In this document: one piece after another, positions 1 through 64,000 of the stretch | How the letters are laid out: each line of letters opens with the position of its first letter | Numbering within the stretch: the first letter of the stretch is position 1 | Virus record (IMG/VR): IMGVR_UViG_3300030107_002332 | Strand: one strand, 5' to 3' | Source of the DNA: a virus | DNA: 64,000 nucleotides | Program-made: the position numbers and the translations under genes | The notes under the pieces: generated by a model | Database searches by the model: none | What the model saw: only the letters and a program-made list of their open reading frames with translations | Told to the model about the DNA's origin: nothing

Positions 1-57
1 AACCTGAGTTCTCATCTCGGAACCATTTATCATGGTCCTTAACTGGAATTTGACTCA

Positions 58-3000
58 TTATACTGCGAGTGCGATTGCCCTAAGATCTTTAATGATTGGA
101 ACGTATGCTTGATTTGATGATACGAACAATATCTTAATCTGATACTGATCGAAGTTCAAACCAGAAGCTTCATATTCATAATCATAATATATCTTCCTAT
201 CTGTAGTTGCTGGTATAGTAGCACCTGTAGTTGGGAAGTAAGAGAAACCATAGGTATCAATGGAACTTGATGAACCAACAGGTCTCACCCTATATAGAAC
301 CTTAATTGTTGTGTTTGGTGGACGGTATCCCGCAAACATAAGTTTAATAGATCCAGATGGATTAGCAAGGTTTGCAACACGTGTAATGTATACAGCATCA
401 TGCTCATCACCTACTGATTTCAGTGCACTATCAGTAGCAGTTGGACTATTAATTCTATTTGTTACTAAGATAGCAGATAGTCTATCTGTATCAATAACAG
501 GTGAAATATTAGGTTCTAAACTCTTTAACTGAAGATCCATTCTGAATGACTTAGCACCACTCAATTCAGAAGATTCATTAATCTCTGAACATATAAGTGC
601 AGGAGCAGCAAATTGATTATCTTCACTTAATATAATATCACTAAAGACTCCATCATTTGCAAATGATGCTTCAGTAACTGAAGAACCATCACCAATAGAT
701 GTTCCACTAATAACATTGGCTCTTGCAGTAATCTCAGTCTGTGGAAGCAACATCCTTTCGATCTGCGGAACTAATGTCTCATATTGAATGTTTTGAGTAG
801 CAAATATATTAGAACCACCTGCTCTAATACCTAATCTTCCGATAGATGTAGTTACTAATTCATAACTATCTAACGTTGGATTCTGTATAGCAGTATGGAT
901 TTTATTAATTTCTGTTAGAGGAATACCATCAAGGTTATAGCATTTAACTACAGATTCATCTACATGAGATACTCCTGTAGTACCATTCAATCCTCTCTCA
1001 TGAACAGTAATAGTTTTATTATCATTACTAATAGCACTGTAAGACATAATTTCATTATCAATCATAATGTATCCCACATTGGTTGAACCAATAGCAACAC
1101 CATTAATAACCTTATGGAAAGCACTGGCATCATTAACAGCAATACTTGTGTCAGATGCAGAAATAGCAGCAGTTAAATACGTATCTGATACTTCAGAAAT
1201 AACTCCACTAAGAGTAACATTGTTAGATGTTGAATGCATACAATGATTACTATGAGATATCCTAATCTTCCTATTTGCAGCAGCAAATGTAGGTGTTGAT
1301 TGAGGATATGCATCTTGAATTGTTGGAGTACCACCTGCAGTGGCATCACCACTATAAGTAATCGATGCAACTGTTGCAGTTACAGAGGATAGTCCACCTG
1401 TAATTGTTTCAGAAGTTGCAGTGAAATTAGTAGAAACATACTTCAATGTTAGTGTGTTTGTACCTGAAACCCAAGTAACAACTTCAGCAGTAGGAGCAGC
1501 AGAAGTACTACCTGTAATTGTTTCACCCACTGTAAAGTCTCCAGAAGCACCTGAGACGACCATAGTAGCAAGTGTCTTAGACGATACAAGTCTGTTAGTA
1601 ATAACACCACCTGTAGCGGATCCTTGAGCGAATGTACCACTGATGTCATCAACAGTCAGTAGAGCAGCACCACCAGCACCAGTAGTAATCTTTCTAATTG
1701 TACCTTCAGCAAGTGTAGTCTTCTGATAAACTCTTGATCCAACTGTATATGTTAATGCAGTATTCATTAACAAATCAATGGATGGTACTACTGTTTCAAT
1801 AGCATCATTTCTAAGATTCAATACTCCACCGTTACCGATATCTAATTTAGCATTGTTTAAAACAACAGTAGATGTTCCTGTAGTGGTAAAGTCTGCTCTA
1901 TTAATAGCAAACTTTAAATCTTCAAACTGGTCTGCAGTCCAAGTAGATGCGTTCTGTGACTTGAATAGAACACCAGCATAAGGTTGATCAGATATAGTTC
2001 TGTCACCCGTAATATCAAGTTCTCCCATCCTTGAAATCCAAACCTGATATTCATTAGAGTCAGACAATAGAACAAAACAATGTTCAATAGACTGAGGGAT
2101 ATAAACAGGAGCTTGGAATGTAAATTTAGTTGCAACTGAACCAGTTTCAGATATCTGAATATTTGTTGGTTCTATAGTTACGTCAGAGAATGGTAATATA
2201 CTCTTTGTAGGATAACCATTTTCCATTGTTCTAATTTGCATAGAAACTGGAATGTTAGTATCCTTAGTATTAAAGTATACATCAACAGATGTCAAGAATA
2301 CTCCACCCTTCTCATCCAAAATAAAGGATTGAGCAAGAGGGTCATACCAACCAATCTGTCTTGTTTCTGTTCTTGTAGTACGAACTGTTACGGTTTCACT
2401 TACAGTATCACGTACGACTTCAGCATTTCTTACAGCAAGAATATTCTCACGTACTCTATTCAAAGTACCATTTGATTCATATTCTGCTTCAGCAGAAGAA
2501 GCAACAACTCCTCCTACACGTGAATCTACATCAGATGTAGTAAATCTTAATGTTCTTGTACCAGTTCTCCAACGAGGATTAGTATCTACTCCTGGTCTTG
2601 GTATGAAGAACGATGCTTTCATCTTACCGAATCTGTCGCTGATCAATCTACGATCTTTAACGACTGCCTTAGCACCAGAGGTTCCCTCTAGTACCTCACC
2701 TACTTGCATATTACCGTAGTATTGTCCTACTGCCTGTTTAGCAAGTGCATCAGTATCAATGTTCAAATATTCTGTAGTAGAAGCATAAGAACTTGGGAGT
2801 GTAGAATCATCATAAGGACTAAACTGATAGAAGTCATTAGGATTAGCAACCTTAAACTTCAATCCACTTGTTAATCCTGTTACGGTCTCACCAACAACAA
2901 ATGGTGTTGAGTTAGTTCTTGTATCAACTGTAGGATCTTTAATAAGTTCTATCAGTTTTGGAGAAACATAAACATCAACCTTTCTACCATCAAAGAATGT

Positions 3001-6000
3001 ATAGAATTGTGTTCTTGGTTTCAAACGTGCAATATCTACTTCTAAATTTCTGGAACGAATCCAAGGAATAACAGTACTGGAAACAACACTATCACCCATA
3101 GAAGTACGTTCAATTCTTGGGATAACACGAGTTCTAATACCACTTCTTGTTTGTATTCTATTACTTTCAATAGTTTCAACTCTGTTAATACGACGCATAC
3201 CACGACCACCCCATACCTGAGGATGAGGTGAACGTCCTCTATCTTCTTCTAACCAATGTCGGTTATGAACAGTTCTTCCACTAATAGTAGTATCAGCACT
3301 CCAAACAGTTCTCCATGCTCTCCACTGAACAGGAGCAAAACCATTTTGGTCAACATTTAATTCAGAAGCAGTTGCTTCAAAATCACCTTCAATCTGCTGT
3401 ACTCTAGCTGGTAGTCTCTCTGTATCTACCCAGTCATCAGAAGATGGTAATAATGTAACACGTCCAATATAAGTGAACACGTTAAATGGGTTTACGTTCT
3501 CTACTCTTGAAGCATAAGGTTGATCAATAACTTTCTTCTCAACATAAGGAAGAGTTATTATCGGACCTGTCTGCTGATAGTTTGTAGATAATGTTGTATT
3601 AATTTGAAGAGGAATATTAGTTGTATAGTGACCTGGACGGCACTCACCTTCTTGGAAATCTACAGAAGCAGCAAAATCTTCATGGTCTGTAGCAGACTTT
3701 CCATGATCAGAGAAGTCATCTACAATGAAACCATTCTTAAGACGATCCTTACCAGAAGAATCAAGAACTTTAGTATTAAATGTATCAGTCTCAAGCATGT
3801 TGAGTGAAGTATAATATTCAACCTGATCTAATCTACGCTCAAGTTGACCAATATCCTTCATGGTATATCTCTTATGGTCTGAACGTACTATTGCAGCATC
3901 TAACTCAGGATCAAATCCATATGGTTTATGATTAATAACAGCAAGTAGCATACCATCAACTAAATCATCTGGTTCCTGAGGAGCTTCTTCAGACTTACCT
4001 TTAATGATCTGGAATTCACCATCTGGAGTAATAAAGCATTTATCAACTCTTGGTAGATACCAATCAAAGTCAGCACGGAAACTACTATTCAACTTAGGAA
4101 TATCAAAGATAGTAGCAATAGGACTTCCACCTGTAGTGAATACTCTTGATTTGAAATCAAATGTAGAACAGTTTACATAACCAGGAGATGCTACTGTACC
4201 AGTTCCACTAAAGAGATTCTTAGCACCTGGACGGAAATCTAAGTAATCTGCTAAGAACTTGAATTGATAGAAAGGAATATCTGCATATGGAGTATCTAAG
4301 TATGACTGACCACCAAAGTAATCACCAGTTGCAGAGTGTGTATAATAATCGAGAACAATTTTTAACTTTCTAATAGGAGTTGAAACACCTTTCTTACGAA
4401 CAATCTTAGATATGTCATACATGAATCCAGTTTGTCCAACTTCAAGGAAATAATTATCAGTTACAACCTTAGAACCTGCGACAATAGATCCTGCACTATC
4501 ATTGATGATTGCTGAAATTGCTGTACCACTACTATTAACACCAGTAATACTTTCACCAGCAACAAAACTACCTTCAATATAAACCAAACTTAATGTTAAA
4601 CTACCTGAAGCAAAGTCAACAACTTTTGCTCTTGCTTTAGATGTTTTACCTGTAACAATACTTCCTGTTGCAAAGAATGTAGGTTCTACAAGAACTACAG
4701 AAGGAATAACAGGATCATTATTATCATTAGATTCATATACAGCATGAAGTCTATAAGCATCAACAAGTCCTAATGAAAGATCTCTATCCTGAATTCTTGT
4801 ACCATAAAGATTAGAATATGTTAAACCATAATTCTGTTTGTCAAGATCTGCAGTAGTTTTATTAACTTTAAGAACAACCATCTGCTGACCAGATTTAGTC
4901 TTTCTTGCAGTAACGTTCTTAGAAATTGTTGCTGTTACTTTAATAGATGTTATATTTGTTAGATTTACAATCTGAATAGTAGTTCTATCAGCAGAAGTAA
5001 ATGTTGTATAACCTACGTTACCACTATTTGTAGTATCAATTAATATCTGATCACCTACAGGATGAGTAGAGTTTGTACCTGCAAGAACTGTAAATGTATA
5101 ATTTTCATCTGTAATAGATTCAAACTGTTCATTTGCTGGTAGAGTAATAGATACTGAATTTGATGCTACAGTCTGAGCATCGAATGTTCTTCTAACAACA
5201 GATGATTCATCAGAGATACTCTTAATATACTTCTTAGGCATTTCACTAAGAAGATCAGCATTCTGAACATCATTTAATTTTCCTCTATATCTAACAAGTG
5301 TTGTATAAGTACCTGCTGAAGGAGCAGCTGCACCAGCACCAGGAGTTACATTAACTGTTTGATTTAGATAATTGAATATAGCAGGTATACCAGTACCAGC
5401 AAGGTTTGATATAGTTACATAATCAACATCAACATACTGAGTTGCATTAAAGTAAATTCTATCACCAGGACGTAAGTCAAGTGCAAAGTTAGAGTTTAAA
5501 CCCGTAATCTTTTCAGAACCACCAGTAGCATCATAGGTGAATGTATCACCTTCTAATCTAATAATATCTTCTAATATAAGGTCAGCAGTAAATTCTGTAG
5601 CAGAAGTACTTTCATCTTTAGCAACAAACTGACGAGTATCAGAATACTTATACTCATGGAAATTAGCAATAGTATCTAAATTCTGCCCATCAAGAGTAAG
5701 CATTTCACCCTTTTCAAATGTTCCTTCTACTTGATAAAGAAGTAAATCTGTAGAGTTTGTAGTAGCATTAACAATATATCCTCTAGCTCCAGTATTAGCA
5801 CCAACTAATAATGAACCCTGTGAAATAGTCTCTGTACTTGATAGAGTCATCACAGTGAACATTTGAACATCAAAGATGTTTAATTTATATTGATCGTCTG
5901 CAGTACCAAACGTAGTGTCTGGATCTGCCATATGTTCAAATGCAGCAGTACGAGCATATCCTATAAGTTGTCCCTGTGCATCACCAGCAGTTACACTAAA

Positions 6001-7275
6001 GTTATCACGTAATTCTAAAGTCTGATATGAATTAGCAACAGTAGATCCAGATAGGTTTAAGAAACCATATACGTTACTAACTTTAGACCAATTACCCATT
6101 TCAAATGGGATAATAACGTTCTGTGCTGACTTTGTATCTCTTGGTTTTGCTAAGTCAACATAAGTTGGTGATAATGTTTTAACTCTATATCCTTTAACAT
6201 ATGCTGCACCTGCTCCAAATTCTACTGCATACTTAGTTTCCGAAGCTGTATCGCCCTGTGCTGTAGTACCACCAATATCATAAACACCATTGTTAAACCC
6301 ATCATCAAGGTTCTCTCTAAGGTTGATAGCAAAGTCTTTTACAACATAATCACCAGACTCTTCATAAGTTCTGATAGCAAGAGACTTTTCTAACTCATCA
6401 TATGCACTACGATCTAAAAGTTTCTCAACTTTACTTGCGTTAATTCTTAATAGCTCAATGAAGTTCTTATCAGCATCATCTGTAAGAAGTTTCTTAATAA
6501 GCTTGGTTGTTATTCTGAACCTGTGAGAACCAGGAGCAGCATAATTAGATGTTCCTGCAGCGTTATCATTGAGGCTAAGGTCATCTTCTGGGGTAATGAT
6601 GGATTCTTGTATGTCAAGTCCAACTCTATAGGAGGGGTTACTTCCATATTGATCAAGGAGAATATATTGATAAGGTACGTCTACAAAGAAACCTCTGATA
6701 TAGTATACACCAGTTTGCACGTATGCAACAGATCCAATTTGTAGAGCTGCGGTTGGAAGAAGTTGAGCAAATGGAGACCCAATTTCAATCAGTGTAGTAC
6801 CAAACGTAATGGCAGACGTGGTAACTAACTGTTCATTATTTGAAAATGTCTTTTGAGTATTTGCTGTACCACCAGACTCAGTATACTTAACATAAAGGGT
6901 AATATAACCTTTCTCTGAATCGGTAGATGAAATACTATATAATACTTTTGCTTTAACTCCTGAAGTCAAACCAGTAATAATTTTACCAGTTAACTGAGAA
7001 CGATACAATTCAATATCAGCACCCAAGAATGACTCTTGAAGCATGATACAATCAACGTTCAGGTCATATCCTATCTGACCAGGAATAACCATCGCACCAT
7101 CTTTAAATAAGTGCGAACCAATATTTTCAACCTGATTCTGTTGAATCGATTGTAGTGTTGTAAGTTCCCTTGCCTGTATCGGGAAGCCAGGTCTAAAAAG
7201 TACTCGATAAAAGTTCTTACTCTTATCAAAGTCGTCGTAATACGGGGTTACATTTAAGTTAGTATTTTGTGCCAT
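58..7275 (-). CDS. VrlC-like (DUF4815) large virion/baseplate-associated structural protein, 2405 aa
   Basis: N-terminus MAQNTNLNVTPYYDDFD..KNFYRVLFRPGFPIQARELTTLQS is typical of this family; WYDPLAQSF and LFKSQNASTW motifs; lies directly after gp8 as in T4-like cyanophages. Confidence 0.8.
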   Translation of the reverse strand: MAQNTNLNVTPYYDDFDKSKNFYRVLFRPGFPIQARELTTLQSIQQNQVENIGSHLFKDGAMVIPGQIGYDLNVDCIMLQESFLGADIELYRSQLTGKIITGLTSGVKAKVLYSISSTDSEKGYITLYVKYTESGGTANTQKTFSNNEQLVTTSAITFGTTLIEIGSPFAQLLPTAALQIGSVAYVQTGVYYIRGFFVDVPYQYILLDQYGSNPSYRVGLDIQESIITPEDDLSLNDNAAGTSNYAAPGSHRFRITTKLIKKLLTDDADKNFIELLRINASKVEKLLDRSAYDELEKSLAIRTYEESGDYVVKDFAINLRENLDDGFNNGVYDIGGTTAQGDTASETKYAVEFGAGAAYVKGYRVKTLSPTYVDLAKPRDTKSAQNVIIPFEMGNWSKVSNVYGFLNLSGSTVANSYQTLELRDNFSVTAGDAQGQLIGYARTAAFEHMADPDTTFGTADDQYKLNIFDVQMFTVMTLSSTETISQGSLLVGANTGARGYIVNATTNSTDLLLYQVEGTFEKGEMLTLDGQNLDTIANFHEYKYSDTRQFVAKDESTSATEFTADLILEDIIRLEGDTFTYDATGGSEKITGLNSNFALDLRPGDRIYFNATQYVDVDYVTISNLAGTGIPAIFNYLNQTVNVTPGAGAAAPSAGTYTTLVRYRGKLNDVQNADLLSEMPKKYIKSISDESSVVRRTFDAQTVASNSVSITLPANEQFESITDENYTFTVLAGTNSTHPVGDQILIDTTNSGNVGYTTFTSADRTTIQIVNLTNITSIKVTATISKNVTARKTKSGQQMVVLKVNKTTADLDKQNYGLTYSNLYGTRIQDRDLSLGLVDAYRLHAVYESNDNNDPVIPSVVLVEPTFFATGSIVTGKTSKARAKVVDFASGSLTLSLVYIEGSFVAGESITGVNSSGTAISAIINDSAGSIVAGSKVVTDNYFLEVGQTGFMYDISKIVRKKGVSTPIRKLKIVLDYYTHSATGDYFGGQSYLDTPYADIPFYQFKFLADYLDFRPGAKNLFSGTGTVASPGYVNCSTFDFKSRVFTTGGSPIATIFDIPKLNSSFRADFDWYLPRVDKCFITPDGEFQIIKGKSEEAPQEPDDLVDGMLLAVINHKPYGFDPELDAAIVRSDHKRYTMKDIGQLERRLDQVEYYTSLNMLETDTFNTKVLDSSGKDRLKNGFIVDDFSDHGKSATDHEDFAASVDFQEGECRPGHYTTNIPLQINTTLSTNYQQTGPIITLPYVEKKVIDQPYASRVENVNPFNVFTYIGRVTLLPSSDDWVDTERLPARVQQIEGDFEATASELNVDQNGFAPVQWRAWRTVWSADTTISGRTVHNRHWLEEDRGRSPHPQVWGGRGMRRINRVETIESNRIQTRSGIRTRVIPRIERTSMGDSVVSSTVIPWIRSRNLEVDIARLKPRTQFYTFFDGRKVDVYVSPKLIELIKDPTVDTRTNSTPFVVGETVTGLTSGLKFKVANPNDFYQFSPYDDSTLPSSYASTTEYLNIDTDALAKQAVGQYYGNMQVGEVLEGTSGAKAVVKDRRLISDRFGKMKASFFIPRPGVDTNPRWRTGTRTLRFTTSDVDSRVGGVVASSAEAEYESNGTLNRVRENILAVRNAEVVRDTVSETVTVRTTRTETRQIGWYDPLAQSFILDEKGGVFLTSVDVYFNTKDTNIPVSMQIRTMENGYPTKSILPFSDVTIEPTNIQISETGSVATKFTFQAPVYIPQSIEHCFVLLSDSNEYQVWISRMGELDITGDRTISDQPYAGVLFKSQNASTWTADQFEDLKFAINRADFTTTGTSTVVLNNAKLDIGNGGVLNLRNDAIETVVPSIDLLMNTALTYTVGSRVYQKTTLAEGTIRKITTGAGGAALLTVDDISGTFAQGSATGGVITNRLVSSKTLATMVVSGASGDFTVGETITGSTSAAPTAEVVTWVSGTNTLTLKYVSTNFTATSETITGGLSSVTATVASITYSGDATAGGTPTIQDAYPQSTPTFAAANRKIRISHSNHCMHSTSNNVTLSGVISEVSDTYLTAAISASDTSIAVNDASAFHKVINGVAIGSTNVGYIMIDNEIMSYSAISNDNKTITVHERGLNGTTGVSHVDESVVKCYNLDGIPLTEINKIHTAIQNPTLDSYELVTTSIGRLGIRAGGSNIFATQNIQYETLVPQIERMLLPQTEITARANVISGTSIGDGSSVTEASFANDGVFSDIILSEDNQFAAPALICSEINESSELSGAKSFRMDLQLKSLEPNISPVIDTDRLSAILVTNRINSPTATDSALKSVGDEHDAVYITRVANLANPSGSIKLMFAGYRPPNTTIKVLYRVRPVGSSSSIDTYGFSYFPTTGATIPATTDRKIYYDYEYEASGLNFDQYQIKILFVSSNQAYVPIIKDLRAIALAV

Positions 7276-7279
7276 TCGT

Positions 7280-8812
7280 TTAGAACTCGATTACGATTTT
7301 AATGTCTTCTACTTGGTCGTTTGCACGACTAATGGATCTCCTATTATCTATGTAAACAACCTGACCGCTATTTGATTCGATCTCAGGTTTTGCATATCCA
7401 TTATTAAATTTCATACCCAAGTCATACTCTGTGTTGTTAATAGTTCTTGAAGAAGAATTAGGAACAGCAGGGAAGTTAACATCAGGAGCACCAGCAGCAC
7501 CAGAAGTAGCACCACTAATAACATTAGAACCATCGAATTCATTCTGTGTACCAGTAACTTCAGGGAAGATACCGTCTACAGCATTCTGATAGTATTTCAA
7601 AAGCTTTGTAGTTGCGTTCCATGATATAACACGAGCACGAGCAGTAACGTTAGTACCACCAACAACTCTTGTTTGTGTTATGATTTCATCAGGAACATAG
7701 TTACCTTGGAAGGTAGGAGCAAATATAACTGCCTTACAAGCAGAAACTGTTAGGTCTGATATAAGTTCAGCAGTACCATACTTAAGTGGGTTTGTAATTA
7801 ACCCAATTCTTCTGTAGTCATTATCTACAGGGAAGTCACCTGCACCCTCATCATATGAGAGTTTAGCATTAATCATTGTTCGGAAAGCACCGACTTCAAC
7901 AACTGAATCATATCCATGTCCATTTGGAGGAGGAATGATTACATCAACTTGTCCACCAGTACCAGTACCGATACCAGTTATGTTGTCTACACTGATTTTA
8001 CCGAATGTATATCCAGTACCACCAGATGTTACAGTTGCAGAGATGATTTTACCACCATCAACGACAATACTAACGCGACCTCCAGTACCATCACCATTAA
8101 TAGCGACGTTATCGTACGTTCCATTGTTGTATCCTGCTCCAGCAGCGTTAATTACTACAGTATCAACTTCTCCAGAAACAGCATTCGTCTTTACGGCTGC
8201 GTTAGTGAAGACGGGCATATAATCATTAGAGAAGAATTTAAGGACGGAAGCAACGGGGATGGTGTACATATACTTCCAACGATATCCATCACCAGTAGTG
8301 ACAATGGAAGTAGAAGTACCAGTAGGCTCAACTGTAGAAGGTTTACCATTAGGATCAGACGGTGAAGTGCCATTATAGATGCACTTATATACCTGATACT
8401 GAGAGTTTACAACATAAAAGTCAGAGTCATATAGTTTAGTAGCACCTGAGGCAGCAGTTTTACTTGGAGAATAGTCATGACGATACATGTCATAGGTGAA
8501 ACCTAATCCACCAGTAGTTTGTTCTGGGGAAACCCAGTCAATTCTACGAACAACCTGTACGGTATCAGAAGCAAGGACTCTCTTCAAAGATACCATATCA
8601 TCATAAGAACCCGAAAATTCGGAGAATGAATCTACTGCCTGTGGAGGCGAGTTTTCATTATCCCAAGATTGCGGTCTTCCGATAAACAGATACACCCTAT
8701 CACGATTGGCACCAGCAGCCGTATCGGATTGAGTCGCATCTGGACCTTCAAGTGCCTTAATGAATTTTTGCGCTGAAAAAATTCTAAATTGATCTGTTAA
8801 TAGAGCTGCCAT
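7280..8812 (-). CDS. gp8: baseplate wedge subunit gp8
   Basis: YLFIGRPQSWDNEN, VVRRIDW, FYVVNSQYQVYKCIYNG, DGYRWKYMYTI and terminal YIDNRRSISRANDQVEDIKIVIEF match T4-like gp8. Confidence 0.88.
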   Translation of the reverse strand: MAALLTDQFRIFSAQKFIKALEGPDATQSDTAAGANRDRVYLFIGRPQSWDNENSPPQAVDSFSEFSGSYDDMVSLKRVLASDTVQVVRRIDWVSPEQTTGGLGFTYDMYRHDYSPSKTAASGATKLYDSDFYVVNSQYQVYKCIYNGTSPSDPNGKPSTVEPTGTSTSIVTTGDGYRWKYMYTIPVASVLKFFSNDYMPVFTNAAVKTNAVSGEVDTVVINAAGAGYNNGTYDNVAINGDGTGGRVSIVVDGGKIISATVTSGGTGYTFGKISVDNITGIGTGTGGQVDVIIPPPNGHGYDSVVEVGAFRTMINAKLSYDEGAGDFPVDNDYRRIGLITNPLKYGTAELISDLTVSACKAVIFAPTFQGNYVPDEIITQTRVVGGTNVTARARVISWNATTKLLKYYQNAVDGIFPEVTGTQNEFDGSNVISGATSGAAGAPDVNFPAVPNSSSRTINNTEYDLGMKFNNGYAKPEIESNSGQVVYIDNRRSISRANDQVEDIKIVIEF

Positions 8813-8838
8813 GTCCTAGTGACTATTGTCCTCTTGTT

Positions 8839-8846
8839 TATTTATG
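8839..8846 (-). promoter_or_regulatory. T4-type late promoter, near-consensus (CATAAATA)
   Basis: plus strand tatttatg, 27 nt upstream of the gp8 start; T4 gp55 late consensus is TATAAATA. Confidence 0.5.
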
Positions 8847-8850
8847 ATGG

Positions 8851-11800
8851 TTACGAACGAACAGTTGTCTGATATTCAATTCGTTTGATTCTATATGATG
8901 CTCCAGCATTACCATTAATCTTTTCTCCACCCAAAACTGCTTGTGCTATAGCACCATTTGGAGTTGAAGCAAACTTACCATCAGAGATATTATTAGATGC
9001 ATCTGTGAAAAGAATGAATGGATGGGTCTTGTATGAGTTATCGATTGATTGCGTATACCCATACCCACCATTAATAATATTGATAGAAGCAACTTGGTCT
9101 GCTGCAGTTGTCATATTGACGGTTGCAGTTGCTTGTATATCTCCTAATGCACCACCCCAGTTAATAGTCTCACTATTTCTACTTTCGGTAGCAGGAGAAG
9201 TCGGACCCTGAATCTCTAATAATGGAGTAGCACTATAGTTCTGTCCAGCATCCTGAATAACAAAGTCAATGATTGATGAATCATGAGAGAATTCATAAAG
9301 ATAACCAGCAATACCAACATTAATATTGCCTGTATTATATGGAACAATATCCTTAAGTGTAAGAATACCATTTGAAGGATCCCATGATACACATGTTCCT
9401 CTAACTCCAGAAATAGCACCAGTTACTAGTTCATCAACACCGAAGTTCTGACCATTATTGTCTGTACTCAATTCAACATATATCTTAACAAGTGCTGTAT
9501 GGTCTACACCATCACTTAGACCACCTGCACCTGTAATAGTTGCATACTTAAATGGTATATCTGCGTCTTTAATATTGTCTCCAACTTGGAAGAGAGTAGT
9601 ATTTTGACCACCAAGGGTTTCTTCAATACCATATAATGATGTATGAATACCACCATCAAGACTAATTTGATTGAGGAAATCTGTACCTGTATTTACCAGA
9701 TCAGGAATACCATCTCCAACTGGTGGACCTGCAGGTATAAGATCTTGGAATGCTTTATCTTGTAAAGTTGAAATAGGAACTGTTAAAGTTGTAATTACAC
9801 TTCCAGTAGAATCAACAACTACGTGAGGATTAAATCCTGATGGAGCACTATCTGCAACACCAGCATCAAATTGTACAATAGCATCCTCAGTAGAAGGAAG
9901 ACCACCATCAATAAATGCTAATTCATCAATTTCAAATGTAACTAATAGTGCTCTTGAAACTGGATCCCAATCATATACTTTAGCAACTTTATTACTAGAG
10001 TTTTCAACCTTTCTAATAACTCTGTCACCAACATTAAACTTATAATTTGAACTACCATCTGCATTATTCTGTCCAGCATCAAGAACAATACGCTGATCAT
10101 AGTTAAAGTTTACACCTCTTGTTAAACCTGAGAACTTACCAGCAGATTTAGAAGTATAAGAAATAGTTTCTGTATCTACAATAATCTTACCTGAACCTGG
10201 ATATGCGTCTGTAGAATCAACAAACACATCTGAATCAGATGCACCAAGTTTTTTAACTAATCCAGTTAAGTAGATTGCAGAAGAGTTAAATGCCTGTCTT
10301 GCTCTTGACTTACGCTTAAGATTAACAAGTTTAGTGAATATTATATTTGGTGAAGATGTATATCCAGTACCAGGTTCAATAACATTAATACCAGTTATAG
10401 CACCTTGACTAATAGTTGCCTCTGCCTTAGCACCTAATCCTCCTCCACCAGTAATTAAAATATATGGTGCCTCTTGATAGTATTCACCAGAATTTACAAC
10501 ACTAATTGATGTAACCTTACCAAGTTTATCAATAGTAGCTGCACCTTCAGCACCTTGTCCACCACCACCTTCAAATATAAGAGTTGGTGGAGTTGCATAA
10601 TCTCTACCAGTATTGTTTAGTGATAAACCAGTAACTGTTTGTACAACTGGACTACCAGTTGCACCAGTTCCACCACCACCTAAAATTCTTGCAGTAGCAG
10701 CACCAAAATAATTATCACCCTTTTGGGTCATCTTAATATAAGAAAGTTGACCAGGATTATCTGTACTTAATACAATCTCACCCTCAGCACCTTCTGGGAA
10801 TACTGATGGCATTTGTGGTACTGAACTGCCTTCAAATATAGGAGCACCATAGAATTTTAAACCAATAGCATAAGGATATACAGGATTACCTGAACCATCC
10901 TCTGTCATAAAGTAAGCATAAGTTCCATTTGGATACTCAGGAGTTACAGCAAACTTACCATTATACTCATCAAGAGTACCAACACCAGAAGCCCAAATAT
11001 AATCTTGTGTTAAATCTCCAAGAATATAACCACCCTGAACAGTTCTTAATCCTAAATTAGATGTTGAATATCCAAAAACATATAGAGCAGGAGGAGCATC
11101 TACAGGAACTGTCCACCTCATCTCTCTGGTAGTTGCCAACTGGAAACCACTTATATAATTTGTATATGTTACTTCAGAACCATTAATATAATACTTAATT
11201 CCTTGACCTGTATAAAGATATGATGTATCTCCTAAATCGCTTGGATTACCAGTAGAGTGCCAACCATTTTCTGTAGTAGAGAGTAATAGATGGTTTACAC
11301 TTGGTTGATCATCATTACTTGAATCATTCTGTTGGAAGACATAAGTCTTTCCTCGTTTAAAATCTAAGAAGTTTGGTCTTGCACCATCAAATAAGAATTG
11401 TCCACCTGATACTGTAACAGCATAAGTGACTGTTGTTGCAGTAGTTACTTCAGGACGAGCACCTGGAAGTTCTGCAGTAGTTCTTAATCTATATCCAGAT
11501 ACCTCTCTAGCAACAGTACCAGAAGAATTATATCCCCAAGGTCCATAAATTGGATATCCATCATAGGACATACCCAATATCTTAGAGTGACCATCTACAT
11601 GCCTTCCATAATCAGGACCAGTAGCAAAGAAGTTTCTAACATAATAATCATTAGCTGGTGTATGAGACTCAACAGTAGGATCCAGAATCATATAACCTTC
11701 ATCACCTTCATGCCCAGACATATATCGATGATTTTTACAATAATAATAAATTTTATTAGTCTCATCCGCATTCATTAAGAATAGCGGTTGTAACTCAGTT

Positions 11801-13113
11801 TCATAATCTACAGCAGGTGCTGCACTTGAACCTGTACTATTGTAATATAATGCTCCATTATTCAATAAACCATCTTGTGTAGTACTGAATTGCATTGGAT
11901 GTCCATCAGTATGATGTGATCCAGGAGAGTTAGTAGGATCTGATTGATCCCATATAATTAAATAATTTCTTTGAACTTTAATATTTTCTGGAGAGAAATA
12001 ATATTGACCTGGAACAAATGCACCAAATTCTGCAGCATCAGCACCAAAATCAATATAAAATATTCCGTTAACAAAGTTATATGGAACAGCATTAACTGTA
12101 AATGAGAATCCTGTAGACCCTAAGAACTTATCATTTTCAGCAAAATCTCCACTTGTTTCTCTTAAATATATTCTTGTTACTTGATTTGTATTATCTCTTA
12201 CTACCTTAGCAATAGTACCCTGAGCATTACCACCAATTTCATCTACAACTCTTCCAACTTCTACATTACCTAAAGTCTCATCAACTTGATTAACTGTCAG
12301 CATTATATTATCAAATTCTACCTTAATCTTCCAAACAAATTGTTGTATATCACCCCATCCAAATACTCCATTCGTTAAAGCAAATTGATCAATAGTTTTA
12401 CTTGATTGGTAATATTGAATATTACTATCAGTAATGGTATCATAAGTATCTGTATTTTTTATATAATCATACTTAACAGTATCAATAGAAAATCCTACTG
12501 GAGCATTACTAATAGAACCCCATTCTGGAGTGTGTAGTAATCCACCATTTGCTAATACACCAGTTACCTTATTTGTCTGTTCTTCTCTTGCTGCAGGATT
12601 AGGTACGTCTTTACCACCCCTGTAAATAAATGTTTGATTGAAATTTCTATCAACTAAAGGACCACCACCAGGAACTCTTTCTGCTGCAATTGGAGTTGGT
12701 CTTGGATGATTATCCGATGTAATAGTAAGTCTGTCTGTCTTCTTATTATCACTATTAAGAGTAAAAACTCCAGCAGTAGGAGAGTTTGGATGAGTCTGCC
12801 AAATTCTATTAACATCAAAAGATGTTACAACATTAGGAGTTTCATCCTGAGGAACAATTTGTAATCTTAAAGGATCATATCCTCTACCTCGATTTAAAAC
12901 CCTAACATGAATAATCTGACCTGAGTCATCATCAATAATAGGATATAATAATGCTTCAACATCTGGTGTACCACATCCCTGTATAGTCAAACGAGGAGGA
13001 TCATCCGATGTATAAAGACTACCACCGTTAACTACTTTGACCGCACGAACTCCAAATATTTCATCAAAAATAGGTTCAATGACGGCACCAGAACCAGGAA
13101 CTGTTCTTGCCAT
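8851..13113 (-). CDS. virion structural protein with YHYH-like domain, two cupredoxin-like inserts and GxGY/GGGG beta repeats, 1420 aa
   Basis: HSKILGMSYDGYPIYGPWGY...GTLDEYNGKFAVTPEYPNGTYAYF (YHYH-type); GHPMQF...YYYCKNHRYM; repeated GxGY..P.+.+.GGGG.GA.A units. Confidence 0.72.
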   Translation of the reverse strand: MARTVPGSGAVIEPIFDEIFGVRAVKVVNGGSLYTSDDPPRLTIQGCGTPDVEALLYPIIDDDSGQIIHVRVLNRGRGYDPLRLQIVPQDETPNVVTSFDVNRIWQTHPNSPTAGVFTLNSDNKKTDRLTITSDNHPRPTPIAAERVPGGGPLVDRNFNQTFIYRGGKDVPNPAAREEQTNKVTGVLANGGLLHTPEWGSISNAPVGFSIDTVKYDYIKNTDTYDTITDSNIQYYQSSKTIDQFALTNGVFGWGDIQQFVWKIKVEFDNIMLTVNQVDETLGNVEVGRVVDEIGGNAQGTIAKVVRDNTNQVTRIYLRETSGDFAENDKFLGSTGFSFTVNAVPYNFVNGIFYIDFGADAAEFGAFVPGQYYFSPENIKVQRNYLIIWDQSDPTNSPGSHHTDGHPMQFSTTQDGLLNNGALYYNSTGSSAAPAVDYETELQPLFLMNADETNKIYYYCKNHRYMSGHEGDEGYMILDPTVESHTPANDYYVRNFFATGPDYGRHVDGHSKILGMSYDGYPIYGPWGYNSSGTVAREVSGYRLRTTAELPGARPEVTTATTVTYAVTVSGGQFLFDGARPNFLDFKRGKTYVFQQNDSSNDDQPSVNHLLLSTTENGWHSTGNPSDLGDTSYLYTGQGIKYYINGSEVTYTNYISGFQLATTREMRWTVPVDAPPALYVFGYSTSNLGLRTVQGGYILGDLTQDYIWASGVGTLDEYNGKFAVTPEYPNGTYAYFMTEDGSGNPVYPYAIGLKFYGAPIFEGSSVPQMPSVFPEGAEGEIVLSTDNPGQLSYIKMTQKGDNYFGAATARILGGGGTGATGSPVVQTVTGLSLNNTGRDYATPPTLIFEGGGGQGAEGAATIDKLGKVTSISVVNSGEYYQEAPYILITGGGGLGAKAEATISQGAITGINVIEPGTGYTSSPNIIFTKLVNLKRKSRARQAFNSSAIYLTGLVKKLGASDSDVFVDSTDAYPGSGKIIVDTETISYTSKSAGKFSGLTRGVNFNYDQRIVLDAGQNNADGSSNYKFNVGDRVIRKVENSSNKVAKVYDWDPVSRALLVTFEIDELAFIDGGLPSTEDAIVQFDAGVADSAPSGFNPHVVVDSTGSVITTLTVPISTLQDKAFQDLIPAGPPVGDGIPDLVNTGTDFLNQISLDGGIHTSLYGIEETLGGQNTTLFQVGDNIKDADIPFKYATITGAGGLSDGVDHTALVKIYVELSTDNNGQNFGVDELVTGAISGVRGTCVSWDPSNGILTLKDIVPYNTGNINVGIAGYLYEFSHDSSIIDFVIQDAGQNYSATPLLEIQGPTSPATESRNSETINWGGALGDIQATATVNMTTAADQVASINIINGGYGYTQSIDNSYKTHPFILFTDASNNISDGKFASTPNGAIAQAVLGGEKINGNAGASYRIKRIEYQTTVRS

Positions 13114-13118
13114 TTATA

Positions 13119-14342
13119 TTATGCTACGTTGATTGTGCCATTCATGGCAGCGTGTAATGTACATTGATAATAAAGTGTTGCAGGAGCATCCATTGGTACA
13201 GTCCAATAGAGCACTGTTGTTCCACTACCACTTTGTCCAGTAGTATAAGGAGTACCAGCTAAACCTTGAGTACTCTGAATCCTAAAGGGGTGACCACCAC
13301 CTTGGATTGAGTTATCAAATGCATAGGTAAATCCTTTATACACAGTGAAAGTAGGATCATTTACAACCCCACTAAATCCTGGTCCAGAAACTGTATAATC
13401 TCCAGTTCCTACTGCATTCAACTCAAACCAAATAAGTGGACTTCTATTAGGTTTCCAAACAGAACCATCATAAAATACTGAATCTCCTTGAGTAATACCA
13501 GCAATATCAGTGTCAGTTAGAGCAGCAAATGTTGTTGTTAAAGTTCCAGAGAAATCAACTGTTACCGTATCTCCAGCAACAGATGTAGTGATATTAGTAC
13601 CACCAGCAATAGTCAATGTATCTGTTTGAGTATTTGCTGTTGTGTTACCAGTATCTCCAGCAACAGTAGCAAATAAATTAATAGATGCAATACCAGATGC
13701 ATCATCACCAGGTTTCCACTTACTTGCTGTAGAATCCCATTTCAAAACTTGGTTATTAGTAGGAGCAACCGTAGTAGTATCAACGTCTACTAAATCATTA
13801 GCACCTGAATATTGTGTTAAAAGTTTTGCTTTTGTATTACCTACACCACCAGCAGTGATATTAATATTAACATATGGATTATCATCACCACTTACAGTAT
13901 AAAAAATTCCTCTATAATCTGCTTCAGCAGGAGCAACACCTGTACTTGCATACTCATTCTTATACTTTAGTTTAGTCGGGAAATCGATGTCTCCAGTCGT
14001 ACCATTAAAACTATTAGTGATACCCCCAACACCGAGAGTAAGGTTGCCTGTTCCGTTGGTAGCGATATTAATGTTTCCATTAGACGAGGATATGATAGAA
14101 CTTCCATTTACGTCTAAATTAGCAGTTAAGTTTGTATAATCTGAAGGTAAGAATGTTGACCCATTATAGCGCAAAACTTGTCCAGTCGCAGGGTTAGTGG
14201 TATTAACAGTTAATGTTGTACCATTACCTAACGCAGCATAGACTTCATCGAAATTGTCGTTAATCTTGTCTCCACCTGCTCGAAGGGTATCACCCGTATT
14301 ATCGTTAGCATTCGTTCCAAGACTTAATGATTGTTTAGCCAT
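13119..14342 (-). CDS. gp9/gp10-like fibre connector or short fibre with C-terminal cupredoxin-like domain, 407 aa
   Basis: N-terminus MAKQSLSLGTNANDNTGDTLRAGGDKINDNFDEVY matches the T4 gp9/gp10 N-terminal motif; C-terminus GHPFRIQ...YYQCTLHAAMNGTINV. Confidence 0.7.
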   Translation of the reverse strand: MAKQSLSLGTNANDNTGDTLRAGGDKINDNFDEVYAALGNGTTLTVNTTNPATGQVLRYNGSTFLPSDYTNLTANLDVNGSSIISSSNGNINIATNGTGNLTLGVGGITNSFNGTTGDIDFPTKLKYKNEYASTGVAPAEADYRGIFYTVSGDDNPYVNINITAGGVGNTKAKLLTQYSGANDLVDVDTTTVAPTNNQVLKWDSTASKWKPGDDASGIASINLFATVAGDTGNTTANTQTDTLTIAGGTNITTSVAGDTVTVDFSGTLTTTFAALTDTDIAGITQGDSVFYDGSVWKPNRSPLIWFELNAVGTGDYTVSGPGFSGVVNDPTFTVYKGFTYAFDNSIQGGGHPFRIQSTQGLAGTPYTTGQSGSGTTVLYWTVPMDAPATLYYQCTLHAAMNGTINVA

Positions 14343-14362
14343 TACTCGCTACAATTTTTAGT

Positions 14363-14370
14363 TATTTATA
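14363..14370 (-). promoter_or_regulatory. T4-type late promoter TATAAATA
   Basis: exact consensus (plus strand tatttata) overlapping the giant gene's stop, about 20 nt upstream of the 14342 start. Confidence 0.75.
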
Positions 14371-17300
14371 AAGGTGTCTCAGGGTCAACTGGTTCTTCAC
14401 CATATAGACTTAGATCAGGAGCAGTCCAATCATCAGGAACTGATGTTTCAACTGCGATAGTTGGATTCGCATATCCAGATCCAGGATTACTAACTTCAAC
14501 ACCACCAACTCCAACAAGAGCTCGTATAGCACCCTCAAATCCAGATATAGAGTCAATTCTTACAGTTGGTCTGGTAGTATATCCAGATCCACCTGAGGTA
14601 ACTTGTACATCCTTAAGTGTGCCAGAAGTTAGATTTGCGTTTGCAATCGCACCTGAACCAAATACAGATCCAAGATAATCGAAGGTAATTAGTGAGTTAG
14701 AGGATTCAATAACAGCAACTTCTCTATCTGAAGTCTCACCTTGGATGTCAATAAAGTCACCAGGTTCGACTGGAGGTACAACCTCAGCAGCGTCAACGTC
14801 TGCTTCAGAACCAACGTAGGAGAATGCAACGAATGTTGATCCCACACGAGGAATTTCAGAGAATAGAATTCTTGAACCAACAATCTCAAATCCAATTCCA
14901 GGTTCCTGTATAACACCATTCAGTGAAACGATGATGTTATTTTCTGGACGTATGGTAGAAGATTGTACACCCTCAGTTAGCGTTAGTGAGTAGAATACGT
15001 CATTACGCTTGAGGTTAAATGACTGACGTAAGGAGTCGAACTCGAATGAAATATCATCCAACTGTCTCAACTTACCTACGTAGAATCCTGTGAATGATGC
15101 TCCTAAATCTGGTGCCTCTTGGAATTGAATCTCATCAGAGAACGCTGTATATGCGTTAGATGCACCTGGAGGTTGTAGAATACCATTAATGAATACAAGT
15201 AGATGTCCTGCAGGATCTGGTAGATATGGAGTACCATTTTGCTGAGTTAACTTGAAGTTTGTAGTAGTTCCATCAAATCCCTTGAATGAACGCTTAACAC
15301 GTGCCTTGAGACTTACTATATCTTCAATAACTGAAGCATATCCGTCTGGACCTTTAATAGAATCCTTAGGATCAAAGGTACCTTTGATACTTGAAAGATA
15401 AAGTCTTCTATTAACACCAACTGTTCTAATGTCCTGAACAACTGCAGCTGCAGCACCAGCAGTAGTAACCTTAGTGTTAATACTTGCGTAACCAACTGGG
15501 TTAGATAAACCAGCACCATAGTCACCTACAACATCACCGTTAGTAATGGTTCCTTGATACTCTTGCATATAGATGAAACTATTATCAAGATCAACTGCAG
15601 TAATAATACCGTAAGTATTCTGGTCTTGTATACCAGATACAACCTTATAAAGTCTGTTACCAACAGTGAAGTTGTTAAGACCACTAAGGACTGTAACACC
15701 AAGTCTTATGTAACCATTAGATGCGATTCTTGCACCAACACCTATATCAAGTCCAGCATACTTGACAACATCAAGATACTGTCTGGAAGATTCAGGATAA
15801 ACAACAGCAGTAGTTTCAAATGTACCTGTAAGAGTTGCGGTATCAACTGTTAGAGTACCACCAGTATTATCTAATGTAGCAGCCTCTCTTCTAAGGAATC
15901 CAGTAGGAGTTGCGGTAGCACCTGAAGTATATCCCTTAAATGGAACATTATCTTCAAATTCACCCTTAAGGTCGATAACATGAATTCTACTTTCTATAGC
16001 ACTAATCTGAGCAGTTGTGGAGTTTTCAGCACCAACAACATTATCAGTGATAGCCCAAGGTCCAGCAGTTACCTTAACATCAAGATACTTGTAGTTGGCA
16101 TCTGACCAGAAACCATATACAACACCAGTGATTGAAGGTGCACCTTGCTTGGCAACAGTCTCACCCATAGTGTAAGGACCATCAGTGATATCACCATCAA
16201 TTCTAAATCTTTGGAACACCTGTACGATCTTACCTTCATTTAAGGTAAGATTTTCAAGTTCACCGTATGTGTTACTTAATAAACCATACATGTAATCAGC
16301 ATTCTGTATACCACCACCAACACCTTGAGGAATTGATCTTGTTCCATATGTCTTAGTTGGTAGAGAAACACCATTTACACTAATGTAATTAGTATAAGAT
16401 GAATCAACAGTTAATTGCTGACGAATAATATCGAGACAGTATCTAACTATAGCACTTGCTGAATCTGCATCATACCATGCAGCAGCTTCATCATAGAATG
16501 CTTTATAGAAACCAGAATTAGGTGATGGAGAAGTTAGACCATTATTAAGTGCCTGAGACATATAAGTCTCCATCAAATCTAAAGCATAATTCTTAATATT
16601 ATACTCAGCGTCAGAATAGAAGATCTTAGCATCTTGAGATTGATATGGATCTAAGGCATTCTTATTGAGTTTAGCACCCCAGACATAAAGTCCATCACTA
16701 TTATTACCAGCGTATGTTTGAGCACCAGAGGCATTCTTAACATAAACTTGTGCTCTCATTTCTGCGAAACCGAAGGAGAATGTTAGAGTAATATATGCTC
16801 TATACCATCCATCTCCAAGAGGTACAACACCGTATGCATCACCAGTTACACCATTTTGAGGTGTGAATAATGTTCCAACTACACCTGTGTCAAGTGCAAC
16901 ATCAAAGAATGCATTCTGAACAGCAGCAGTGCCATAGTTCAGTGATAACATTACACGAGCGTTATCATATTCACCCTTCTTAAGGAAGACGGAATATGTG
17001 TATTGCTGTGTAGGAGATGTTCCAGAAGCACCTTCGTCAAATCTTTGATTGTTTGCGTCCCACTTGATAGTATCATCATCAAATGTATCATAAGCAGATA
17101 GATTATAAACTCTATGAATTGTATGATCTGCGTTAGTAGAAGAAGCAATTAATTTATCAGCAGTTAATGTTCCATCAGGAGCAAGTAGAGCATCATCAGT
17201 AAATGAAACCTCAGTACCAGTCCAATTAATTGAGAATTGCTCTGGGTTAGTGAGTAGGTTAGTACCAGCAAGTTGACCACTTACATTAGAAGTGATAAGT

Positions 17301-20300
17301 CTTGCACTACCAAGTGTCTTAACATTAGAAACACTATCGTACCACTTGTAACTATTACCAATACCAGCAGGATCAATAGTTGCAGTTGCACCAGAATCGT
17401 TACCTGTTAATACATCATAATCCTTCCATTCTGTACCAGTAACAGTACTGCATACGAAGAATTCTGTATCGATATTATATTCACGAACTATTGCAGTACC
17501 ACCACCATCAGATGTAACTGTTTCACCAACTTTAAAGTTACCAGTTATATCACCAATAGCAATATTACGAGCAACTGAATTCTTAGTCATATCAGTTGTG
17601 ATAATATCATGAACGGTATCATCTACAAGTTGATCAATGAATGTATTATAAGTCCAAGCACCAGCACCAAACTGTGAATTAACTAGAGTTGTAATCTCCT
17701 CTTTATAGTAATTTCTGTTGTAAAGTAAGTTCTTAGCAGCACCCCGTCCCTCCATCTTAGCAGGAGCAAGAATATCAACTGCTAAATCAGTTAATTCTTC
17801 TAATCTACGAACTACATCTTCAATTGCTACTGGAGATAAAGAATCTGTATAAGGAGCTTCATCTGTATGTTGAGCAACATATTGTTGAGCAGTTGAAGTT
17901 CCATTAAGAGCAACTAAACGATTTCTAAGTGCATGCTCACCAATAATCTTAATTTGTTCAATACCATAAACTGTTGCTAATAGTTCAGTTTCAACATGAT
18001 TTAAGTTTCCTGCGGAAGTTAAGTAGTATTCCATAGCAGCAACGGTACTATTATTACCACCTGTCTGAAGGTCAGAAATAATACCAAGAATGATTAACTT
18101 AATATCTCTTTGACACTTACCTTCACCTAAAGCACCCTCTGGATAAGTATGTGCATTATAGTTTACACTGTTAAGTACATAAGTGAACTCAGCAGTTATT
18201 AATCCTGTAATCTCCTCTGCAATATATTTTCTATTGAAGTAAAGTCTATCAGCAGCGATAGCATAATCATTATCTGTAGGAGCAATAATATCATTAACAG
18301 ATGTAACTAAAGTATCGATAGCAGACTTAACGTTTGCACATCCACCACCATCTTGAGTAATACCCCAATCACCAACAATAATATCATCAGTATTATCATA
18401 AGTTAAATCACCAGTAATTGCTTGCTTCATGTAATGAGCAAGACGATTATGTGCATAAACTGACTGGAATACTTGTAATCTGATGTGTAATAGAACATCA
18501 TTAGTACCAAGATAGAACTTACCAACATTAGTACTATTCAAGTTACCACCATCTTCAATATCTTTACAGAACTCTTCAAGGAGTAATGTTAAGTCAGTCT
18601 TACATTGTAAAGTACCATCTTGAGTACCACCTACGTTACGAGGCATTTCAAGTACAAGATCTGGATATAATGTAAGCATATCGTGAGATGTCTTATCTAC
18701 GATAGGTCCAGTATTTGCACGAATTAATGCAGCAGCATCTCTAAATCTGTTGCGTGTAGTCTCATCAATTTGATTAGTAACAATGATATCATTAGTAGCA
18801 TCATGATAAGAAATTGGGAATGGAACCTCATAGTATGCACTAACTTTACCACCAAGGAAATCATGCTTAGGAGTTAACTTAGTAACAGTTGCAAGATGAT
18901 CTACAGCAGGTGATAGATTTGCTTGAGTGACAGTATCAACCAAGATATCCATCAAGTTATCAATAGTTGTGTATACATCAGTACAATCTGCCCAACTGTA
19001 ATCTAATACTGAAACAGCATTATTTGCAATAGAAACTAACTGATGAGTATTCTTAACTTTCTTAACAGCACCATACTTAGCAGAAACAAATGTATGTGCA
19101 GACTGTGGTAAGAAGGCTACAGCGTTAGTTGTAGCACTTACGAATGTATGAGTGTAATCTCCACCAGAACTAATTACTGCTCTCTTGATTCCATTAGCAG
19201 TTGCAGACTGGAATGCATGAGACATAACGTTAGTTGATGGTACTGCATCAAGAACCTGAACGTCAAATGTATTTGTAGTAACTCCAGAAATAGTAACCCA
19301 CTTACCACTAACAGGATCACTCTTTCTTGGATAAGTCTTAGTTACAGTATTACCATCAAGAGCACAAGTAAATGATAGTGAATTATCAGCGATCTTGACT
19401 TTCTCACCGTTAACGAATCCATGATTAGCAACTGTGATTGTCATAACACCTGTAGTTGGGTTATATGCAGCATTAGTTGCTGTAAAGTCGCTATTAGCAC
19501 TAACGAATGTGTGAGCAGTTGTGTTAGAAGATGTACCAACATTAACTGTAATTGTGTTACCTGTTACAGCAGTAATGTTAACAGCATCGTTGTATGCTGG
19601 ATCATCAGCAGATGCACCACCCTGACCGTTTGCACGAGGATAAGTATGGTTAGAACCATGACTATCTTGAGCACAAGTAAAGGTTAATGAATTATTAGCA
19701 ATTCTTATTGATGTACCAACTGTAAGATTATGGTCACCAATTGTTAGAACTAATAAACCAGAAGCAGGAGTAAAGCTTGCAGCAGATACTTCATGACCGA
19801 TAATAGGTGAAGAACCAACATTAACTGTAATTACACCAGTCTTTCTTCTAAGTCCCTTTGTAGCAAATGACTTGAATGTATGAGTTGTTGTATCAGAAGA
19901 AATACCAAAGTTAACATCAAATGTATTAGTTGCAACGTTGGATATTTGCATCCACTTATTCTGATAAGGATCAGTTGCTCTTGGATATGAATGATCTGTT
20001 TGATTTCCATCTAAAGAACATGTCATAGTTAAAGCATTATCAACAATCATTACCCAATCACCGTTAGACCATCCATGATTAGCAAGAGTGATTGTTGCAG
20101 CACCTGTTGCTGGAGTGTATGAAACGTTAGTTGGTGTATGATGTGTATGTCCTACATGCTTAACAGGAATAGACTTAAGATTACCATAAGGATCTGTTGA
20201 ACGAGGATAAGTCTTATTAGAAGATCCTCCATCCATTGTGCAATTAAATGTTAATCCATTATTTGCAACTGTAATACTTGATCCAACACTGATACCATGA

Positions 20301-23300
20301 CCACTACCAATAGTTAGAGTCATATCACCAGTATAAGCATCATAAGTTGCTGCAGAAGGTGTAAATGTCTGGTTAGTACCAGCAGGATTTACATTAACTG
20401 TAATTGTTCCAGTTTGTCTCTTAACACCACCAGAAGTAGCAGATACAAATGTATGAGCAGTTATGTTAGAAGAAATACCAACATTAACTTCAAATGTATC
20501 AGCAGTGATAGCAAAGATATCCAACCATCTATTATAAGTTGGATCAGTTACTCTTGGATAAGCATGGTTAGAACCATTACTGTCTTGAGCACAAGTAAAG
20601 GTTATTGCATCAGCATCAAACTTAACTCTATCACCAGCAACTAATCCATGTGAAGCAGATGTAATTCTTAAAATACCAGTTGTAGGTTCATAGTTAGCAG
20701 TTGAAGGAGTAAGACTTGAAGTACCAACAGAAGCAACAGGTATCGCTTTTGCAGAGAACTCATCTTTATTAGTACGAGGATAAGTCTTATTAGCTTGATT
20801 GTTATCCATTGCACAAGTGAATGTCAATGAATTATCATCAATAGTAATACTATCATCGTCTGTTATATCATGTGATCCAATAGTTAATACTAAGTTACCA
20901 GTAGCAGGATCATATGTTGCAGCAGTTGGAGTATATGGTTGATCAATAGTATCACCAAGAGACTTACCAATATCAACAGTAAATGTATTTGTTGTTGCCT
21001 TTCTTACTCTTAGAGCAGAAGTATAAGCAGGATCTGTGACACGAGGATATGCATGATCTGTTCTCTTACCATCGATATGACATCTGAAGGTTAATGAACC
21101 AGCATCAAGTTTAATTGCATCACCCATCTTATGAATACCATTTGCCTTAGCAGATACAAATGTATGGGTATAGTCACCACCAGTACTTACTACAGATCTG
21201 GTAATACATCCAGTAGTAGCAGATACAAATGCGTGTGTTGTAGTATTAGTTGGGGATGTTCCTTGTAGAACATTGATAGTAAATGTATTTGTTGTTACAG
21301 CAGTAATTGGAACAAATCTGTTACTAATTGGGTCTGTAGATCTTGGATAAGCATGGTTTGTTGCATTACTATCCTCAGCACAAGTGAATGTTACTCCACC
21401 ATCAGCAATCTTAATATGCTCTCCAACCTTGAATCCATGATTATTAACAGTCAATACCATGTTACCAGTGGATGCTGTATATGAAACAGTTGATGGAGTA
21501 TAAGTGTTATTTGCGTCTATAAATGTATGATCGTAGTTACCACCAACAATTAGACCACCAGTCTTAGCAGATACAAATGCGTGTGTTGTAGTATTAGAAG
21601 AAGTATTAACATTCAGGGTAATAGTTCCATCCTGAACCTTGATACCATTAGATGTAGCACTTACATAAGTGTGTGCAAAATCACCAAATCCAGTAATACC
21701 AACATTAACATCAAATGTGTTAGTTGTGGAAGCAACAATAGGAGTCCATTGGTTAGCAACTGGGTCGGTAGCACGAGGATAAGTATGGTTTGTTGCATTA
21801 CTATCTCTTGTGCAAGTAAAGGTTAATGAATCAGCATCAAACTTAACTTGACTATTTGCCTTCATAACACCATTAGTTGTGGCAGATATGAACGCATGAG
21901 TTGATTGATCATTTGCAACACCAATATTAACATCGAATGTATTGGTTGTTACATTTTGAACAGTCAACCACTTGAGGTATGAAGGATCAGTAGCACGAGG
22001 ATATGAATGTTGTGATTCATGATTATCCTTATTGCAACTGAATGTTAAAGCACCTTCTTTAATTAAAATTCTATCTCCATTAGTATATCCATGACTTGAT
22101 TTTGTCAAAGTCAGAACACCTGTTGCTGGTACATATACAGCACCAGTTGGTGTAATCTCTGAAGCAGCAGTCAAACCATGACCATTGCTAGTGATTTGTA
22201 GAACACCTGTAGTAGGAGCATAAGTTGCACCTGTAGCAGTCTTATTGGAAGTACCAACAGCAGAGATCTCGATAGGAGCGTCATATGCTCTATCTCTCTT
22301 TTGCTTGATGCAGTTTGTAACAGCAGATACAAATGCATGAGTAGAAGTATTAGTAGAAGGTATAGTCTGTAATACTTGTACTGTAAATGTGTTTGTAGTT
22401 ACAGCAGAAACTTTCAACCACTTACCGCTAACTGGATCAGTTGATCTTGGGTAAGTATGGTTAGTTTGGTTATTATCTAACTGACATGTAAATGTAAGTG
22501 AATTATCATCTATCTTAATCCAATCACCAACTCTAACACCGTGAGAGTTAACTGTGAATACTAAGAGACCTGTTGTACCACTATATGTCGCAGTAGATGG
22601 TGTGAACTCATCTATAAATGGTCTTGGATAAGAGTGGTTAGATGCATTGCTATCTTCAGCACATGTGAATGTTAATGCTCTATCAACTAATCTAACTGTT
22701 TGACCAACGTTTAAATTATGTGTTCCAACTGTCAATACTAAGTTACCATTTGCAGGAGTATATGCTGCATTGGTCATATCATGCTTCACAGTAGGTGACT
22801 TACCTACATCAATACTAATAGATCCATCTTGCTTAACGATACCATTAGGATATGCAGACTTAAATGTATGAGCAGACTTATCTGGAGATACACCAACATT
22901 AACAGTAAATGTCTTATCTGTTAGAGAATTAATTCTCAACCATCTTCTATAGAATGGATCTGTAGATCTTGGATAAGCATGATCAGTAGCGTTATTATCT
23001 TTCTCACATGTAAATGTTAGAGACTTCTCAGCAATTCTGATCTTATCACCAACAGAATAACCGTGCTTATCAGATAGAACACTGTTATTTCTTGCACTTA
23101 CGAATGTATGAGTATAGTCACCACCAGTTGTCACAACTGCTCTTGTTACACAGTTAGCAGCAGCAGAAACGAAACTATGAGTTGTAGTATTTGTTGAAGG
23201 TACTACATCAAGAACTTGGATAGTGAATGTATTTGTAGTTACTGATTGAATATCAATAAACTTACCGCTAATTGGGTCAGTAGTTCTTGGATAGGTATGA

Positions 23301-26300
23301 TTAGTAGCATTGTTATCCTTACCACATGTAAATGTTAATGAGTTGTCAGCAATCTTAATCTTCTGTCCAGCTAACATTCCATGACCTGCAACAGTAAATG
23401 CTAATAAACCGTTAGTTGGGTTGTAAGTAACAGAAGTTGGAGTTAATGTTCCTGCTTTTGGTACAAATGTATGAGTACCAGCAGTTGCATCATTAGCAGT
23501 TCCAACATTGACTGTAATTGATGTTGAGGTTACAGCAGTAATTGTTGTTGCAGCATCATATACAGGGTCAGTAGTACGAGGATATTTGTGCTCAGTAGCA
23601 TTACTATCCTTAGTACATGTGAATGTTAAGGATGCAGGTTCAAATCTAACAGATGTACCAACAGTCAAACTATGACTACCGATAGTCATAACCATATCAC
23701 CTGTAGTAGGAGTATAGGTGACTGCTGATGGGTTAAAGGATACTAAAGGTGATGCACCAACATTAACATCAAATGTATTAGTTGTTACATTTGCAATGTT
23801 TATAAAGTCACCACTTAGAGGATCAGATGATCTTGGATAAGGGTGAAGAGTAGCATTATCATCCATATCACAAGTAAATGTGATTGCACCATCTTCAATC
23901 TTAACCTTATCACCAAGAACCATTCCATGATTAGGAACAGTTAATGTCATTATACCTGTTCTTGCAACATATGAAGCAAGTGTAGGAGTAAGGTTAGTAC
24001 CAGAAGTAATTGTTAAATCGCCTGTTGTAGGAGTATAACTTGCATTAGTTGCTGTACTATGAACTCCATCACTTACAATCTCAACTGAATCATTATAGAT
24101 TGGATCTGTTGTTCTTGGATAAGTCTTATACTCAGTAGTACCACCCATAGAGCACAAATACTTCAGAGAGTTATTTGCAATCTTAACATTGGTTCCTACT
24201 TCTAAACTATGATCTCCAATACCTAACTTCAACCAACCCGTCTCAGGATCATAAGTAGAGGATGTTGGAGTGAAACTCTTAATTGGTGATGGACCAACAT
24301 TAACATTAAATGTATTAGTTGTTACACCAGAGACTTCTAAGTATCCAGAACTTGCTTCGTCGGATATTCTGGGATAGGTGTGTTCAGACCTATCTTGGTC
24401 CATACTACACGTAAAAGTGAGTGAGTCATCAACAAGTTTGATTCTATCGCCATTTGAAAGTCCATGACTATTGCTCGTAATAGTTAATACACCAGTATTC
24501 GCTACGTATGCTGCATTAGACGCTGTAAGAGACGAGGCACCATTAATACCATGAGAAGACTTGGTTAATGTTAATTCACCTGTTGCAGGGTCATATACTG
24601 CTGATGTAGGAGTAATGGAAGTAAGTGAATTTGTTGTGGAATCAGTGATAGTAGTATCAGTTGTCTGAGTTAAACCATGATCACCTTGAACTTCCCAAAG
24701 AGTGTTGGTTCCAATGTACTGAACCATTTCCTGAGTCTTCTTAAATGCCCAAAGACTTTCAGTAACTTCACTCTTAATTTCTTTTAATTGGATAGGATTA
24801 GCAGTTCTATCAACATAGAATGCAGATGCATCCCAGATATGACTGTTACTACCGTTGCGAATATCATCTACAACACTCTTCAATACATCAACAATATCAT
24901 CAGCACAGTTAATAGATCCACCCTTAACAGTGAAGTTAGGGAATCTCTTCTTCATTAACCATACAACTTCTTGAGCAATAAAGTCTAAGTTTGCAAGTAC
25001 TAAATCGCCAGCGTTGATATATCTCTGAGTATTCTTATTAAATCCATTGTTGGCAATACCAACATTAACAGTAAGAGTTGTCCCTGAAACCGCAGTGATA
25101 GCAAGGGTTGTGTCGTATGCAGGGTCAGTTACTCTTGGATATGTATGAGAGGTTTGATGATTATCCTTAGAACAAGTGAAGGATAACTTATTAGCACCAA
25201 TCTTAAGAGTATCACTTGTTGTGAAACTATGAGAACCAATAGTTAATACCAAGTCTCCTGTATTAGGATCATATGTTGCATCAGTTACATCCTTCTGTAC
25301 ACTATTAGCAGTTATTGTAATAGCATTAACTGCAGTACTACCATTATAGATGTGCTTACCAGCAACATCTCTTACAGTTGCAAGAATAGCATCATTATTG
25401 AAGAATTCTCCTTCAGTAAATCCTTCTACACCAGACCAATCATCAATATAATTAACACCATCATTACCATCACAGTGTAATAGTAGTTTTGTATTAGCAT
25501 CACCTTGGAATATACCAGCAACAGGAGTAAATGCACCAGTATAACGGTTAGTTGTAGAAACTCTTACCTCATCAACATGACCAACAAATCCATTAGCACC
25601 ATTCCAATCAGCACCAATTCTTATTGGTTTAGCAACATAGGTTGTACTGTCAGTACCAGTTCCAGCTTCAACACCATTAATGTAGATCTTACCAGTTGTG
25701 CTGGACTTAACATATGCAATATGAGTCCATGTATTAGCAGAAATCGTTGTTGCACCTGAAGTTACAAGATCAGAATTATTAACATTTACACGAACTTGAC
25801 CTGCCTCTAAGTATAATCTGAAGGCAACTTCATTAGCACTACTTGCTCTTGTATCGAATATATCAGCAGTACCACTTACTGAAGCAGTAGCAGGACGGAT
25901 ATACATCTCAATAGTAAATGCACCAGATCCAAATGCTATTTCATCAGTAGATGCATTAACAATATAATCAGCAGCAGCAAATTCTAAAGATGCTGTTCCA
26001 AACTTCTTCTGTGCGGTATCGATAGCAGCAGCATTTTCAAAGGTAAAGTCAAAGTAATCTTCACCATTTGCTTTACATCTACCAATCTTACCAAGATAAA
26101 CAATATTACGTGCTTGATTAAATCCAATAACTTCAGCTTTAGTATCTCTGGTTCTAATTACTTGTCCAGTATTAAAGAATCCATCACCAATTCTATTAGT
26201 GAAACTTAATTTTCTAACTCTTCCATCTTCTCCAGCAATAAAATCACCATTACTATTACCATATTCAATCTTATAATTACGGATATTCTCATTTTCTACA

Positions 26301-29300
26301 AGAGTTCCTACTGCATTATCATAAGGAATAGTATAGTTATTGATACGCTCATTAGAAGGGAATTTAGAATCAAATGCAGTAGCATTGTCTGTAAAGTCAA
26401 CAATACTAATCTGAGACTTAGAAATATCGTCTAATACAACGTTTGGATAAGTCTGAGAGGTAATTCTGTTGAATAGTAGACCAAAGAATGATGAACCTTC
26501 AGATATATTAACTTGACCAATAAATTCATTAGTTGTAGGATCTTGATATGCTGCAGTTGCAGTAACAGTAGCAACAACACCAGATGATGCACCAAGAATA
26601 ACATCATTTAATTGAATATCAAATAAACCAGGAGTTGATTGATAAGTACCAGCAGTCTTACTTAGGGTTAATGTATTAGTAACGCTAATGTCTGTACCGT
26701 AAATTGGAGTATTCTCTTGTACAGATTGAGCAGTAGTACCAAGTTGTCCTCTGGTAACACCTATAGTTGTAGATGATGATCCATCAGTAATACTATCAAC
26801 TCTGAATATTTCAGAACCAAACTGATAATTCTTAGTAGCAGTAAATGTTCCAGCTGGAACAGGACCAGGATCGCCAGTTAGAGGAACTACTTCAAATGAT
26901 ACAGTAGAAAGACCAATAGTATAACGAACCTTAGCTACTGGTGTTTCAGCACCAGATTCAAGGTTAATTTGTTCAACCTTTGCAGTATCTCCAGTTAAGT
27001 TAGTGATCTGCTCACCAAATGTGAATAGACCAATATTTGATACAGCAGTATTTGTTGCTAAGTTAGCAGAGAATCCAGTAGCACTAACAGTACATAATTC
27101 ACCAACAATAAAGGTTCCTTCAATAATATAACCATTAATTGTAGTACCAACAACTGTTGTTACAGTTAACTTTGCACCAGATGATATACCAGTTAATACG
27201 TTACCTAATGATGGGTAAATACCACTCTGATTAGTAAATGTAAGTGCAACAGTAGACTTCTGAGAAATTGTTATGTTTGCATACTTAACACTTGCTGGAG
27301 GTTGTGGTGGTTCGGAGAATACAATAGAGTCTTGCTGAATACTAAATGAAGTCTTAGGATTCTGTACAACACCATTCAATACAATCATTAACTGGTTTGC
27401 GTTTGCAACAACATTACCACCATCAACAGTTAGAGGGAATGAGATTCTCTCACCGTCAAATAAGTTAGAAATATCATCGACACGTTGTACAACAGAGGTC
27501 AAAATGTTCTCTGAAGATGTCAGTCTCTTCTGCCTGAATAGAACTTCAGTATTATTGAAGTCAGAGTAAATTGGTTCAACAAGAGCAAAGTTTTGAATAT
27601 TAGGAACGATTGATTCCTGAGCAAGTTCAACAGACTTAGTTAACTGGAAGAATGTCTCTTTGTTAGGAACAAATCCATACTCATTAAGGTTTAATTCACC
27701 AAATACTTTAAATGATGCAGGGTGAACGTTCTTAATAAGGATCTCTTTCCAATCGCTGATAGAAACAGCAGATTTAACAGCATAAGAGAAGTCCTGATAG
27801 TAGTAAGAGTCTTGAATCTTTTGAATAATTTCGGAAGGTTTACCAACATCATCGATAAACTGACCTGTTGTTTTGGTAATAGAACCAATTTCAAGAACAC
27901 CTTTAGCGATCTTCAGATCACTGATAGTACCTGAAGACTTAGAAATAACACCAGTAACTTTTTCATTTTCTGTAAATGAACCAGTGTAATCAACAATCTT
28001 AAGAATTCGAGGTCCAACCTGCCAACCAGAGTTAGTAGAAACATAACCTTGAGCAGTAGCATTTTCAAGTGAATCACCTTGATATATCAATTCTCCTTCT
28101 AAGAAAGTAGAAGTGATAACGTTAGCAGTAGCAGCACCACCAAATGATTCAGTTAATACACTTTGACGACCTTCACCAGCGTTAACGAAGGAAAGAGCAT
28201 CACCAAGAGCAGCGTTAGATGCAGTAATAGCAAGTTTTAACTGATCTGGTTCCAATGAGTTTGCTGTACCAGCAATAGCAAAGTAAGTAGTAGAAGCATT
28301 TAATCTACCAGTTGCACCAGCAGCAAGTGGGAAATCAGCACCATCTCCAGTATCAGTTACAGTAACTGTTACTTCAGAACCATTTACAATACCATGAGGA
28401 TAAGCAAATTGAAGTAATCCTAAGTCAAGGTTTACAACATAGTTGAATGAAGACTTAAGATTAATAGTTGGTGTAGATGAATAACCAGCACCAGGATCTT
28501 TAACAAAGATTTGATCTAATCGACCATTCTTGATAGTTGCTTCAGCAACAGCACCAGTACCACCACCACCTGTAATTACAACAGCAGGAGGTAAGGAATA
28601 ACCAGAACCTGGGTCAGTAACTGTAATACTTGAAAGTATACTTGTAGATGTTAACTGAGCGTTAATCGGGAAGGTAATCTCAGGACGTAAAGTATAGTCA
28701 TGAGGATAATCATATCCAAAGTTATTATTCTTAAGTTTCTTGATTTTTCCGACATTTGTACCCTTAGTAAAGATAGATGCCCCTGTACCAGCAGAAGGAA
28801 TAACAACTACTAATTCAGCACCAGATCCAGTTAAACCAGATCCAAGAATACCTGAAATTGAGTTAATATCAATAGTTGCAGTAGTATATCCTTTACCTGG
28901 ATCAATAACATCAACTTTTTGAATTTGACCTGGTATAGTAGTACCTTCATCATCAGTGCCATCAGCAACAGTAATAGAAACTAATCCACCTTCTCCATCA
29001 CCAGCAATAGGTACGTTATTGTATTCTCCAACAGCATATTCAGTACCTGGAGCATTAATTTGAACTCTTTCAATCTTTCTTGTTGATACAATACCTGTAA
29101 CAACTGGTAATTTAGTATAGAATCCACCAGAGTTAACAATACGGATATTATTAATAGAACCAACAGCTTTTAGTGAACTTGTACTATAACTTGTCCTACT
29201 TACATCTGCAGAACCTTCTGGCTCATTTTGTAGAGGGAATTTGAATATATCAGGTCCAGTAGTAATAGTCTGACCAGCAGTAGAACTAATTTGGAATGTA

Positions 29301-32300
29301 CCCTTATATGGAGAATCTACAACATCTAAGTAACTACCAGGAATTACAGGAGAATCATCCCCAGTTCTTGATGGGTCAAAGTAATATGAAATATTTGTAA
29401 CAACGCTTTGATCAACTTTCAGTTTAACTGTAGGTGTAGGTTGTCCTTGACCAGTTACACCAGGAGTACCAATTCTTTCAATAGAGTTGAATGAATATTC
29501 CAACTTATAAAGGTTATCCTTAGCAAATGATAGGTTACCCCCAACCAATGAAGAGTGACTTAGGTCAAACAGATACTGGTGACCATAATACATCTTCAAC
29601 ACAGGAGACTTAACAAATATACTAACATTACCAGGAGTGCTTGTCTCAGGATCAGTTATTGCTGCTTGAGGTAATTTGTAAGTAAATTCAAGTGAACTTA
29701 CAACAGTATCAACAGGGAATGCACCATCATACTCATCATATACAACACCACCAGAAGTACGTTCTGGGTTACCATCAATATAAAGCATTTCACCTGCATT
29801 GAGGTAATGCTTAGTAGCAGTAATTACATAAACTTCATCACTATTAGCAACTGCAGTTACCTGAAGAATCTTAGTAAGGTTTGCAACTAAAGTAATCTTT
29901 AGAACACCAGTTAAATTAACTATTGTTGCTTGAGAATAATCAGCATTATAAGAAATATCACCTGAATTGATTGTAACAACAGATCCAACAATATATGGTG
30001 AAGAACCAGAAACTTCATCAATTCTTATAGAGTAATCTGCATCAGCATATGGTTTGAATGTTGCAAATGTGTGTAGATTATTAGCTCCACCAACTTCTAA
30101 AGGATAACTTGAAAGAGGAATGATAAAGGTTCCAGGAGTTTGATTAACAACTTGTGCAAAAGTATATCCTATTATCTCATTAATATCATTAGGAATTGGT
30201 CCAACAATGTTATAAGTAGACTGCTCACTAAACTGAACTGTGCTTAATTGACCAGTATTAAGATCATCTGACCAAAGATTATTATTAACAGCAACATATA
30301 TCTTATTGTTATCATTATCAACTCTAATGATATAACCGCTATTTTTAAATGTAGATCCTGTATAAAGTTGTAATTTAGCACCAACTGTGAAATTAAATGC
30401 CTGATTAACAGTAAGAATCTGAATATTATCAATCTTAACAGTATCAGTAACTTTAAAGTAATATCTGTCTTTAACTACAGCAGATACCTTAAGTTTCTGT
30501 GAACCTGGAGAAGGAACAGTAGCAGTTCTTGAACCCCAAATATCCTGAGTATAAGTTAGAGTCTCAGTATCTTGAGACATCGTAGTTGTTGTATCGTCAA
30601 AGTCAAGAGTCTGTAAACCTGCATCACCTAAACTATATCCAGTAGCAGAAACAGTTATAGCAGAACCAGTAACAGGAGTTACAGCAGTTCTAACAAATCC
30701 TAATTTAGTATTAGTTCTTTCACTATAAGTTCCAATTCTTCCAGATTCAGCATTCTTATCAACCTTAATACCCCAACCAACATAATCAATATTATCATAA
30801 CGATTCAAGTAAGAAGTAAACCATGCATCATCTACCCAATCAAATGTCTGACTATAACTTGCAGTTGGAGGTAATGTTACAACATCAGTAGGAACTGTAG
30901 GAGTTACAAATCTATTCCTTAATTTAATGTTATCAATGTAGAATTGACCCTGCTTAGATTGAGCAAAATCAGTTGCTCCACTACCAAAACCAATTTGGTT
31001 ACCAAAGTATATGTTTTTAGTACCAAGAGCAGTATTTGATAATGTACCAGTAATAACTGCAATACCATTAATATATGCCTTGAACTCATTACCATTCTTA
31101 GTTAATGCTACAAACTGCCAAGAGTTATCAGCATACATGTTGGTCTGAGATGATGACTGACCAGAACCGCTTATAAGTTGTGTTGTGTTATTAGTAATTA
31201 CTAATTGTAACTCTCCACTACCATTATCATAACCTAACCATAGACCACCAGTAGCATCTCTTGCTCCACCAATACCACATAAGGTTTGAGCACCTTGAGA
31301 TAAAGTCTGTGATTCACTACCATTCTTATAGATCATGAACTCTAAAGTCCAATCACCAGCAAGAGTCTCTTTTAATGTAGTACCTGGAACACTTAAGTAA
31401 GAATTAACCCAAGTAGAATTAGAACCTGCAGGATTATAACCATAGATCTTAGCAAGGTTACCTGTATAGGTTATTGCATTAGTAGCACCAACAGATGTTA
31501 AAACATGATGACCTGTTATATCAACTTGCTCATTATTAGCAAAATCGTAGATAAATTCATTTCTATTCCACTGAGTTTGACCAAATACATGAACATCACC
31601 TGATTCATCAACATCAAGTGCATGTGCAGTTACACCCTCAATATTATTAATATTGAAATTATTAGTTGTATGATTCTTAATCTTACCATCATAACCAATC
31701 TTAACTGTATCTACAGTTGTTTGAGTATTTGTATTATTCTTTCTTGTAAATGCAACGTTTAAATCACCAAATAAATCAATTTCAGATGAAGTTGTTACAT
31801 GAACTTCTCTACCTGGAGCAAGATAACGATAATTCCAGATTAAAGTACCATCAGTAGAATTAACCTTACCAACCCAGAAACTATCTCTAGTTGTATCATC
31901 ACTCTTCATTCTGCAAGAAGCAGTAAGATAAATTTCCTTAAATTCATCAATACAAAGTGTAGAATCTAAGAATGAGTAAGTTGCATTACTAAATTCCTTA
32001 ATCCATTGAATTTCAATAACACTTGTACCAATAGTTGCTTTACCTACACACTGATTAATATCCTGAGCAGTGTCTGTTGCTGATACTTCCATCGTGAAGT
32101 ATACATCAGTACCATCAATGATTAAATCAGTAATTTTCTCATTTCCAGTAGCAGAAGCTAACTTTCTCTTAACTGAGAAATTACCAGTAGTATCAATAGA
32201 TGCAATAAATGCATCAAAAGGTGCAGCAGAGTTAGTATTAGTATAACCACCAATAATATAACGAGTATCTGAATATTTCTGAATTGCAGTTACATTATCA

Positions 32301-35300
32301 GAACGAGTTGCACCAGATATACCAGCATATGCTTTTTGGAAACTTAATGTTGCACTAAGTCCATTTTCTGCCTGAACATACTTACAAAGAATGATATCAG
32401 GGTTATATGCATCGAGTAGAGAACTATTGGGTTTATTATTACCAACTACCCAAATATTATCTCCATCTACATACAATCTCTCAAATTCTACGTATTTTAG
32501 ACCAGCTGTACTCTCTAAAGTTTTTTGCCACTCTTTAACACCTGTAGCAGATAACTTCGCTACAAATCCTACTGTATTACCATCAGCATCTAAAGTTTTA
32601 CCACAAGTGAATACTTCTTTCTTAATATTAACCTTACAGTCATTAATCTTGACATAATTATTATTTTCAATCTTAGAAACATAATAATCAGCCTTCTTGT
32701 ATATCTGAGGATGACTTAAAATAACACGAGGATTGGTAGTATACCCAGATCCAGAGTTAGTAATGTTAACAGTATCAATAGCACCAACAGAACTAACAAC
32801 CGCTTGTAAAGCACCTTGGGTTCCGTCGCCATCGATGATAATTGTTGGAGGAATTTCTTCATTATATCCAGATCCTGTCTGACTAATGACTATTTGCTCA
32901 ATACCCTTGAATTGACGAACTTTAAATGTTTTGTTCGTGTTATCCATGATAGGTGTATAATCAATAAACACACTATCGCCAGCTATCAAGTTATGAGGTA
33001 CATCTGTCTTTAATGTACCGTAGTTACTTCCACTTACATTCTCAAAACCATAAGTTGAAACTGACTCACCTTTAATACGTGAAACACGAGCAGATACACC
33101 ATCTCCATCAGTATCTGTATTATCAAATACCAGTCTATCATTGACCTGATAGTTAATACCTGGGTTTTCAACTGTAAATCCAGTTACAGAAGCATCTTCA
33201 AACTTAGTAATAGTCTCAACTTCAATATCAACCTTGGAGTCAAACTTAACTGTAGGGAAGTAATCGAATAGTTGTAATGGTGCTTCTTCAAACAACTGAG
33301 TAGGATTAGCAGTCTCCTCAGCATCAATTACACCATCTCTATTAACGTCTTCTGGATCGAATAAGAGGATTTCTCCTGCTTCAGTAGTCAATGCATTAGT
33401 AGAAGCATTTGGAGTCCTTGTAACGTCAATATCAACGTTCTCATAAGGGTCTCTGTAACGTACAACACCTGCAGGAATGTTCTGTTGTGTTGCAGCATCA
33501 ACAAGGTTCCATTTATCAACAACTGAGTTGAAACTTGGACCTAAAACATAAGGGAATACTGGGTTACCATCTTCTGTAGAATCAATAGTAACAAAATAAC
33601 AATATCTACCATCAGTAAAGTCTGGTGTCTTACAGAAACGACCATTATACTGATCTAAATCACCTAAACCGAAGACATACTCATAATCTTCAACAAAGTT
33701 ACCAGCAGCTTCTGAATTTAGTAAAGGACCAGCAGTTCTTGCTGGATATGGGTTAGTTGTTGCATCATAAACTAAATTTGTCTTCAATCTATAAGAAGTA
33801 TTCAGTTTTGTAATAGAAGATGCTTGGTTAGTTGGGTCAGAGAAACCATAAGGACCATAAATTGGGTTACCATCAAACGCCCATCCAATGATAGGTGAGT
33901 GATTTAATTGAGTTTCTTGCTCCTTAATATTACCACTAGCATTTTCAAATAAGTTATCACCAAGAATATATCTTAATTTCTGAGGGTTGGATAAGTGAGC
34001 ATACTCACCACCATATTGGTTATTAAATCCTTCAAATACAGTACCTTTAGCAGAGTCAAATGTTGATGTTGCTTGAAGGTTATAAGTCCATTGGAATACA
34101 TTAGGTGTAAATGTAGCACCTTGACCAACAGATGTTAGGTTAATAATCGTAGTACCTTGAACATAGTTAATACCCTTATTAACAATAGTGATACCAGTAA
34201 CTCTACCAGCATTTTCACCATCAGTATCAATAGTAGCACGAGCAACAGCACCAAATCCAGCACCCTGAACAGAAACTTCAGGTGCGGTAGTATATCCAGA
34301 TCCAGCAGAAATAATAGCGATAGAAATGATTCTACCATTAGTTACAATTGCCTGAGCAACTGCACCACTACCAGAACTTAGTGTGACAGCAGGATTTGAA
34401 GTGTATGAAGCACCACCATCTGTTATAGCAATACTTTGAATTGGACCACGAACAGATGCAGTACCTTCAGCACCAGTTCCTCCACCACCAACAATAGTAA
34501 TTGAAGGCTGGGAAGTATATCCAGAACCACCTTGGTTGATCAGTATACTAGATACAACACCTTTAGTGATAATAGCAGTAGCTGCTGCTCCTGCTCCGCC
34601 ACCACCTACAATAGAGACCAAAGGTGAGGAAGTATACCCAGAACCCCCTGCAGTGACTGTGACTTCAGAGATAGAACCATCAACAGTTACATTTGCAGTT
34701 GCACCTGAACCGCTACCACCAGAAATAGTAATAGTTGGAGGTGAAGCAGCATCATATCCAGCACCAGCATTAGTGATGTTAATTCCAGTTATAGCACCGA
34801 AAGTTTTACTTAATTTTGACTTATATGCCCATATTGATACACCATTAACCCAAGTACCAACAGGACCAGAATCAATAGTATTCTTAGTCGAAATTGTAGT
34901 AGGTACTTTAGGAAATCTGTTTAATTTACGTTGGTTTCCTGGAAGAAGAGCAGATCCTGGGAAAGGACCAATCTTATAGTTAGGAATACCTGTAGAAGCA
35001 ACGTAAGTATGAGTAGTATCGAAGAATGAGTTTTGTACGTTAGTAGTATAAGAACCAATAGCATTTAAAACTGCACTATTATCTGACTTACCTTTATTAA
35101 GGTCAACAGATACAAGAATATTACCTTGAGGTATTACAGTAGCAGGTTGGGGAAGTTGATACTGGAAAGTATACTCGGAATCCCTTGATGTGACTAAGAA
35201 AGTTCCGTTATAGATTATTGGGTTAGCACCATATACAGTTACCTGATCTCCAACTAATAATCCATGAGGATTAGCACAAGTAAGAGTTGCAGATTGGTCA

Positions 35301-38182
35301 TTAACACCACCAAATGTTACAGTATTAACTGATATTAATTTTTTAACGTTATACAACCAAGTTGTAAGATCTGAAGTCGTACCAGTACCACCTAACTTAG
35401 AAACTGTTAATTTATCTCCAGGTAAGTAGTAAGATCCAGTATCTGTTAGATTAGTTTGCTGTGCATCAACAATACCAACAACATTCATTACAACTTCTTG
35501 TAATGTACCCTTATTCAGGTAAACTTTGAAGTTTGAAGTAACTTGTGTAGCAGAATCCCAATCTTCAACAACACCATTTACAGAACGAGTACATTCGATA
35601 AACTGGTTAAGTGATTTTTCCTTATATTGTACAACTTCTGTCGTAGTACCCGAACCAATAACAAACTCACCGTTCCTTTCTGGCCAACCAATGGTAGAGT
35701 CAACCGTAATAATAGAGTCGGTTGCACTCAATGGTTCAGCAAGTTTTGTCTTATATGGAACAGTAAATGAACCAGTAATAGTCTCTTCAGACAATACAAG
35801 TTCAAAAATTTCTACTTCAGACGTTTTAATTGAAATATAATTTTCTACAAGAGCACTCGCTGCTTTAATATTAGGGTCTGATATATCCTCTTCTTGTACT
35901 AATAAAGCATCTTTAATATCAACAGAATTACCAGAAACCTTAGTAGCACGAAGAATAGTATCAATAGACCAAGTAGCATCAGATGGTTTGATAATCTGAT
36001 CTTTTGGATAAGATATACTTACAGTTTCACCATAAAGTAACTTAAAGAGATAAGCAATACTAAAAGATGTACCCTTTGAAGAGTAGAAATCTTTAATAGT
36101 TTTAATTGCTGTACGAACGTCAATTTTCTTATAATCGAGTTCAGGTACATCAGGAAGGAACTGTTCTGTATATTTGTCTAAAAGTCTCTTTATAAACAGT
36201 TGGTCTAAGCACTTAACTGGAGTATTAACAGTAGCTGCAGCAGCAGTAGTTGCACTAGAGAAAACTGCATTACCATCTTCTGTATATGAAGTAATTCCTG
36301 AAGCAGCACGAGCACATCCTTCAAATTGTGCTTTAGTGTATTCTTTTCCTTCCTGTGTTACAGTAAAACCAGTAATTTCCTTTAAACCAATCTCAGCAGA
36401 TGCTTCTGCAGCAGGTGGAGTCTGAATAACGATAGTTGGAGGTGCAGCAGCAGTATAACCAGTTCCAAATGCAGTTATATTAATATCAGTGATTCTACCA
36501 TTGAATATTGCAGCAACAGCAGTTGCTCCAGTACCACCTATTGAATTTCCTTGTGCATCTACTCTTCCATCAACAATGTATACAGATGGAATATCCTCAT
36601 ATCCGCTACCACCATCTAAAAGTTCAATATTAATTACACGACCATCACCGTCAACAGACGTTTGAAGTATTTGAGCACCAACTGGATCAACAATAGCAAC
36701 CCTTGGAACTGTTGTATATCCTTGCCCTGCATTTAATACAGTAATTGAAGCAAGAGTACCGTCTGCAGCAAGGTTTGCACGTAATGATGCTTTAATAGGG
36801 TTAGTTCCTGTTGGTTCATCGACATATATGACTGGGGCAGTAGTATAACCAAATCCTACATTAGTAATGGTTGGAGCAGCTGCAAAAGAACCATTAGTAA
36901 TGGTTGGAGGATCAATTGTAGCACCTCCAGGCTGTCTAAATGTTAATCTTGGTGTAAATGTATATCCACTACCTGAATTAAGTATTTCAAGTCCACTTAC
37001 AGCACCATTAGTAACAGTTGCTTTAAGTTTTGCCTGTGTTGCACCTGGTTTAGTTGGTGATTGTACTTGAACTACTGGTGGGTTAGTGTCACTATAACCT
37101 TTACCACCATCTAATAGAGAAACTGATTTAACACCATTAACTAATGCATTAGCTGAAGCACCACTACCTAATACAGAACTAATAGTTACTTTAGGAGGAT
37201 ACTCAAATCTATATTCTGATCCATTAGTATCAGTCTCAATGCTGGTAAGAGTACCAGTATCACTAATACGTGCATATCCAATAGCACCAGCTCCAAATGA
37301 AGGTACAGGTGCCTCAATAGCATATAATGATAAGAATCTACCGTTTAAAGGGGCAGTTAAGAATATAAATTGATCTCCATCTATGAAGAAATCAACTTTA
37401 GGAACTAAAAGTCTATTATCATAAATTGCAATAACATATTCATCTACAATAGGTTCATACCTTTCAGCATTCTTTGTAATAGTAAATTGTCTCTTAGATT
37501 CACCAAAAGAATTAGATAAATTATCTATTGCTACAATTGGGTTTTCAATAAAACCACTTAAGAAATTAATATATGTCTGATCTGATCCATCTGAAGGAGT
37601 TCTTGTTCTTGGAGCCTCATTAAAGACGATATTAGTACCATTAATGGTATAATCAACAACAGGAACTAAAATTTTACCATAAACACTTACAATTAAGTGT
37701 TGTGGTGTTATAGGAGCAATAGGACTGTCTTGAGATGTTAAAGGAAACTGCGTTGTTGTTCCATCAAATGATAAAAGAGGACTTGCAAGACCTGTCCACT
37801 TAAGTTTTACCTGATCATATGAAATACCTGGACTTAATGCAATATTAGGTGCAGAAGTCGTCTTTTCATAGTAAATTATCTCATCACCAATTAATACAGA
37901 TCCATTATTATCAAGAAATTTATCAACACTCTCTACAACAATAGTATTATTCGTCGAATTTATTGCTTCTACAACTTTAGTCGAACCATCAAGTATCCCA
38001 ATATCTAACTTATCAATATCAAGATATTGAAGGAAGTTATTGAGTATATTTTGACCTAATCCTGTTTTCTCTTGAGATCTATAATAATACTGTATAAACC
38101 TATTAAATAGGGGATATTCAGACTCCAGAAAATCGGGAGTCTGACTCCTTATAGCTTGAGAAACCTTATTAATATTGCTCAT
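14366..38182 (-). CDS. giant baseplate wedge (gp7-position) / fibre fusion protein, 7938 aa
   Basis: single uninterrupted 23.8-kb ORF directly after gp6; N-terminus PDFLESEYPLFNRFIQYYY and IKDFYSSKGTSFSIAYLFKLLYG are gp7-like; contains YHYH, two LamG-like, propeller-like, CBM-like, helical and nested beta repeats. Confidence 0.8.
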   Translation of the reverse strand: MSNINKVSQAIRSQTPDFLESEYPLFNRFIQYYYRSQEKTGLGQNILNNFLQYLDIDKLDIGILDGSTKVVEAINSTNNTIVVESVDKFLDNNGSVLIGDEIIYYEKTTSAPNIALSPGISYDQVKLKWTGLASPLLSFDGTTTQFPLTSQDSPIAPITPQHLIVSVYGKILVPVVDYTINGTNIVFNEAPRTRTPSDGSDQTYINFLSGFIENPIVAIDNLSNSFGESKRQFTITKNAERYEPIVDEYVIAIYDNRLLVPKVDFFIDGDQFIFLTAPLNGRFLSLYAIEAPVPSFGAGAIGYARISDTGTLTSIETDTNGSEYRFEYPPKVTISSVLGSGASANALVNGVKSVSLLDGGKGYSDTNPPVVQVQSPTKPGATQAKLKATVTNGAVSGLEILNSGSGYTFTPRLTFRQPGGATIDPPTITNGSFAAAPTITNVGFGYTTAPVIYVDEPTGTNPIKASLRANLAADGTLASITVLNAGQGYTTVPRVAIVDPVGAQILQTSVDGDGRVINIELLDGGSGYEDIPSVYIVDGRVDAQGNSIGGTGATAVAAIFNGRITDINITAFGTGYTAAAPPTIVIQTPPAAEASAEIGLKEITGFTVTQEGKEYTKAQFEGCARAASGITSYTEDGNAVFSSATTAAAATVNTPVKCLDQLFIKRLLDKYTEQFLPDVPELDYKKIDVRTAIKTIKDFYSSKGTSFSIAYLFKLLYGETVSISYPKDQIIKPSDATWSIDTILRATKVSGNSVDIKDALLVQEEDISDPNIKAASALVENYISIKTSEVEIFELVLSEETITGSFTVPYKTKLAEPLSATDSIITVDSTIGWPERNGEFVIGSGTTTEVVQYKEKSLNQFIECTRSVNGVVEDWDSATQVTSNFKVYLNKGTLQEVVMNVVGIVDAQQTNLTDTGSYYLPGDKLTVSKLGGTGTTSDLTTWLYNVKKLISVNTVTFGGVNDQSATLTCANPHGLLVGDQVTVYGANPIIYNGTFLVTSRDSEYTFQYQLPQPATVIPQGNILVSVDLNKGKSDNSAVLNAIGSYTTNVQNSFFDTTHTYVASTGIPNYKIGPFPGSALLPGNQRKLNRFPKVPTTISTKNTIDSGPVGTWVNGVSIWAYKSKLSKTFGAITGINITNAGAGYDAASPPTITISGGSGSGATANVTVDGSISEVTVTAGGSGYTSSPLVSIVGGGGAGAAATAIITKGVVSSILINQGGSGYTSQPSITIVGGGGTGAEGTASVRGPIQSIAITDGGASYTSNPAVTLSSGSGAVAQAIVTNGRIISIAIISAGSGYTTAPEVSVQGAGFGAVARATIDTDGENAGRVTGITIVNKGINYVQGTTIINLTSVGQGATFTPNVFQWTYNLQATSTFDSAKGTVFEGFNNQYGGEYAHLSNPQKLRYILGDNLFENASGNIKEQETQLNHSPIIGWAFDGNPIYGPYGFSDPTNQASSITKLNTSYRLKTNLVYDATTNPYPARTAGPLLNSEAAGNFVEDYEYVFGLGDLDQYNGRFCKTPDFTDGRYCYFVTIDSTEDGNPVFPYVLGPSFNSVVDKWNLVDAATQQNIPAGVVRYRDPYENVDIDVTRTPNASTNALTTEAGEILLFDPEDVNRDGVIDAEETANPTQLFEEAPLQLFDYFPTVKFDSKVDIEVETITKFEDASVTGFTVENPGINYQVNDRLVFDNTDTDGDGVSARVSRIKGESVSTYGFENVSGSNYGTLKTDVPHNLIAGDSVFIDYTPIMDNTNKTFKVRQFKGIEQIVISQTGSGYNEEIPPTIIIDGDGTQGALQAVVSSVGAIDTVNITNSGSGYTTNPRVILSHPQIYKKADYYVSKIENNNYVKINDCKVNIKKEVFTCGKTLDADGNTVGFVAKLSATGVKEWQKTLESTAGLKYVEFERLYVDGDNIWVVGNNKPNSSLLDAYNPDIILCKYVQAENGLSATLSFQKAYAGISGATRSDNVTAIQKYSDTRYIIGGYTNTNSAAPFDAFIASIDTTGNFSVKRKLASATGNEKITDLIIDGTDVYFTMEVSATDTAQDINQCVGKATIGTSVIEIQWIKEFSNATYSFLDSTLCIDEFKEIYLTASCRMKSDDTTRDSFWVGKVNSTDGTLIWNYRYLAPGREVHVTTSSEIDLFGDLNVAFTRKNNTNTQTTVDTVKIGYDGKIKNHTTNNFNINNIEGVTAHALDVDESGDVHVFGQTQWNRNEFIYDFANNEQVDITGHHVLTSVGATNAITYTGNLAKIYGYNPAGSNSTWVNSYLSVPGTTLKETLAGDWTLEFMIYKNGSESQTLSQGAQTLCGIGGARDATGGLWLGYDNGSGELQLVITNNTTQLISGSGQSSSQTNMYADNSWQFVALTKNGNEFKAYINGIAVITGTLSNTALGTKNIYFGNQIGFGSGATDFAQSKQGQFYIDNIKLRNRFVTPTVPTDVVTLPPTASYSQTFDWVDDAWFTSYLNRYDNIDYVGWGIKVDKNAESGRIGTYSERTNTKLGFVRTAVTPVTGSAITVSATGYSLGDAGLQTLDFDDTTTTMSQDTETLTYTQDIWGSRTATVPSPGSQKLKVSAVVKDRYYFKVTDTVKIDNIQILTVNQAFNFTVGAKLQLYTGSTFKNSGYIIRVDNDNNKIYVAVNNNLWSDDLNTGQLSTVQFSEQSTYNIVGPIPNDINEIIGYTFAQVVNQTPGTFIIPLSSYPLEVGGANNLHTFATFKPYADADYSIRIDEVSGSSPYIVGSVVTINSGDISYNADYSQATIVNLTGVLKITLVANLTKILQVTAVANSDEVYVITATKHYLNAGEMLYIDGNPERTSGGVVYDEYDGAFPVDTVVSSLEFTYKLPQAAITDPETSTPGNVSIFVKSPVLKMYYGHQYLFDLSHSSLVGGNLSFAKDNLYKLEYSFNSIERIGTPGVTGQGQPTPTVKLKVDQSVVTNISYYFDPSRTGDDSPVIPGSYLDVVDSPYKGTFQISSTAGQTITTGPDIFKFPLQNEPEGSADVSRTSYSTSSLKAVGSINNIRIVNSGGFYTKLPVVTGIVSTRKIERVQINAPGTEYAVGEYNNVPIAGDGEGGLVSITVADGTDDEGTTIPGQIQKVDVIDPGKGYTTATIDINSISGILGSGLTGSGAELVVVIPSAGTGASIFTKGTNVGKIKKLKNNNFGYDYPHDYTLRPEITFPINAQLTSTSILSSITVTDPGSGYSLPPAVVITGGGGTGAVAEATIKNGRLDQIFVKDPGAGYSSTPTINLKSSFNYVVNLDLGLLQFAYPHGIVNGSEVTVTVTDTGDGADFPLAAGATGRLNASTTYFAIAGTANSLEPDQLKLAITASNAALGDALSFVNAGEGRQSVLTESFGGAATANVITSTFLEGELIYQGDSLENATAQGYVSTNSGWQVGPRILKIVDYTGSFTENEKVTGVISKSSGTISDLKIAKGVLEIGSITKTTGQFIDDVGKPSEIIQKIQDSYYYQDFSYAVKSAVSISDWKEILIKNVHPASFKVFGELNLNEYGFVPNKETFFQLTKSVELAQESIVPNIQNFALVEPIYSDFNNTEVLFRQKRLTSSENILTSVVQRVDDISNLFDGERISFPLTVDGGNVVANANQLMIVLNGVVQNPKTSFSIQQDSIVFSEPPQPPASVKYANITISQKSTVALTFTNQSGIYPSLGNVLTGISSGAKLTVTTVVGTTINGYIIEGTFIVGELCTVSATGFSANLATNTAVSNIGLFTFGEQITNLTGDTAKVEQINLESGAETPVAKVRYTIGLSTVSFEVVPLTGDPGPVPAGTFTATKNYQFGSEIFRVDSITDGSSSTTIGVTRGQLGTTAQSVQENTPIYGTDISVTNTLTLSKTAGTYQSTPGLFDIQLNDVILGASSGVVATVTATAAYQDPTTNEFIGQVNISEGSSFFGLLFNRITSQTYPNVVLDDISKSQISIVDFTDNATAFDSKFPSNERINNYTIPYDNAVGTLVENENIRNYKIEYGNSNGDFIAGEDGRVRKLSFTNRIGDGFFNTGQVIRTRDTKAEVIGFNQARNIVYLGKIGRCKANGEDYFDFTFENAAAIDTAQKKFGTASLEFAAADYIVNASTDEIAFGSGAFTIEMYIRPATASVSGTADIFDTRASSANEVAFRLYLEAGQVRVNVNNSDLVTSGATTISANTWTHIAYVKSSTTGKIYINGVEAGTGTDSTTYVAKPIRIGADWNGANGFVGHVDEVRVSTTNRYTGAFTPVAGIFQGDANTKLLLHCDGNDGVNYIDDWSGVEGFTEGEFFNNDAILATVRDVAGKHIYNGSTAVNAITITANSVQKDVTDATYDPNTGDLVLTIGSHSFTTSDTLKIGANKLSFTCSKDNHQTSHTYPRVTDPAYDTTLAITAVSGTTLTVNVGIANNGFNKNTQRYINAGDLVLANLDFIAQEVVWLMKKRFPNFTVKGGSINCADDIVDVLKSVVDDIRNGSNSHIWDASAFYVDRTANPIQLKEIKSEVTESLWAFKKTQEMVQYIGTNTLWEVQGDHGLTQTTDTTITDSTTNSLTSITPTSAVYDPATGELTLTKSSHGINGASSLTASNAAYVANTGVLTITSNSHGLSNGDRIKLVDDSLTFTCSMDQDRSEHTYPRISDEASSGYLEVSGVTTNTFNVNVGPSPIKSFTPTSSTYDPETGWLKLGIGDHSLEVGTNVKIANNSLKYLCSMGGTTEYKTYPRTTDPIYNDSVEIVSDGVHSTATNASYTPTTGDLTITSGTNLTPTLASYVARTGIMTLTVPNHGMVLGDKVKIEDGAITFTCDMDDNATLHPYPRSSDPLSGDFINIANVTTNTFDVNVGASPLVSFNPSAVTYTPTTGDMVMTIGSHSLTVGTSVRFEPASLTFTCTKDSNATEHKYPRTTDPVYDAATTITAVTSTSITVNVGTANDATAGTHTFVPKAGTLTPTSVTYNPTNGLLAFTVAGHGMLAGQKIKIADNSLTFTCGKDNNATNHTYPRTTDPISGKFIDIQSVTTNTFTIQVLDVVPSTNTTTHSFVSAAANCVTRAVVTTGGDYTHTFVSARNNSVLSDKHGYSVGDKIRIAEKSLTFTCEKDNNATDHAYPRSTDPFYRRWLRINSLTDKTFTVNVGVSPDKSAHTFKSAYPNGIVKQDGSISIDVGKSPTVKHDMTNAAYTPANGNLVLTVGTHNLNVGQTVRLVDRALTFTCAEDSNASNHSYPRPFIDEFTPSTATYSGTTGLLVFTVNSHGVRVGDWIKIDDNSLTFTCQLDNNQTNHTYPRSTDPVSGKWLKVSAVTTNTFTVQVLQTIPSTNTSTHAFVSAVTNCIKQKRDRAYDAPIEISAVGTSNKTATGATYAPTTGVLQITSNGHGLTAASEITPTGAVYVPATGVLTLTKSSHGYTNGDRILIKEGALTFSCNKDNHESQHSYPRATDPSYLKWLTVQNVTTNTFDVNIGVANDQSTHAFISATTNGVMKANSQVKFDADSLTFTCTRDSNATNHTYPRATDPVANQWTPIVASTTNTFDVNVGITGFGDFAHTYVSATSNGIKVQDGTITLNVNTSSNTTTHAFVSAKTGGLIVGGNYDHTFIDANNTYTPSTVSYTASTGNMVLTVNNHGFKVGEHIKIADGGVTFTCAEDSNATNHAYPRSTDPISNRFVPITAVTTNTFTINVLQGTSPTNTTTHAFVSATTGCITRSVVSTGGDYTHTFVSAKANGIHKMGDAIKLDAGSLTFRCHIDGKRTDHAYPRVTDPAYTSALRVRKATTNTFTVDIGKSLGDTIDQPYTPTAATYDPATGNLVLTIGSHDITDDDSITIDDNSLTFTCAMDNNQANKTYPRTNKDEFSAKAIPVASVGTSSLTPSTANYEPTTGILRITSASHGLVAGDRVKFDADAITFTCAQDSNGSNHAYPRVTDPTYNRWLDIFAITADTFEVNVGISSNITAHTFVSATSGGVKRQTGTITVNVNPAGTNQTFTPSAATYDAYTGDMTLTIGSGHGISVGSSITVANNGLTFNCTMDGGSSNKTYPRSTDPYGNLKSIPVKHVGHTHHTPTNVSYTPATGAATITLANHGWSNGDWVMIVDNALTMTCSLDGNQTDHSYPRATDPYQNKWMQISNVATNTFDVNFGISSDTTTHTFKSFATKGLRRKTGVITVNVGSSPIIGHEVSAASFTPASGLLVLTIGDHNLTVGTSIRIANNSLTFTCAQDSHGSNHTYPRANGQGGASADDPAYNDAVNITAVTGNTITVNVGTSSNTTAHTFVSANSDFTATNAAYNPTTGVMTITVANHGFVNGEKVKIADNSLSFTCALDGNTVTKTYPRKSDPVSGKWVTISGVTTNTFDVQVLDAVPSTNVMSHAFQSATANGIKRAVISSGGDYTHTFVSATTNAVAFLPQSAHTFVSAKYGAVKKVKNTHQLVSIANNAVSVLDYSWADCTDVYTTIDNLMDILVDTVTQANLSPAVDHLATVTKLTPKHDFLGGKVSAYYEVPFPISYHDATNDIIVTNQIDETTRNRFRDAAALIRANTGPIVDKTSHDMLTLYPDLVLEMPRNVGGTQDGTLQCKTDLTLLLEEFCKDIEDGGNLNSTNVGKFYLGTNDVLLHIRLQVFQSVYAHNRLAHYMKQAITGDLTYDNTDDIIVGDWGITQDGGGCANVKSAIDTLVTSVNDIIAPTDNDYAIAADRLYFNRKYIAEEITGLITAEFTYVLNSVNYNAHTYPEGALGEGKCQRDIKLIILGIISDLQTGGNNSTVAAMEYYLTSAGNLNHVETELLATVYGIEQIKIIGEHALRNRLVALNGTSTAQQYVAQHTDEAPYTDSLSPVAIEDVVRRLEELTDLAVDILAPAKMEGRGAAKNLLYNRNYYKEEITTLVNSQFGAGAWTYNTFIDQLVDDTVHDIITTDMTKNSVARNIAIGDITGNFKVGETVTSDGGGTAIVREYNIDTEFFVCSTVTGTEWKDYDVLTGNDSGATATIDPAGIGNSYKWYDSVSNVKTLGSARLITSNVSGQLAGTNLLTNPEQFSINWTGTEVSFTDDALLAPDGTLTADKLIASSTNADHTIHRVYNLSAYDTFDDDTIKWDANNQRFDEGASGTSPTQQYTYSVFLKKGEYDNARVMLSLNYGTAAVQNAFFDVALDTGVVGTLFTPQNGVTGDAYGVVPLGDGWYRAYITLTFSFGFAEMRAQVYVKNASGAQTYAGNNSDGLYVWGAKLNKNALDPYQSQDAKIFYSDAEYNIKNYALDLMETYMSQALNNGLTSPSPNSGFYKAFYDEAAAWYDADSASAIVRYCLDIIRQQLTVDSSYTNYISVNGVSLPTKTYGTRSIPQGVGGGIQNADYMYGLLSNTYGELENLTLNEGKIVQVFQRFRIDGDITDGPYTMGETVAKQGAPSITGVVYGFWSDANYKYLDVKVTAGPWAITDNVVGAENSTTAQISAIESRIHVIDLKGEFEDNVPFKGYTSGATATPTGFLRREAATLDNTGGTLTVDTATLTGTFETTAVVYPESSRQYLDVVKYAGLDIGVGARIASNGYIRLGVTVLSGLNNFTVGNRLYKVVSGIQDQNTYGIITAVDLDNSFIYMQEYQGTITNGDVVGDYGAGLSNPVGYASINTKVTTAGAAAAVVQDIRTVGVNRRLYLSSIKGTFDPKDSIKGPDGYASVIEDIVSLKARVKRSFKGFDGTTTNFKLTQQNGTPYLPDPAGHLLVFINGILQPPGASNAYTAFSDEIQFQEAPDLGASFTGFYVGKLRQLDDISFEFDSLRQSFNLKRNDVFYSLTLTEGVQSSTIRPENNIIVSLNGVIQEPGIGFEIVGSRILFSEIPRVGSTFVAFSYVGSEADVDAAEVVPPVEPGDFIDIQGETSDREVAVIESSNSLITFDYLGSVFGSGAIANANLTSGTLKDVQVTSGGSGYTTRPTVRIDSISGFEGAIRALVGVGGVEVSNPGSGYANPTIAVETSVPDDWTAPDLSLYGEEPVDPETPL
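19004..24616 (-). repeat. array of 18 nested ~100-aa protein repeats (Y.P.TG.L.LT...HG...G..+KI....LTFTC..D.N...H.YPR.TDP...I..VT.NTF.VNVG...H.FVSA)
   Basis: 18 opening TG.L segments, 18 FTC...YPR cores and 18 closing H.FVSA-type segments counted in the translation; DNA copies are diverged. Confidence 0.9.
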
Positions 38183-38186
38183 CTAA

Positions 38187-40217
38187 TTAGAAACAACTAT
38201 CTGTATTCGTTGTGCCAGTGTTTGTCAGGTTCGGAACTTCAACCGTAGTTGGAGTCTGATTGAAAACTGTTGGTGTCAAACTATTTAGAGGTATAGTACC
38301 AGGTGGAGTTGTTCCAATTGGAGAAACCGTAACCTCAGGATTCACAATATTAATAACAGTTCCTGGTGTAGATGCTGGAATGGTAGAATTGTTTGAAGGT
38401 ATAAAGAGCACGGGGATTTGTAAATCTATTGGTAAGAGAGTAGTATCAATCACCGTTCCTACACCAGTAACAGTATCAGTTAACGTTAAGTTAGTGATAG
38501 AAGGTACATTAGCACCAGCACCTATTATATTAACTGCTCCGAAGCATATTTCGCCTGTAGCATAGTTAACTGATCCAGCACTATCATTCGTATATACTTT
38601 CTTATTACCAGTGTTATAGAAGGTTCTTAACTTACCAAATCCATCGTCTTCAAATTGCTGATCGATACCTGGTCTATCAGCAGTCCTAAAGGTTCCTGAT
38701 AATACGACAGGTTCCTTCTTACAAGAGTCACTAGCACCACTATTACTTGGAGCACTATCATATAATTGACCACCAGTTGAAACACAATACGTGTTTGTTG
38801 AGTTAGTACCTGGTTTGATATACTTCAGAATTGTAGTTTGTAGTGAAACGTCACTTATACACTTGTCGGAAAGCACAATTGCCTTCTCAAAGTTCTGACT
38901 TCTAAAGGTAGAGTTAAAGTTATTAATCTGTGTCTGAGAAGCCCAATTAGTGATAGCATCATTAATATGGGTTTTTATATCAGATGTACTAGAACCGCAA
39001 CCAGTATCATACTGTGCAAAGATCTTATTGTAGATATAGATCTGATCTGGATCAACGACAACAGGGTCAATTGATGCCATAGCGTATTTTCTTAAATCTG
39101 CTGCTACTTCTTTCTTAGTTTGGTCATTAAGTAATGATCCAGTCTTAGTTTTGATTGCAACGAAAACTTTACCGTAAATTGGAGGATTTAAAGCATCTCC
39201 ACCATATGCAACAACGGAATCAGCATTAGAATAAACTTTTTTAGTAATAACAGCATAATCTTGTGCTGTTACTGCTCTATACTGTGCAGAGTAGTATCTT
39301 GGAGCATTATATTTAATAGATTCAGGTGATTCTGCAACAGATCCCAGTTGTGACCTGTCTTTTGTTGTAAGATCTACTGAATTTGGTCCATAAGCAACTC
39401 CTAAATTATCCCTCATAGTACCAACGAAGGAGAATCCAGTTACCTCATTTGCTTCAATACCAGAAGTTACAAGATACTCAAGATCAACAACCTCACCATC
39501 TTTTAGTGCTCTACCAGCAGTATCATCACCAAACCTTATCTCATACCTCATATCCTCGCCTTCAGAGAGGAAATAAACCCTTGTGGTAGCAGTTAGGTTG
39601 GTAACAGTATCAACCTTGTTATAGAGGTCAGAAGCAGTCGCAGACTCGTTTGCTTTTACCCTTACAGTTAAAGTATCAATATCAGCGTCTTCAGAAGGAA
39701 CTTTATAATTTTGAGTTGCAAAAGTATTAACAACGTAGTTAAATCTGACAATAGTTCCTTCACGAATCATCAAATTGTCAAATTCGGCAAGTCCAGTGGT
39801 AGTATTAACAACTACAGTAGTATCTTGAAGAATATTCCAAATAAAATTACCACCAGTAGCAACTGCACCCTTAGATAGAGTTATACTACTTGGATATGCA
39901 CCATTTGTCTTAACAGTCTGTACTTCAAGTTTAAGACATGCTTTTGATGAAGCAATTGACTTAGGAACATAATTTAACAGTTTAGCAATATTAACAATAT
40001 TGTCTCTAACAGTGGCAGAAGGCAAAAATGCCTCATTCATTGCCATATTAGCATTAAATGCGGTATAATATGTGTTATACGCTAAAGTATCAATCAAATA
40101 CGTCAGAGCAGAACCTTCAAAGTCATAATCAGTGAACTCTGATCTGGTTCTAAGATAAGACTTAATCGATGCTTTTACATCATCAAAATCTAATGCTGTT
40201 AAATTATTCGGTTGCAT
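38187..40217 (-). CDS. gp6: baseplate wedge subunit gp6
   Basis: LDFDDVKASIKSYLR..FTDYDFEGS, ESIKYNAPRYYSAQYRAVTAQDY; follows gp25. Confidence 0.92.
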   Translation of the reverse strand: MQPNNLTALDFDDVKASIKSYLRTRSEFTDYDFEGSALTYLIDTLAYNTYYTAFNANMAMNEAFLPSATVRDNIVNIAKLLNYVPKSIASSKACLKLEVQTVKTNGAYPSSITLSKGAVATGGNFIWNILQDTTVVVNTTTGLAEFDNLMIREGTIVRFNYVVNTFATQNYKVPSEDADIDTLTVRVKANESATASDLYNKVDTVTNLTATTRVYFLSEGEDMRYEIRFGDDTAGRALKDGEVVDLEYLVTSGIEANEVTGFSFVGTMRDNLGVAYGPNSVDLTTKDRSQLGSVAESPESIKYNAPRYYSAQYRAVTAQDYAVITKKVYSNADSVVAYGGDALNPPIYGKVFVAIKTKTGSLLNDQTKKEVAADLRKYAMASIDPVVVDPDQIYIYNKIFAQYDTGCGSSTSDIKTHINDAITNWASQTQINNFNSTFRSQNFEKAIVLSDKCISDVSLQTTILKYIKPGTNSTNTYCVSTGGQLYDSAPSNSGASDSCKKEPVVLSGTFRTADRPGIDQQFEDDGFGKLRTFYNTGNKKVYTNDSAGSVNYATGEICFGAVNIIGAGANVPSITNLTLTDTVTGVGTVIDTTLLPIDLQIPVLFIPSNNSTIPASTPGTVINIVNPEVTVSPIGTTPPGTIPLNSLTPTVFNQTPTTVEVPNLTNTGTTNTDSCF

Positions 40218-40636
40218 TATTCAGGTCTCTTTAAGACAAAGGAAATATTCTCAACAACGGGTTGCCCAACAATTTGGTATTCAACATCTATTCCAATAGC
40301 ATTATCATCCCAAATAGGTTGTACGGATACTTCCGTGAGGGCAACTCTAGGTTCATACTGATTAATAGTATTTATGACTTCTTCTTGGATTTGATCAGCC
40401 ACAAAGGGATCTAATGGTTCAAATAGTAATGTATATACATTAGATCCAATTAAAGGTTGGAAAGGTTTCTCTCCAGGAGTAGTTAATATTAAATTCTTTA
40501 TTGATTGTTTAATTGCATTATCATTCTTTACCACATTAACATCATCCGTGAAAGGATTTTTTCCCATCATCACGGCAATATCCTTAAAAGCACGAGACCT
40601 TTTCTGTTCGTTCCTTCCAATCTTCTTTAATGCCAT
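40217..40636 (-). CDS. gp25: baseplate wedge subunit gp25
   Basis: AIKQSIKNLILTTPGEKPFQPLIGS...INQYEPRV; TAATG overlap with gp6. Confidence 0.92.
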   Translation of the reverse strand: MALKKIGRNEQKRSRAFKDIAVMMGKNPFTDDVNVVKNDNAIKQSIKNLILTTPGEKPFQPLIGSNVYTLLFEPLDPFVADQIQEEVINTINQYEPRVALTEVSVQPIWDDNAIGIDVEYQIVGQPVVENISFVLKRPE

Positions 40637-40920
40637 TATACCTTATAGAATGTATAGTTCAAAAACAATTCTTCCATAGGACCAATTGGTTTTATAACCT
40701 TTACATAATATTTATCGTCTACTTGGTATTTTTCGCAATTAGGGAAGTTTGAATGATTCAAAAATCCTCCTAATGGTGTCCGAAATATTTCTTCACCTCT
40801 AATAAGGTGAGATAGACCCAATTCAGTTCCAACTTTAAGACTATTCCTTGAGAATATGCCTTGACCAGCAATAGGGCTGTTTGAAATAAACAACCCCTCT
40901 GGTAATGCCCTGTAAGTCAC
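40636..40920 (-). CDS. minimal SET-domain protein (putative lysine methyltransferase), 94 aa
   Basis: SPIAGQGIFS (motif I), GGFLNHSNFPNC (NHS..PN) and IGPMEELFLNY (ELxxxY) motifs. Confidence 0.82.
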   Translation of the reverse strand: MTYRALPEGLFISNSPIAGQGIFSRNSLKVGTELGLSHLIRGEEIFRTPLGGFLNHSNFPNCEKYQVDDKYYVKVIKPIGPMEELFLNYTFYKV

Positions 40921-40942
40921 ATTAACATATTATAGCTGGAAC

Positions 40943-40949
40943 TATTTAG
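40943..40949 (-). promoter_or_regulatory. possible late promoter variant (CTAAATA)
   Basis: plus strand tatttag in the 29-nt gap between ho1 and the SET gene. Confidence 0.35.
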
Positions 40950-41528
40950 TTACGAATATGACTGCTCATACGCTTTTTGCTTTTTTAGTGCCTCTTGATG
41001 CACTCCCCACATTTCTTTAAAGAGTAATGTAGCAAATTCATAAGCAGTTTCCACTTCACGTTGCATATCATCCTTTAATCTTCCACGGATCTTTGTTATC
41101 AATTCACCAGGATTATTAAATTCAAACATTTTACCAGATCCAGGTACTCTTGCCTTTAACTGCTGACCACCCATAAGGTCTCCCATATGCCTTGTATAGC
41201 AGTGTGCCCAGACTCGTTCTGGTTCATGCCTTAATCCATCTAAGTACGCTCTATAAGCGTATACAGAGTCCAATACGGCAGGAGGTTCTGATTCCTTCCA
41301 TAACTCATCAAAATCCTCTTGTATCTGTGGTGCTCTTAAGAGATCTTCAAAACCTTTTAAAACACCTCCTTGTACTCCAATTTCCTCTAATGTCTGATAT
41401 ATGAGGTAAAGTTGGTACAAATAAGTTGCGTATGTCTCATGAGGACAACGACCACTGAATAAAATGCCAACAAAGGGTTGACTCTCTGCTTGTTTATGAT
41501 GTTGTTGTGTTAATTCTTTTAAACTCAT
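40950..41528 (-). CDS. ho1: heme oxygenase (biliverdin-forming)
   Basis: proximal His motif LKELTQQHHKQAE and distal helix AHCYTRHMGDLMGGQ. Confidence 0.9.
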   Translation of the reverse strand: MSLKELTQQHHKQAESQPFVGILFSGRCPHETYATYLYQLYLIYQTLEEIGVQGGVLKGFEDLLRAPQIQEDFDELWKESEPPAVLDSVYAYRAYLDGLRHEPERVWAHCYTRHMGDLMGGQQLKARVPGSGKMFEFNNPGELITKIRGRLKDDMQREVETAYEFATLLFKEMWGVHQEALKKQKAYEQSYS

Positions 41529-41668
41529 TATCCTTGTCCTCTTGTGCGTTTTTTCGCATGATTGCGACTAGTAGCGGAATATTTAGTGTGTTTTCCATTC
41601 CCTTGACGGGTTTTCTTAGGTTTTGCCTCCACAAAAGTGTCGGGATTCCAATTTATTGATTTTGCCAT
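41528..41668 (-). CDS. small basic hypothetical protein, 46 aa (not in ORF track)
   Basis: own translation MAKSINWNPDTFVEAKPKKTRQGNGKHTKYSATSRNHAKKRTRGQG; fills the gap, TAATG overlap with ho1. Confidence 0.75.
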   Translation of the reverse strand: MAKSINWNPDTFVEAKPKKTRQGNGKHTKYSATSRNHAKKRTRGQG

Positions 41669-41676
41669 AATTTAGG

Positions 41677-42225
41677 TTATTTTCCTACGTATACATTTGG
41701 ACTAGCTGTTGCGACTAACGATGTGCATGGAAATGCAACCGTTGTATCACCTAAAGGATCACTCATTCTACCTAAACGTAATGTTTGAACAAACACTGTT
41801 GCGGTAGTGGCGAATAGTTTACGAGCATGACCTACTGCTGCTTCTCTACCACCTGCAGTACCTACAGTACAATGCCATGCTGGTGTACTTACAGTACAAA
41901 AGCATTTAAAACCTACGGAAGTAGTTGTATGTTGTACTGGAGTAGGATGGGGAATAAGCAAATCTTGGTCACAGATAGGCATTTTACCATTAATTATCAC
42001 AGTACGCAAGTACGGACCAGCAGGTGTTTGAGAATGAGGTGGCCATATAGTAGTTGCATTCATTGCTGCAACTGGTTTTGGCACCACTTGAGGTGCTAAA
42101 GATGGGTGTGGACAAGGACTAAGTGTACCACCACCTAAACCTGGATGGTGTGATGATCCGCATCCTACTCCATGTCCACTATCAACTCCCATATAGAGAG
42201 CTGCTCCTAAAGGTGATCCTGCCAT
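41677..42225 (-). CDS. extended PAAR-like spike-tip protein (gp5.4-like)
   Basis: DSGHG...C, VIINGKMPICDQDLLIPH, TVFVQTLRLGRMSDPLG...C...ASPNVYVG pattern. Confidence 0.7.
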   Translation of the reverse strand: MAGSPLGAALYMGVDSGHGVGCGSSHHPGLGGGTLSPCPHPSLAPQVVPKPVAAMNATTIWPPHSQTPAGPYLRTVIINGKMPICDQDLLIPHPTPVQHTTTSVGFKCFCTVSTPAWHCTVGTAGGREAAVGHARKLFATTATVFVQTLRLGRMSDPLGDTTVAFPCTSLVATASPNVYVGK

Positions 42226-42227
42226 AA

Positions 42228-44633
42228 TTACTGACTATAAGGGTTACCGTATGCTGCTGTAGCATCTGCGACTTGTCGTGCAGATGCACTCAAGTCATTA
42301 TACATGGGAAATGTGCCTGAACAAGACCATGCTTTACAACCAGATCCCATAAGACTTGACATAGTATATGTAGTATTGTATGTCACACCAGTATCAGGAT
42401 CCGTAGTTGAACCTCCAGTTCCAGGAGCAGGGGCAGTACAACTAAAGTGAGTACATCCCGCAGTTACGGGAGTAGATGCTAATGTTACGTTAATTGTTGT
42501 TTTTCTTGTTGGATCTGGTCTATATTGACGGAGCATGTACTTTGTATACTCTGAAGCATGCGGAAGTTGACTTGTTGCACCTTGAACAGTCTCTACATAC
42601 ATCTCTTTACGCACATCATACTCAATCGCATTCTCTTGTGAGATATCATCTACGTCTTTTACACGCTGAGCTATATCTTCTTGCCTTGCAATTTCCCATT
42701 CATCCTTATATTTTCTATCAATATCAATGTCATTAAGGTACTGTAAGTCATATTGGACTTTAGTTTCCTCTTTATATTTGTCTGTAGCCGCTTTTGTGTA
42801 CTTTTGTTGCGGTAATTTACTAACTCTATTACGATTAGGGTCTTCTTTTACCCTAAATGTCTCATCTGGTATCGTATAATCTTGTCTTTCGGGTGTTAAA
42901 TCAATAGTATTTGATATATCTGTTCTATTTTCACCAGAAACACCAAAATCTGTGCCATATTCATCAATGGCATCCATTACTAATGTAGAATCTTCTTTAT
43001 GTACTGTATTTCCAGCCTCATTAAAGATTGTAATAGATTCTCTCTTCTCATCATTGATGACTGCGAACTGTGGAAGGTTCTCTGTACTGTATCCAGACCC
43101 TCCATCTTCCACTTTTATTGCCGTAAGTACACCATTTGTAAATTCTGCCTTAACTTTTGCTTGTCTTCCTGAGTCAATCAATGGTGGTGTAACAATTAAT
43201 TCTGGCTCTCTTCCTTGTATATTTTGAGCAAGCCACCCAGATCCTCCATCTACGATAGAAACGCCAGAAAGTACTCCATTTGTTAAATTTGGGGTGATTT
43301 TTGGTTGTTTTAGGGTCGAAAATATGTTTGGAGCGTTTTTATCTACGTCTGCGGTGCAATATTGGATACTTTTGTTCAAAAATTCGTATTTTCCGACTAA
43401 AATTGCCCTTTCTGCTATACCTTTACCCGCTTTTGCGGTAATTACGTGATTTCTTGAGCTAGTATACTGTGTATCCTTCGCAAAATCGCTACCATTTCCA
43501 TCTAAGTAAATTATATGATATGGGAAGTTATCTAAGTCAGTAGTGAACACTCTATTGATAGTATGACCGTTAATTGTGTCTCCTGCTCTTAAAACGTCAA
43601 AACCTGTCTGTCCTTCAGTTGCCTGATACGGACCAACACCAGTAATCTTCAATGTTACCTGTAAAGTAGTAGTCGTATTGTCATAATGAGTTACTAAGTA
43701 CTGTAAATTGAACGTATCATTGACAGCATAACCAGTTCCAGGATTCAAAACCTCTGTTGGTTCCCATTTTGTGCCTGTAAAGACAGTAGAACTACCAGAA
43801 TCGTCAAAAATAGGGTAAATATTGAATTTTATACGTAATCCAGTCTTATTATTACCTGTATCGTTGATTTCAAAGACCTGAAAGTCGTTAAATGACTCGT
43901 CTCCACTAACCCAAGGGTTTTGGGTCGATGAATAGATTATACCAGAGACTTCATCTTGATTCCAAGCGTCAGTATAAGTGGTTCCGTCGGCAGAGAGGCT
44001 GAAATCAGTGAGTCCATTAGGTATCGTGGTGGATAAAGAGTCGTATGAGAACGCTAATTTATTCTTATCACTCCCAAACCCGAATAATGTGGGGTGGGGG
44101 CAGTCTGAATCTCCAGTTAGGTCATCGTCTCCCTCTACGGTATAAGATAATGTGGTGCTCGCGGGGGTGCACGTAAATCCAGTACAAGGATGACACTCAG
44201 AAGATGATGTCATACTTCCATCATCACCAGTGGTTACCTCGTCTTCGATATAAAAACAAGGACTACCTATGATGCCCTGTTTGTCGCTTGTATCATATAA
44301 GTATGAAAACCATGTATCAGAGAACCCATAATCAAAGGATAACTCACCAGGATACCAATCATATGCTAATATACATTCACCATCCTCAGGATCTGCTCTC
44401 CATAGTTTTCCACAGTTAGACGCATTCTGTATCTGAGGAGATCCGCTTGAGTTACAAATCTGAGTGGAAGGGTACATTACTACGCTACCTTCCCTTCCAG
44501 GTATGTTGTAACTACCATTAGTTCGGATTACATTCAGAGGATACTCAGTAAATTCTATACTTACACCAGCACCTGTACCAGGCTGAAAGTAATAACATGA
44601 AGTAGTACCTCTATTACCAGGTTTACAACCCAT
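42228..44633 (-). CDS. hypothetical virion-associated protein, 801 aa
   Basis: long ORF; carries one pair of DGGSG[WY] beta repeats like the baseplate proteins; Cys-rich termini. Confidence 0.65.
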   Translation of the reverse strand: MGCKPGNRGTTSCYYFQPGTGAGVSIEFTEYPLNVIRTNGSYNIPGREGSVVMYPSTQICNSSGSPQIQNASNCGKLWRADPEDGECILAYDWYPGELSFDYGFSDTWFSYLYDTSDKQGIIGSPCFYIEDEVTTGDDGSMTSSSECHPCTGFTCTPASTTLSYTVEGDDDLTGDSDCPHPTLFGFGSDKNKLAFSYDSLSTTIPNGLTDFSLSADGTTYTDAWNQDEVSGIIYSSTQNPWVSGDESFNDFQVFEINDTGNNKTGLRIKFNIYPIFDDSGSSTVFTGTKWEPTEVLNPGTGYAVNDTFNLQYLVTHYDNTTTTLQVTLKITGVGPYQATEGQTGFDVLRAGDTINGHTINRVFTTDLDNFPYHIIYLDGNGSDFAKDTQYTSSRNHVITAKAGKGIAERAILVGKYEFLNKSIQYCTADVDKNAPNIFSTLKQPKITPNLTNGVLSGVSIVDGGSGWLAQNIQGREPELIVTPPLIDSGRQAKVKAEFTNGVLTAIKVEDGGSGYSTENLPQFAVINDEKRESITIFNEAGNTVHKEDSTLVMDAIDEYGTDFGVSGENRTDISNTIDLTPERQDYTIPDETFRVKEDPNRNRVSKLPQQKYTKAATDKYKEETKVQYDLQYLNDIDIDRKYKDEWEIARQEDIAQRVKDVDDISQENAIEYDVRKEMYVETVQGATSQLPHASEYTKYMLRQYRPDPTRKTTINVTLASTPVTAGCTHFSCTAPAPGTGGSTTDPDTGVTYNTTYTMSSLMGSGCKAWSCSGTFPMYNDLSASARQVADATAAYGNPYSQ

Positions 44634-44937
44634 TTATCTTTTCCTCTAAAGCAGTAAGTCTTTTACCATGATCTGTAGAAGGTGCCTTATGTGCCATTGC
44701 TTCTAATTTCTCTATCCTACGATATATTTCATCGTAGTTCTGTTTAATATTTAGATACTCCTCATACCCTTTAGGCTTGTACAAAACCTTATCTGGGGTA
44801 GGTATTGCCTCAGTGTACTTTACTAACTCTGCAAGACGCTCTGAGAGACCTTTGATGCACTCATTGATAATCTCATGTGCTTCATTATTGTCTTCCCAAG
44901 GGTTATACTCAGTAATGTTCTGATTAGGATCACTCAT
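44623..44937 (-). CDS. hypothetical helical protein
   Basis: ORF track; overlaps both neighbours. Confidence 0.7.
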   Translation of the reverse strand: MSDPNQNITEYNPWEDNNEAHEIINECIKGLSERLAELVKYTEAIPTPDKVLYKPKGYEEYLNIKQNYDEIYRRIEKLEAMAHKAPSTDHGKRLTALEEKINGL

Positions 44938-45094
44938 CTGTCTTTTTAAAGGTCAATGTATCATCATTTATTAGTTCATAATCTAATTCATCACCAACTC
45001 TCCAACCTAATTCTTCTATTAAGGTATCTGGTATAGTAATGACTGTTTCTCCGAATTCATTTTCCTCAAGAGAAACGGTAAATCTGTGTGACAT
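44930..45094 (-). CDS. small AbrB/SpoVT-like protein, 54 aa (not in ORF track)
   Basis: own translation MSHRFTVSLEENEFGETVITIPDTLIEELGWRVGDELDYELINDDTLTFKKTDE; ITIP..+.E.LG+..GD pattern. Confidence 0.65.
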   Translation of the reverse strand: MSHRFTVSLEENEFGETVITIPDTLIEELGWRVGDELDYELINDDTLTFKKTDE

Positions 45095-45097
45095 ATC

Positions 45098-45313
45098 TCA
45101 TAGGCGATTAACTTGACTGTTTCGCTTGGGATGCGTGTTACACCAGTTCTCCCATGCTTTTACAACGTCTTTAACATCATTTATAATACCAGCACTTACA
45201 CAATAGTCAGCACACTCGTACATACGAGGATCTAAGTACCCTTCGCTCCTGAGCAATTGCTCTAAGATCCATGTGCGATTGTCTTGTCTGTCTTGGCGAA
45301 ACTCTGGTGGCAT
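45098..45313 (-). CDS. hypothetical protein
   Basis: ORF track; first gene of the late block. Confidence 0.7.
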   Translation of the reverse strand: MPPEFRQDRQDNRTWILEQLLRSEGYLDPRMYECADYCVSAGIINDVKDVVKAWENWCNTHPKRNSQVNRL

Positions 45314-45515
45314 TTTTTACCTCGGAAAAATTTTTAAAATAATTTATATATCAATAGCGTTTGGGAACCTTTGTAGGTTAGGGTCTCTATCTTTTTTAAT
45401 ATAAGGGGCGGGATAGGGCCGGATCAACGGGCGAGATCCCTTGGTATAACTGTCATCTCGACTGTTTTCTTTATACTTAGTGAGTTAATTAACTGTCTTG
45501 TGTGTTACATAGGCA

Positions 45516-45545
45516 ATAAAAAAGGGAGTGCTTGTTAACACTCCC
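45516..45545 (-). terminator. Rho-independent terminator closing the small-ORF block
   Basis: gggagtg/cactccc stem (45524-45530 / 45539-45545) followed on the minus strand by TTTTTTATT. Confidence 0.75.
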
Positions 45546-45554
45546 ATTCTAACA

Positions 45555-45785
45555 TTATGCTGCTAAATTGTCAAGAACTGTCTGGGAGACTTCAGAGACA
45601 TTGTTAACACCTTGCAACCACTTATTAATGTGCCTAGATGTTGTTTTGCTCCAAAATCTTTCAGTTCTAACATAACCTTTGCTTGGCAAATATGCTGCAA
45701 CTGGTGTTCTATAACTGAAGAAGATTTGTGTTCCGTCGTTGATAGAAACCTCTGTCTGATTTGCTGCAATGGGTGTTAGTTTCAT
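45555..45785 (-). CDS. hypothetical early protein
   Basis: ORF with FFSYRTPVAA...SKTTSRHINKWL motif, lying between an upstream element and a terminator. Confidence 0.8.
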   Translation of the reverse strand: MKLTPIAANQTEVSINDGTQIFFSYRTPVAAYLPSKGYVRTERFWSKTTSRHINKWLQGVNNVSEVSQTVLDNLAA

Positions 45786-45817
45786 AAGGATTAATCCCCT
45801 GATTGATTTATATTAAT

Positions 45818-45877
45818 ATAATACATGATTTCCATGTACTTATCAACAACCCTTGTGCCACTTTGTTGACTGTCACA
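45818..45877 (-). promoter_or_regulatory. early-type element copy 1
   Basis: TGTGCCACT-ttgttg-ACTGTCACA (45854-45877), 30 bp from TATTAT -10 box (45818-45823). Confidence 0.75.
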
Positions 45878-45911
45878 CCTTATGTGTTACTTAGTGGCAT
45901 TACAGTTTGTG

Positions 45912-46112
45912 TTACTTACCCTGTGCATTTGTGTCCTTAATTGTTAGATACCATCCAATCGATTTGATATAATCAAAGCAAGAATGTTTAGGCAATTGTT
46001 TATACCTATCTCCCCTACGGTTTCTAACACCGTCCATGTACAATTCTAAGTCAGTAACTGAATAGAATGTCCCATGTAATTTGCCGTCTTCGTCTTCAAT
46101 TAGATACTGCAT
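45912..46112 (-). CDS. hypothetical protein
   Basis: ORF track; directly downstream of a sigma70-like promoter. Confidence 0.7.
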   Translation of the reverse strand: MQYLIEDEDGKLHGTFYSVTDLELYMDGVRNRRGDRYKQLPKHSCFDYIKSIGWYLTIKDTNAQGK

Positions 46113-46146
46113 CTTTCTTAGGGTTTGTGTTAACCTCTACAGGGTT

Positions 46147-46176
46147 ATTATACCATAATTTGTTATAATCTGTCAA
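46147..46176 (-). promoter_or_regulatory. host-type sigma70 promoter TTGACA-N18-TATAAT with extended -10
   Basis: plus strand tgtcaa 46171-46176 and attata 46147-46152; TG at the extended -10 position. Confidence 0.75.
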
Positions 46177-46289
46177 GAATGTGTGAGTTCTTCGATATTA
46201 CTTGACAGTCGGTAATCTGCATGCTAAGACTACATTTTCCACAGAGATTTCCACAGGTATTGTTAACACATATAGGTTTAAATTAACAT

Positions 46290-46475
46290 TTAATTGTTTT
46301 CAACATTTTCTGCGGAGTTTTCCCCAAGGGTGTTAATAACTCTCCAATATTTGTGTTTTCTAATATACTCCCATTGCATAATGATTAACTCCTTAAGTGT
46401 TATAAACACATAGTTAATCTGTTCTCCGTAGGTAACACTTTGTTTGTTGTTATTTGTCTCTGTCATGGTAAACAA
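46290..46475 (-). CDS. hypothetical protein
   Basis: ORF track. Confidence 0.5.
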   Translation of the reverse strand: MFTMTETNNNKQSVTYGEQINYVFITLKELIIMQWEYIRKHKYWRVINTLGENSAENVENN

Positions 46476-46650
46476 TGTCCTTCCAATATGTTCTGTAAAT
46501 TAATAAATTAGTCTCCTTATATCCATGCATACTGTTACTATCTGGTCTACGATTTAAACTCATAGTTATATACTTATCACCTATAAAGTTAACATGTCCA
46601 GTATCATTTTGATAGGTAATCTTCTCTCCTTTAATAAACTTTTCATTCAT
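46450..46650 (-). CDS. hypothetical protein (possible SH3-like beta fold)
   Basis: ORF track; F.KGE.I.Y....G.VNF pattern. Confidence 0.65.
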   Translation of the reverse strand: MNEKFIKGEKITYQNDTGHVNFIGDKYITMSLNRRPDSNSMHGYKETNLLIYRTYWKDIVYHDRDK

Positions 46651-46675
46651 GTAATTAGGGGGGAGTTAATAACAT

Positions 46676-46825
46676 TTATATCTCAATAGTTGGAGTTGAT
46701 TTGTGATACCTAAATGAATAACATGGTAGGTATTCTTCACAATCAAGGTCGTATAATTGTACGTCCTTTGTTAACTCTTCCTCTGGCAAGTTTTGTAACT
46801 CTGATAGTAAATCAAGGTAGGTCAT
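46676..46825 (-). CDS. hypothetical protein; start re-called at MTYLDLL
   Basis: aligns from the start with paralogue 50356-50583. Confidence 0.65.
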   Translation of the reverse strand: MTYLDLLSELQNLPEEELTKDVQLYDLDCEEYLPCYSFRYHKSTPTIEI

Positions 46826-46910
46826 TTTGGTTCGGTTGTTGTTAATTTCGGATGATAAACTGTCCCATGCATGTGTATACAAACTAATGGGAATTAACAG
46901 GGGGTGCATG

Positions 46911-47063
46911 TTAAGAACTGTCTGTAATTTGATTTAGATAATCATTTAGTTTGAGATATGTGACCTTAAAAGTATCACTATCTGTGAGTTCACGTTGTTG
47001 TAACAAATAGATTAAATCTTCTGTTTGAGTAACATTTAAGTCAAGATGTGGACGTAGTTTCAT
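46911..47063 (-). CDS. hypothetical protein, 50 aa (not in ORF track)
   Basis: own translation MKLRPHLDLNVTQTEDLIYLLQQRE...; fills the gap between neighbours. Confidence 0.6.
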   Translation of the reverse strand: MKLRPHLDLNVTQTEDLIYLLQQRELTDSDTFKVTYLKLNDYLNQITDSS

Positions 47064-47065
47064 TG

Positions 47066-47260
47066 TTAGTCTTGCCAGTAAGTTTGCTCTACTAAAATGT
47101 TAGTTTCTAACTCAAATACCTCAGGTGAGATACCTTCTTCCCTTGCTAATGCTTCCAGGAAAATGTTAGTAACTGACTCTAATTCATCTTCAGTTAGATA
47201 ATCATAGATGTCAATCTTTCTATGATTCTGTTCAAATTCGTAGTCTGCTTTTAGTGACAT
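47066..47260 (-). CDS. acidic hypothetical protein
   Basis: ORF track. Confidence 0.7.
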   Translation of the reverse strand: MSLKADYEFEQNHRKIDIYDYLTEDELESVTNIFLEALAREEGISPEVFELETNILVEQTYWQD

Positions 47261-47418
47261 AGTGCCTCGAATCGTTTGTAAGTTTCTTTCTCTATTGATT
47301 CAGAATTCAATTCTGATTCTGATACATAGATGCCGTAATCTGCTAAGTTCTTGATACTTTCTGCTACGATTTCATCATAAATGTTTTCAAGAATCTCTTC
47401 GTTATGTATACATGACAT
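47251..47418 (-). CDS. hypothetical protein, 55 aa (not in ORF track)
   Basis: own translation MSCIHNEEILENIYDEIVAESIKNLADYGIYV...; preceded by AGGAGG. Confidence 0.7.
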   Translation of the reverse strand: MSCIHNEEILENIYDEIVAESIKNLADYGIYVSESELNSESIEKETYKRFEALCH

Positions 47419-47420
47419 AA

Positions 47421-47651
47421 TTAAATACCTCCTTTGAATGTTAATGAGTTTGAGTAATTGTTTTTATTGATTATACATGACTGGTGTATATTAAAGAGAG
47501 TTTCATAATTAACTCCCTCCCAATCTTGCCACTCTGATACATAATCAGCATTGTCAAAATCACCAGTTCCGTCTACATATTGTGGGCAACTTCTGAAGTC
47601 ATTGTTATCATCAACCCAGAATAATCGCCCGAATGATTCACTATGAAACAT
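47421..47651 (-). CDS. hypothetical protein
   Basis: ORF track. Confidence 0.7.
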   Translation of the reverse strand: MFHSESFGRLFWVDDNNDFRSCPQYVDGTGDFDNADYVSEWQDWEGVNYETLFNIHQSCIINKNNYSNSLTFKGGI

Positions 47652-47653
47652 GA

Positions 47654-47893
47654 TTAATCCTCCTGATTTGTTTTATGCCAACCGTTGACAGTTTCTATGA
47701 AATAGTCAAGACGATTAACGTTTAATTCTTCATCATCAAATTCAATCTTAGCACATCCAGTAACACCCCACTCCTCTAATTCTTCTGTGAATTCTTTCCA
47801 ATTAGAGCAGCAACATGCCATATTCTGAAAGTTATCAACCTCTAAGATTCTGTTGATAATTGTTTCTGTTTTGTCTAAAATTGCAGTGGTCAT
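47654..47893 (-). CDS. hypothetical protein; start re-called at MTTAILDK
   Basis: GGAGG upstream of 47893; the longer start overlaps the upstream ORF. Confidence 0.65.
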   Translation of the reverse strand: MTTAILDKTETIINRILEVDNFQNMACCCSNWKEFTEELEEWGVTGCAKIEFDDEELNVNRLDYFIETVNGWHKTNQED

Positions 47894-47918
47894 AGTTAGT
47901 TTCCTCCAAAGAATAGGG

Positions 47919-48074
47919 TTAATAGTTTTTAATCGTACGCCAAGGAGTATCATGGTGTTGTGATAACTCAACTGCTACGATTTCACCAGTTTTGTTGAAA
48001 TAATCGTTTGCAATTTCAACTGCTTTGTCATAACTTTTGACGAACTGATTAGGTGCGGTAAATACAATATACAT
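47919..48074 (-). CDS. hypothetical protein, 51 aa (not in ORF track)
   Basis: own translation MYIVFTAPNQFVKSYDKAVEIANDYFNKTGEIVAVE...; TAATG overlap. Confidence 0.6.
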   Translation of the reverse strand: MYIVFTAPNQFVKSYDKAVEIANDYFNKTGEIVAVELSQHHDTPWRTIKNY

Positions 48075-48328
48075 TATACACTTGCCTCCGCATTGTTTAC
48101 ATATTGTGCGGGAAGTGTACGATTCTCAGTAATAGTGTAGAGACCTGAATCGTTCTTGCTTATTATATCATTTCCAACTGCGTAATCGTTCATCAAAACT
48201 TTATACATTGTCTTACCATAGTTTGTTACAACTTTTAGGTTAAGATCGGGGATTAACTTGTTAGTTAACCAAGATTTTGTAGGGTAGTAATCAATAACCA
48301 TTGCCCCACAGTTAGATTGAATTCGCAT
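48074..48328 (-). CDS. hypothetical early protein
   Basis: ORF track; first gene after element copy 2. Confidence 0.7.
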   Translation of the reverse strand: MRIQSNCGAMVIDYYPTKSWLTNKLIPDLNLKVVTNYGKTMYKVLMNDYAVGNDIISKNDSGLYTITENRTLPAQYVNNAEASV

Positions 48329-48355
48329 GAGTGAAAATCCTTTGTTTACTCTTAT

Positions 48356-48414
48356 ATAATAACCGATTTTGAGGCACTTTCAACATTTTGTGTGCCACTA
48401 ATCTAATTGGCACA
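48356..48414 (-). promoter_or_regulatory. early-type element copy 2
   Basis: TGTGCCACT-aatcta-ATTGGCACA (48391-48414), 29 bp from TATTAT (48356-48361). Confidence 0.75.
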
Positions 48415-48573
48415 GTATATCTCCCATTCTGATTTGTTTATACTTTGTCTGCAACATTGACACGTTAATGCACTCCAACTGAAGTGAAATACTCGTGCTT
48501 CGTTGTTACATAGTGGGCATACTATTTGTTTGCCGTTAACACCTGCTCTGGTGTATCTGTTGACATTAGTCAT
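48403..48573 (-). CDS. small zinc-ribbon protein, 56 aa (not in ORF track)
   Basis: own translation MTNVNRYTRAGVNGKQIVCPLCNNEARVFHFSWSALTCQCCRQSINKSEWEIYCAN; CxxC...CxxC. Confidence 0.75.
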   Translation of the reverse strand: MTNVNRYTRAGVNGKQIVCPLCNNEARVFHFSWSALTCQCCRQSINKSEWEIYCAN

Positions 48574-48766
48574 TAATTAACCTCCCTAATCTGGTGAATG
48601 ATTTGTTTAAACAAGGGACATATAATACTCCATCATCTTTTAACATAGTGAGTGTATTCATAAACCACTCGTTGTTAACTATGTGCTGTGCTATTGTTAA
48701 ATTAGTGAAGTAAGTTTGACTCCAATTTGAAAAGAATGGTGAGTCAGAATAGGTTAACTGTTTCAT
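48566..48766 (-). CDS. hypothetical protein
   Basis: ORF track. Confidence 0.7.
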   Translation of the reverse strand: MKQLTYSDSPFFSNWSQTYFTNLTIAQHIVNNEWFMNTLTMLKDDGVLYVPCLNKSFTRLGRLIND

Positions 48767-48933
48767 AAGTTATCCTGTGCAATATCCCACAGTTCGATAT
48801 AACTTTTCAACCATAATCTCTGGTCTTCAGTTATTCTTTGTGAATACAAAATGTCATCTGCTGATTGTAACTCAAGAGAGTGCAATTTGCAGTAGTCACA
48901 TAATACTTCTGTGAGTAAATCAAGTGTGTTCAT
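48763..48933 (-). CDS. hypothetical protein, 56 aa (not in ORF track)
   Basis: own translation MNTLDLLTEVLCDYCKLHSLELQSADDILY...; overlaps both neighbours. Confidence 0.65.
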   Translation of the reverse strand: MNTLDLLTEVLCDYCKLHSLELQSADDILYSQRITEDQRLWLKSYIELWDIAQDNL

Positions 48934-49151
48934 TAATACTCCTCCTGAGCAATAAATGGGGTAATGTTATCAACTTCAACATTATATCCTACAACCTCAG
49001 CATTAACATGCTCACCTAATTCGTCATCATAATATGATAAATTAGAGTTCAAATATACCTGTATTTCTTCACATAAATGCACAGGATTTGGTGCATCATT
49101 GTCTTCACATACTATGCGAAATGTGTAGTTAATTGTTTTCATTTTGCACAC
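48933..49151 (-). CDS. acidic hypothetical protein
   Basis: ORF track; true start may be MKTINY at 49142. Confidence 0.65.
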   Translation of the reverse strand: MCKMKTINYTFRIVCEDNDAPNPVHLCEEIQVYLNSNLSYYDDELGEHVNAEVVGYNVEVDNITPFIAQEEY

Positions 49152-49327
49152 CCATCTTCGTCAAGTTCTCTAACATCATTGATGTCCCATTCTGATACAT
49201 ACTCATCAATTATCTCGAAAGAGTTAATATTAGCATGTGCTAATTCTCTTGCTTCATCCTCATTTTGTGCATCAACTTCGATTGTGAAGTAGTTAATCTC
49301 TGCACATTCTATTAGAAATGATTTCAT
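49139..49327 (-). CDS. acidic hypothetical protein
   Basis: ORF track. Confidence 0.7.
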   Translation of the reverse strand: MKSFLIECAEINYFTIEVDAQNEDEARELAHANINSFEIIDEYVSEWDINDVRELDEDGCAK

Positions 49328-49518
49328 TTTACCTCCGTAATTTGTGAAAGTTTGTTAATAATAGAGTAGGAATCTTCGTACTCTTCCTTATTGAATTCGT
49401 ACATTTGTTGCTCAATACAATATACAATAAGGTTGTATTCATTCTCAGTCAATGTTATTTTATCAGGGGTAATATCCTCTGTAATAATAACAGGCATTGA
49501 GGGATACTTACTGACCAT
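49324..49518 (-). CDS. hypothetical protein
   Basis: ORF track. Confidence 0.6.
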   Translation of the reverse strand: MVSKYPSMPVIITEDITPDKITLTENEYNLIVYCIEQQMYEFNKEEYEDSYSIINKLSQITEVK

Positions 49519-49660
49519 GATAACCTCTACCTTTAGTAAGATTTGTGCCTTTAGGTAATTTAATTACCACAGGTCTTTCATCACTAATTAAGAAGTAATA
49601 CTTGATAATTGGTGATGGATTACATAACAATTCGTATGTAGATTGAGAGAGTTGGTTCAT
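49508..49660 (-). CDS. hypothetical protein; start re-called at MNQLSQ
   Basis: 3' part of the track ORF 49508-49729; exact start uncertain. Confidence 0.45.
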   Translation of the reverse strand: MNQLSQSTYELLCNPSPIIKYYFLISDERPVVIKLPKGTNLTKGRGYHGQ

Positions 49661-49712
49661 AATTAAGAAAGAAAAAATCGGGGCGAACATCCACATGGTA
49701 TGCATGCGGTTG

Positions 49713-50015
49713 TTACACTCCGAGGTCAATTAGCAAATCTTTTAGATAAGTTTCTGCACAATCTTCAGCATCATAGATGTTATCAAATGTGCCGAGATCG
49801 AGTTGGTCACCGATTATGCAACCACTTGCATCATTGTAAATCATGGATCTAACTTCAAAACGGTCTCCACCGTAGTGATAGATTGCAAGGTTTGGATCTA
49901 AATCATTTTCTCTACGATATACATCAAAGATTGAGGTACGGACTCCTTGAGTCCACTCGAAACCTAAGAAGTCATCACATAGATTAAGTGATTGTGAAAA
50001 GAGAGTTTTTGTCAT
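49713..50015 (-). CDS. hypothetical early protein
   Basis: ORF track; first gene after element copy 3. Confidence 0.75.
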   Translation of the reverse strand: MTKTLFSQSLNLCDDFLGFEWTQGVRTSIFDVYRRENDLDPNLAIYHYGGDRFEVRSMIYNDASGCIIGDQLDLGTFDNIYDAEDCAETYLKDLLIDLGV

Positions 50016-50070
50016 AAGATTGAAATCGTTAAACTTGAATAAATCGGTGGTCTTTCCTGACCACTCTTAT

Positions 50071-50129
50071 ATAATACACGAAAATACCCCCAAATGGGGG
50101 TATAGTGTGCAACTTATCCAACTGTCTAC
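50071..50129 (-). promoter_or_regulatory. early-type element copy 3 with embedded hairpin
   Basis: TGTGCAACT-tatcca-ACTGTCTAC (50106-50129), 29 bp from TATTAT (50071-50076); ATACCCCC/GGGGGTAT stem in the spacer. Confidence 0.75.
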
Positions 50130-50332
50130 TCTTTTTCTTCTGCTGCTGAGTCCCATGCGTCTGACATGAGATCCCAGTCATAGTTCTCTGGTTCTGTGTC
50201 TGTTGTATCAAATTCAAGGAAATAATAGTCCAAATTAATACCATTTTTTGAGCATACTTCCATCACTTTCTTATATGCTTTTTTGGAAGTAAAGTCGATT
50301 GAGTGATACTCAGTTTCAACAGTAAATGCCAT
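50126..50332 (-). CDS. acidic hypothetical protein
   Basis: ORF track. Confidence 0.7.
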   Translation of the reverse strand: MAFTVETEYHSIDFTSKKAYKKVMEVCSKNGINLDYYFLEFDTTDTEPENYDWDLMSDAWDSAAEEKE

Positions 50333-50355
50333 TTAGTTAATGCAATTTGGGTGAG

Positions 50356-50583
50356 TTAAGTGTTATCGTCATGGACTTTTATACCGATTGTTTGTTGTAT
50401 AAACATTGCATCTTTGTAGATCTCCATGTATACTAATGGGGGATAATTGGGATCTACGTCAGCACAATGAAATGATTTTACAGGATGATATCTGTTATTA
50501 ATATCATCAAATATGGTGACCTCTGAGTCTAACTCAGCATCACTTAATCCTTCAATGTGTTGACGTAATTCCCTGTAATTCAT
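50356..50583 (-). CDS. hypothetical protein, paralogue of 46676-46825
   Basis: shared MxY.+L...+..L...EL..+V.++D.....Y.P..SF pattern. Confidence 0.7.
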   Translation of the reverse strand: MNYRELRQHIEGLSDAELDSEVTIFDDINNRYHPVKSFHCADVDPNYPPLVYMEIYKDAMFIQQTIGIKVHDDNT

Positions 50584-50606
50584 AGTGCTTAAGTAATACT
50601 TACTAT

Positions 50607-50708
50607 CTATGAATTAGCAATGTAGTCATCAATAACCGCAAGCAATTCTGCTGAGGTTTGTGCATCTTCAAGGAGTGCAAATAGAGCAACTTCGGGATTA
50701 AATGCCAT
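50607..50708 (-). CDS. tiny acidic peptide, 33 aa (not in ORF track)
   Basis: own translation MAFNPEVALFALLEDAQTSAELLAVIDDYIANS. Confidence 0.5.
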   Translation of the reverse strand: MAFNPEVALFALLEDAQTSAELLAVIDDYIANS

Positions 50709-50774
50709 GATTAGATGTTTAATTAAGAGGGACAAATTAAGCAGTTTAAAGTCATACTTAAGGACTATAATTGG

Positions 50775-51092
50775 TTATCTTAAGTATAGATAACCACCTG
50801 CCCAGTCTGCTCGTTGAATACACTCATTAAATGAATTATCATCTAATAAGTTATACCTAACGTGACGTGCTGGTTTGTTATAACCTGCTGGTTTAAATAC
50901 ATCACCTGACTTAATGTCAACAAATGCATGTACACCACCTTTAACTTCAACAATTTTATAGTATTTGCGTCCTTCTTTGATATCGAAGTTAACGCAATCT
51001 GCTGTTGAGTTAGTATTATAATCCTGCTGCAATCTCTGTACTAATCTATGAGTTCTCTCATAAACTTTAGTAACAAATGGTGCTTTAGGCAT
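50775..51092 (-). CDS. conserved phage hypothetical early protein
   Basis: GRKYYKIV...VHAFVD...GDVFKPA...ADWAGGYLY pattern recalled from T4-like phages; strong AAGGAG RBS at 51099-51104. Confidence 0.8.
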   Translation of the reverse strand: MPKAPFVTKVYERTHRLVQRLQQDYNTNSTADCVNFDIKEGRKYYKIVEVKGGVHAFVDIKSGDVFKPAGYNKPARHVRYNLLDDNSFNECIQRADWAGGYLYLR

Positions 51093-51112
51093 GTAATACT
51101 CCTTATAAAATG

Positions 51113-51218
51113 TGTATGGAAGAGGTTCGATTTAAAGACTCTTTCCACCTGACCTATGCTAACTCGTTTACCGAGTCTAATTAAGATCAGGGATGGAGTC
51201 ACCCTTGCCTTCCATACA
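51113..51218 (-). ncRNA. candidate structured 5' leader RNA (long irregular hairpin)
   Basis: 10-bp terminal stem TGTATGGAAG/CTTCCATACA plus nested GACUC/GAGUC, CCUGAUC/GGUCAGG and GACUCG/CGAGUU stems; sits between a -10 box and the RBS. Confidence 0.65.
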
Positions 51219-51221
51219 TGT

Positions 51222-51280
51222 ATTATAGCAATAAAAAACCCCCTGTAAAGGGGGTGTGTGTCAGTTTGTTGACTGTCCTA
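51222..51280 (-). promoter_or_regulatory. early-type element copy 4 with embedded terminator-like hairpin
   Basis: TGTGTCAGT-ttgttg-ACTGTCCTA (51257-51280), 29 bp from TGCTATAAT; CCCCCT/AGGGGG stem followed by T6 on the minus strand. Confidence 0.8.
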
Positions 51281-51703
51281 GTTAAATGCTCTGTTGTATG
51301 AGGTTTTGATATAGTTAACAACAGTTGATGAATTCTCAACAACTAATTGATAACCTTTAACCAAATCCTTCCCTAATTCTTGTATCTCATACTCATGAAT
51401 TGCCCATCTGATTTTAACATCTTCAAGGTAATCTGCACGAGATAGTTTAGGTGAATTAGGACGAACTTTAACAGGTTGTTCACCTTTTGCTTCCACTTTT
51501 TTGTTTAACTCATTCATAACAACTGTTGCTGTAGATGGAGTATTTAGTGGAGTAACCTTTTTAGTGGGAGTATCAAGAACTTCTTGAATTTCCTTAATCA
51601 CTTTATCAACTTGTGCAGTTGATTTGGTTACTTTAGGTGAACTCTTACGAGTGCGAGTCTTACGAGGAGTTGTCTTCCTTGTTGTTGACTTAGCAACTGT
51701 CAT
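51278..51703 (-). CDS. hypothetical protein with Lys/Arg/Thr-rich N-terminus; start re-called at MTVAKSTT
   Basis: the track start (51751) lies inside the upstream promoter element. Confidence 0.75.
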   Translation of the reverse strand: MTVAKSTTRKTTPRKTRTRKSSPKVTKSTAQVDKVIKEIQEVLDTPTKKVTPLNTPSTATVVMNELNKKVEAKGEQPVKVRPNSPKLSRADYLEDVKIRWAIHEYEIQELGKDLVKGYQLVVENSSTVVNYIKTSYNRAFN

Positions 51704-51731
51704 AAGTACGTTAATTCGTGTGTACCTCCAT

Positions 51732-51790
51732 ATTATACATGAAAAAAGCACCCGATCAAGGGTGCTTGTGACAGTTTCTTAACAGGTTGT
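51732..51790 (-). promoter_or_regulatory. early-type element copy 5 with embedded terminator-like hairpin
   Basis: TGTGACAGT (51767-51775) with degenerate second half, 29 bp from TATAAT (51732-51737); AAGCACCC/GGGTGCTT stem plus T-tract. Confidence 0.75.
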
Positions 51791-51800
51791 AATAATGATG

Positions 51801-52112
51801 CTAACTTGCCAAAAATGCATTAACATTGTTATCACTAACTAAATCCTCACAAAATTCTCTAAAACTCTCGTCATCTGCACCATCATAATCATAAACTTCT
51901 TGAAGAACTTCGTTGTCTGATTTATCATCAAGACCGTCTAATATGATGTCAAAGACTAACTGTTCTAAAGTTTTTGTGTCCATGTTATTAACAACTCTTT
52001 CAGCGTATGCCTCAGTAATGTTATTAAACTCTTGACGAGATAGTTTAACAAGTTTAAGGACGTTTTGTGATGCTGAAGTCATGTCGTTTGAACTCATTCT
52101 GTATGTACTCAT
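51801..52112 (-). CDS. acidic hypothetical protein
   Basis: ORF track; first gene after element copy 6. Confidence 0.7.
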   Translation of the reverse strand: MSTYRMSSNDMTSASQNVLKLVKLSRQEFNNITEAYAERVVNNMDTKTLEQLVFDIILDGLDDKSDNEVLQEVYDYDGADDESFREFCEDLVSDNNVNAFLAS

Positions 52113-52114
52113 TT

Positions 52115-52173
52115 AATATACCATTGATTGAATCCAAATGGTATTTATGTGTGACACTAGGTATACTGTCACA
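52115..52173 (-). promoter_or_regulatory. early-type element copy 6
   Basis: TGTGACACT-aggtat-ACTGTCACA (52150-52173), 29 bp from TATATT (52115-52120); taccatt/aatggta stem in the spacer. Confidence 0.75.
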
Positions 52174-53101
52174 GTAATTTACTTAAACTATCATTAGGTA
52201 ATCTATCCTGTATTAAGTTACCATATTCCTCATGTAATTCACACCCTAAGTAATACCTACCTAACTCTTTTGCAACCATAGCAGTAGTGCCACTACCCAT
52301 AAATGGGTCAAGAATAATATCATTTTTCTCACTCCCTGCTAATATACAAGGTGTTATTAATTCAGGTGGAAATACAGCGAAGTGACTACCTTTATAGGGT
52401 CTATTTGTTACTTTCCATACACTACGTTTGTTTCTCTTATCATAGACCATTTTGCGTGGTCTTGTTAAACCTGAGAACTGATTATCTGTGTCCTTAGTGT
52501 TATCCATGTTGATAGGTTTGTTACCACCCCAACGTTCACCTACTGCCTTCTCTTTAATACTTTCATGGTCATAATAGTAGTTCTTATTCTTACTTAAGAG
52601 GAACAAATACTCGTGTGATTTAGTACATCTATCCTTAACACTTTCTGGCATTGGATTAGGTTTATGCCATATTATATCCTGACGTAGATACCAACCATCA
52701 GATCTTAGTGCAAATGCTAACATCCAAGGGATGCCAATTAGATCCTTTTCTTTATATCCATCTAACTTATTTGCTCTCTTTGGTGTATACTCTGGTAGGT
52801 CTTGATTAGTCTTACTAACTGTTTGTTTAGGATACGATTTACCTGGTCTATAGTTATAATAACTATCACCAATATTCACCCATAATGTACCATCATCAGT
52901 TAGACAATCTCTCACTTTACTGAATACTTCCACAAGAGATTGTATGTATTCTTCAGGTGTATCTTCCTGTCCTATTTGTTTACTTTCGCCACCATAATCA
53001 CGCAGTCCGTAATAAGGTGGTGATGTAATACAACACCTTGCTTTATCAATAAATGCTGGTAATGTGTCTCTACAATCACCAAATAATATGGTATCTTTCA
53101 T
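52169..53101 (-). CDS. DNA amino-methyltransferase, beta class (N4-C/N6-A); start re-called at MKDTILFGD
   Basis: catalytic TSPPYY precedes SAM-binding ILDPFMGSGTT; WLAFALRSDGWYLRQDIIWHKPNPMPESVKDR. Confidence 0.92.
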   Translation of the reverse strand: MKDTILFGDCRDTLPAFIDKARCCITSPPYYGLRDYGGESKQIGQEDTPEEYIQSLVEVFSKVRDCLTDDGTLWVNIGDSYYNYRPGKSYPKQTVSKTNQDLPEYTPKRANKLDGYKEKDLIGIPWMLAFALRSDGWYLRQDIIWHKPNPMPESVKDRCTKSHEYLFLLSKNKNYYYDHESIKEKAVGERWGGNKPINMDNTKDTDNQFSGLTRPRKMVYDKRNKRSVWKVTNRPYKGSHFAVFPPELITPCILAGSEKNDIILDPFMGSGTTAMVAKELGRYYLGCELHEEYGNLIQDRLPNDSLSKLL

Positions 53102-53247
53102 TAGTTTAGTACAACAATTAAACGAACAATCATGCCAATAACTAACAGATAGTATGACCACATTATGACCATACCTATCTTATTATGACGTGAACCTCTG
53201 ACGTATGGATGTACATTTAGGGATGTACTATTCCATCCATCTTGCAT
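53101..53247 (-). CDS. small membrane peptide, 48 aa (not in ORF track)
   Basis: own translation ending in hydrophobic IGMVIMWSYYLLVIGMIVRLIVVLN; TAATG overlap with the MTase. Confidence 0.55.
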   Translation of the reverse strand: MQDGWNSTSLNVHPYVRGSRHNKIGMVIMWSYYLLVIGMIVRLIVVLN

Positions 53248-53266
53248 ATATTCTTTTGTATGTATT

Positions 53267-54517
53267 TTACGAGACATAAGATTTAGGGGGAATTCCTTCT
53301 ATAAAAATATATGATACCACAGATTGCAGTCTTTTGGCAATTCTCTCACCATATTTACCTGCTATTGGTACACATATTTGACCAAAAGATTTGGTGTATA
53401 ATTGATACTTACCTGCTGGTATTTTACCCTCTTCCATTAACTTTCTATCATCATTATGTACTCTAATTACTCTACCTATTGTCTGTGCCATTTCAATAGT
53501 AGGTAGATTTCTAAGCATAACTGAATGAGTTAAACCTGGAACATTTATACCCTCTGATAGTATAGAATAGTGGAAGATTATAAACTTCTTATTGTTATCT
53601 TTGCCCCATTTTGTAAGTGTTTCAAAGAACTCTTCCCTACCAACTTTCTTACCATTAATGATAGCACCATGCTTAGATGTTATGTGCATAATGTTATATT
53701 GCTCTGAATATAACCATGACCTAATATCAGTATGTGTGAGCATATTCCATAGAATTCTTGTTGTTGGTGCTGATACAAGTATCTTAGGTGCTTGACATTT
53801 AATGCTATTAATTATATCCTTTAAGTTATCACAATCTACCTCATGTGCGTTCTGTTTAGTTCTCTCTCTATCTGTAGGGAATGGTATTACTTTAGGTGGT
53901 AATATTGTACCACTGTTTATCAACTCCCATGCTTCAGTTTGCTCTAATACATTACCATATACTTGAGCATTATTCATACCACGTTCTGCACTAACATTAT
54001 TCTTAGATCTTGCAACTCTTGGAGTTGCAGTAAAGAAATAACGTGATATACCAGATGCAGCAACCCTCTTTATCTGTTGAAAGAAGTTCTTACCAGTACC
54101 ATTATGTGCTTCATCAAAATACATTCTATCAATATTAATATCACTATCTAACACTCTGTGTAGAGAATGATAGGTAGTAAATATTAACTTATGACCAATA
54201 GTATTATTGTGATATACACTTAACTCATGTGAATTAGTGGTACTAAAGTGATGAGTTTCACCACTATGTACATGTAATATCTTAACATTTTTAACAGTAG
54301 ATTCAAACTCACTAGATAACTGATTAGCAAGTAAGATACGAGGTGCTACTATAACAAATGTCTTGTAATTGCCTTCGGTTTGTGATACTATTCTATCACA
54401 ATCAGCAATCATAATGAATGTTTTGCCACCACCAGTAGGTATAATAATCTGACCAGACTTCTCTGTGGTCATCTTATCGTATGCCCTTAACTGGTGTGGT
54501 CTCAATGTGTCTTTCAA
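53267..54517 (-). CDS. superfamily 2 (ResIII-like DEAH) helicase
   Basis: IIPTGGGKT (Walker A), FDEAH, FFTATP, ILSEGINVPGL, QTIGRVIR. Confidence 0.9.
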   Translation of the reverse strand: MKDTLRPHQLRAYDKMTTEKSGQIIIPTGGGKTFIMIADCDRIVSQTEGNYKTFVIVAPRILLANQLSSEFESTVKNVKILHVHSGETHHFSTTNSHELSVYHNNTIGHKLIFTTYHSLHRVLDSDINIDRMYFDEAHNGTGKNFFQQIKRVAASGISRYFFTATPRVARSKNNVSAERGMNNAQVYGNVLEQTEAWELINSGTILPPKVIPFPTDRERTKQNAHEVDCDNLKDIINSIKCQAPKILVSAPTTRILWNMLTHTDIRSWLYSEQYNIMHITSKHGAIINGKKVGREEFFETLTKWGKDNNKKFIIFHYSILSEGINVPGLTHSVMLRNLPTIEMAQTIGRVIRVHNDDRKLMEEGKIPAGKYQLYTKSFGQICVPIAGKYGERIAKRLQSVVSYIFIEGIPPKSYVS

Positions 54518-54541
54518 AAGGCATCATTCTCAACTGATTAC

Positions 54542-54600
54542 ATCATAACATGAAAAAACCACCCCAGTGGGGTGGTTGTGACAGAAGATTAATTGTCTAC
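54542..54600 (-). promoter_or_regulatory. early-type element copy 7 with embedded terminator-like hairpin
   Basis: TGTGACAGA-agatta-ATTGTCTAC (54577-54600), 29 bp from TATGAT (54542-54547); AACCACCCC/GGGGTGGTT stem plus T-tract. Confidence 0.75.
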
Positions 54601-54770
54601 CTTAAAAGATCTGAACATACCCTCCTACAACTTGTTTGTGAACTATCATCACAATCTATTAAACATTCAAAGTAATCGTCCATCAATTCGTCTGTATAAG
54701 AATACATTAGCGAATTGTCTTGATGTTTAGTATATGCTAATTGATTATGTGATATTAAACTGTTTGACAT
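54597..54770 (-). CDS. small twin-CX3C cysteine protein, 57 aa (not in ORF track)
   Basis: own translation MSNSLISHNQLAYTKHQDNSLMYSYTDELMDDYFECLIDCDDSSQTSCRRVCSDLLR; AGGAGG RBS upstream. Confidence 0.75.
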   Translation of the reverse strand: MSNSLISHNQLAYTKHQDNSLMYSYTDELMDDYFECLIDCDDSSQTSCRRVCSDLLR

Positions 54771-54911
54771 ACTTAACCTCCTGTTTGTTAACTTAGACTC
54801 ATAATATAGAGGAGTTTTCAGTGCATCTTGTTGCCTCTAATTCTCCCAACTATTTATTACTATATCAACACATTTATAATTGTTAGTTACAAAAATAAAT
54901 GCCTACTCCTT

Positions 54912-55094
54912 CTATGACATCCAGAGACCACGAATAGCATTTAGACCATACTGATCCTCAGCACGATTTAGTGCCTCTTCTTCACTCATACAGTCCTCAA
55001 TTAGAACCTCTTTGTTGTAACCATTGTCTCTTTCTAATAAGACTGACCAGTTACTACCAGTTTGAAATAAATTAAATAACATTTTTAACTCCAT
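54912..55094 (-). CDS. hypothetical protein
   Basis: ORF track. Confidence 0.65.
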   Translation of the reverse strand: MELKMLFNLFQTGSNWSVLLERDNGYNKEVLIEDCMSEEEALNRAEDQYGLNAIRGLWMS

Positions 55095-55302
55095 TAGGAT
55101 TACGTCCCCTTCGATATATCTCCCAATTAGGATCTGTACCGTCAGGTGTTATATAAAACTTAACTCCTAAGTCATAGTTACAAACATACCATTGTAATCG
55201 TCTGTCGTTAATGTATACCCAAGGGCAACCCTCCAAACGATCTCTTAGGAATTGTCTTGCCCATTGTGACTTAGGAACTAATTTTATACGTTCTGCTGTC
55301 AT
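55072..55302 (-). CDS. hypothetical protein
   Basis: ORF track. Confidence 0.7.
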   Translation of the reverse strand: MTAERIKLVPKSQWARQFLRDRLEGCPWVYINDRRLQWYVCNYDLGVKFYITPDGTDPNWEIYRRGRNPNGVKNVI

Positions 55303-55463
55303 TATATTGAATCAATAATGTCAGCAATTACATCATTTTCTGAACCTAAGAAATCAGATACCCAAGTATCTTCTTTCTCCTGATAATGGTCATGTTGTGT
55401 ATCATAAAATGATTTGTCATTAGGATCAAACTTAGTAGACCATAATGGTTCCTTAAATGTCAT
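55302..55463 (-). CDS. hypothetical protein; start re-called at MTFKEPLW
   Basis: the longer start would overlap 55453-55641 by more than 120 nt. Confidence 0.6.
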   Translation of the reverse strand: MTFKEPLWSTKFDPNDKSFYDTQHDHYQEKEDTWVSDFLGSENDVIADIIDSI

Positions 55464-55641
55464 AACCAAAACCTCCATTGGTTGCTTGTCGTGCTGATTC
55501 AATATCTTCCCTTGCTTTACGAAGAGATTTCTTGAGATGGTGTATCTCTTCCTCTTTGTAAAGAAATGGATCTTTTTCACTCGCTTTGAGTGCTTTTTTG
55601 ATTAAGTCAACTTGTGACTCAGGTGAGAAGAATTGTCTCAT
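55453..55641 (-). CDS. hypothetical helical protein
   Basis: ORF track; ends in the GGFG motif seen in cyanophage small proteins. Confidence 0.7.
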   Translation of the reverse strand: MRQFFSPESQVDLIKKALKASEKDPFLYKEEEIHHLKKSLRKAREDIESARQATNGGFGYDI

Positions 55642-55653
55642 GGTCTTAATATA

Positions 55654-56295
55654 TCATGGATTTGGTAGTTTGCATGCTTTAGCGGACGCTTTGTCATCTG
55701 GCACAACCCAGAAGTTCCCTGATAGCGTCACTCTTTCATGGTCACTATTGTTGGGTGTGACGTAGTGAGGATAGAATGATGGGAATATAACTAAACTCCC
55801 TTGTCTTATCTTAGGTTCAATAGCAAATCCTGTAGGTAAATTAAATACATCTACAAGACCGCATGATTTATATAATGAATGAGAATTATTATAGAACTTA
55901 AAGTTACTCTTTTCTCCAGGAGTTAGAGTATGAAAGTATACCATGCTTAAGTTACATTGAGGAACTGCATGATCGTGATACTCTTGATGATCTCCTTTGT
56001 GATACTTATTAACCCATGCCTCTTGAGGTATGATTTCAATATCACATAATGGTTGTAACTCATCCATGAACTCATCAACTTGAGGTCTTAAACACTCCAA
56101 CCATTGTGTCCAAGGTGCTGACCCATTATTAGCATGTTGGAATGATGTTTGTACATTACAATTCCATCCAACTGCATCACTAAAGTTATCATCATTAGAA
56201 ATGAAAGGTTTAAATAACTCTTCAATTCTTTTTTGATATTCTTCATTCACATCTCCCACATAATACCATGCAGGAGCGAACATTTCAACACTCAT
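55654..56295 (-). CDS. 2OG-Fe(II) oxygenase (TIGR02466-like)
   Basis: WVNKYHKGDHQEYHDH (HxD/H), LSMVYF, VIFPSFYPHYV (distal His), RVTLSGN. Confidence 0.85.
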   Translation of the reverse strand: MSVEMFAPAWYYVGDVNEEYQKRIEELFKPFISNDDNFSDAVGWNCNVQTSFQHANNGSAPWTQWLECLRPQVDEFMDELQPLCDIEIIPQEAWVNKYHKGDHQEYHDHAVPQCNLSMVYFHTLTPGEKSNFKFYNNSHSLYKSCGLVDVFNLPTGFAIEPKIRQGSLVIFPSFYPHYVTPNNSDHERVTLSGNFWVVPDDKASAKACKLPNP

Positions 56296-56483
56296 TGTGA
56301 TAAACCTGTTTTTTTAATGATTTCTGATAATTGTGACATGACCTGTTGGTATGCCTCTACAGATAAAACTTTATCTTTTTTTGCTTTAATTTCTAACTCT
56401 TTAATATAACATAGCATGGCATCTTTCAAGACCTGTTTTTCAGGATCATCAAGTAATATACATGCTGGAAGTTCTATGTTCAT
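56292..56483 (-). CDS. hypothetical protein
   Basis: ORF track. Confidence 0.65.
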   Translation of the reverse strand: MNIELPACILLDDPEKQVLKDAMLCYIKELEIKAKKDKVLSVEAYQQVMSQLSEIIKKTGLSQ

Positions 56484-56674
56484 CTCCTCAATGATGGTAA
56501 GTATTCTAATACATGTTGACGAACTGCCATAAGTTCATTATAGCATTTCTGATTGTGTGCACAACCTCGCAAATGATGATCCGCCTTATGTACACTTTCA
56601 ATGTAAAGATCTAACCCCCGATTCCATTTAGCATCAGGAGTTTCATCTTCTCTAATTGTATTTTGGTCTTTCAT
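56480..56674 (-). CDS. hypothetical protein
   Basis: ORF track. Confidence 0.7.
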   Translation of the reverse strand: MKDQNTIREDETPDAKWNRGLDLYIESVHKADHHLRGCAHNQKCYNELMAVRQHVLEYLPSLRR

Positions 56675-56812
56675 TTATGACTGAGTTGTGTAGTCGATTT
56701 CAACACCATCAGCACTACCGTCATCAAATTCAATATCATCATAGTCATCATCATCCTCAAATATAGATTGAGGTAATGGTTTGATTGTTGGATCTAACTT
56801 AAGTTGTGCCAT
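56675..56812 (-). CDS. very acidic peptide, 45 aa (not in ORF track)
   Basis: own translation MAQLKLDPTIKPLPQSIFEDDDDYDDIEFDDGSADGVEIDYTTQS. Confidence 0.65.
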   Translation of the reverse strand: MAQLKLDPTIKPLPQSIFEDDDDYDDIEFDDGSADGVEIDYTTQS

Positions 56813-56981
56813 AGTATTCCTCATTTTGGTACTTTTTCTTGTTAGTTTTAGATCTATATTTGTCTGAAGAATCTTCTCGAAATTCAGATCTATTTAAACC
56901 TCGTTGACGCTTATCTCGGAGTGATTTACCTGGTGAGGAATATCCTCGTTCAGCACCACCTCTTCTAAATGTCTTTCCCAT
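56799..56981 (-). CDS. very basic hypothetical protein
   Basis: ORF track. Confidence 0.7.
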   Translation of the reverse strand: MGKTFRRGGAERGYSSPGKSLRDKRQRGLNRSEFREDSSDKYRSKTNKKKYQNEEYYGTT

Positions 56982-57029
56982 TGTTAGTTGTTTGAAACAA
57001 TAAACGACTATGTAATTTTATGTATGTTA

Positions 57030-57263
57030 TTAATCACTACTACGATAGATTGTATCTGTAGTGTTTGCTACCCTTTTAATAAGTTCTTCAGATTGAACTT
57101 GAGGTTGCTGTCTATTAACAACATTAATTTCTTCAAAACAAAACCCACACCCTGCTAAAAAATCTCCAACATGCTCAACAGCATCTTGAATGTATACAGA
57201 ATTAAAATGTTTGGTTGTTGTTACTCCATCTTCATCTATGGATTGTAAGTAAAAGGATGGCAT
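57030..57263 (-). CDS. hypothetical protein
   Basis: ORF track; downstream of a sigma70-like promoter. Confidence 0.7.
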   Translation of the reverse strand: MPSFYLQSIDEDGVTTTKHFNSVYIQDAVEHVGDFLAGCGFCFEEINVVNRQQPQVQSEELIKRVANTTDTIYRSSD

Positions 57264-57286
57264 TATATTTGCTCAATTACCCTATG

Positions 57287-57315
57287 AGTATAACACATTA
57301 TTTTTGTATTGTCTA
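57287..57315 (-). promoter_or_regulatory. host-type sigma70 promoter TAGACA-N17-TATACT with extended -10
   Basis: plus strand tgtcta 57310-57315 and agtata 57287-57292; TG at the extended -10 position. Confidence 0.7.
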
Positions 57316-57834
57316 TCCTATGTGACACTTTGGATCGTGCACATAGTTGAAGTTGATAACCATCCTAAACGGTTGATCGGTACATGTTGTGCCTGTATGC
57401 TTCATTCTATTATCAAATACTACAAATCTATTCTGTACTGACTCAACTATTGTACCATCCTCAAATTTAGTATATCCATTATTAGTATTCAAATAGAATA
57501 CTGCTGTCTTAATATAATCTAAGTGTACACCATCCTGTATATCATTATGAAATCCATGCTCTATTATATTCTCCGTAGGCATGTTAAGATTTGCTTTAAT
57601 TTTAATTAGTGCTACTGGTTGTATCTTCTGAAAGAATGGAAACAATAGTTCTAGGGTATCCATTGATAAGAAATGTCTCTCGTAAAATACATGTGATAAT
57701 TGTCTATTAGTAAGATAATTGTCCTCAGTATCATCAAGAACCTTAGTCATATTCCATTTAAACTCATGGTGCTTCATGTATGAGAATAGTTTCTGGAATA
57801 TCTCATCAGGTAAGAAGTTATCGTATATCTTCAT
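57313..57834 (-). CDS. 2OG-Fe(II) oxygenase; start re-called at MKIYDNF
   Basis: HGFHND (HxD), TAVFYLNTNNGYT, KHTGTT (distal His), RMVINFNY; ATGA overlap with the upstream gene. Confidence 0.82.
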   Translation of the reverse strand: MKIYDNFLPDEIFQKLFSYMKHHEFKWNMTKVLDDTEDNYLTNRQLSHVFYERHFLSMDTLELLFPFFQKIQPVALIKIKANLNMPTENIIEHGFHNDIQDGVHLDYIKTAVFYLNTNNGYTKFEDGTIVESVQNRFVVFDNRMKHTGTTCTDQPFRMVINFNYVHDPKCHIG

Positions 57835-59522
57835 TTCTTCAGTAATAATATATAAAGACCATTCCACCATGAAGAATCATCTTCTGGTTTGTTAGTTAAT
57901 AGTTTACGTTCAAAGATTACATTAAGTTTCATAATACGAATGAACTCATCTACAGACTCAATAACATTAGGCATATTAGCATCATCAATGATAAGAATAA
58001 ACTCATCTTTACAGAACTGGTAAACATGTTTAAGATTAATATATTGTGCTTGAGGATCGTGATCTGCATCATAGAATATAACATTAACTTCCTCTGGTAA
58101 TGCTATGTTCTGTATATCCTCCTCAATTAATTTATAATCATATCTCTTATCAGGATACCAAGGTGGTTCCAATAATACTGCTTTAGGGTTCTGATACCCT
58201 TTAAAGTTTAAATCATCCCTGTTAGGATATGTTGGTTGTTTATAGTTATCAACTGCATATCCCTTAACATTATTATTCTGTAATGCTGAATAGAATGTAC
58301 CACCAGCATAACATCCAAGTTCTAAGTATACTGTATCAGATAATGAACAGATATTATTTAAGAAGTGTTTAGTTATATTTGATGTAAGTGATTCTATTGC
58401 AACTCCTGTATAGTTACTATCTAATCTCTCTGCCTTGTCTATTGACTCTAATATATGAGGTATTTTAGGATTAACTTCTATATCACCTTTACCATGTTTG
58501 TATACTGTATCACAGTAATTACACTTCCAACAGTTAAACTTACATGTCTTTATCTTATCTCTCCATACATCAATAGGTCTCTCTTTAATATCAACAACAT
58601 CAATATATTCTCTGAAATCAGAGAACAAATACTCTTCATTATTTGCCCATCTATCAATAATATCCATAGTCTCTTTAAGACGTAATGGTGCTTCTCTTCC
58701 ATGCATTTTAAATACATCAATTACATCTAAGAACTCAATCCAATCTTCTTTCCAAGGTGGTAGATTTGCTGCCTTAAGTGATGCTGCCCCATCAAGTGCA
58801 TCCCATTTACTACAACTAACTCTGCTAATCCTACTGTTAAAGTATTGAGGATCATCAGCATCTCTAGTATTATTATAGTGATAATGTTCTGGCATGATAG
58901 GACAATTACCCCAACAACCCTCATTAGTTAATAATGATAGTTTAATGGGATATCCCTGTTCAGCACAGTATTCTTTCGCCTCTTTGATTTCATTTAATCT
59001 ATCCCTATCTCTCATCAAGTCTCTATCTAGGTTTATATAATGGAAACCTGCTCTTGCAAGTTCAACTATCTCATTAGGTCTAGTAACTTCTCTTAGTATA
59101 GTATTCTTAATGTATAATTCAGGATATTGTTTCTGTATCTCTCCAGTTAATACCCATGATGTATGAGGTAGAGTAACAATCTTAATGCCAGCATTATATA
59201 ATGATTCAAAGTTATGAATCCATGTTTCTAAATTCTTTTGATCTGGTCTAACATATAGATTATTAAATGTTGCTGATAATGGTATACCTGATTCATTAGA
59301 TAACCATAATGCCATCTCAATGACTTGGAACTCCATGTCTTGAGTATAAAATACGTCACCCATTGCATCCTGTGTAAAGGGTGGCATCCTTGTAGTAAAA
59401 TATAAATCATATATTAGATCCTTATTTCTTATTAAGAACTGTAGATACTCATTCTTAATAAAATCTGGATCTAATTTAGGATTAATAGGAACTGAAAATA
59501 TTTTATTCTTCAACTGCATCAC
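57831..59522 (-). CDS. U32-peptidase-like Fe-S enzyme fused to a class I SAM methyltransferase (Methyltransf_24-like), 563 aa
   Basis: N-part: YINLDRD, LLTNEGCWGNCP, SCSKW, VFKMHGRE, CKFNCWKCNYC. C-part: YLELGCYAGGT, IFYDADH, ILIIDD. Confidence 0.72.
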   Translation of the reverse strand: MMQLKNKIFSVPINPKLDPDFIKNEYLQFLIRNKDLIYDLYFTTRMPPFTQDAMGDVFYTQDMEFQVIEMALWLSNESGIPLSATFNNLYVRPDQKNLETWIHNFESLYNAGIKIVTLPHTSWVLTGEIQKQYPELYIKNTILREVTRPNEIVELARAGFHYINLDRDLMRDRDRLNEIKEAKEYCAEQGYPIKLSLLTNEGCWGNCPIMPEHYHYNNTRDADDPQYFNSRISRVSCSKWDALDGAASLKAANLPPWKEDWIEFLDVIDVFKMHGREAPLRLKETMDIIDRWANNEEYLFSDFREYIDVVDIKERPIDVWRDKIKTCKFNCWKCNYCDTVYKHGKGDIEVNPKIPHILESIDKAERLDSNYTGVAIESLTSNITKHFLNNICSLSDTVYLELGCYAGGTFYSALQNNNVKGYAVDNYKQPTYPNRDDLNFKGYQNPKAVLLEPPWYPDKRYDYKLIEEDIQNIALPEEVNVIFYDADHDPQAQYINLKHVYQFCKDEFILIIDDANMPNVIESVDEFIRIMKLNVIFERKLLTNKPEDDSSWWNGLYILLLKK

Positions 59523-60261
59523 TAATCATCTTGCGTGATGGCATACCCTCTTCCAAGAAACTAATCTCTTGTTCTGCTTTTAGTCTCATTCTTTCCATAC
59601 CTGATTTAATACTACCAGCATACTTTAATGCTATATCAATAGTTTTAGATTGATCTTCTTCAGGCATCATCAAGATAGAATCTATATTACCAACATTAAT
59701 AGTACCATAACCAATAAGATCAACAGCAGATTGCTTTGCCATTCTTGCAACCCAATACTTATGTTCTTCTTCCTTATCTAATACCATATATGATGCAACT
59801 TCCTGTTCATCATCACATTGTTCTTTAATCCAATCTAAAAAGTATCTCAATTCCATTTCAGATTGAGTCAATCGTTTAACATATTCCTTTCTATCAATTT
59901 GCTTATCGTTTAACTCAACATATAATAATCTTGCATCAAAATCAGTTTTACCTGGTATATCTCCCTCTTTAAATCCTAACTTCTCTAACTCATGTACTTT
60001 CTTATCTATCTCAATATCTGCACGTTGTATCTCAATGTGCATCTTATTGATACCATGATTTCTTGTTGCTACTTCTAATAATGCTTGTCTTACTGCTCTA
60101 TACTTAGTAGCATGTGATCCTGCTACAAAGTTAGTACATTGAAATTCTGTTTGAGGAAATGGAGTTACATTGGCGTTCTTTCTAATGAACGTATCAAATT
60201 CATCAAAGGAAACTTGGGGTGACCCGTCCTGCATTGTATGTTCGGTATCCATCTGAGTCAT
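59503..60261 (-). CDS. coiled-coil protein, putative fibre-associated partner
   Basis: heptad-rich centre; YWVARMAKQSAVDLIGYG.I..GNIDSI motif; exact start uncertain (60234-60261). Confidence 0.65.
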   Translation of the reverse strand: MTQMDTEHTMQDGSPQVSFDEFDTFIRKNANVTPFPQTEFQCTNFVAGSHATKYRAVRQALLEVATRNHGINKMHIEIQRADIEIDKKVHELEKLGFKEGDIPGKTDFDARLLYVELNDKQIDRKEYVKRLTQSEMELRYFLDWIKEQCDDEQEVASYMVLDKEEEHKYWVARMAKQSAVDLIGYGTINVGNIDSILMMPEEDQSKTIDIALKYAGSIKSGMERMRLKAEQEISFLEEGMPSRKMISDAVEE

Positions 60262-60766
60262 ATTTAGATAATGCTAATGCTTGAGTTCTTGGTAACTCAT
60301 CACCAAGATAGTCCTCATATATTATATTGATATCTTCCATTGTACTGCAATTATCAATAGATGTCAATAAGGCACTGTTATATGTAGCATGTGAATCACC
60401 AAGTTTACTGATACCATACTCAACTAATTTCTTAGCGACTTTCTTCATTAATGATACACATGTTGCTCTATCTTCATCACTAATTTCTGTTTTAATCTTC
60501 TGTGAATTACCATTACCATCATCAGTCCACTCACTTGTATGTGTCCTTACTTCTGCCCATAATTGTCCACCTTTAATTGCTTCATTCTCAGATATCTTAT
60601 CTAATGTCCAACCATTCATATACTCATCTATAGTTTCTTGTGTTACACCACAGATTGCATATTTAATTTTATTATTAACATACATCAATCTACTACCTCT
60701 TACTTCAACAGGTAGATCTTCAACATCATGTATGAAGAATATTAAATTGGGATCGTATAATGCCAT
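60203..60766 (-). CDS. hypothetical protein (possible fibre assembly factor)
   Basis: ORF track; TAATG overlap with the upstream propeller gene. Confidence 0.7.
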   Translation of the reverse strand: MALYDPNLIFFIHDVEDLPVEVRGSRLMYVNNKIKYAICGVTQETIDEYMNGWTLDKISENEAIKGGQLWAEVRTHTSEWTDDGNGNSQKIKTEISDEDRATCVSLMKKVAKKLVEYGISKLGDSHATYNSALLTSIDNCSTMEDINIIYEDYLGDELPRTQALALSKYDSDGYRTYNAGRVTPSFL

Positions 60767-61773
60767 TAGTATGAGGGGGGTGTAATTCCGTAAGAAGAGT
60801 TATTAAATGAGAAAGCAGAAGCATTGCCAGCACTGGACATTCCATTGTGTCCTTTAGGTTCCATACCTCCACCACCTGAACTATATGTATCACTTGTAGT
60901 AGAGAACTTGTATGAATTATTATTCTGTGAACCGTTATAATGTCCTAAACAATATCCTTTAAAGTTACCTTGCTGATAATTCTCTTCACCTGAGTTCTGT
61001 ACGTTGAATGTAGATATATTAGCACCAGTATCATCATTACATTTTGCTAAACCCGTAACACAGTTACCACCCGTCTTCATATAGAAATGACCCATCCAAC
61101 TACCACATGCTTTACCCCATCCGTTAGTTCCTGGTGAATTACTCCATGTTGACCATGACTCATTTGCCCATGTCATATATTGAGCAGTACCACCTGTCTT
61201 CATGTATCCTCTTAATCTTCCTTGTGTCCCTGCTGTATAGTCACCACCACTACCAAATCCATTAGTAGTAGCATTAGAATCATTCTTCATATTAGTTCTA
61301 TCAGTGGTGCTATTACCACCTCCACTAATATAGATATGAGCACCCATGTAATGATAATCAATCATACATCCCATGTCATTCCTACTAACATTCATTCCAG
61401 ATTGATTACCTCTGTTTGATTCATTGCTCATTTGCATTGACCAAACTCTGTTAGACCATCCAGAGAATGAATTATCAGTACCATAGCAATACATGTGAAG
61501 ATCACTAAATGCACCATCAATATATGATCCAGCATCATTCATCTTGTCACCAAGATTAGTTGATGTATCATTACTATGTTGTGTCCTATTTACATTTCTC
61601 CAAGGAGCAGCATTTTTATATCCTCCAGCAACGAACCCATGCGTACATATCCTTGATCTCTCCCAAGGTGTAGCAGTAGGTCCATGTTCACTACCTTGTG
61701 ATCTACTATGCTTTGCTCTACCAGAGGTTACAAATGGTCCTTGTGCAGTAGCACTTGCCGTTAGTCCTGACAT
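60766..61773 (-). CDS. Gly/Asn/Ser-rich Kelch-like beta-propeller protein, 335 aa
   Basis: ~40-45-aa periodic blades: GFVAGGY, MYCYG, IYISGGG, GYMKTGG, FYMKTGG, GYCLGHY. Confidence 0.6.
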   Translation of the reverse strand: MSGLTASATAQGPFVTSGRAKHSRSQGSEHGPTATPWERSRICTHGFVAGGYKNAAPWRNVNRTQHSNDTSTNLGDKMNDAGSYIDGAFSDLHMYCYGTDNSFSGWSNRVWSMQMSNESNRGNQSGMNVSRNDMGCMIDYHYMGAHIYISGGGNSTTDRTNMKNDSNATTNGFGSGGDYTAGTQGRLRGYMKTGGTAQYMTWANESWSTWSNSPGTNGWGKACGSWMGHFYMKTGGNCVTGLAKCNDDTGANISTFNVQNSGEENYQQGNFKGYCLGHYNGSQNNNSYKFSTTSDTYSSGGGGMEPKGHNGMSSAGNASAFSFNNSSYGITPPSY

Positions 61774-61786
61774 TCAAGTTCCCTCC

Positions 61787-62323
61787 TTATGTGTAGAAGT
61801 TCTGGTTAGCATAAATTCGGAAGTCATTATTACCGATCTTCATTATAGTATATGTGTATACATCAACAGAGTTAGTATGTCCTGAGTTAGGAGTACCAAA
61901 TCCACCTAACCATTTTGGTGTCTTACCACTACCATCTATTTGCCATCCATTATTATAATATGCTGTACTACCTTGCTGAACATATAGTACAAATGTAAGA
62001 GACTGATCTGTACTCATTTCACTATTCAATGTAACTGAAGAACTACCTCTAAAGTTCACTGTCCAGTTACCACCAGCATTACCAGTATAATGATATATTT
62101 GTGCAGTCTGAAAATCTAAATTAATAGTTCCTGATAAAGCACTACTTGAGTTTACTATTGTCTCTTTACCTCCACCACCTCCTGCTGGTGCTGCCCACGC
62201 TAAAACTCCAGCACCATTTGTGGTAAGCACATCATTGGCATTACCTTGTACATTTGGATAGGTATTAGTTCCTGCAATGAGACTGGTGCTTACTGTTGCA
62301 GTACCTACTGTAAGTGCTGACAT
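61787..62323 (-). CDS. short tail-fibre-like protein, 178 aa
   Basis: NDVLTTNGAGVLAW fibre motif and C-terminal KWLGG..P....NSVDVYTYTIMK domain; late promoter upstream. Confidence 0.7.
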   Translation of the reverse strand: MSALTVGTATVSTSLIAGTNTYPNVQGNANDVLTTNGAGVLAWAAPAGGGGGKETIVNSSSALSGTINLDFQTAQIYHYTGNAGGNWTVNFRGSSSVTLNSEMSTDQSLTFVLYVQQGSTAYYNNGWQIDGSGKTPKWLGGFGTPNSGHTNSVDVYTYTIMKIGNNDFRIYANQNFYT

Positions 62324-62347
62324 TTATTCTATACTATTTCTCTCAGT

Positions 62348-62355
62348 TATTTATA
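62348..62355 (-). promoter_or_regulatory. T4-type late promoter TATAAATA
   Basis: exact consensus overlapping the permease stop, about 25 nt upstream of the 62323 start. Confidence 0.75.
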
Positions 62356-63376
62356 TAATCAATGTGAAGAACCCATACGTTATTAAACATGCACACAATC
62401 CTCCTAATACTTTATAATATTTCTTGATAGGTGTACCAAAATACTGTTGACCAATCATTAAACACTTATGTGCTGGTGATAATAGATAACCAGAATACTC
62501 TGTAGTTAAGAACCATACAAGATATTGTGGTCCAAATATAGCAACTAACGCTGAAGTCATACCAGCATACTTACCACTACTACCCATAATATATGCTGCT
62601 ACTGCTGCTACAATACTAACAGGTATAATCATAGTAGTATCTGCACTCTTAAGATACTCCATCACTGGTGCATGTATCTGTTTAACTACACCACCTAATG
62701 CCAATACTACTGTTGCAATGATAGCAAACTTACCATCCAAATATTTACCCCACTTCCAATCTTTACATATAATACTATAATAACATGCCATAGCAGCAAA
62801 CCAAGGGAAGAAGAATATAGCACCTGCTTTACCTACACATAATAAGAACCATAGTGTAGCAATAAATGGTGCCCATCCTCTTAATGCTCTCTTCCAATTA
62901 AAATCACTAATATTACTCATGTCAGGAACAACACTTTGAGGATCTACCTTAGTAAAAATATACCACCATGTATATGCTAAACATATACACAATGGTACAA
63001 TAGTATATCCTAAAAATGTAGTATAACTTATACCCATGACTGCCATAGGTAGTGCCACAGTCTTTTCAAGTGGACTCCACCAATAGTAATGATGAGTAGA
63101 AAGATAATCAATTATACCAAACTCACTTCTCTTTCTCTTATTTTCTGGTGCTATAGCATCTAATAATGGTGCTGATAGTGCTACTCTACCAGGTATAGGT
63201 AGGACTCCACCAAATATAGATGTAATGATTATCATCACACGATTATCTTTTACATATCTCTTTGCTAATGAATATACATCATCCAATACATGATATTGAC
63301 GAATAAATCCACCCAATATCATAATACCGAAAATGTAACCCATGTAGAGTTCATTCTTAAGGATCGCTGATAACAT
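62351..63376 (-). CDS. multi-pass membrane permease, DUF401-like / IT superfamily, 341 aa
   Basis: many hydrophobic segments; GGVLPIPGRVALSAPLL and GYLLSPAHKCLMIGQQYFG recall DUF401 G.LPMPGGAL.SAP and G.LLSP.H.CL...YF motifs. Confidence 0.68.
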   Translation of the reverse strand: MLSAILKNELYMGYIFGIMILGGFIRQYHVLDDVYSLAKRYVKDNRVMIIITSIFGGVLPIPGRVALSAPLLDAIAPENKRKRSEFGIIDYLSTHHYYWWSPLEKTVALPMAVMGISYTTFLGYTIVPLCICLAYTWWYIFTKVDPQSVVPDMSNISDFNWKRALRGWAPFIATLWFLLCVGKAGAIFFFPWFAAMACYYSIICKDWKWGKYLDGKFAIIATVVLALGGVVKQIHAPVMEYLKSADTTMIIPVSIVAAVAAYIMGSSGKYAGMTSALVAIFGPQYLVWFLTTEYSGYLLSPAHKCLMIGQQYFGTPIKKYYKVLGGLCACLITYGFFTLII

Positions 63377-63875
63377 AGTTTAAATTTAATACCATTCTAT
63401 ATGTCTGATCGCTGCATGATACAGACGTATGCTTTATATAGTTTGGAAATGTGACCAATCTATTTGCAACACTGTGTATTTTAACACCATCCTCAAATTC
63501 TGTCCACCCATTATTAGTATTCATATAAAATATGGACACCATAACTGATGGATTTGTAGTGTTTGTTATGTCAACATGTAGATTATGTTTTAATTGAGTA
63601 TCATGTTGTAGAGTAATATTTCCTTTAATTCTCAACACAGCAAGAGGATCTATCTTCTTGACTAAAGGAAATAATATATTACACCCATCCATTGCCATAT
63701 TATTTTCATAAAAGTAATGAACGAATTGCATATTACGCAACTTATTACCTTCATGCTCTTCTGCATCAATACTTGATGGATACCAAGGGAATGATGGCAT
63801 GAGTAACTCATTAGATAATGTATTAAATGTACCAGTATCTAAAAAGTTATCAGTAATTTTATAATAGTCTTGCAC
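63357..63875 (-). CDS. 2OG-Fe(II) oxygenase, paralogue of 57313-57834 (GTG start)
   Basis: HNLHVD, SIFYMNTNNGWTEFEDG, KHTSVSC, RMVLNLNY. Confidence 0.82.
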   Translation of the reverse strand: MQDYYKITDNFLDTGTFNTLSNELLMPSFPWYPSSIDAEEHEGNKLRNMQFVHYFYENNMAMDGCNILFPLVKKIDPLAVLRIKGNITLQHDTQLKHNLHVDITNTTNPSVMVSIFYMNTNNGWTEFEDGVKIHSVANRLVTFPNYIKHTSVSCSDQTYRMVLNLNYVISDP

Positions 63876-64000
63876 CTGCTCCCTCTTGAGTCTTATCTAC
63901 AACAACTATATACATACCATTCCACCAATCATTAGCATCTTCTAATTCTTTTGTTAATAACTTCCTTTCAAATACTACAGTCTTATCTTTTAAAAACTTC
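63859..64000 (-). CDS. C-terminal fragment of a methyltransferase paralogous to the C-terminus of 57831-59522 (gene starts beyond the window)
   Basis: own translation KFLKDKTVVFERKLLTKELEDANDWWNGMYIVVVDK versus VIFERKLLTNKPEDDSSWWNGLYILLLKK. Confidence 0.8.
   Translation of the reverse strand, partial: KFLKDKTVVFERKLLTKELEDANDWWNGMYIVVVDKTQEGAGARLL

What the first reader, a model, noticed from the sequence alone, without database searches (positions are those of the whole stretch)
19004..24616. Recursively nested (Russian-doll) repeat tree: 18 domains inserted inside one another in one polypeptide
The ~100-aa repeat splits into an opening (Y.P.TG.L.LT...HG), a core (KI....LTFTC..D.N...H.YPR.TDP), a mid strand (NTF.VNVG.S) and a closing (H.FVSA..NG+). 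Read N to C, the pieces are not tandem but balance like brackets: 18 openings, 18 cores, 18 closings. My parse is a{b{c{d{e{f{g}}}, h{i, j{k}}, l}}, m{n, o{p, q{r}}}}, with nesting depth 7 and 7 uninterrupted leaf domains (g,i,k,l,n,p,r; e.g. g = 23449-23144, 102 aa). Domain a opens at 24616 (ITPTSAVYDPATGELTLTKSSHG), resumes only at 21127 (MGDAIKL..FRC..YPR) and closes near 19050-19004. Insertions reuse about five loops: around HG, after YPR, after the I..V strand, after VNVG.S and after H.FVSA. The whole tree is itself inserted in a helical module between TDTTITDS and DYSWADCTDV, a segment that is contiguous in the sister module (WGITQDGGGCANV). This implies a branched, antler-like multivalent appendage that grew by repeated in-frame self-insertion, and a folding problem in which parent domains complete only after up to ~1,800 residues. 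I know of no description of this architecture.
Basis: seen in the sequence. Interest (0 to 1): 0.95.

Follow-up and report, generated by a model that had tools for sequence, protein, structure and literature searches.

The report
Self-nested barrel tree in cyanophage gp7
A 7,938-residue baseplate protein of a marine cyanobacterial virus holds 18 copies of one small beta-barrel domain inserted into each other's loops seven levels deep, giving a branched protein instead of a chain; relatives carry from 1 to 30 copies in different branching patterns, and a similar build has been described in cyanobacterial RNA polymerase, but I found no paper describing it for a virus particle.

The parts
14366..38182 (-). 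Giant gp7-type baseplate wedge protein, 7,938 aa, host of the tree
   Evidence: between gp25/gp6 and gp9-10/gp8-like genes; 66% identical over 7,045 aa to P-SSM4 gp7 and 69% to Syn19_088, T4-GC969
19010..24616 (-). Whole nested tree, root barrel a (own pieces aa 4523-4551, 5686-5749, 6376-6391)
   Evidence: root not modelled in 3D
21128..24529 (-). Barrel b and its subtree, inserted at site A (loop around HG) of a
21179..24274 (-). Barrel c (subtype 2), site D of b; three children d, h, l
22829..24058 (-). Barrel d, site C of c; carries e{f{g}}, which is absent in L005 and L058 where d is uninterrupted
23072..23992 (-). Barrels e (site A of d) and f (23737-23123, site D of e)
23138..23446 (-). 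Leaf g, site E of f, depth 7
21542..22783 (-). Subtree h{i,j{k}}: h (site D of c), leaf i 22606-22298, j 22243-21632, leaf k 22156-21857
   Evidence: AF2 pLDDT 88.7, pTM 0.77; barrel matches over model ranges 60-165, 211-312 and 1-419
21197..21502 (-). Leaf l, site E of c; carries a 108-aa child after YPR in L005 and L058
19058..20935 (-). Subtree m{n,o{p,q{r}}}: m (site D of a), leaf n 20713-20414, o 20365-19118, leaf p 20140-19841, q 19795-19169, leaf r 19486-19181
   Evidence: AF2 pLDDT 82.7, pTM 0.56; barrel matches over 73-177, 265-367, 380-595, 189-612 and 1-630
25052..25357 (-). 19th copy z, circularly permuted: the closing His strand precedes the opening
   Evidence: 102-aa gap at aa 4275-4376 against S-P4, S-TIM4 and P-SSM4; not modelled
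24635..25024 (-). Host helical module 1, part before the tree
18908..19003 (-). Host helical module 1, last helix after the tree
18290..18751 (-). Sister helical module 2; empty here, holds a second small tree at the same loop in L005, L024, L043, L058, L060
25553..25948 (-). LamG / concanavalin A-like domain just upstream of z
   Evidence: Pfam PF13385 best stretch aa 4079-4210, E 1.4e-25 for the fragment scanned

Best explanation
The region is a branched tree of 18 homologous ~105-residue beta-barrels of FCCH / endosialidase-barrel type, in one chain. Each child starts and ends close together and sits in one of five surface loops of its parent (shown in sequence; supported in 3D by predicted models for 10 nodes). 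At site C the parent's hairpin strands run straight into the child's first and last strands, which suggests a stiff two-stranded stalk (inferred from DSSP). The tree hangs from one loop of a helical module of gp7 and so most likely projects from the baseplate as an accessory, non-catalytic outer structure (inferred; T4 has six gp7 per baseplate, own knowledge, which would give about 108 barrels per virion). It most likely serves as extra surface for weak, repeated contacts with the host cell envelope before the fibres trigger contraction (inferred, about 0.4; see rivals). It changes by recombination between matching positions of two copies, which moves a loop together with its child or subtree and so keeps the brackets balanced (inferred, about 0.65). 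The confidence given is for the architecture plus the exposed accessory role, not for ligand binding.
Confidence: 0.75

Rival explanations
1. Same nested fold, but the barrels bind nothing: the tree is a spacer, shield or drag-changing mass, or has simply accumulated because recombination between copies is frequent and outer loops tolerate it.
For: Size ranges from 1 to 30 barrels among relatives, and viable phages have one. Adaptive mutations in gp7 fell outside the barrels. A LamG lectin-type domain next door could do the binding.
Against: Cys41, Tyr-Pro-Arg 52-54, Asp57, His22 and His90 are 94-100% conserved over 649 nodes, and up to 10 kb of gene is kept in frame; conservation could however be structural.
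Confidence: 0.4
2. The pieces do not pair with their bracket partners in the virion but swap with neighbours in the chain or between the six gp7 copies, forming an interlocked lattice.
For: All pieces of one class are homologous, so swapping is sterically possible; the root and the b branch were not modelled.
Against: Tandem and shuffled orders score far lower; halves match by subtype; models close parents on bracket partners; linkers between stacked closing strands are only a few residues; orthologues gain or lose whole brackets.
Confidence: 0.07
3. The conserved Cys, His and Asp form a metal site or cross-link in each barrel, so the tree is a metal-stabilised or metal-carrying scaffold (for example iron, which is scarce in the open ocean).
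For: One Cys per barrel (99%), two His (96%, 94%) and Asp44 (89%) are conserved.
Against: No geometry was tested; the residues lie in different segments; the FCCH-type matches give no hint of a metal.
Confidence: 0.15
4. New nodes arise by independent insertion of single barrels at tolerant loops, and the site-subtype rule comes from steric selection alone, not from copying loop and child together.
For: Sites are natural surface loops; in-window copies are old and show no conversion tract.
Against: Same-site similarity persists within subtype 1 alone (+0.022, null max 0.007); whole subtrees recur; no mobile-element machinery is evident.
Confidence: 0.25

Closest known systems
Si3 insertion of cyanobacterial RNA polymerase beta' (RpoC2), SBHM / hybrid-motif domains (PMC10895346; PMC13114784)
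   Same: One small beta domain family inserted recursively into itself; parents built from distant pieces, leaves continuous; eight domains, described as six levels and as the most complex case in an ECOD-wide survey of 48,551 insertions.
   Different: Different domain family; intracellular enzyme; eight domains, 630-690 aa. Here 18 domains and depth 7 (up to 30 and depth 11 in relatives; level counting may differ between studies), up to three children per node in this protein, five reusable loops, and a topology that differs from phage to phage.
E1 FCCH domain (PF16190), including the outward-facing FCCH domain of siphovirus tail tube proteins (PF08813; 9JLF; PMC13576161)
   Different: No Pfam hit; 13-19% identity; extra Cys...YPR hairpin; known cases are single copies.
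Beta-barrel domain of phage endosialidases (PF12195; phi92, 4HIZ)
   Different: Below the Pfam cut-off; no propeller or catalytic part here; binding residues not compared.
T4 gp7 and its annotated cyanophage counterparts (P-SSM4 gp7, T4-GC397 / GC969; PHROG 701, 18802)
   Same: Gene order gp25-gp6-gp7-gp9/10-gp8; 63-69% identity to cultured cyanophage proteins over 6,000-7,000 aa.
   Different: The records name the protein but not the nested tree; T4 gp7 is about 1,000 aa (own knowledge).
Russian-doll domain order of tail sheath proteins (T4 gp18) and flagellins (own knowledge)
   Same: Domains inserted in domains in a structural protein.
   Different: Linear nesting of three or four unlike domains; no branching and no self-insertion.

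Membership tests
Recursive self-insertion architecture (Si3 type) | Homologous domains interrupted by complete copies of the same family, more than two levels deep | tested here: met
Recursive self-insertion architecture (Si3 type) | Interrupted parents fold as compact domains from distant pieces | tested here: met
   In predicted models only, for m, o, q, h; not for a-f
Si3 / SBHM (hybrid-motif) family itself | Sandwich-barrel hybrid motif fold | tested here: inconclusive
   Top structural rows are FCCH and RIFT-type barrels; the hybrid motif is not prominent, but an unlisted family is not excluded
Si3 / SBHM (hybrid-motif) family itself | Inserted in the trigger loop of RNA polymerase beta' | tested here: not met
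   Host is a phage baseplate protein
E1 FCCH domain PF16190 | Six-stranded closed antiparallel barrel | tested here: met
E1 FCCH domain PF16190 | Pfam score above the gathering threshold | tested here: not met
   No PF16190 hit for seven leaves at E up to 10
Endosialidase beta-barrel PF12195 | Pfam score above the gathering threshold | tested here: not met
   One of seven leaves, E 0.082
Endosialidase beta-barrel PF12195 | Binds sialic acid or another glycan | not testable with these tools
   Needs a binding assay
Cyanomyophage gp7-type baseplate wedge protein | Position after gp25 and gp6, before gp9/10 and gp8; full-length homology to annotated gp7 | tested here: met
Cyanomyophage gp7-type baseplate wedge protein | Present in the virion | not testable with these tools
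   Shown for cluster T4-GC969 in S-SM1 (PMC3037559), not for this phage

The most novel reading that the evidence does not exclude
Cyanomyophages build a dendritic appendage from a single polypeptide by a self-propagating insertion grammar (one barrel, five slots, two subtypes), and reshuffle its branching by recombination as a way to vary host-surface contacts: a tunable, tree-shaped adhesin with up to 30 barrels and 11 levels.
Probability: 0.3. Interest if true: 0.92.

Novelty: new variant of a known kind. Interest (0 to 1): 0.78.

Why it matters
Repeat proteins are nearly always tandem chains. This one is a branched tree, deeper and larger than the deepest published case I found, and natural relatives supply a graded series from 1 to 30 nodes in cultured and uncultured phages. 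That series makes two questions directly testable: how a domain folds when its last strand arrives up to 1,870 residues after its first, and how insertion architectures evolve. The barrel is also a natural five-slot branching scaffold for protein design. It points to an unannotated, highly variable structure on the baseplate of some of the most abundant ocean viruses.

Tried and rejected
Sequence search of the leaf profile against PDB: no hit below E 0.27. Foldseek of the six-domain model against PDB: only whole-chain noise, TM at most 0.14; against BFVD: mainly cyanophage structural proteins. Pfam on the C-terminal half of the protein, tree included: nothing above cut-off. Profile comparison of the leaf with two other FCCH-looking stretches of gp7: only the HG...GD motif, probability 5-7%, so a common origin is not shown. 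Literature searches for antler-like cyanophage baseplates, nested phage repeats or gp7 structure found no description; subscription journals are largely missing from that library. A low jump cost in the memoryless parser made noise in the flanks; the test was repeated on the tree alone. Best-match tracing of single nodes between distant orthologues was ambiguous for the b branch, so I rely on alignment indels. Assembly artefact rejected.

Full report
Setting. The finding lies in ORF 14366..38182 on the minus strand, 7,938 aa. Upstream are a PAAR protein, gp25 and gp6; downstream are a gp9/10-like connector, a wedge subunit and gp8. The protein is 63-69% identical over 6,000-7,000 residues to the gene at the same place in P-SSM4 (annotated gp7), P-SSM7, Syn19, S-P4, S-TIM4 and S-RIM8. 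All 324 phage records with a match to the region are named Synechococcus or Prochlorococcus phages, cyanophages or marine viruses. The source is therefore a T4-like marine cyanomyophage (Kyanoviridae by its relatives). Cluster T4-GC969, to which the Syn19 and S-P4 orthologues belong, was found in purified S-SM1 virions (PMC3037559).

Check of the observation. I built a 103-column profile from 209 non-redundant uninterrupted copies taken from related loci and the window, and a second profile for a subtype with an IG.H motif, trained without the window. Test one: a jumping alignment that may move from any column to any column and keeps no memory. On aa 4519-6396 it found 18 openings, and all 14 resumptions began where the top-of-stack domain had stopped; the stack ended empty; 0 of 20,000 order shuffles did as well. 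Test two: a CYK parser that allows a complete domain inside any loop. It scored 3253, against 2445 for tandem repeats only and at most 3053 for 37 shuffles of the fragment order. Test three: after splicing, every node has 100-110 residues of its own, and the subtype score of the front and back part agrees in sign in all 18. The only setting-dependent placement is l (child of b, of c); c fits the pattern of f{g} and q{r}, where the last short strand follows the child.

Relatives. S-RIM8 has one uninterrupted barrel at the same junction of the helical module. Syn19 has a tree of 4, S-P4 of 8 and P-SSM4 of 11. Environmental contigs reach 30 nodes and depth 11, with 29 topologies among 36 sequences, some cut by contig ends. 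L005 and L058 share most of the window's tree but lack e{f{g}} (about 310 aa) and carry an extra 108-aa barrel directly after YPR in l; L010, L013 and L030 lack n. The barrel tree also occurs in other structural genes (S-RIM44, S-SSM7) and six times over as one 4-node subtree in P0001. The profile finds 703 clusters among 1.84 billion proteins and a single GTDB contig, probably mis-binned phage DNA.

How it grows (inferred). Insertions fall in five loops (columns 18-29, 54-60, 66-75, 83-89, 93-100). Site D takes subtype 2 in 170 of 207 cases, the other four take subtype 1 in 340 of 365; these counts include orthologous nodes. Within one protein, children at the same site are more alike than children at different sites, also within subtype 1. 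A double crossover or gene conversion between matching positions of two copies would move a loop with its child or subtree and keep the brackets balanced, whereas a single crossover would unbalance them. Recombination within a tail gene was inferred in S-TIM4 evolution (PMC6224464). No recent event is visible in this window: copies are mostly 60-80% identical in DNA.

What it does (inferred). The tree sits in one loop of a helical module, is dispensable down to one barrel, and is made of a fold used on the outside of siphovirus tails (PMC13576161). An accessory, exposed, non-catalytic projection is the likeliest reading. Weak multivalent binding to the host envelope is plausible from the endosialidase-barrel likeness and the neighbouring LamG domain, but untested. 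Host-adaptation mutations in S-TIM4 and Syn19 gp7 all lie outside the barrels, which gives no support, though only about one was expected there. An inert spacer or neutral accretion remains about as likely as binding.

Comparison with what is known. Recursive insertion of one domain family into itself is established for Si3 of cyanobacterial RNA polymerase: eight SBHM domains, four of them built from distant pieces in the crystal structure (PMC10895346), described as six levels and as the most complex case in an ECOD-wide survey (PMC13114784). I owe this lead to earlier notes of the scan and checked it in both papers. The phage tree works like Si3 in architecture but is not a member of that family: different host protein, and best fold matches elsewhere. 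I found no paper on the phage case, within a library that lacks most subscription journals. The scan has noted the same architecture in several other genomes.

Verdict. A new variant of a known kind: larger, deeper, branched and variable, in a virion protein. Interest 0.78.

Noticed in passing
window 25357-25052 (-): A 19th barrel copy, circularly permuted (closing His strand first, ends in the D loop); the same permutant recurs in L003, L013, L014, L024, L050, L057, L077.
   Followed up: partly
window 25024-24635, 18751-18290, 18286-17747 (-): Three homologous helical modules, each with a Cys-x-x-Asp helix motif (aa 4426, 6527, 6690). The loop that holds the tree in module 1 holds a second small tree in module 2 of other phages.
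   Followed up: partly
window about 37300-36300, 34800-34100, 32900-32700, 29200-28450, 14650-14450 (-): A second repeat family in the same protein, Gly-rich units of about 40-50 aa with a GSGY motif. Token order is mostly tandem but some blocks start or end mid-unit, so some nesting is possible.
   Followed up: no
window 35365-35093, 29872-29603, about 33000 and 28400 (-): Four further stretches of gp7 with an H-x-L-x-x-G-D/E motif that look like FCCH-type barrels without the Cys...YPR hairpin; profile comparison of two of them with the leaf was weak.
   Followed up: partly
window 41528-40950 and 40920-40636 (-): A heme oxygenase gene and a small SET-domain gene sit inside the baseplate cluster, between the PAAR gene and gp25.
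   Followed up: no
window 44938-47653: About 2.7 kb without an ORF of 80 aa or more, followed by a sparse stretch to 51278; no tRNA genes. Probably small ORFs; not examined.
   Followed up: no
P0001 (4,764 aa): Six separate copies of the same 4-node, depth-4 barrel subtree in one protein; S-RIM44 has the same subtree once in a structural gene outside gp7.
   Followed up: partly
L093:2661-2969: The only GTDB match is a Red Sea archaeal MAG contig, 67% identical to a leaf; probably mis-binned cyanophage DNA.
   Followed up: no
L089 (S-TIM4 ORF101, aa 3906 and 3914): The two high-frequency host-adaptation mutations in S-TIM4 gp7 (70% and 80%) map to window aa 3897 and 3905, a conserved stretch upstream of the LamG domain, not to the barrels.
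   Followed up: partly

Follow-up and report, generated by a model that had tools for sequence, protein, structure and literature searches.

A virus-borne gene in IMG/VR record IMGVR_UViG_3300030107_002332 encodes a 563-residue protein in which a TIM barrel, a very divergent relative of the U32 superfamily outside Pfam Peptidase_U32, is followed by a class I, cation-dependent-type O-methyltransferase. The DNA analyzed, hereafter the window, is 64,000 nucleotides long, and the gene lies on its minus strand at positions 57831 to 59522. We consider it quite possible, if somewhat short of probable, that the product belongs to a conserved late-gene module of phages as a tailoring enzyme with two domains, which would hydroxylate a module-encoded target with its predicted Fe-S domain and then O-methylate it.

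U32 proteins are a recently recognized class of O2-independent hydroxylases. To our knowledge, no in vitro reconstitution of U32 chemistry, with prephenate as the oxygen donor, has been achieved, substrates are known for a minority of the subfamilies, and the family has been described as occurring almost exclusively in bacteria and archaea. In cyanophages of the ocean and in further large phages, the fusion gene defines a large and abundant virus-borne sister family of U32, whose different cysteine architecture may put both clusters in one chain. As methylation would be a built-in reporter step, the fusion could offer a tractable way to study U32 chemistry in a single chain. The family also marks a conserved and wholly unstudied module beside tail-fiber genes. 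When phages infect phototrophs of global importance, this module may serve to modify virion proteins, nucleic acids, or a metabolite.

A phage gene family and its late cassette

The open reading frame starts with GTG, followed by ATG as codon 2 (59517 to 59519). Its family is large and phage-borne (T4-like cyanophage GC354; PHROG 1458) and is annotated merely as "hypothetical." In a large protein database, 1734 clusters are homologous, and homologs were found in 126 phage records. Canonical U32 genes are scarce among phage records (45 of 50,697), and the majority of these resemble host fragments. Chance is ruled out for the fusion frame and its motifs, and the observation is confirmed as real: NLDRD, EGCWGNCP...C, FKMHGRE, and a terminal cysteine motif, all listed in the first-pass annotation of this DNA, are present in the translation. 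psbA was not found in five large, related viral contigs, none of which is complete.

Among 80 related viral loci, the U32-like and methyltransferase domains are fused in 40 and encoded by separate genes in 37; the split loci, with adjacent overlapping genes, form one clade. The occurrence of both forms argues for functional coupling and supports the two domains being partners. Cellular relatives are found in strictly anaerobic Dehalococcoidia, where they adjoin radical SAM and PqqD genes. A RiPP-type precursor beside these relatives was rejected, as no conserved small precursor-like frame adjoins them. They also lie near genes for reductive dehalogenases, the substrates of which are haloaromatics.

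The surrounding module has a conserved order of propeller/fiber-like genes, two unknown genes, and then a 2OG oxygenase, a radical SAM enzyme, or a DUF401 permease. In the window, the cassette, like the fusion gene, is on the minus strand and begins with c48 (61787 to 62323; 178 residues, PHROG 5906), a small protein that is the first gene of cassette B. The next gene, c0 (60766 to 61773; 335 residues, PHROG 1417), encodes a propeller/fiber-like protein seen at 70 loci in one to three tandem copies, and the protein atlas gave for it a Kelch-type lead only. Two unknown proteins follow, c3 (60203 to 60766; 187 residues, PHROG 1604-like) and c2 (59503 to 60261; 252 residues, PHROG 1409). The latter is a near-obligate upstream neighbor: it is found at most about five genes away from the U32-like gene in 35 of 37 split and 35 of 40 fused loci, and also in Ralstonia phage RP31. 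Overall, c0, c3, and c2 are neighbors in 30 to 36 of 37 to 40 loci. PDB profile searches with c0, c2, and c3 found nothing, a protein atlas search with c2 gave no match, and NCBIfam had no informative match to the fusion protein or to c2, c3, or c7. We rejected the possibility that an AroQ chorismate mutase supplying prephenate is encoded by c2 or c3, as the hhalign probability was below 1%.

The T4 late-promoter consensus TATAAATA lies 25 nt upstream of the cassette (62348 to 62355, minus strand); it occurs only twice in the whole window, each time in a gap between genes and on the coding strand. This agrees with the late phage operon proposed earlier. The window also has a DUF401/TIGR00529 permease gene (62351 to 63376, minus strand; 341 residues), of a family that accompanies the U32-like gene in 27 of 37 split-type loci, in 9 of 40 fused-type loci, and in RP31. 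At the other end, a 2OG-Fe(II) oxygenase gene (57313 to 57870, minus strand; 185 residues; Pfam and PHROG matches) overlaps the fusion gene at its 3' end, and such a gene is immediately downstream in 22 of the 40 fused-type loci. A second 2OG-Fe(II) oxygenase (63357 to 63875, minus strand; PHROG match) belongs to an upstream copy of the cassette. The HxD...H triad is invariant in both, and the product of 55654 to 56295 matches PF13759 (E = 2.9e-12), so that the statement that O2-dependent oxygenases adjoin the gene stands. A second U32-like/methyltransferase paralog runs off the window; its C-terminal 46 residues (63859 to 64000, minus strand) end in FERKLLT..ED..WWNG.Y, as the fusion protein does.

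Folds and relatives of the two domains

With the full-length model, Foldseek gave only PRMT5 and pyruvate kinase, two-domain look-alikes with an rmsd of about 24, and the domains were therefore searched one by one. The N-terminal (beta/alpha)8 barrel (residues about 4 to 295; 58638 to 59513, minus strand) is modeled confidently as a TIM barrel, with a pLDDT of 91.1 in the AlphaFold2 model of this domain alone. Its top structural match is 5d88, the U32 protein Mk0906 and the sole solved member of that family (Z = 16.7, rmsd 3.2, 227 of 247 residues aligned), compared with a Z of 12.3 for the runner-up barrel. The same entry was the top Foldseek match (E = 5.8e-7) and gave a Z of 16.4 against the full-length model.

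In sequence, kinship of this half to TrhP and RlhA appears weak but specific. A search of the six-frame translated Escherichia coli K-12 chromosome with the family profile matched trhP (E = 1.8e-4), rlhA (E = 0.18), and nothing else, and hhalign of the family against four E. coli U32 proteins gave an E value of 1.5e-4 over 112 columns, with a probability of only 51%. PF01136 did not match the fusion protein at E ≤ 0.01, scored just 1 of 42 homologs (E = 0.033), and in the reverse search found nothing in five related phage records at E ≤ 10. The cellular-clade profile found no U32 protein in E. coli, its single match (E = 0.08) falling in an unrelated gene, on a short segment rich in cysteine, and PDB sequence searches with the fusion protein and two family profiles gave no meaningful match. 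The earlier description of this half as U32-type thus stood as regards the barrel closest to 5d88 and the weak kinship to TrhP and RlhA, but not as regards PF01136 or the cysteine pattern.

The C-terminal domain (residues about 366 to 563; 57834 to 58427, minus strand) is a class I SAM-dependent O-methyltransferase-type domain by fold and motifs. Many O-methyltransferase structures (VIA) matched residues 362 to 563 with Z = 14 to 16 and rmsd 2.5 to 3.5, the top four with rmsd 2.6 to 3.5 over 162 to 181 aligned residues; these Z-scores do not tell TrmR apart from O-methyltransferases acting on sugars or catechol. Its motifs are YLELGCYAGGT (399 to 409), AVDNY (423 to 427), FYDADH (483 to 488), and DDANM (513 to 517). 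In 14 diverse C-terminal domains, Y399, G403, G407, and T409 of motif I (YLExGxxxGxT) are invariant and E401 nearly so; D425, D485 of FYD, and D513, D514, and N516 of DDAN are also invariant. PF13578 scored 20.5 bits on the fusion protein (E = 9e-4) against a cutoff of 26.3 bits; it exceeded the threshold on the split homolog of locus L008 (28.5 bits), and the assignment is precomputed for many family members. The top PDB sequence match of the domain profile, a marginal one, was Bacillus subtilis TrmR (YrrM; 5zw3, E = 0.0027). The alignment places FYD on FID and DD on the DN metal pair of TrmR, and the TrmR residues aligned with D485 and D513/D514/N516 are, we presume, metal ligands. The second solved TrmR, 8k1f, was missed by the same PDB search, and the profile had zero matches in E. 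coli. The O-methyltransferase-like character noted in the first reading is thus borne out by fold, invariant motifs, and the TrmR match.

Both halves therefore point to the xo5U pathway, with TrhP and then RlhA as the best E. coli matches of the N-terminal profile and TrmR as the best PDB match of the C-terminal one, and the analogy to TrhP and TrmR drawn in the annotation holds on each. The genes for TrhP and TrmR share an operon in B. subtilis (yrrM-yrrN-yrrO), and fusions of a hydroxylase with TrmR are known (TrhO-TrmR) (PMC6599085). The same chemistry might accordingly be directed at a pyrimidine of a nucleic acid, with the phage protein equivalent to TrhP plus TrmR. Its product would be 5-methoxyuridine or 5-methoxycytidine if the substrate were tRNA or rRNA, and a 5-methoxy pyrimidine if it were phage DNA. 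We regard this as somewhat unlikely. No tRNA gene is present in the window, the gene is always amid fiber/propeller-like and unknown late genes and not nucleotide-metabolism genes, and a late promoter motif heads the cassette; moreover, an RNA-binding extension like the C-terminal domain of TrhP is absent, and both sequence matches are marginal. Isoelectric points were dropped as a pointer to a nucleic-acid substrate, being uninformative (family median, 5.1; TrhP, 5.8; RlhA, 6.7).

Cysteine motifs and proposed chemistry

The only invariant columns in 42 homologs (22 to 46% identity) are seven cysteines, arranged as C203-X3-C207-X29-C237 (CX3CX29C) and C327-X3-C331-X2-C334-X2-C337 (CX3CX2CX2C). 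The first three form a barrel triad (58803 to 58925, minus strand) within NEGCWGNCP (200 to 208) and SC (236 to 237), with E201 and H213 nearly invariant. The other four, in CKFNCWKCNYC (327 to 337; 58512 to 58544, minus strand), have a pLDDT of 91 to 95 in the domain model and presumably form a second metal or Fe-S site. NLDRD (164 to 168; 59019 to 59033, minus strand), with D166 and R167 nearly invariant, is aligned by hhalign with the VLPRxL strand of the E. coli U32 proteins. FKMHGRE (271 to 277; 58692 to 58712, minus strand), with K272, G275, and R276 nearly invariant, appears to be the counterpart, on a late barrel strand, of the U32 KIEGR, on which the extended alignment places KMHGR in a region of low confidence. 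The conserved four-cysteine motif of U32 proteins is CX6CX15CX3/4C (PMC6747719). It is absent from the fusion family; the cysteine pattern had been taken for U32-type and is in fact noncanonical, the terminal CX3CX2CX2C being foreign to U32.

With cysteines unlike those of U32 proteins, the barrel might be an Fe-S enzyme of another chemistry, for example noncanonical radical-SAM-type or redox via CX3CX2C, with the methyltransferase acting on a preexisting hydroxyl, such as that of a sugar, or on another atom. CX3CX2C is the spacing of radical SAM enzymes, a true radical SAM enzyme is paired with the gene in split-type loci, some loci adjoin glycosyltransferase, carbamoyltransferase, and sugar epimerase genes, and sugar O-methyltransferases match the C-terminal domain structurally as well as TrmR does. 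The motif, however, is placed after the barrel (residues 327 to 334) and not after strand 1, and, as all four of its cysteines are invariant, no iron site is left open. Pfam gave no radical SAM match (PF04055) and NCBIfam only a 16-bit chance-level match to QueE, whereas U32 proteins are the best matches in both fold and sequence. We consider such a chemistry distinctly unlikely.

As a U32 hydroxylase relative is joined here to an O-methyltransferase, it is plausible, by analogy, that one protein adds a hydroxyl and then methylates it. The barrel probably carries two Fe-S or metal sites. C203/C207/C237 would hold one at the barrel mouth and CX3CX2CX2C the other, which may be equivalent to the second of the two clusters in UbiU-UbiV. 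On the model of TrhP, RlhA, and UbiU/V, the barrel would hydroxylate an sp2 carbon without O2, possibly with prephenate as the oxygen donor, and the C-terminal domain, as a cation-dependent COMT/TrmR-type methyltransferase, would convert the new hydroxyl to a methoxy group with SAM. The annotation had called the characterized U32 proteins established hydroxylases; this was overstated, as direct in vitro hydroxylase activity was known for none of them as of 2024 (PMC10990095).

The target is most likely a product of the same module, either the propeller/fiber-like protein itself or a group that it carries, as the synteny survives very deep divergence, although synteny assigns targets weakly in densely packed phage genomes. 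A more specific form of this proposal is virion tailoring, in which the U32-superfamily Fe-S enzyme would O2-independently hydroxylate aromatics or an attached group of a propeller protein at the tail-fiber tip, the fused methyltransferase would cap the product as a methoxy group, and phages of oxygenic hosts would have swapped the radical SAM partner for a 2OG oxygenase. In this detail the proposal is unlikely, but if true it would make this the first U32 enzyme to act on a protein and would add a new modification of phage receptor-binding proteins.

The fiber-like genes would be mere neighbors if the module instead made or modified a small diffusible molecule, quinone-like or aromatic, with the DUF401 permease importing the substrate or exporting the product. 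That permease adjoins the U32-like gene in very distant phages, UbiU/V plus UbiG are a precedent (PMC6747719), and the cellular relatives lie near genes of reductive dehalogenases, which act on haloaromatics; but the low frequency of DUF401 in fused-type loci (9 of 40) and the absence of other conserved biosynthetic genes and of a lipid-binding partner like UbiT make this highly unlikely. A peptidase or collagenase, for which nothing speaks but the historical name of U32 and, near the RP31 homolog, a gene with collagen repeats, is hardly credible, given that characterized U32 proteins serve hydroxylation pathways (PMC5727448, PMC6599085, PMC6747719) and that seven invariant cysteines and a fused methyltransferase are ill-suited to a protease.

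Relation to known U32 systems

Under the preferred reading of a hydroxylating and methylating tailoring enzyme, the protein can be compared with four systems. Mk0906 of Methanopyrus kandleri is the closest structural match of the N-terminal domain, but the identity is only 11%, and Mk0906 is a bare barrel without the C-terminal cysteine motif or a methyltransferase. RlhA (YdcP), the 23S rRNA ho5C2501 synthase and an Fe-dependent U32 protein (PMC5727448), is the sole other E. coli match of the family profile besides TrhP, and a very weak one; unlike the phage protein, it has 653 residues and the canonical U32 motif and lacks a fused methyltransferase.

TrhP (YegQ; YrrN/YrrO) and TrmR (YrrM), which convert U34 via ho5U34 to mo5U34, likewise pair a U32-type domain with a COMT-like SAM O-methyltransferase. 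The phage version differs in being a single chain or overlapping genes amid fiber-like late genes, and it has no PF01136 match, no TrhP C-terminal domain, another cysteine pattern, and the extra four-cysteine motif.

UbiU-UbiV and UbiG, of the O2-independent ubiquinone hydroxylation pathway, combine hydroxylation with subsequent O-methylation, as we propose for the phage protein. Prephenate is the oxygen donor of UbiU/V (PMC10990095), and prephenate-type chemistry has been proposed for the whole U32 family (PMC6747719, PMC10990095). UbiU/V have the lipid-binding partner UbiT, of which the phage protein has no counterpart. Two Fe-S clusters per functional unit would be common to both systems, those of the phage protein being putative; however, UbiU-UbiV is a heterodimer with one cluster per subunit (CX6CX16CX38C or CXnCX12CX3C), whereas in the phage protein a single chain would carry both.

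Domains and motifs of the fusion protein

The minus-strand reading frame at 57831-59522 encodes 563 aa and opens with GTG, with ATG as the next codon. All motifs quoted in the first-pass annotation were found in its translation, where NLDRD lies at residues 164-168, NEGCWGNCP at 200-208, SC at 236-237, FKMHGRE at 271-277, and CKFNCWKCNYC at 327-337, with the class I methyltransferase motifs YLELGCYAGGT, AVDNY, FYDADH, and DDANM C-terminal to them. The upstream neighbor (59503-60261) shares about 17-20 nt with this frame, and the downstream 2-oxoglutarate (2OG) oxygenase gene (57313-57870) overlaps it by 40 nt; because of these overlaps, the three genes are probably translationally coupled.

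In the N-terminal domain, Pfam Peptidase_U32 did not match the fusion protein, scored in only 1 of 42 homologues (E 0.033), and found nothing in five related phage records. The PDB likewise gave no match when queried with the fusion sequence or with family profiles. An AF2 model of residues 1-360, computed from an alignment of 42 diverse homologues, is a (beta/alpha)8 barrel (pLDDT 91.1, pTM 0.90). Among 48,161 representative PDB chains, its top structural match is the solved U32 protein Mk0906 (5d88; Z 16.7, rmsd 3.2, 227/247 residues aligned), followed among barrels by MTHFR (Z 12.3, rmsd 5.1). Foldseek also placed 5d88 first (E 5.8e-7, rmsd 4.0), with lower-ranked hits at rmsd 7-8 or more, and the full-length model agrees (5d88 at Z 16.4). 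When the 42-sequence profile was run against a six-frame translation of the entire Escherichia coli K-12 chromosome (E<=10), the only matches were trhP (E 1.8e-4) and rlhA (E 0.18), both within U32 genes. Alignment by hhalign with the four E. coli U32 paralogues (E 1.5e-4, probability 51%, 112 columns) covers barrel strands 3-6 and sets NLDRDL opposite VLPRxL; when extended, it sets FKMHGR opposite the U32 KIEGR motif. The earlier assignment to U32 stands as to the fold, closest to 5d88, and has weak but specific backing in the trhP and rlhA matches, but it does not hold as to the Pfam model and the cysteine motif. We read the domain as a genuine but very distant member of the U32 superfamily, beyond the Pfam family boundary.

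Across the 42 homologues (22-46% identity), C203, C207, C237, C327, C331, C334, and C337 are the sole invariant columns. The canonical U32 pattern is CX6CX15CX3/4C, with CX6CX16CX38C in UbiU and CXnCX12CX3C in UbiV, each of which binds one [4Fe-4S] cluster (PMC6747719). The phage family differs in having a barrel triad and a separate four-cysteine motif, from which we would naturally infer a single chain with two putative metal or Fe-S sites, recalling the UbiU-UbiV heterodimer with its two clusters.

Residues from about 362 to 563 structurally resemble many class I methyltransferases, O-methyltransferases foremost, with Z-scores (8c9v, 16.0; 5x7f, 15.8; 6g7d, 15.6; the TrmR structures 5zw3 and 8k1f, 14.7 and 14.3) that are unable to tell the subfamilies apart. 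For Pfam Methyltransf_24, the window protein falls under the threshold and one split homologue over it, and the assignment is precomputed for many relatives. In 14 diverse C-terminal domains, the motif I glycines, D425, F-Y-D485, D513-D514-x-N516, and WNG are invariant and E401 is nearly so. Run against PDB sequences, a profile built from these 14 domains gave a single significant match, Bacillus subtilis YrrM/TrmR (5zw3; E 0.0027), in which FID aligns with FYD and DN with DD. Kinship to TrmR is suggestive rather than firm, since every other PDB match has E>=0.5 and the profile missed the second solved TrmR.

Fused, split, and cellular forms

The comparison covered the window itself, two isolate phages, and 80 related loci from viruses. 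The two domains are in one gene in 40 loci and in separate genes in 37, the latter encoding 341-359 aa and then 188-232 aa, with gene pairs that abut or share up to about 47 nt. Each split gene matches its own domain profile (E 1e-35 to 1e-141). On a quick N-domain tree, the split forms make up one clade (SH-aLRT 96), which also holds Ralstonia phage RP31 and another solo form, and the fused forms fall outside it. That both forms occur argues for the two domains being functional partners, and no other new evidence backs the idea of two coupled steps as strongly.

The family is widespread in viruses. PHROG 1458 matches the fusion protein end to end (E 3.8e-213) and PHROG 36869 matches the N-domain only. 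The architecture of the fusion protein occurs in 1734 clusters of a large protein database. By tblastn, 126 phage records carry a homologue at about 50% identity, from Synechococcus and Prochlorococcus myoviruses and Ralstonia jumbo phages, and every copy is annotated "hypothetical." The P-HM2 homologue belongs to T4-like gene cluster 354, within a GC351-354 run that comes after a giant structural gene. Few phage records (45/50,697) have a canonical U32 gene, and most of these genes resemble host fragments; compared with them, the virus-borne family is abundant. Full-text searches of the literature on U32 with cyanophage or RiPP found no paper describing the fusion family.

A deep-branching sister clade, whose proteins are about 410 aa long and lack the methyltransferase, is found in cellular genomes, with three copies in the complete chromosome of Dehalogenimonas (CP139473.1), an organohalide respirer, and further members in Dehalococcoidales, Planctomycetota, and other groups. 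The Dehalococcoidia copies adjoin rdhA/rdhB reductive dehalogenase genes and radical SAM proteins of two kinds, one B12-binding and equipped with a PqqD domain, the other a homologue of the phage radical SAM enzyme. That strict anaerobes carry the U32-like gene is consistent with O2-independent chemistry, and the PqqD domain suggests that the substrates may be peptides. A conserved small open reading frame was looked for near the cellular relatives, and none was found. Three near-identical contigs from Pelagibacterales, Nitrososphaerales, and Chloroflexota bins (L097, L106, and L107) carry T4 gp14 and gp15, the neck and tail-sheath-stabilizer genes, and are mis-binned T4-like phage contigs rather than cellular; in them, the U32-like gene sits with glycosyltransferases, a carbamoyltransferase, and a 2OG oxygenase.

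The conserved module

Clustering of all neighboring reading frames gave a module order of c0, c3/c2, the U32-like gene, whether or not it has the methyltransferase, and then either a 2OG oxygenase or the uncharacterized gene c7 and a DUF401 permease. Cluster c0 (PHROG 1417) is propeller/fibre-like and occurs in one to three tandem copies; c2 (PHROG 1409) and c3 vary in relative order. Cluster c2 lies within five genes of the U32-like gene in 35 of 37 split and 35 of 40 fused loci, and in RP31 it directly precedes that gene, with DUF401 directly after. In all 37 split-type loci, a radical SAM gene (PF04055, E 3.7e-9) is directly upstream and the 2OG oxygenase is absent from the neighboring genes; in the 40 fused-type loci, which are those of cyanophages, the radical SAM gene is absent from the neighborhood and the oxygenase is directly downstream in 22. 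The split arrangement is seen, for example, at L008:5997-6998, among related loci L007-L043, L056, L057, L060, and L065. This contrast may reflect an O2-sensitive enzyme swapped for an O2-dependent one.

The adjoining oxygenases noted from the sequence were borne out: the gene overlapping the 3' end encodes a 2OG-Fe(II) oxygenase, and the HxD...H triad is invariant in the enzymes of fused-type loci. The window has two such PHROG 274 members, at 57313-57870 and 63357-63875, both on the minus strand. PHROG 274 is labeled "DNA endonuclease V," which looks like a propagated mis-annotation given the actual oxygenase family. A DUF401/TIGR00529 permease of the ion-transporter superfamily lies at 62351-63376 (minus strand) and at L002:6031-7071 in a related locus; this phage permease adjoins the U32-like gene in phages whose hosts are as far apart as cyanobacteria and Ralstonia. 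A second paralogue is represented at 63859-64000 (minus strand) by its last 46 codons, the gene continuing past the window end, and the related contig L045 carries both cassette copies.

A late phage operon had been proposed. The T4 late-promoter consensus TATAAATA occurs twice in the 64-kb window against about 10 copies expected by chance, at 62348-62355 and 14363-14370, both in gene gaps on the coding (minus) strand. One copy precedes the first gene of the cassette by 25 nt, which fits late transcription. Downstream on the minus strand are giant reading frames of 7938, 2405, and 1420 aa (14366-38182, 58-7275, and 8851-13113), which presumably encode fibre or other structural proteins; at 7938 aa, the longest is exceptional for a phage gene. 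A 416-aa SF2 helicase with ResIII/DEAD and Helicase_C domains (53267-54517, minus strand) separates the cassette from the early-gene region.

Chemistry, target, and known systems

By analogy, the best-supported chemistry is that the barrel domain would first carry out an Fe-S-dependent, O2-independent hydroxylation, which would be followed by SAM-dependent O-methylation. The pairing of TrhP with TrmR in Bacillus, mentioned in the first-pass annotation, is found in the literature: TrhP1/TrhP2 and TrmR are encoded together in a single B. subtilis operon, and TrhO also occurs fused to TrmR (PMC6599085). The UbiU/V step, with prephenate as oxygen donor, likewise precedes an O-methylation (PMC10990095). 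To call U32 proteins "established" hydroxylases was too strong, since as of 2024 in vitro hydroxylation had been shown for none of them (PMC10990095).

The evidence on the target is split. Deep fibre/propeller synteny, the late promoter motif, and the radical SAM/PqqD neighbors point to a protein or virion-attached group, while the homology of each half favors the xo5U pathway and thus a candidate nucleic-acid target. The permease and sugar-enzyme neighbors make a small molecule or glycan conceivable too. A target encoded in the module has a modest lead over the others.

Since it fails both the Pfam family model and the cysteine motif, the phage protein is best described as a new, divergent variant of the U32 superfamily that carries an extra cysteine cluster and has an O-methyltransferase fused or adjacent to it. 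By analogy with known systems, it would resemble a fused version of the TrhP and TrmR pair or of UbiU/V and UbiG.
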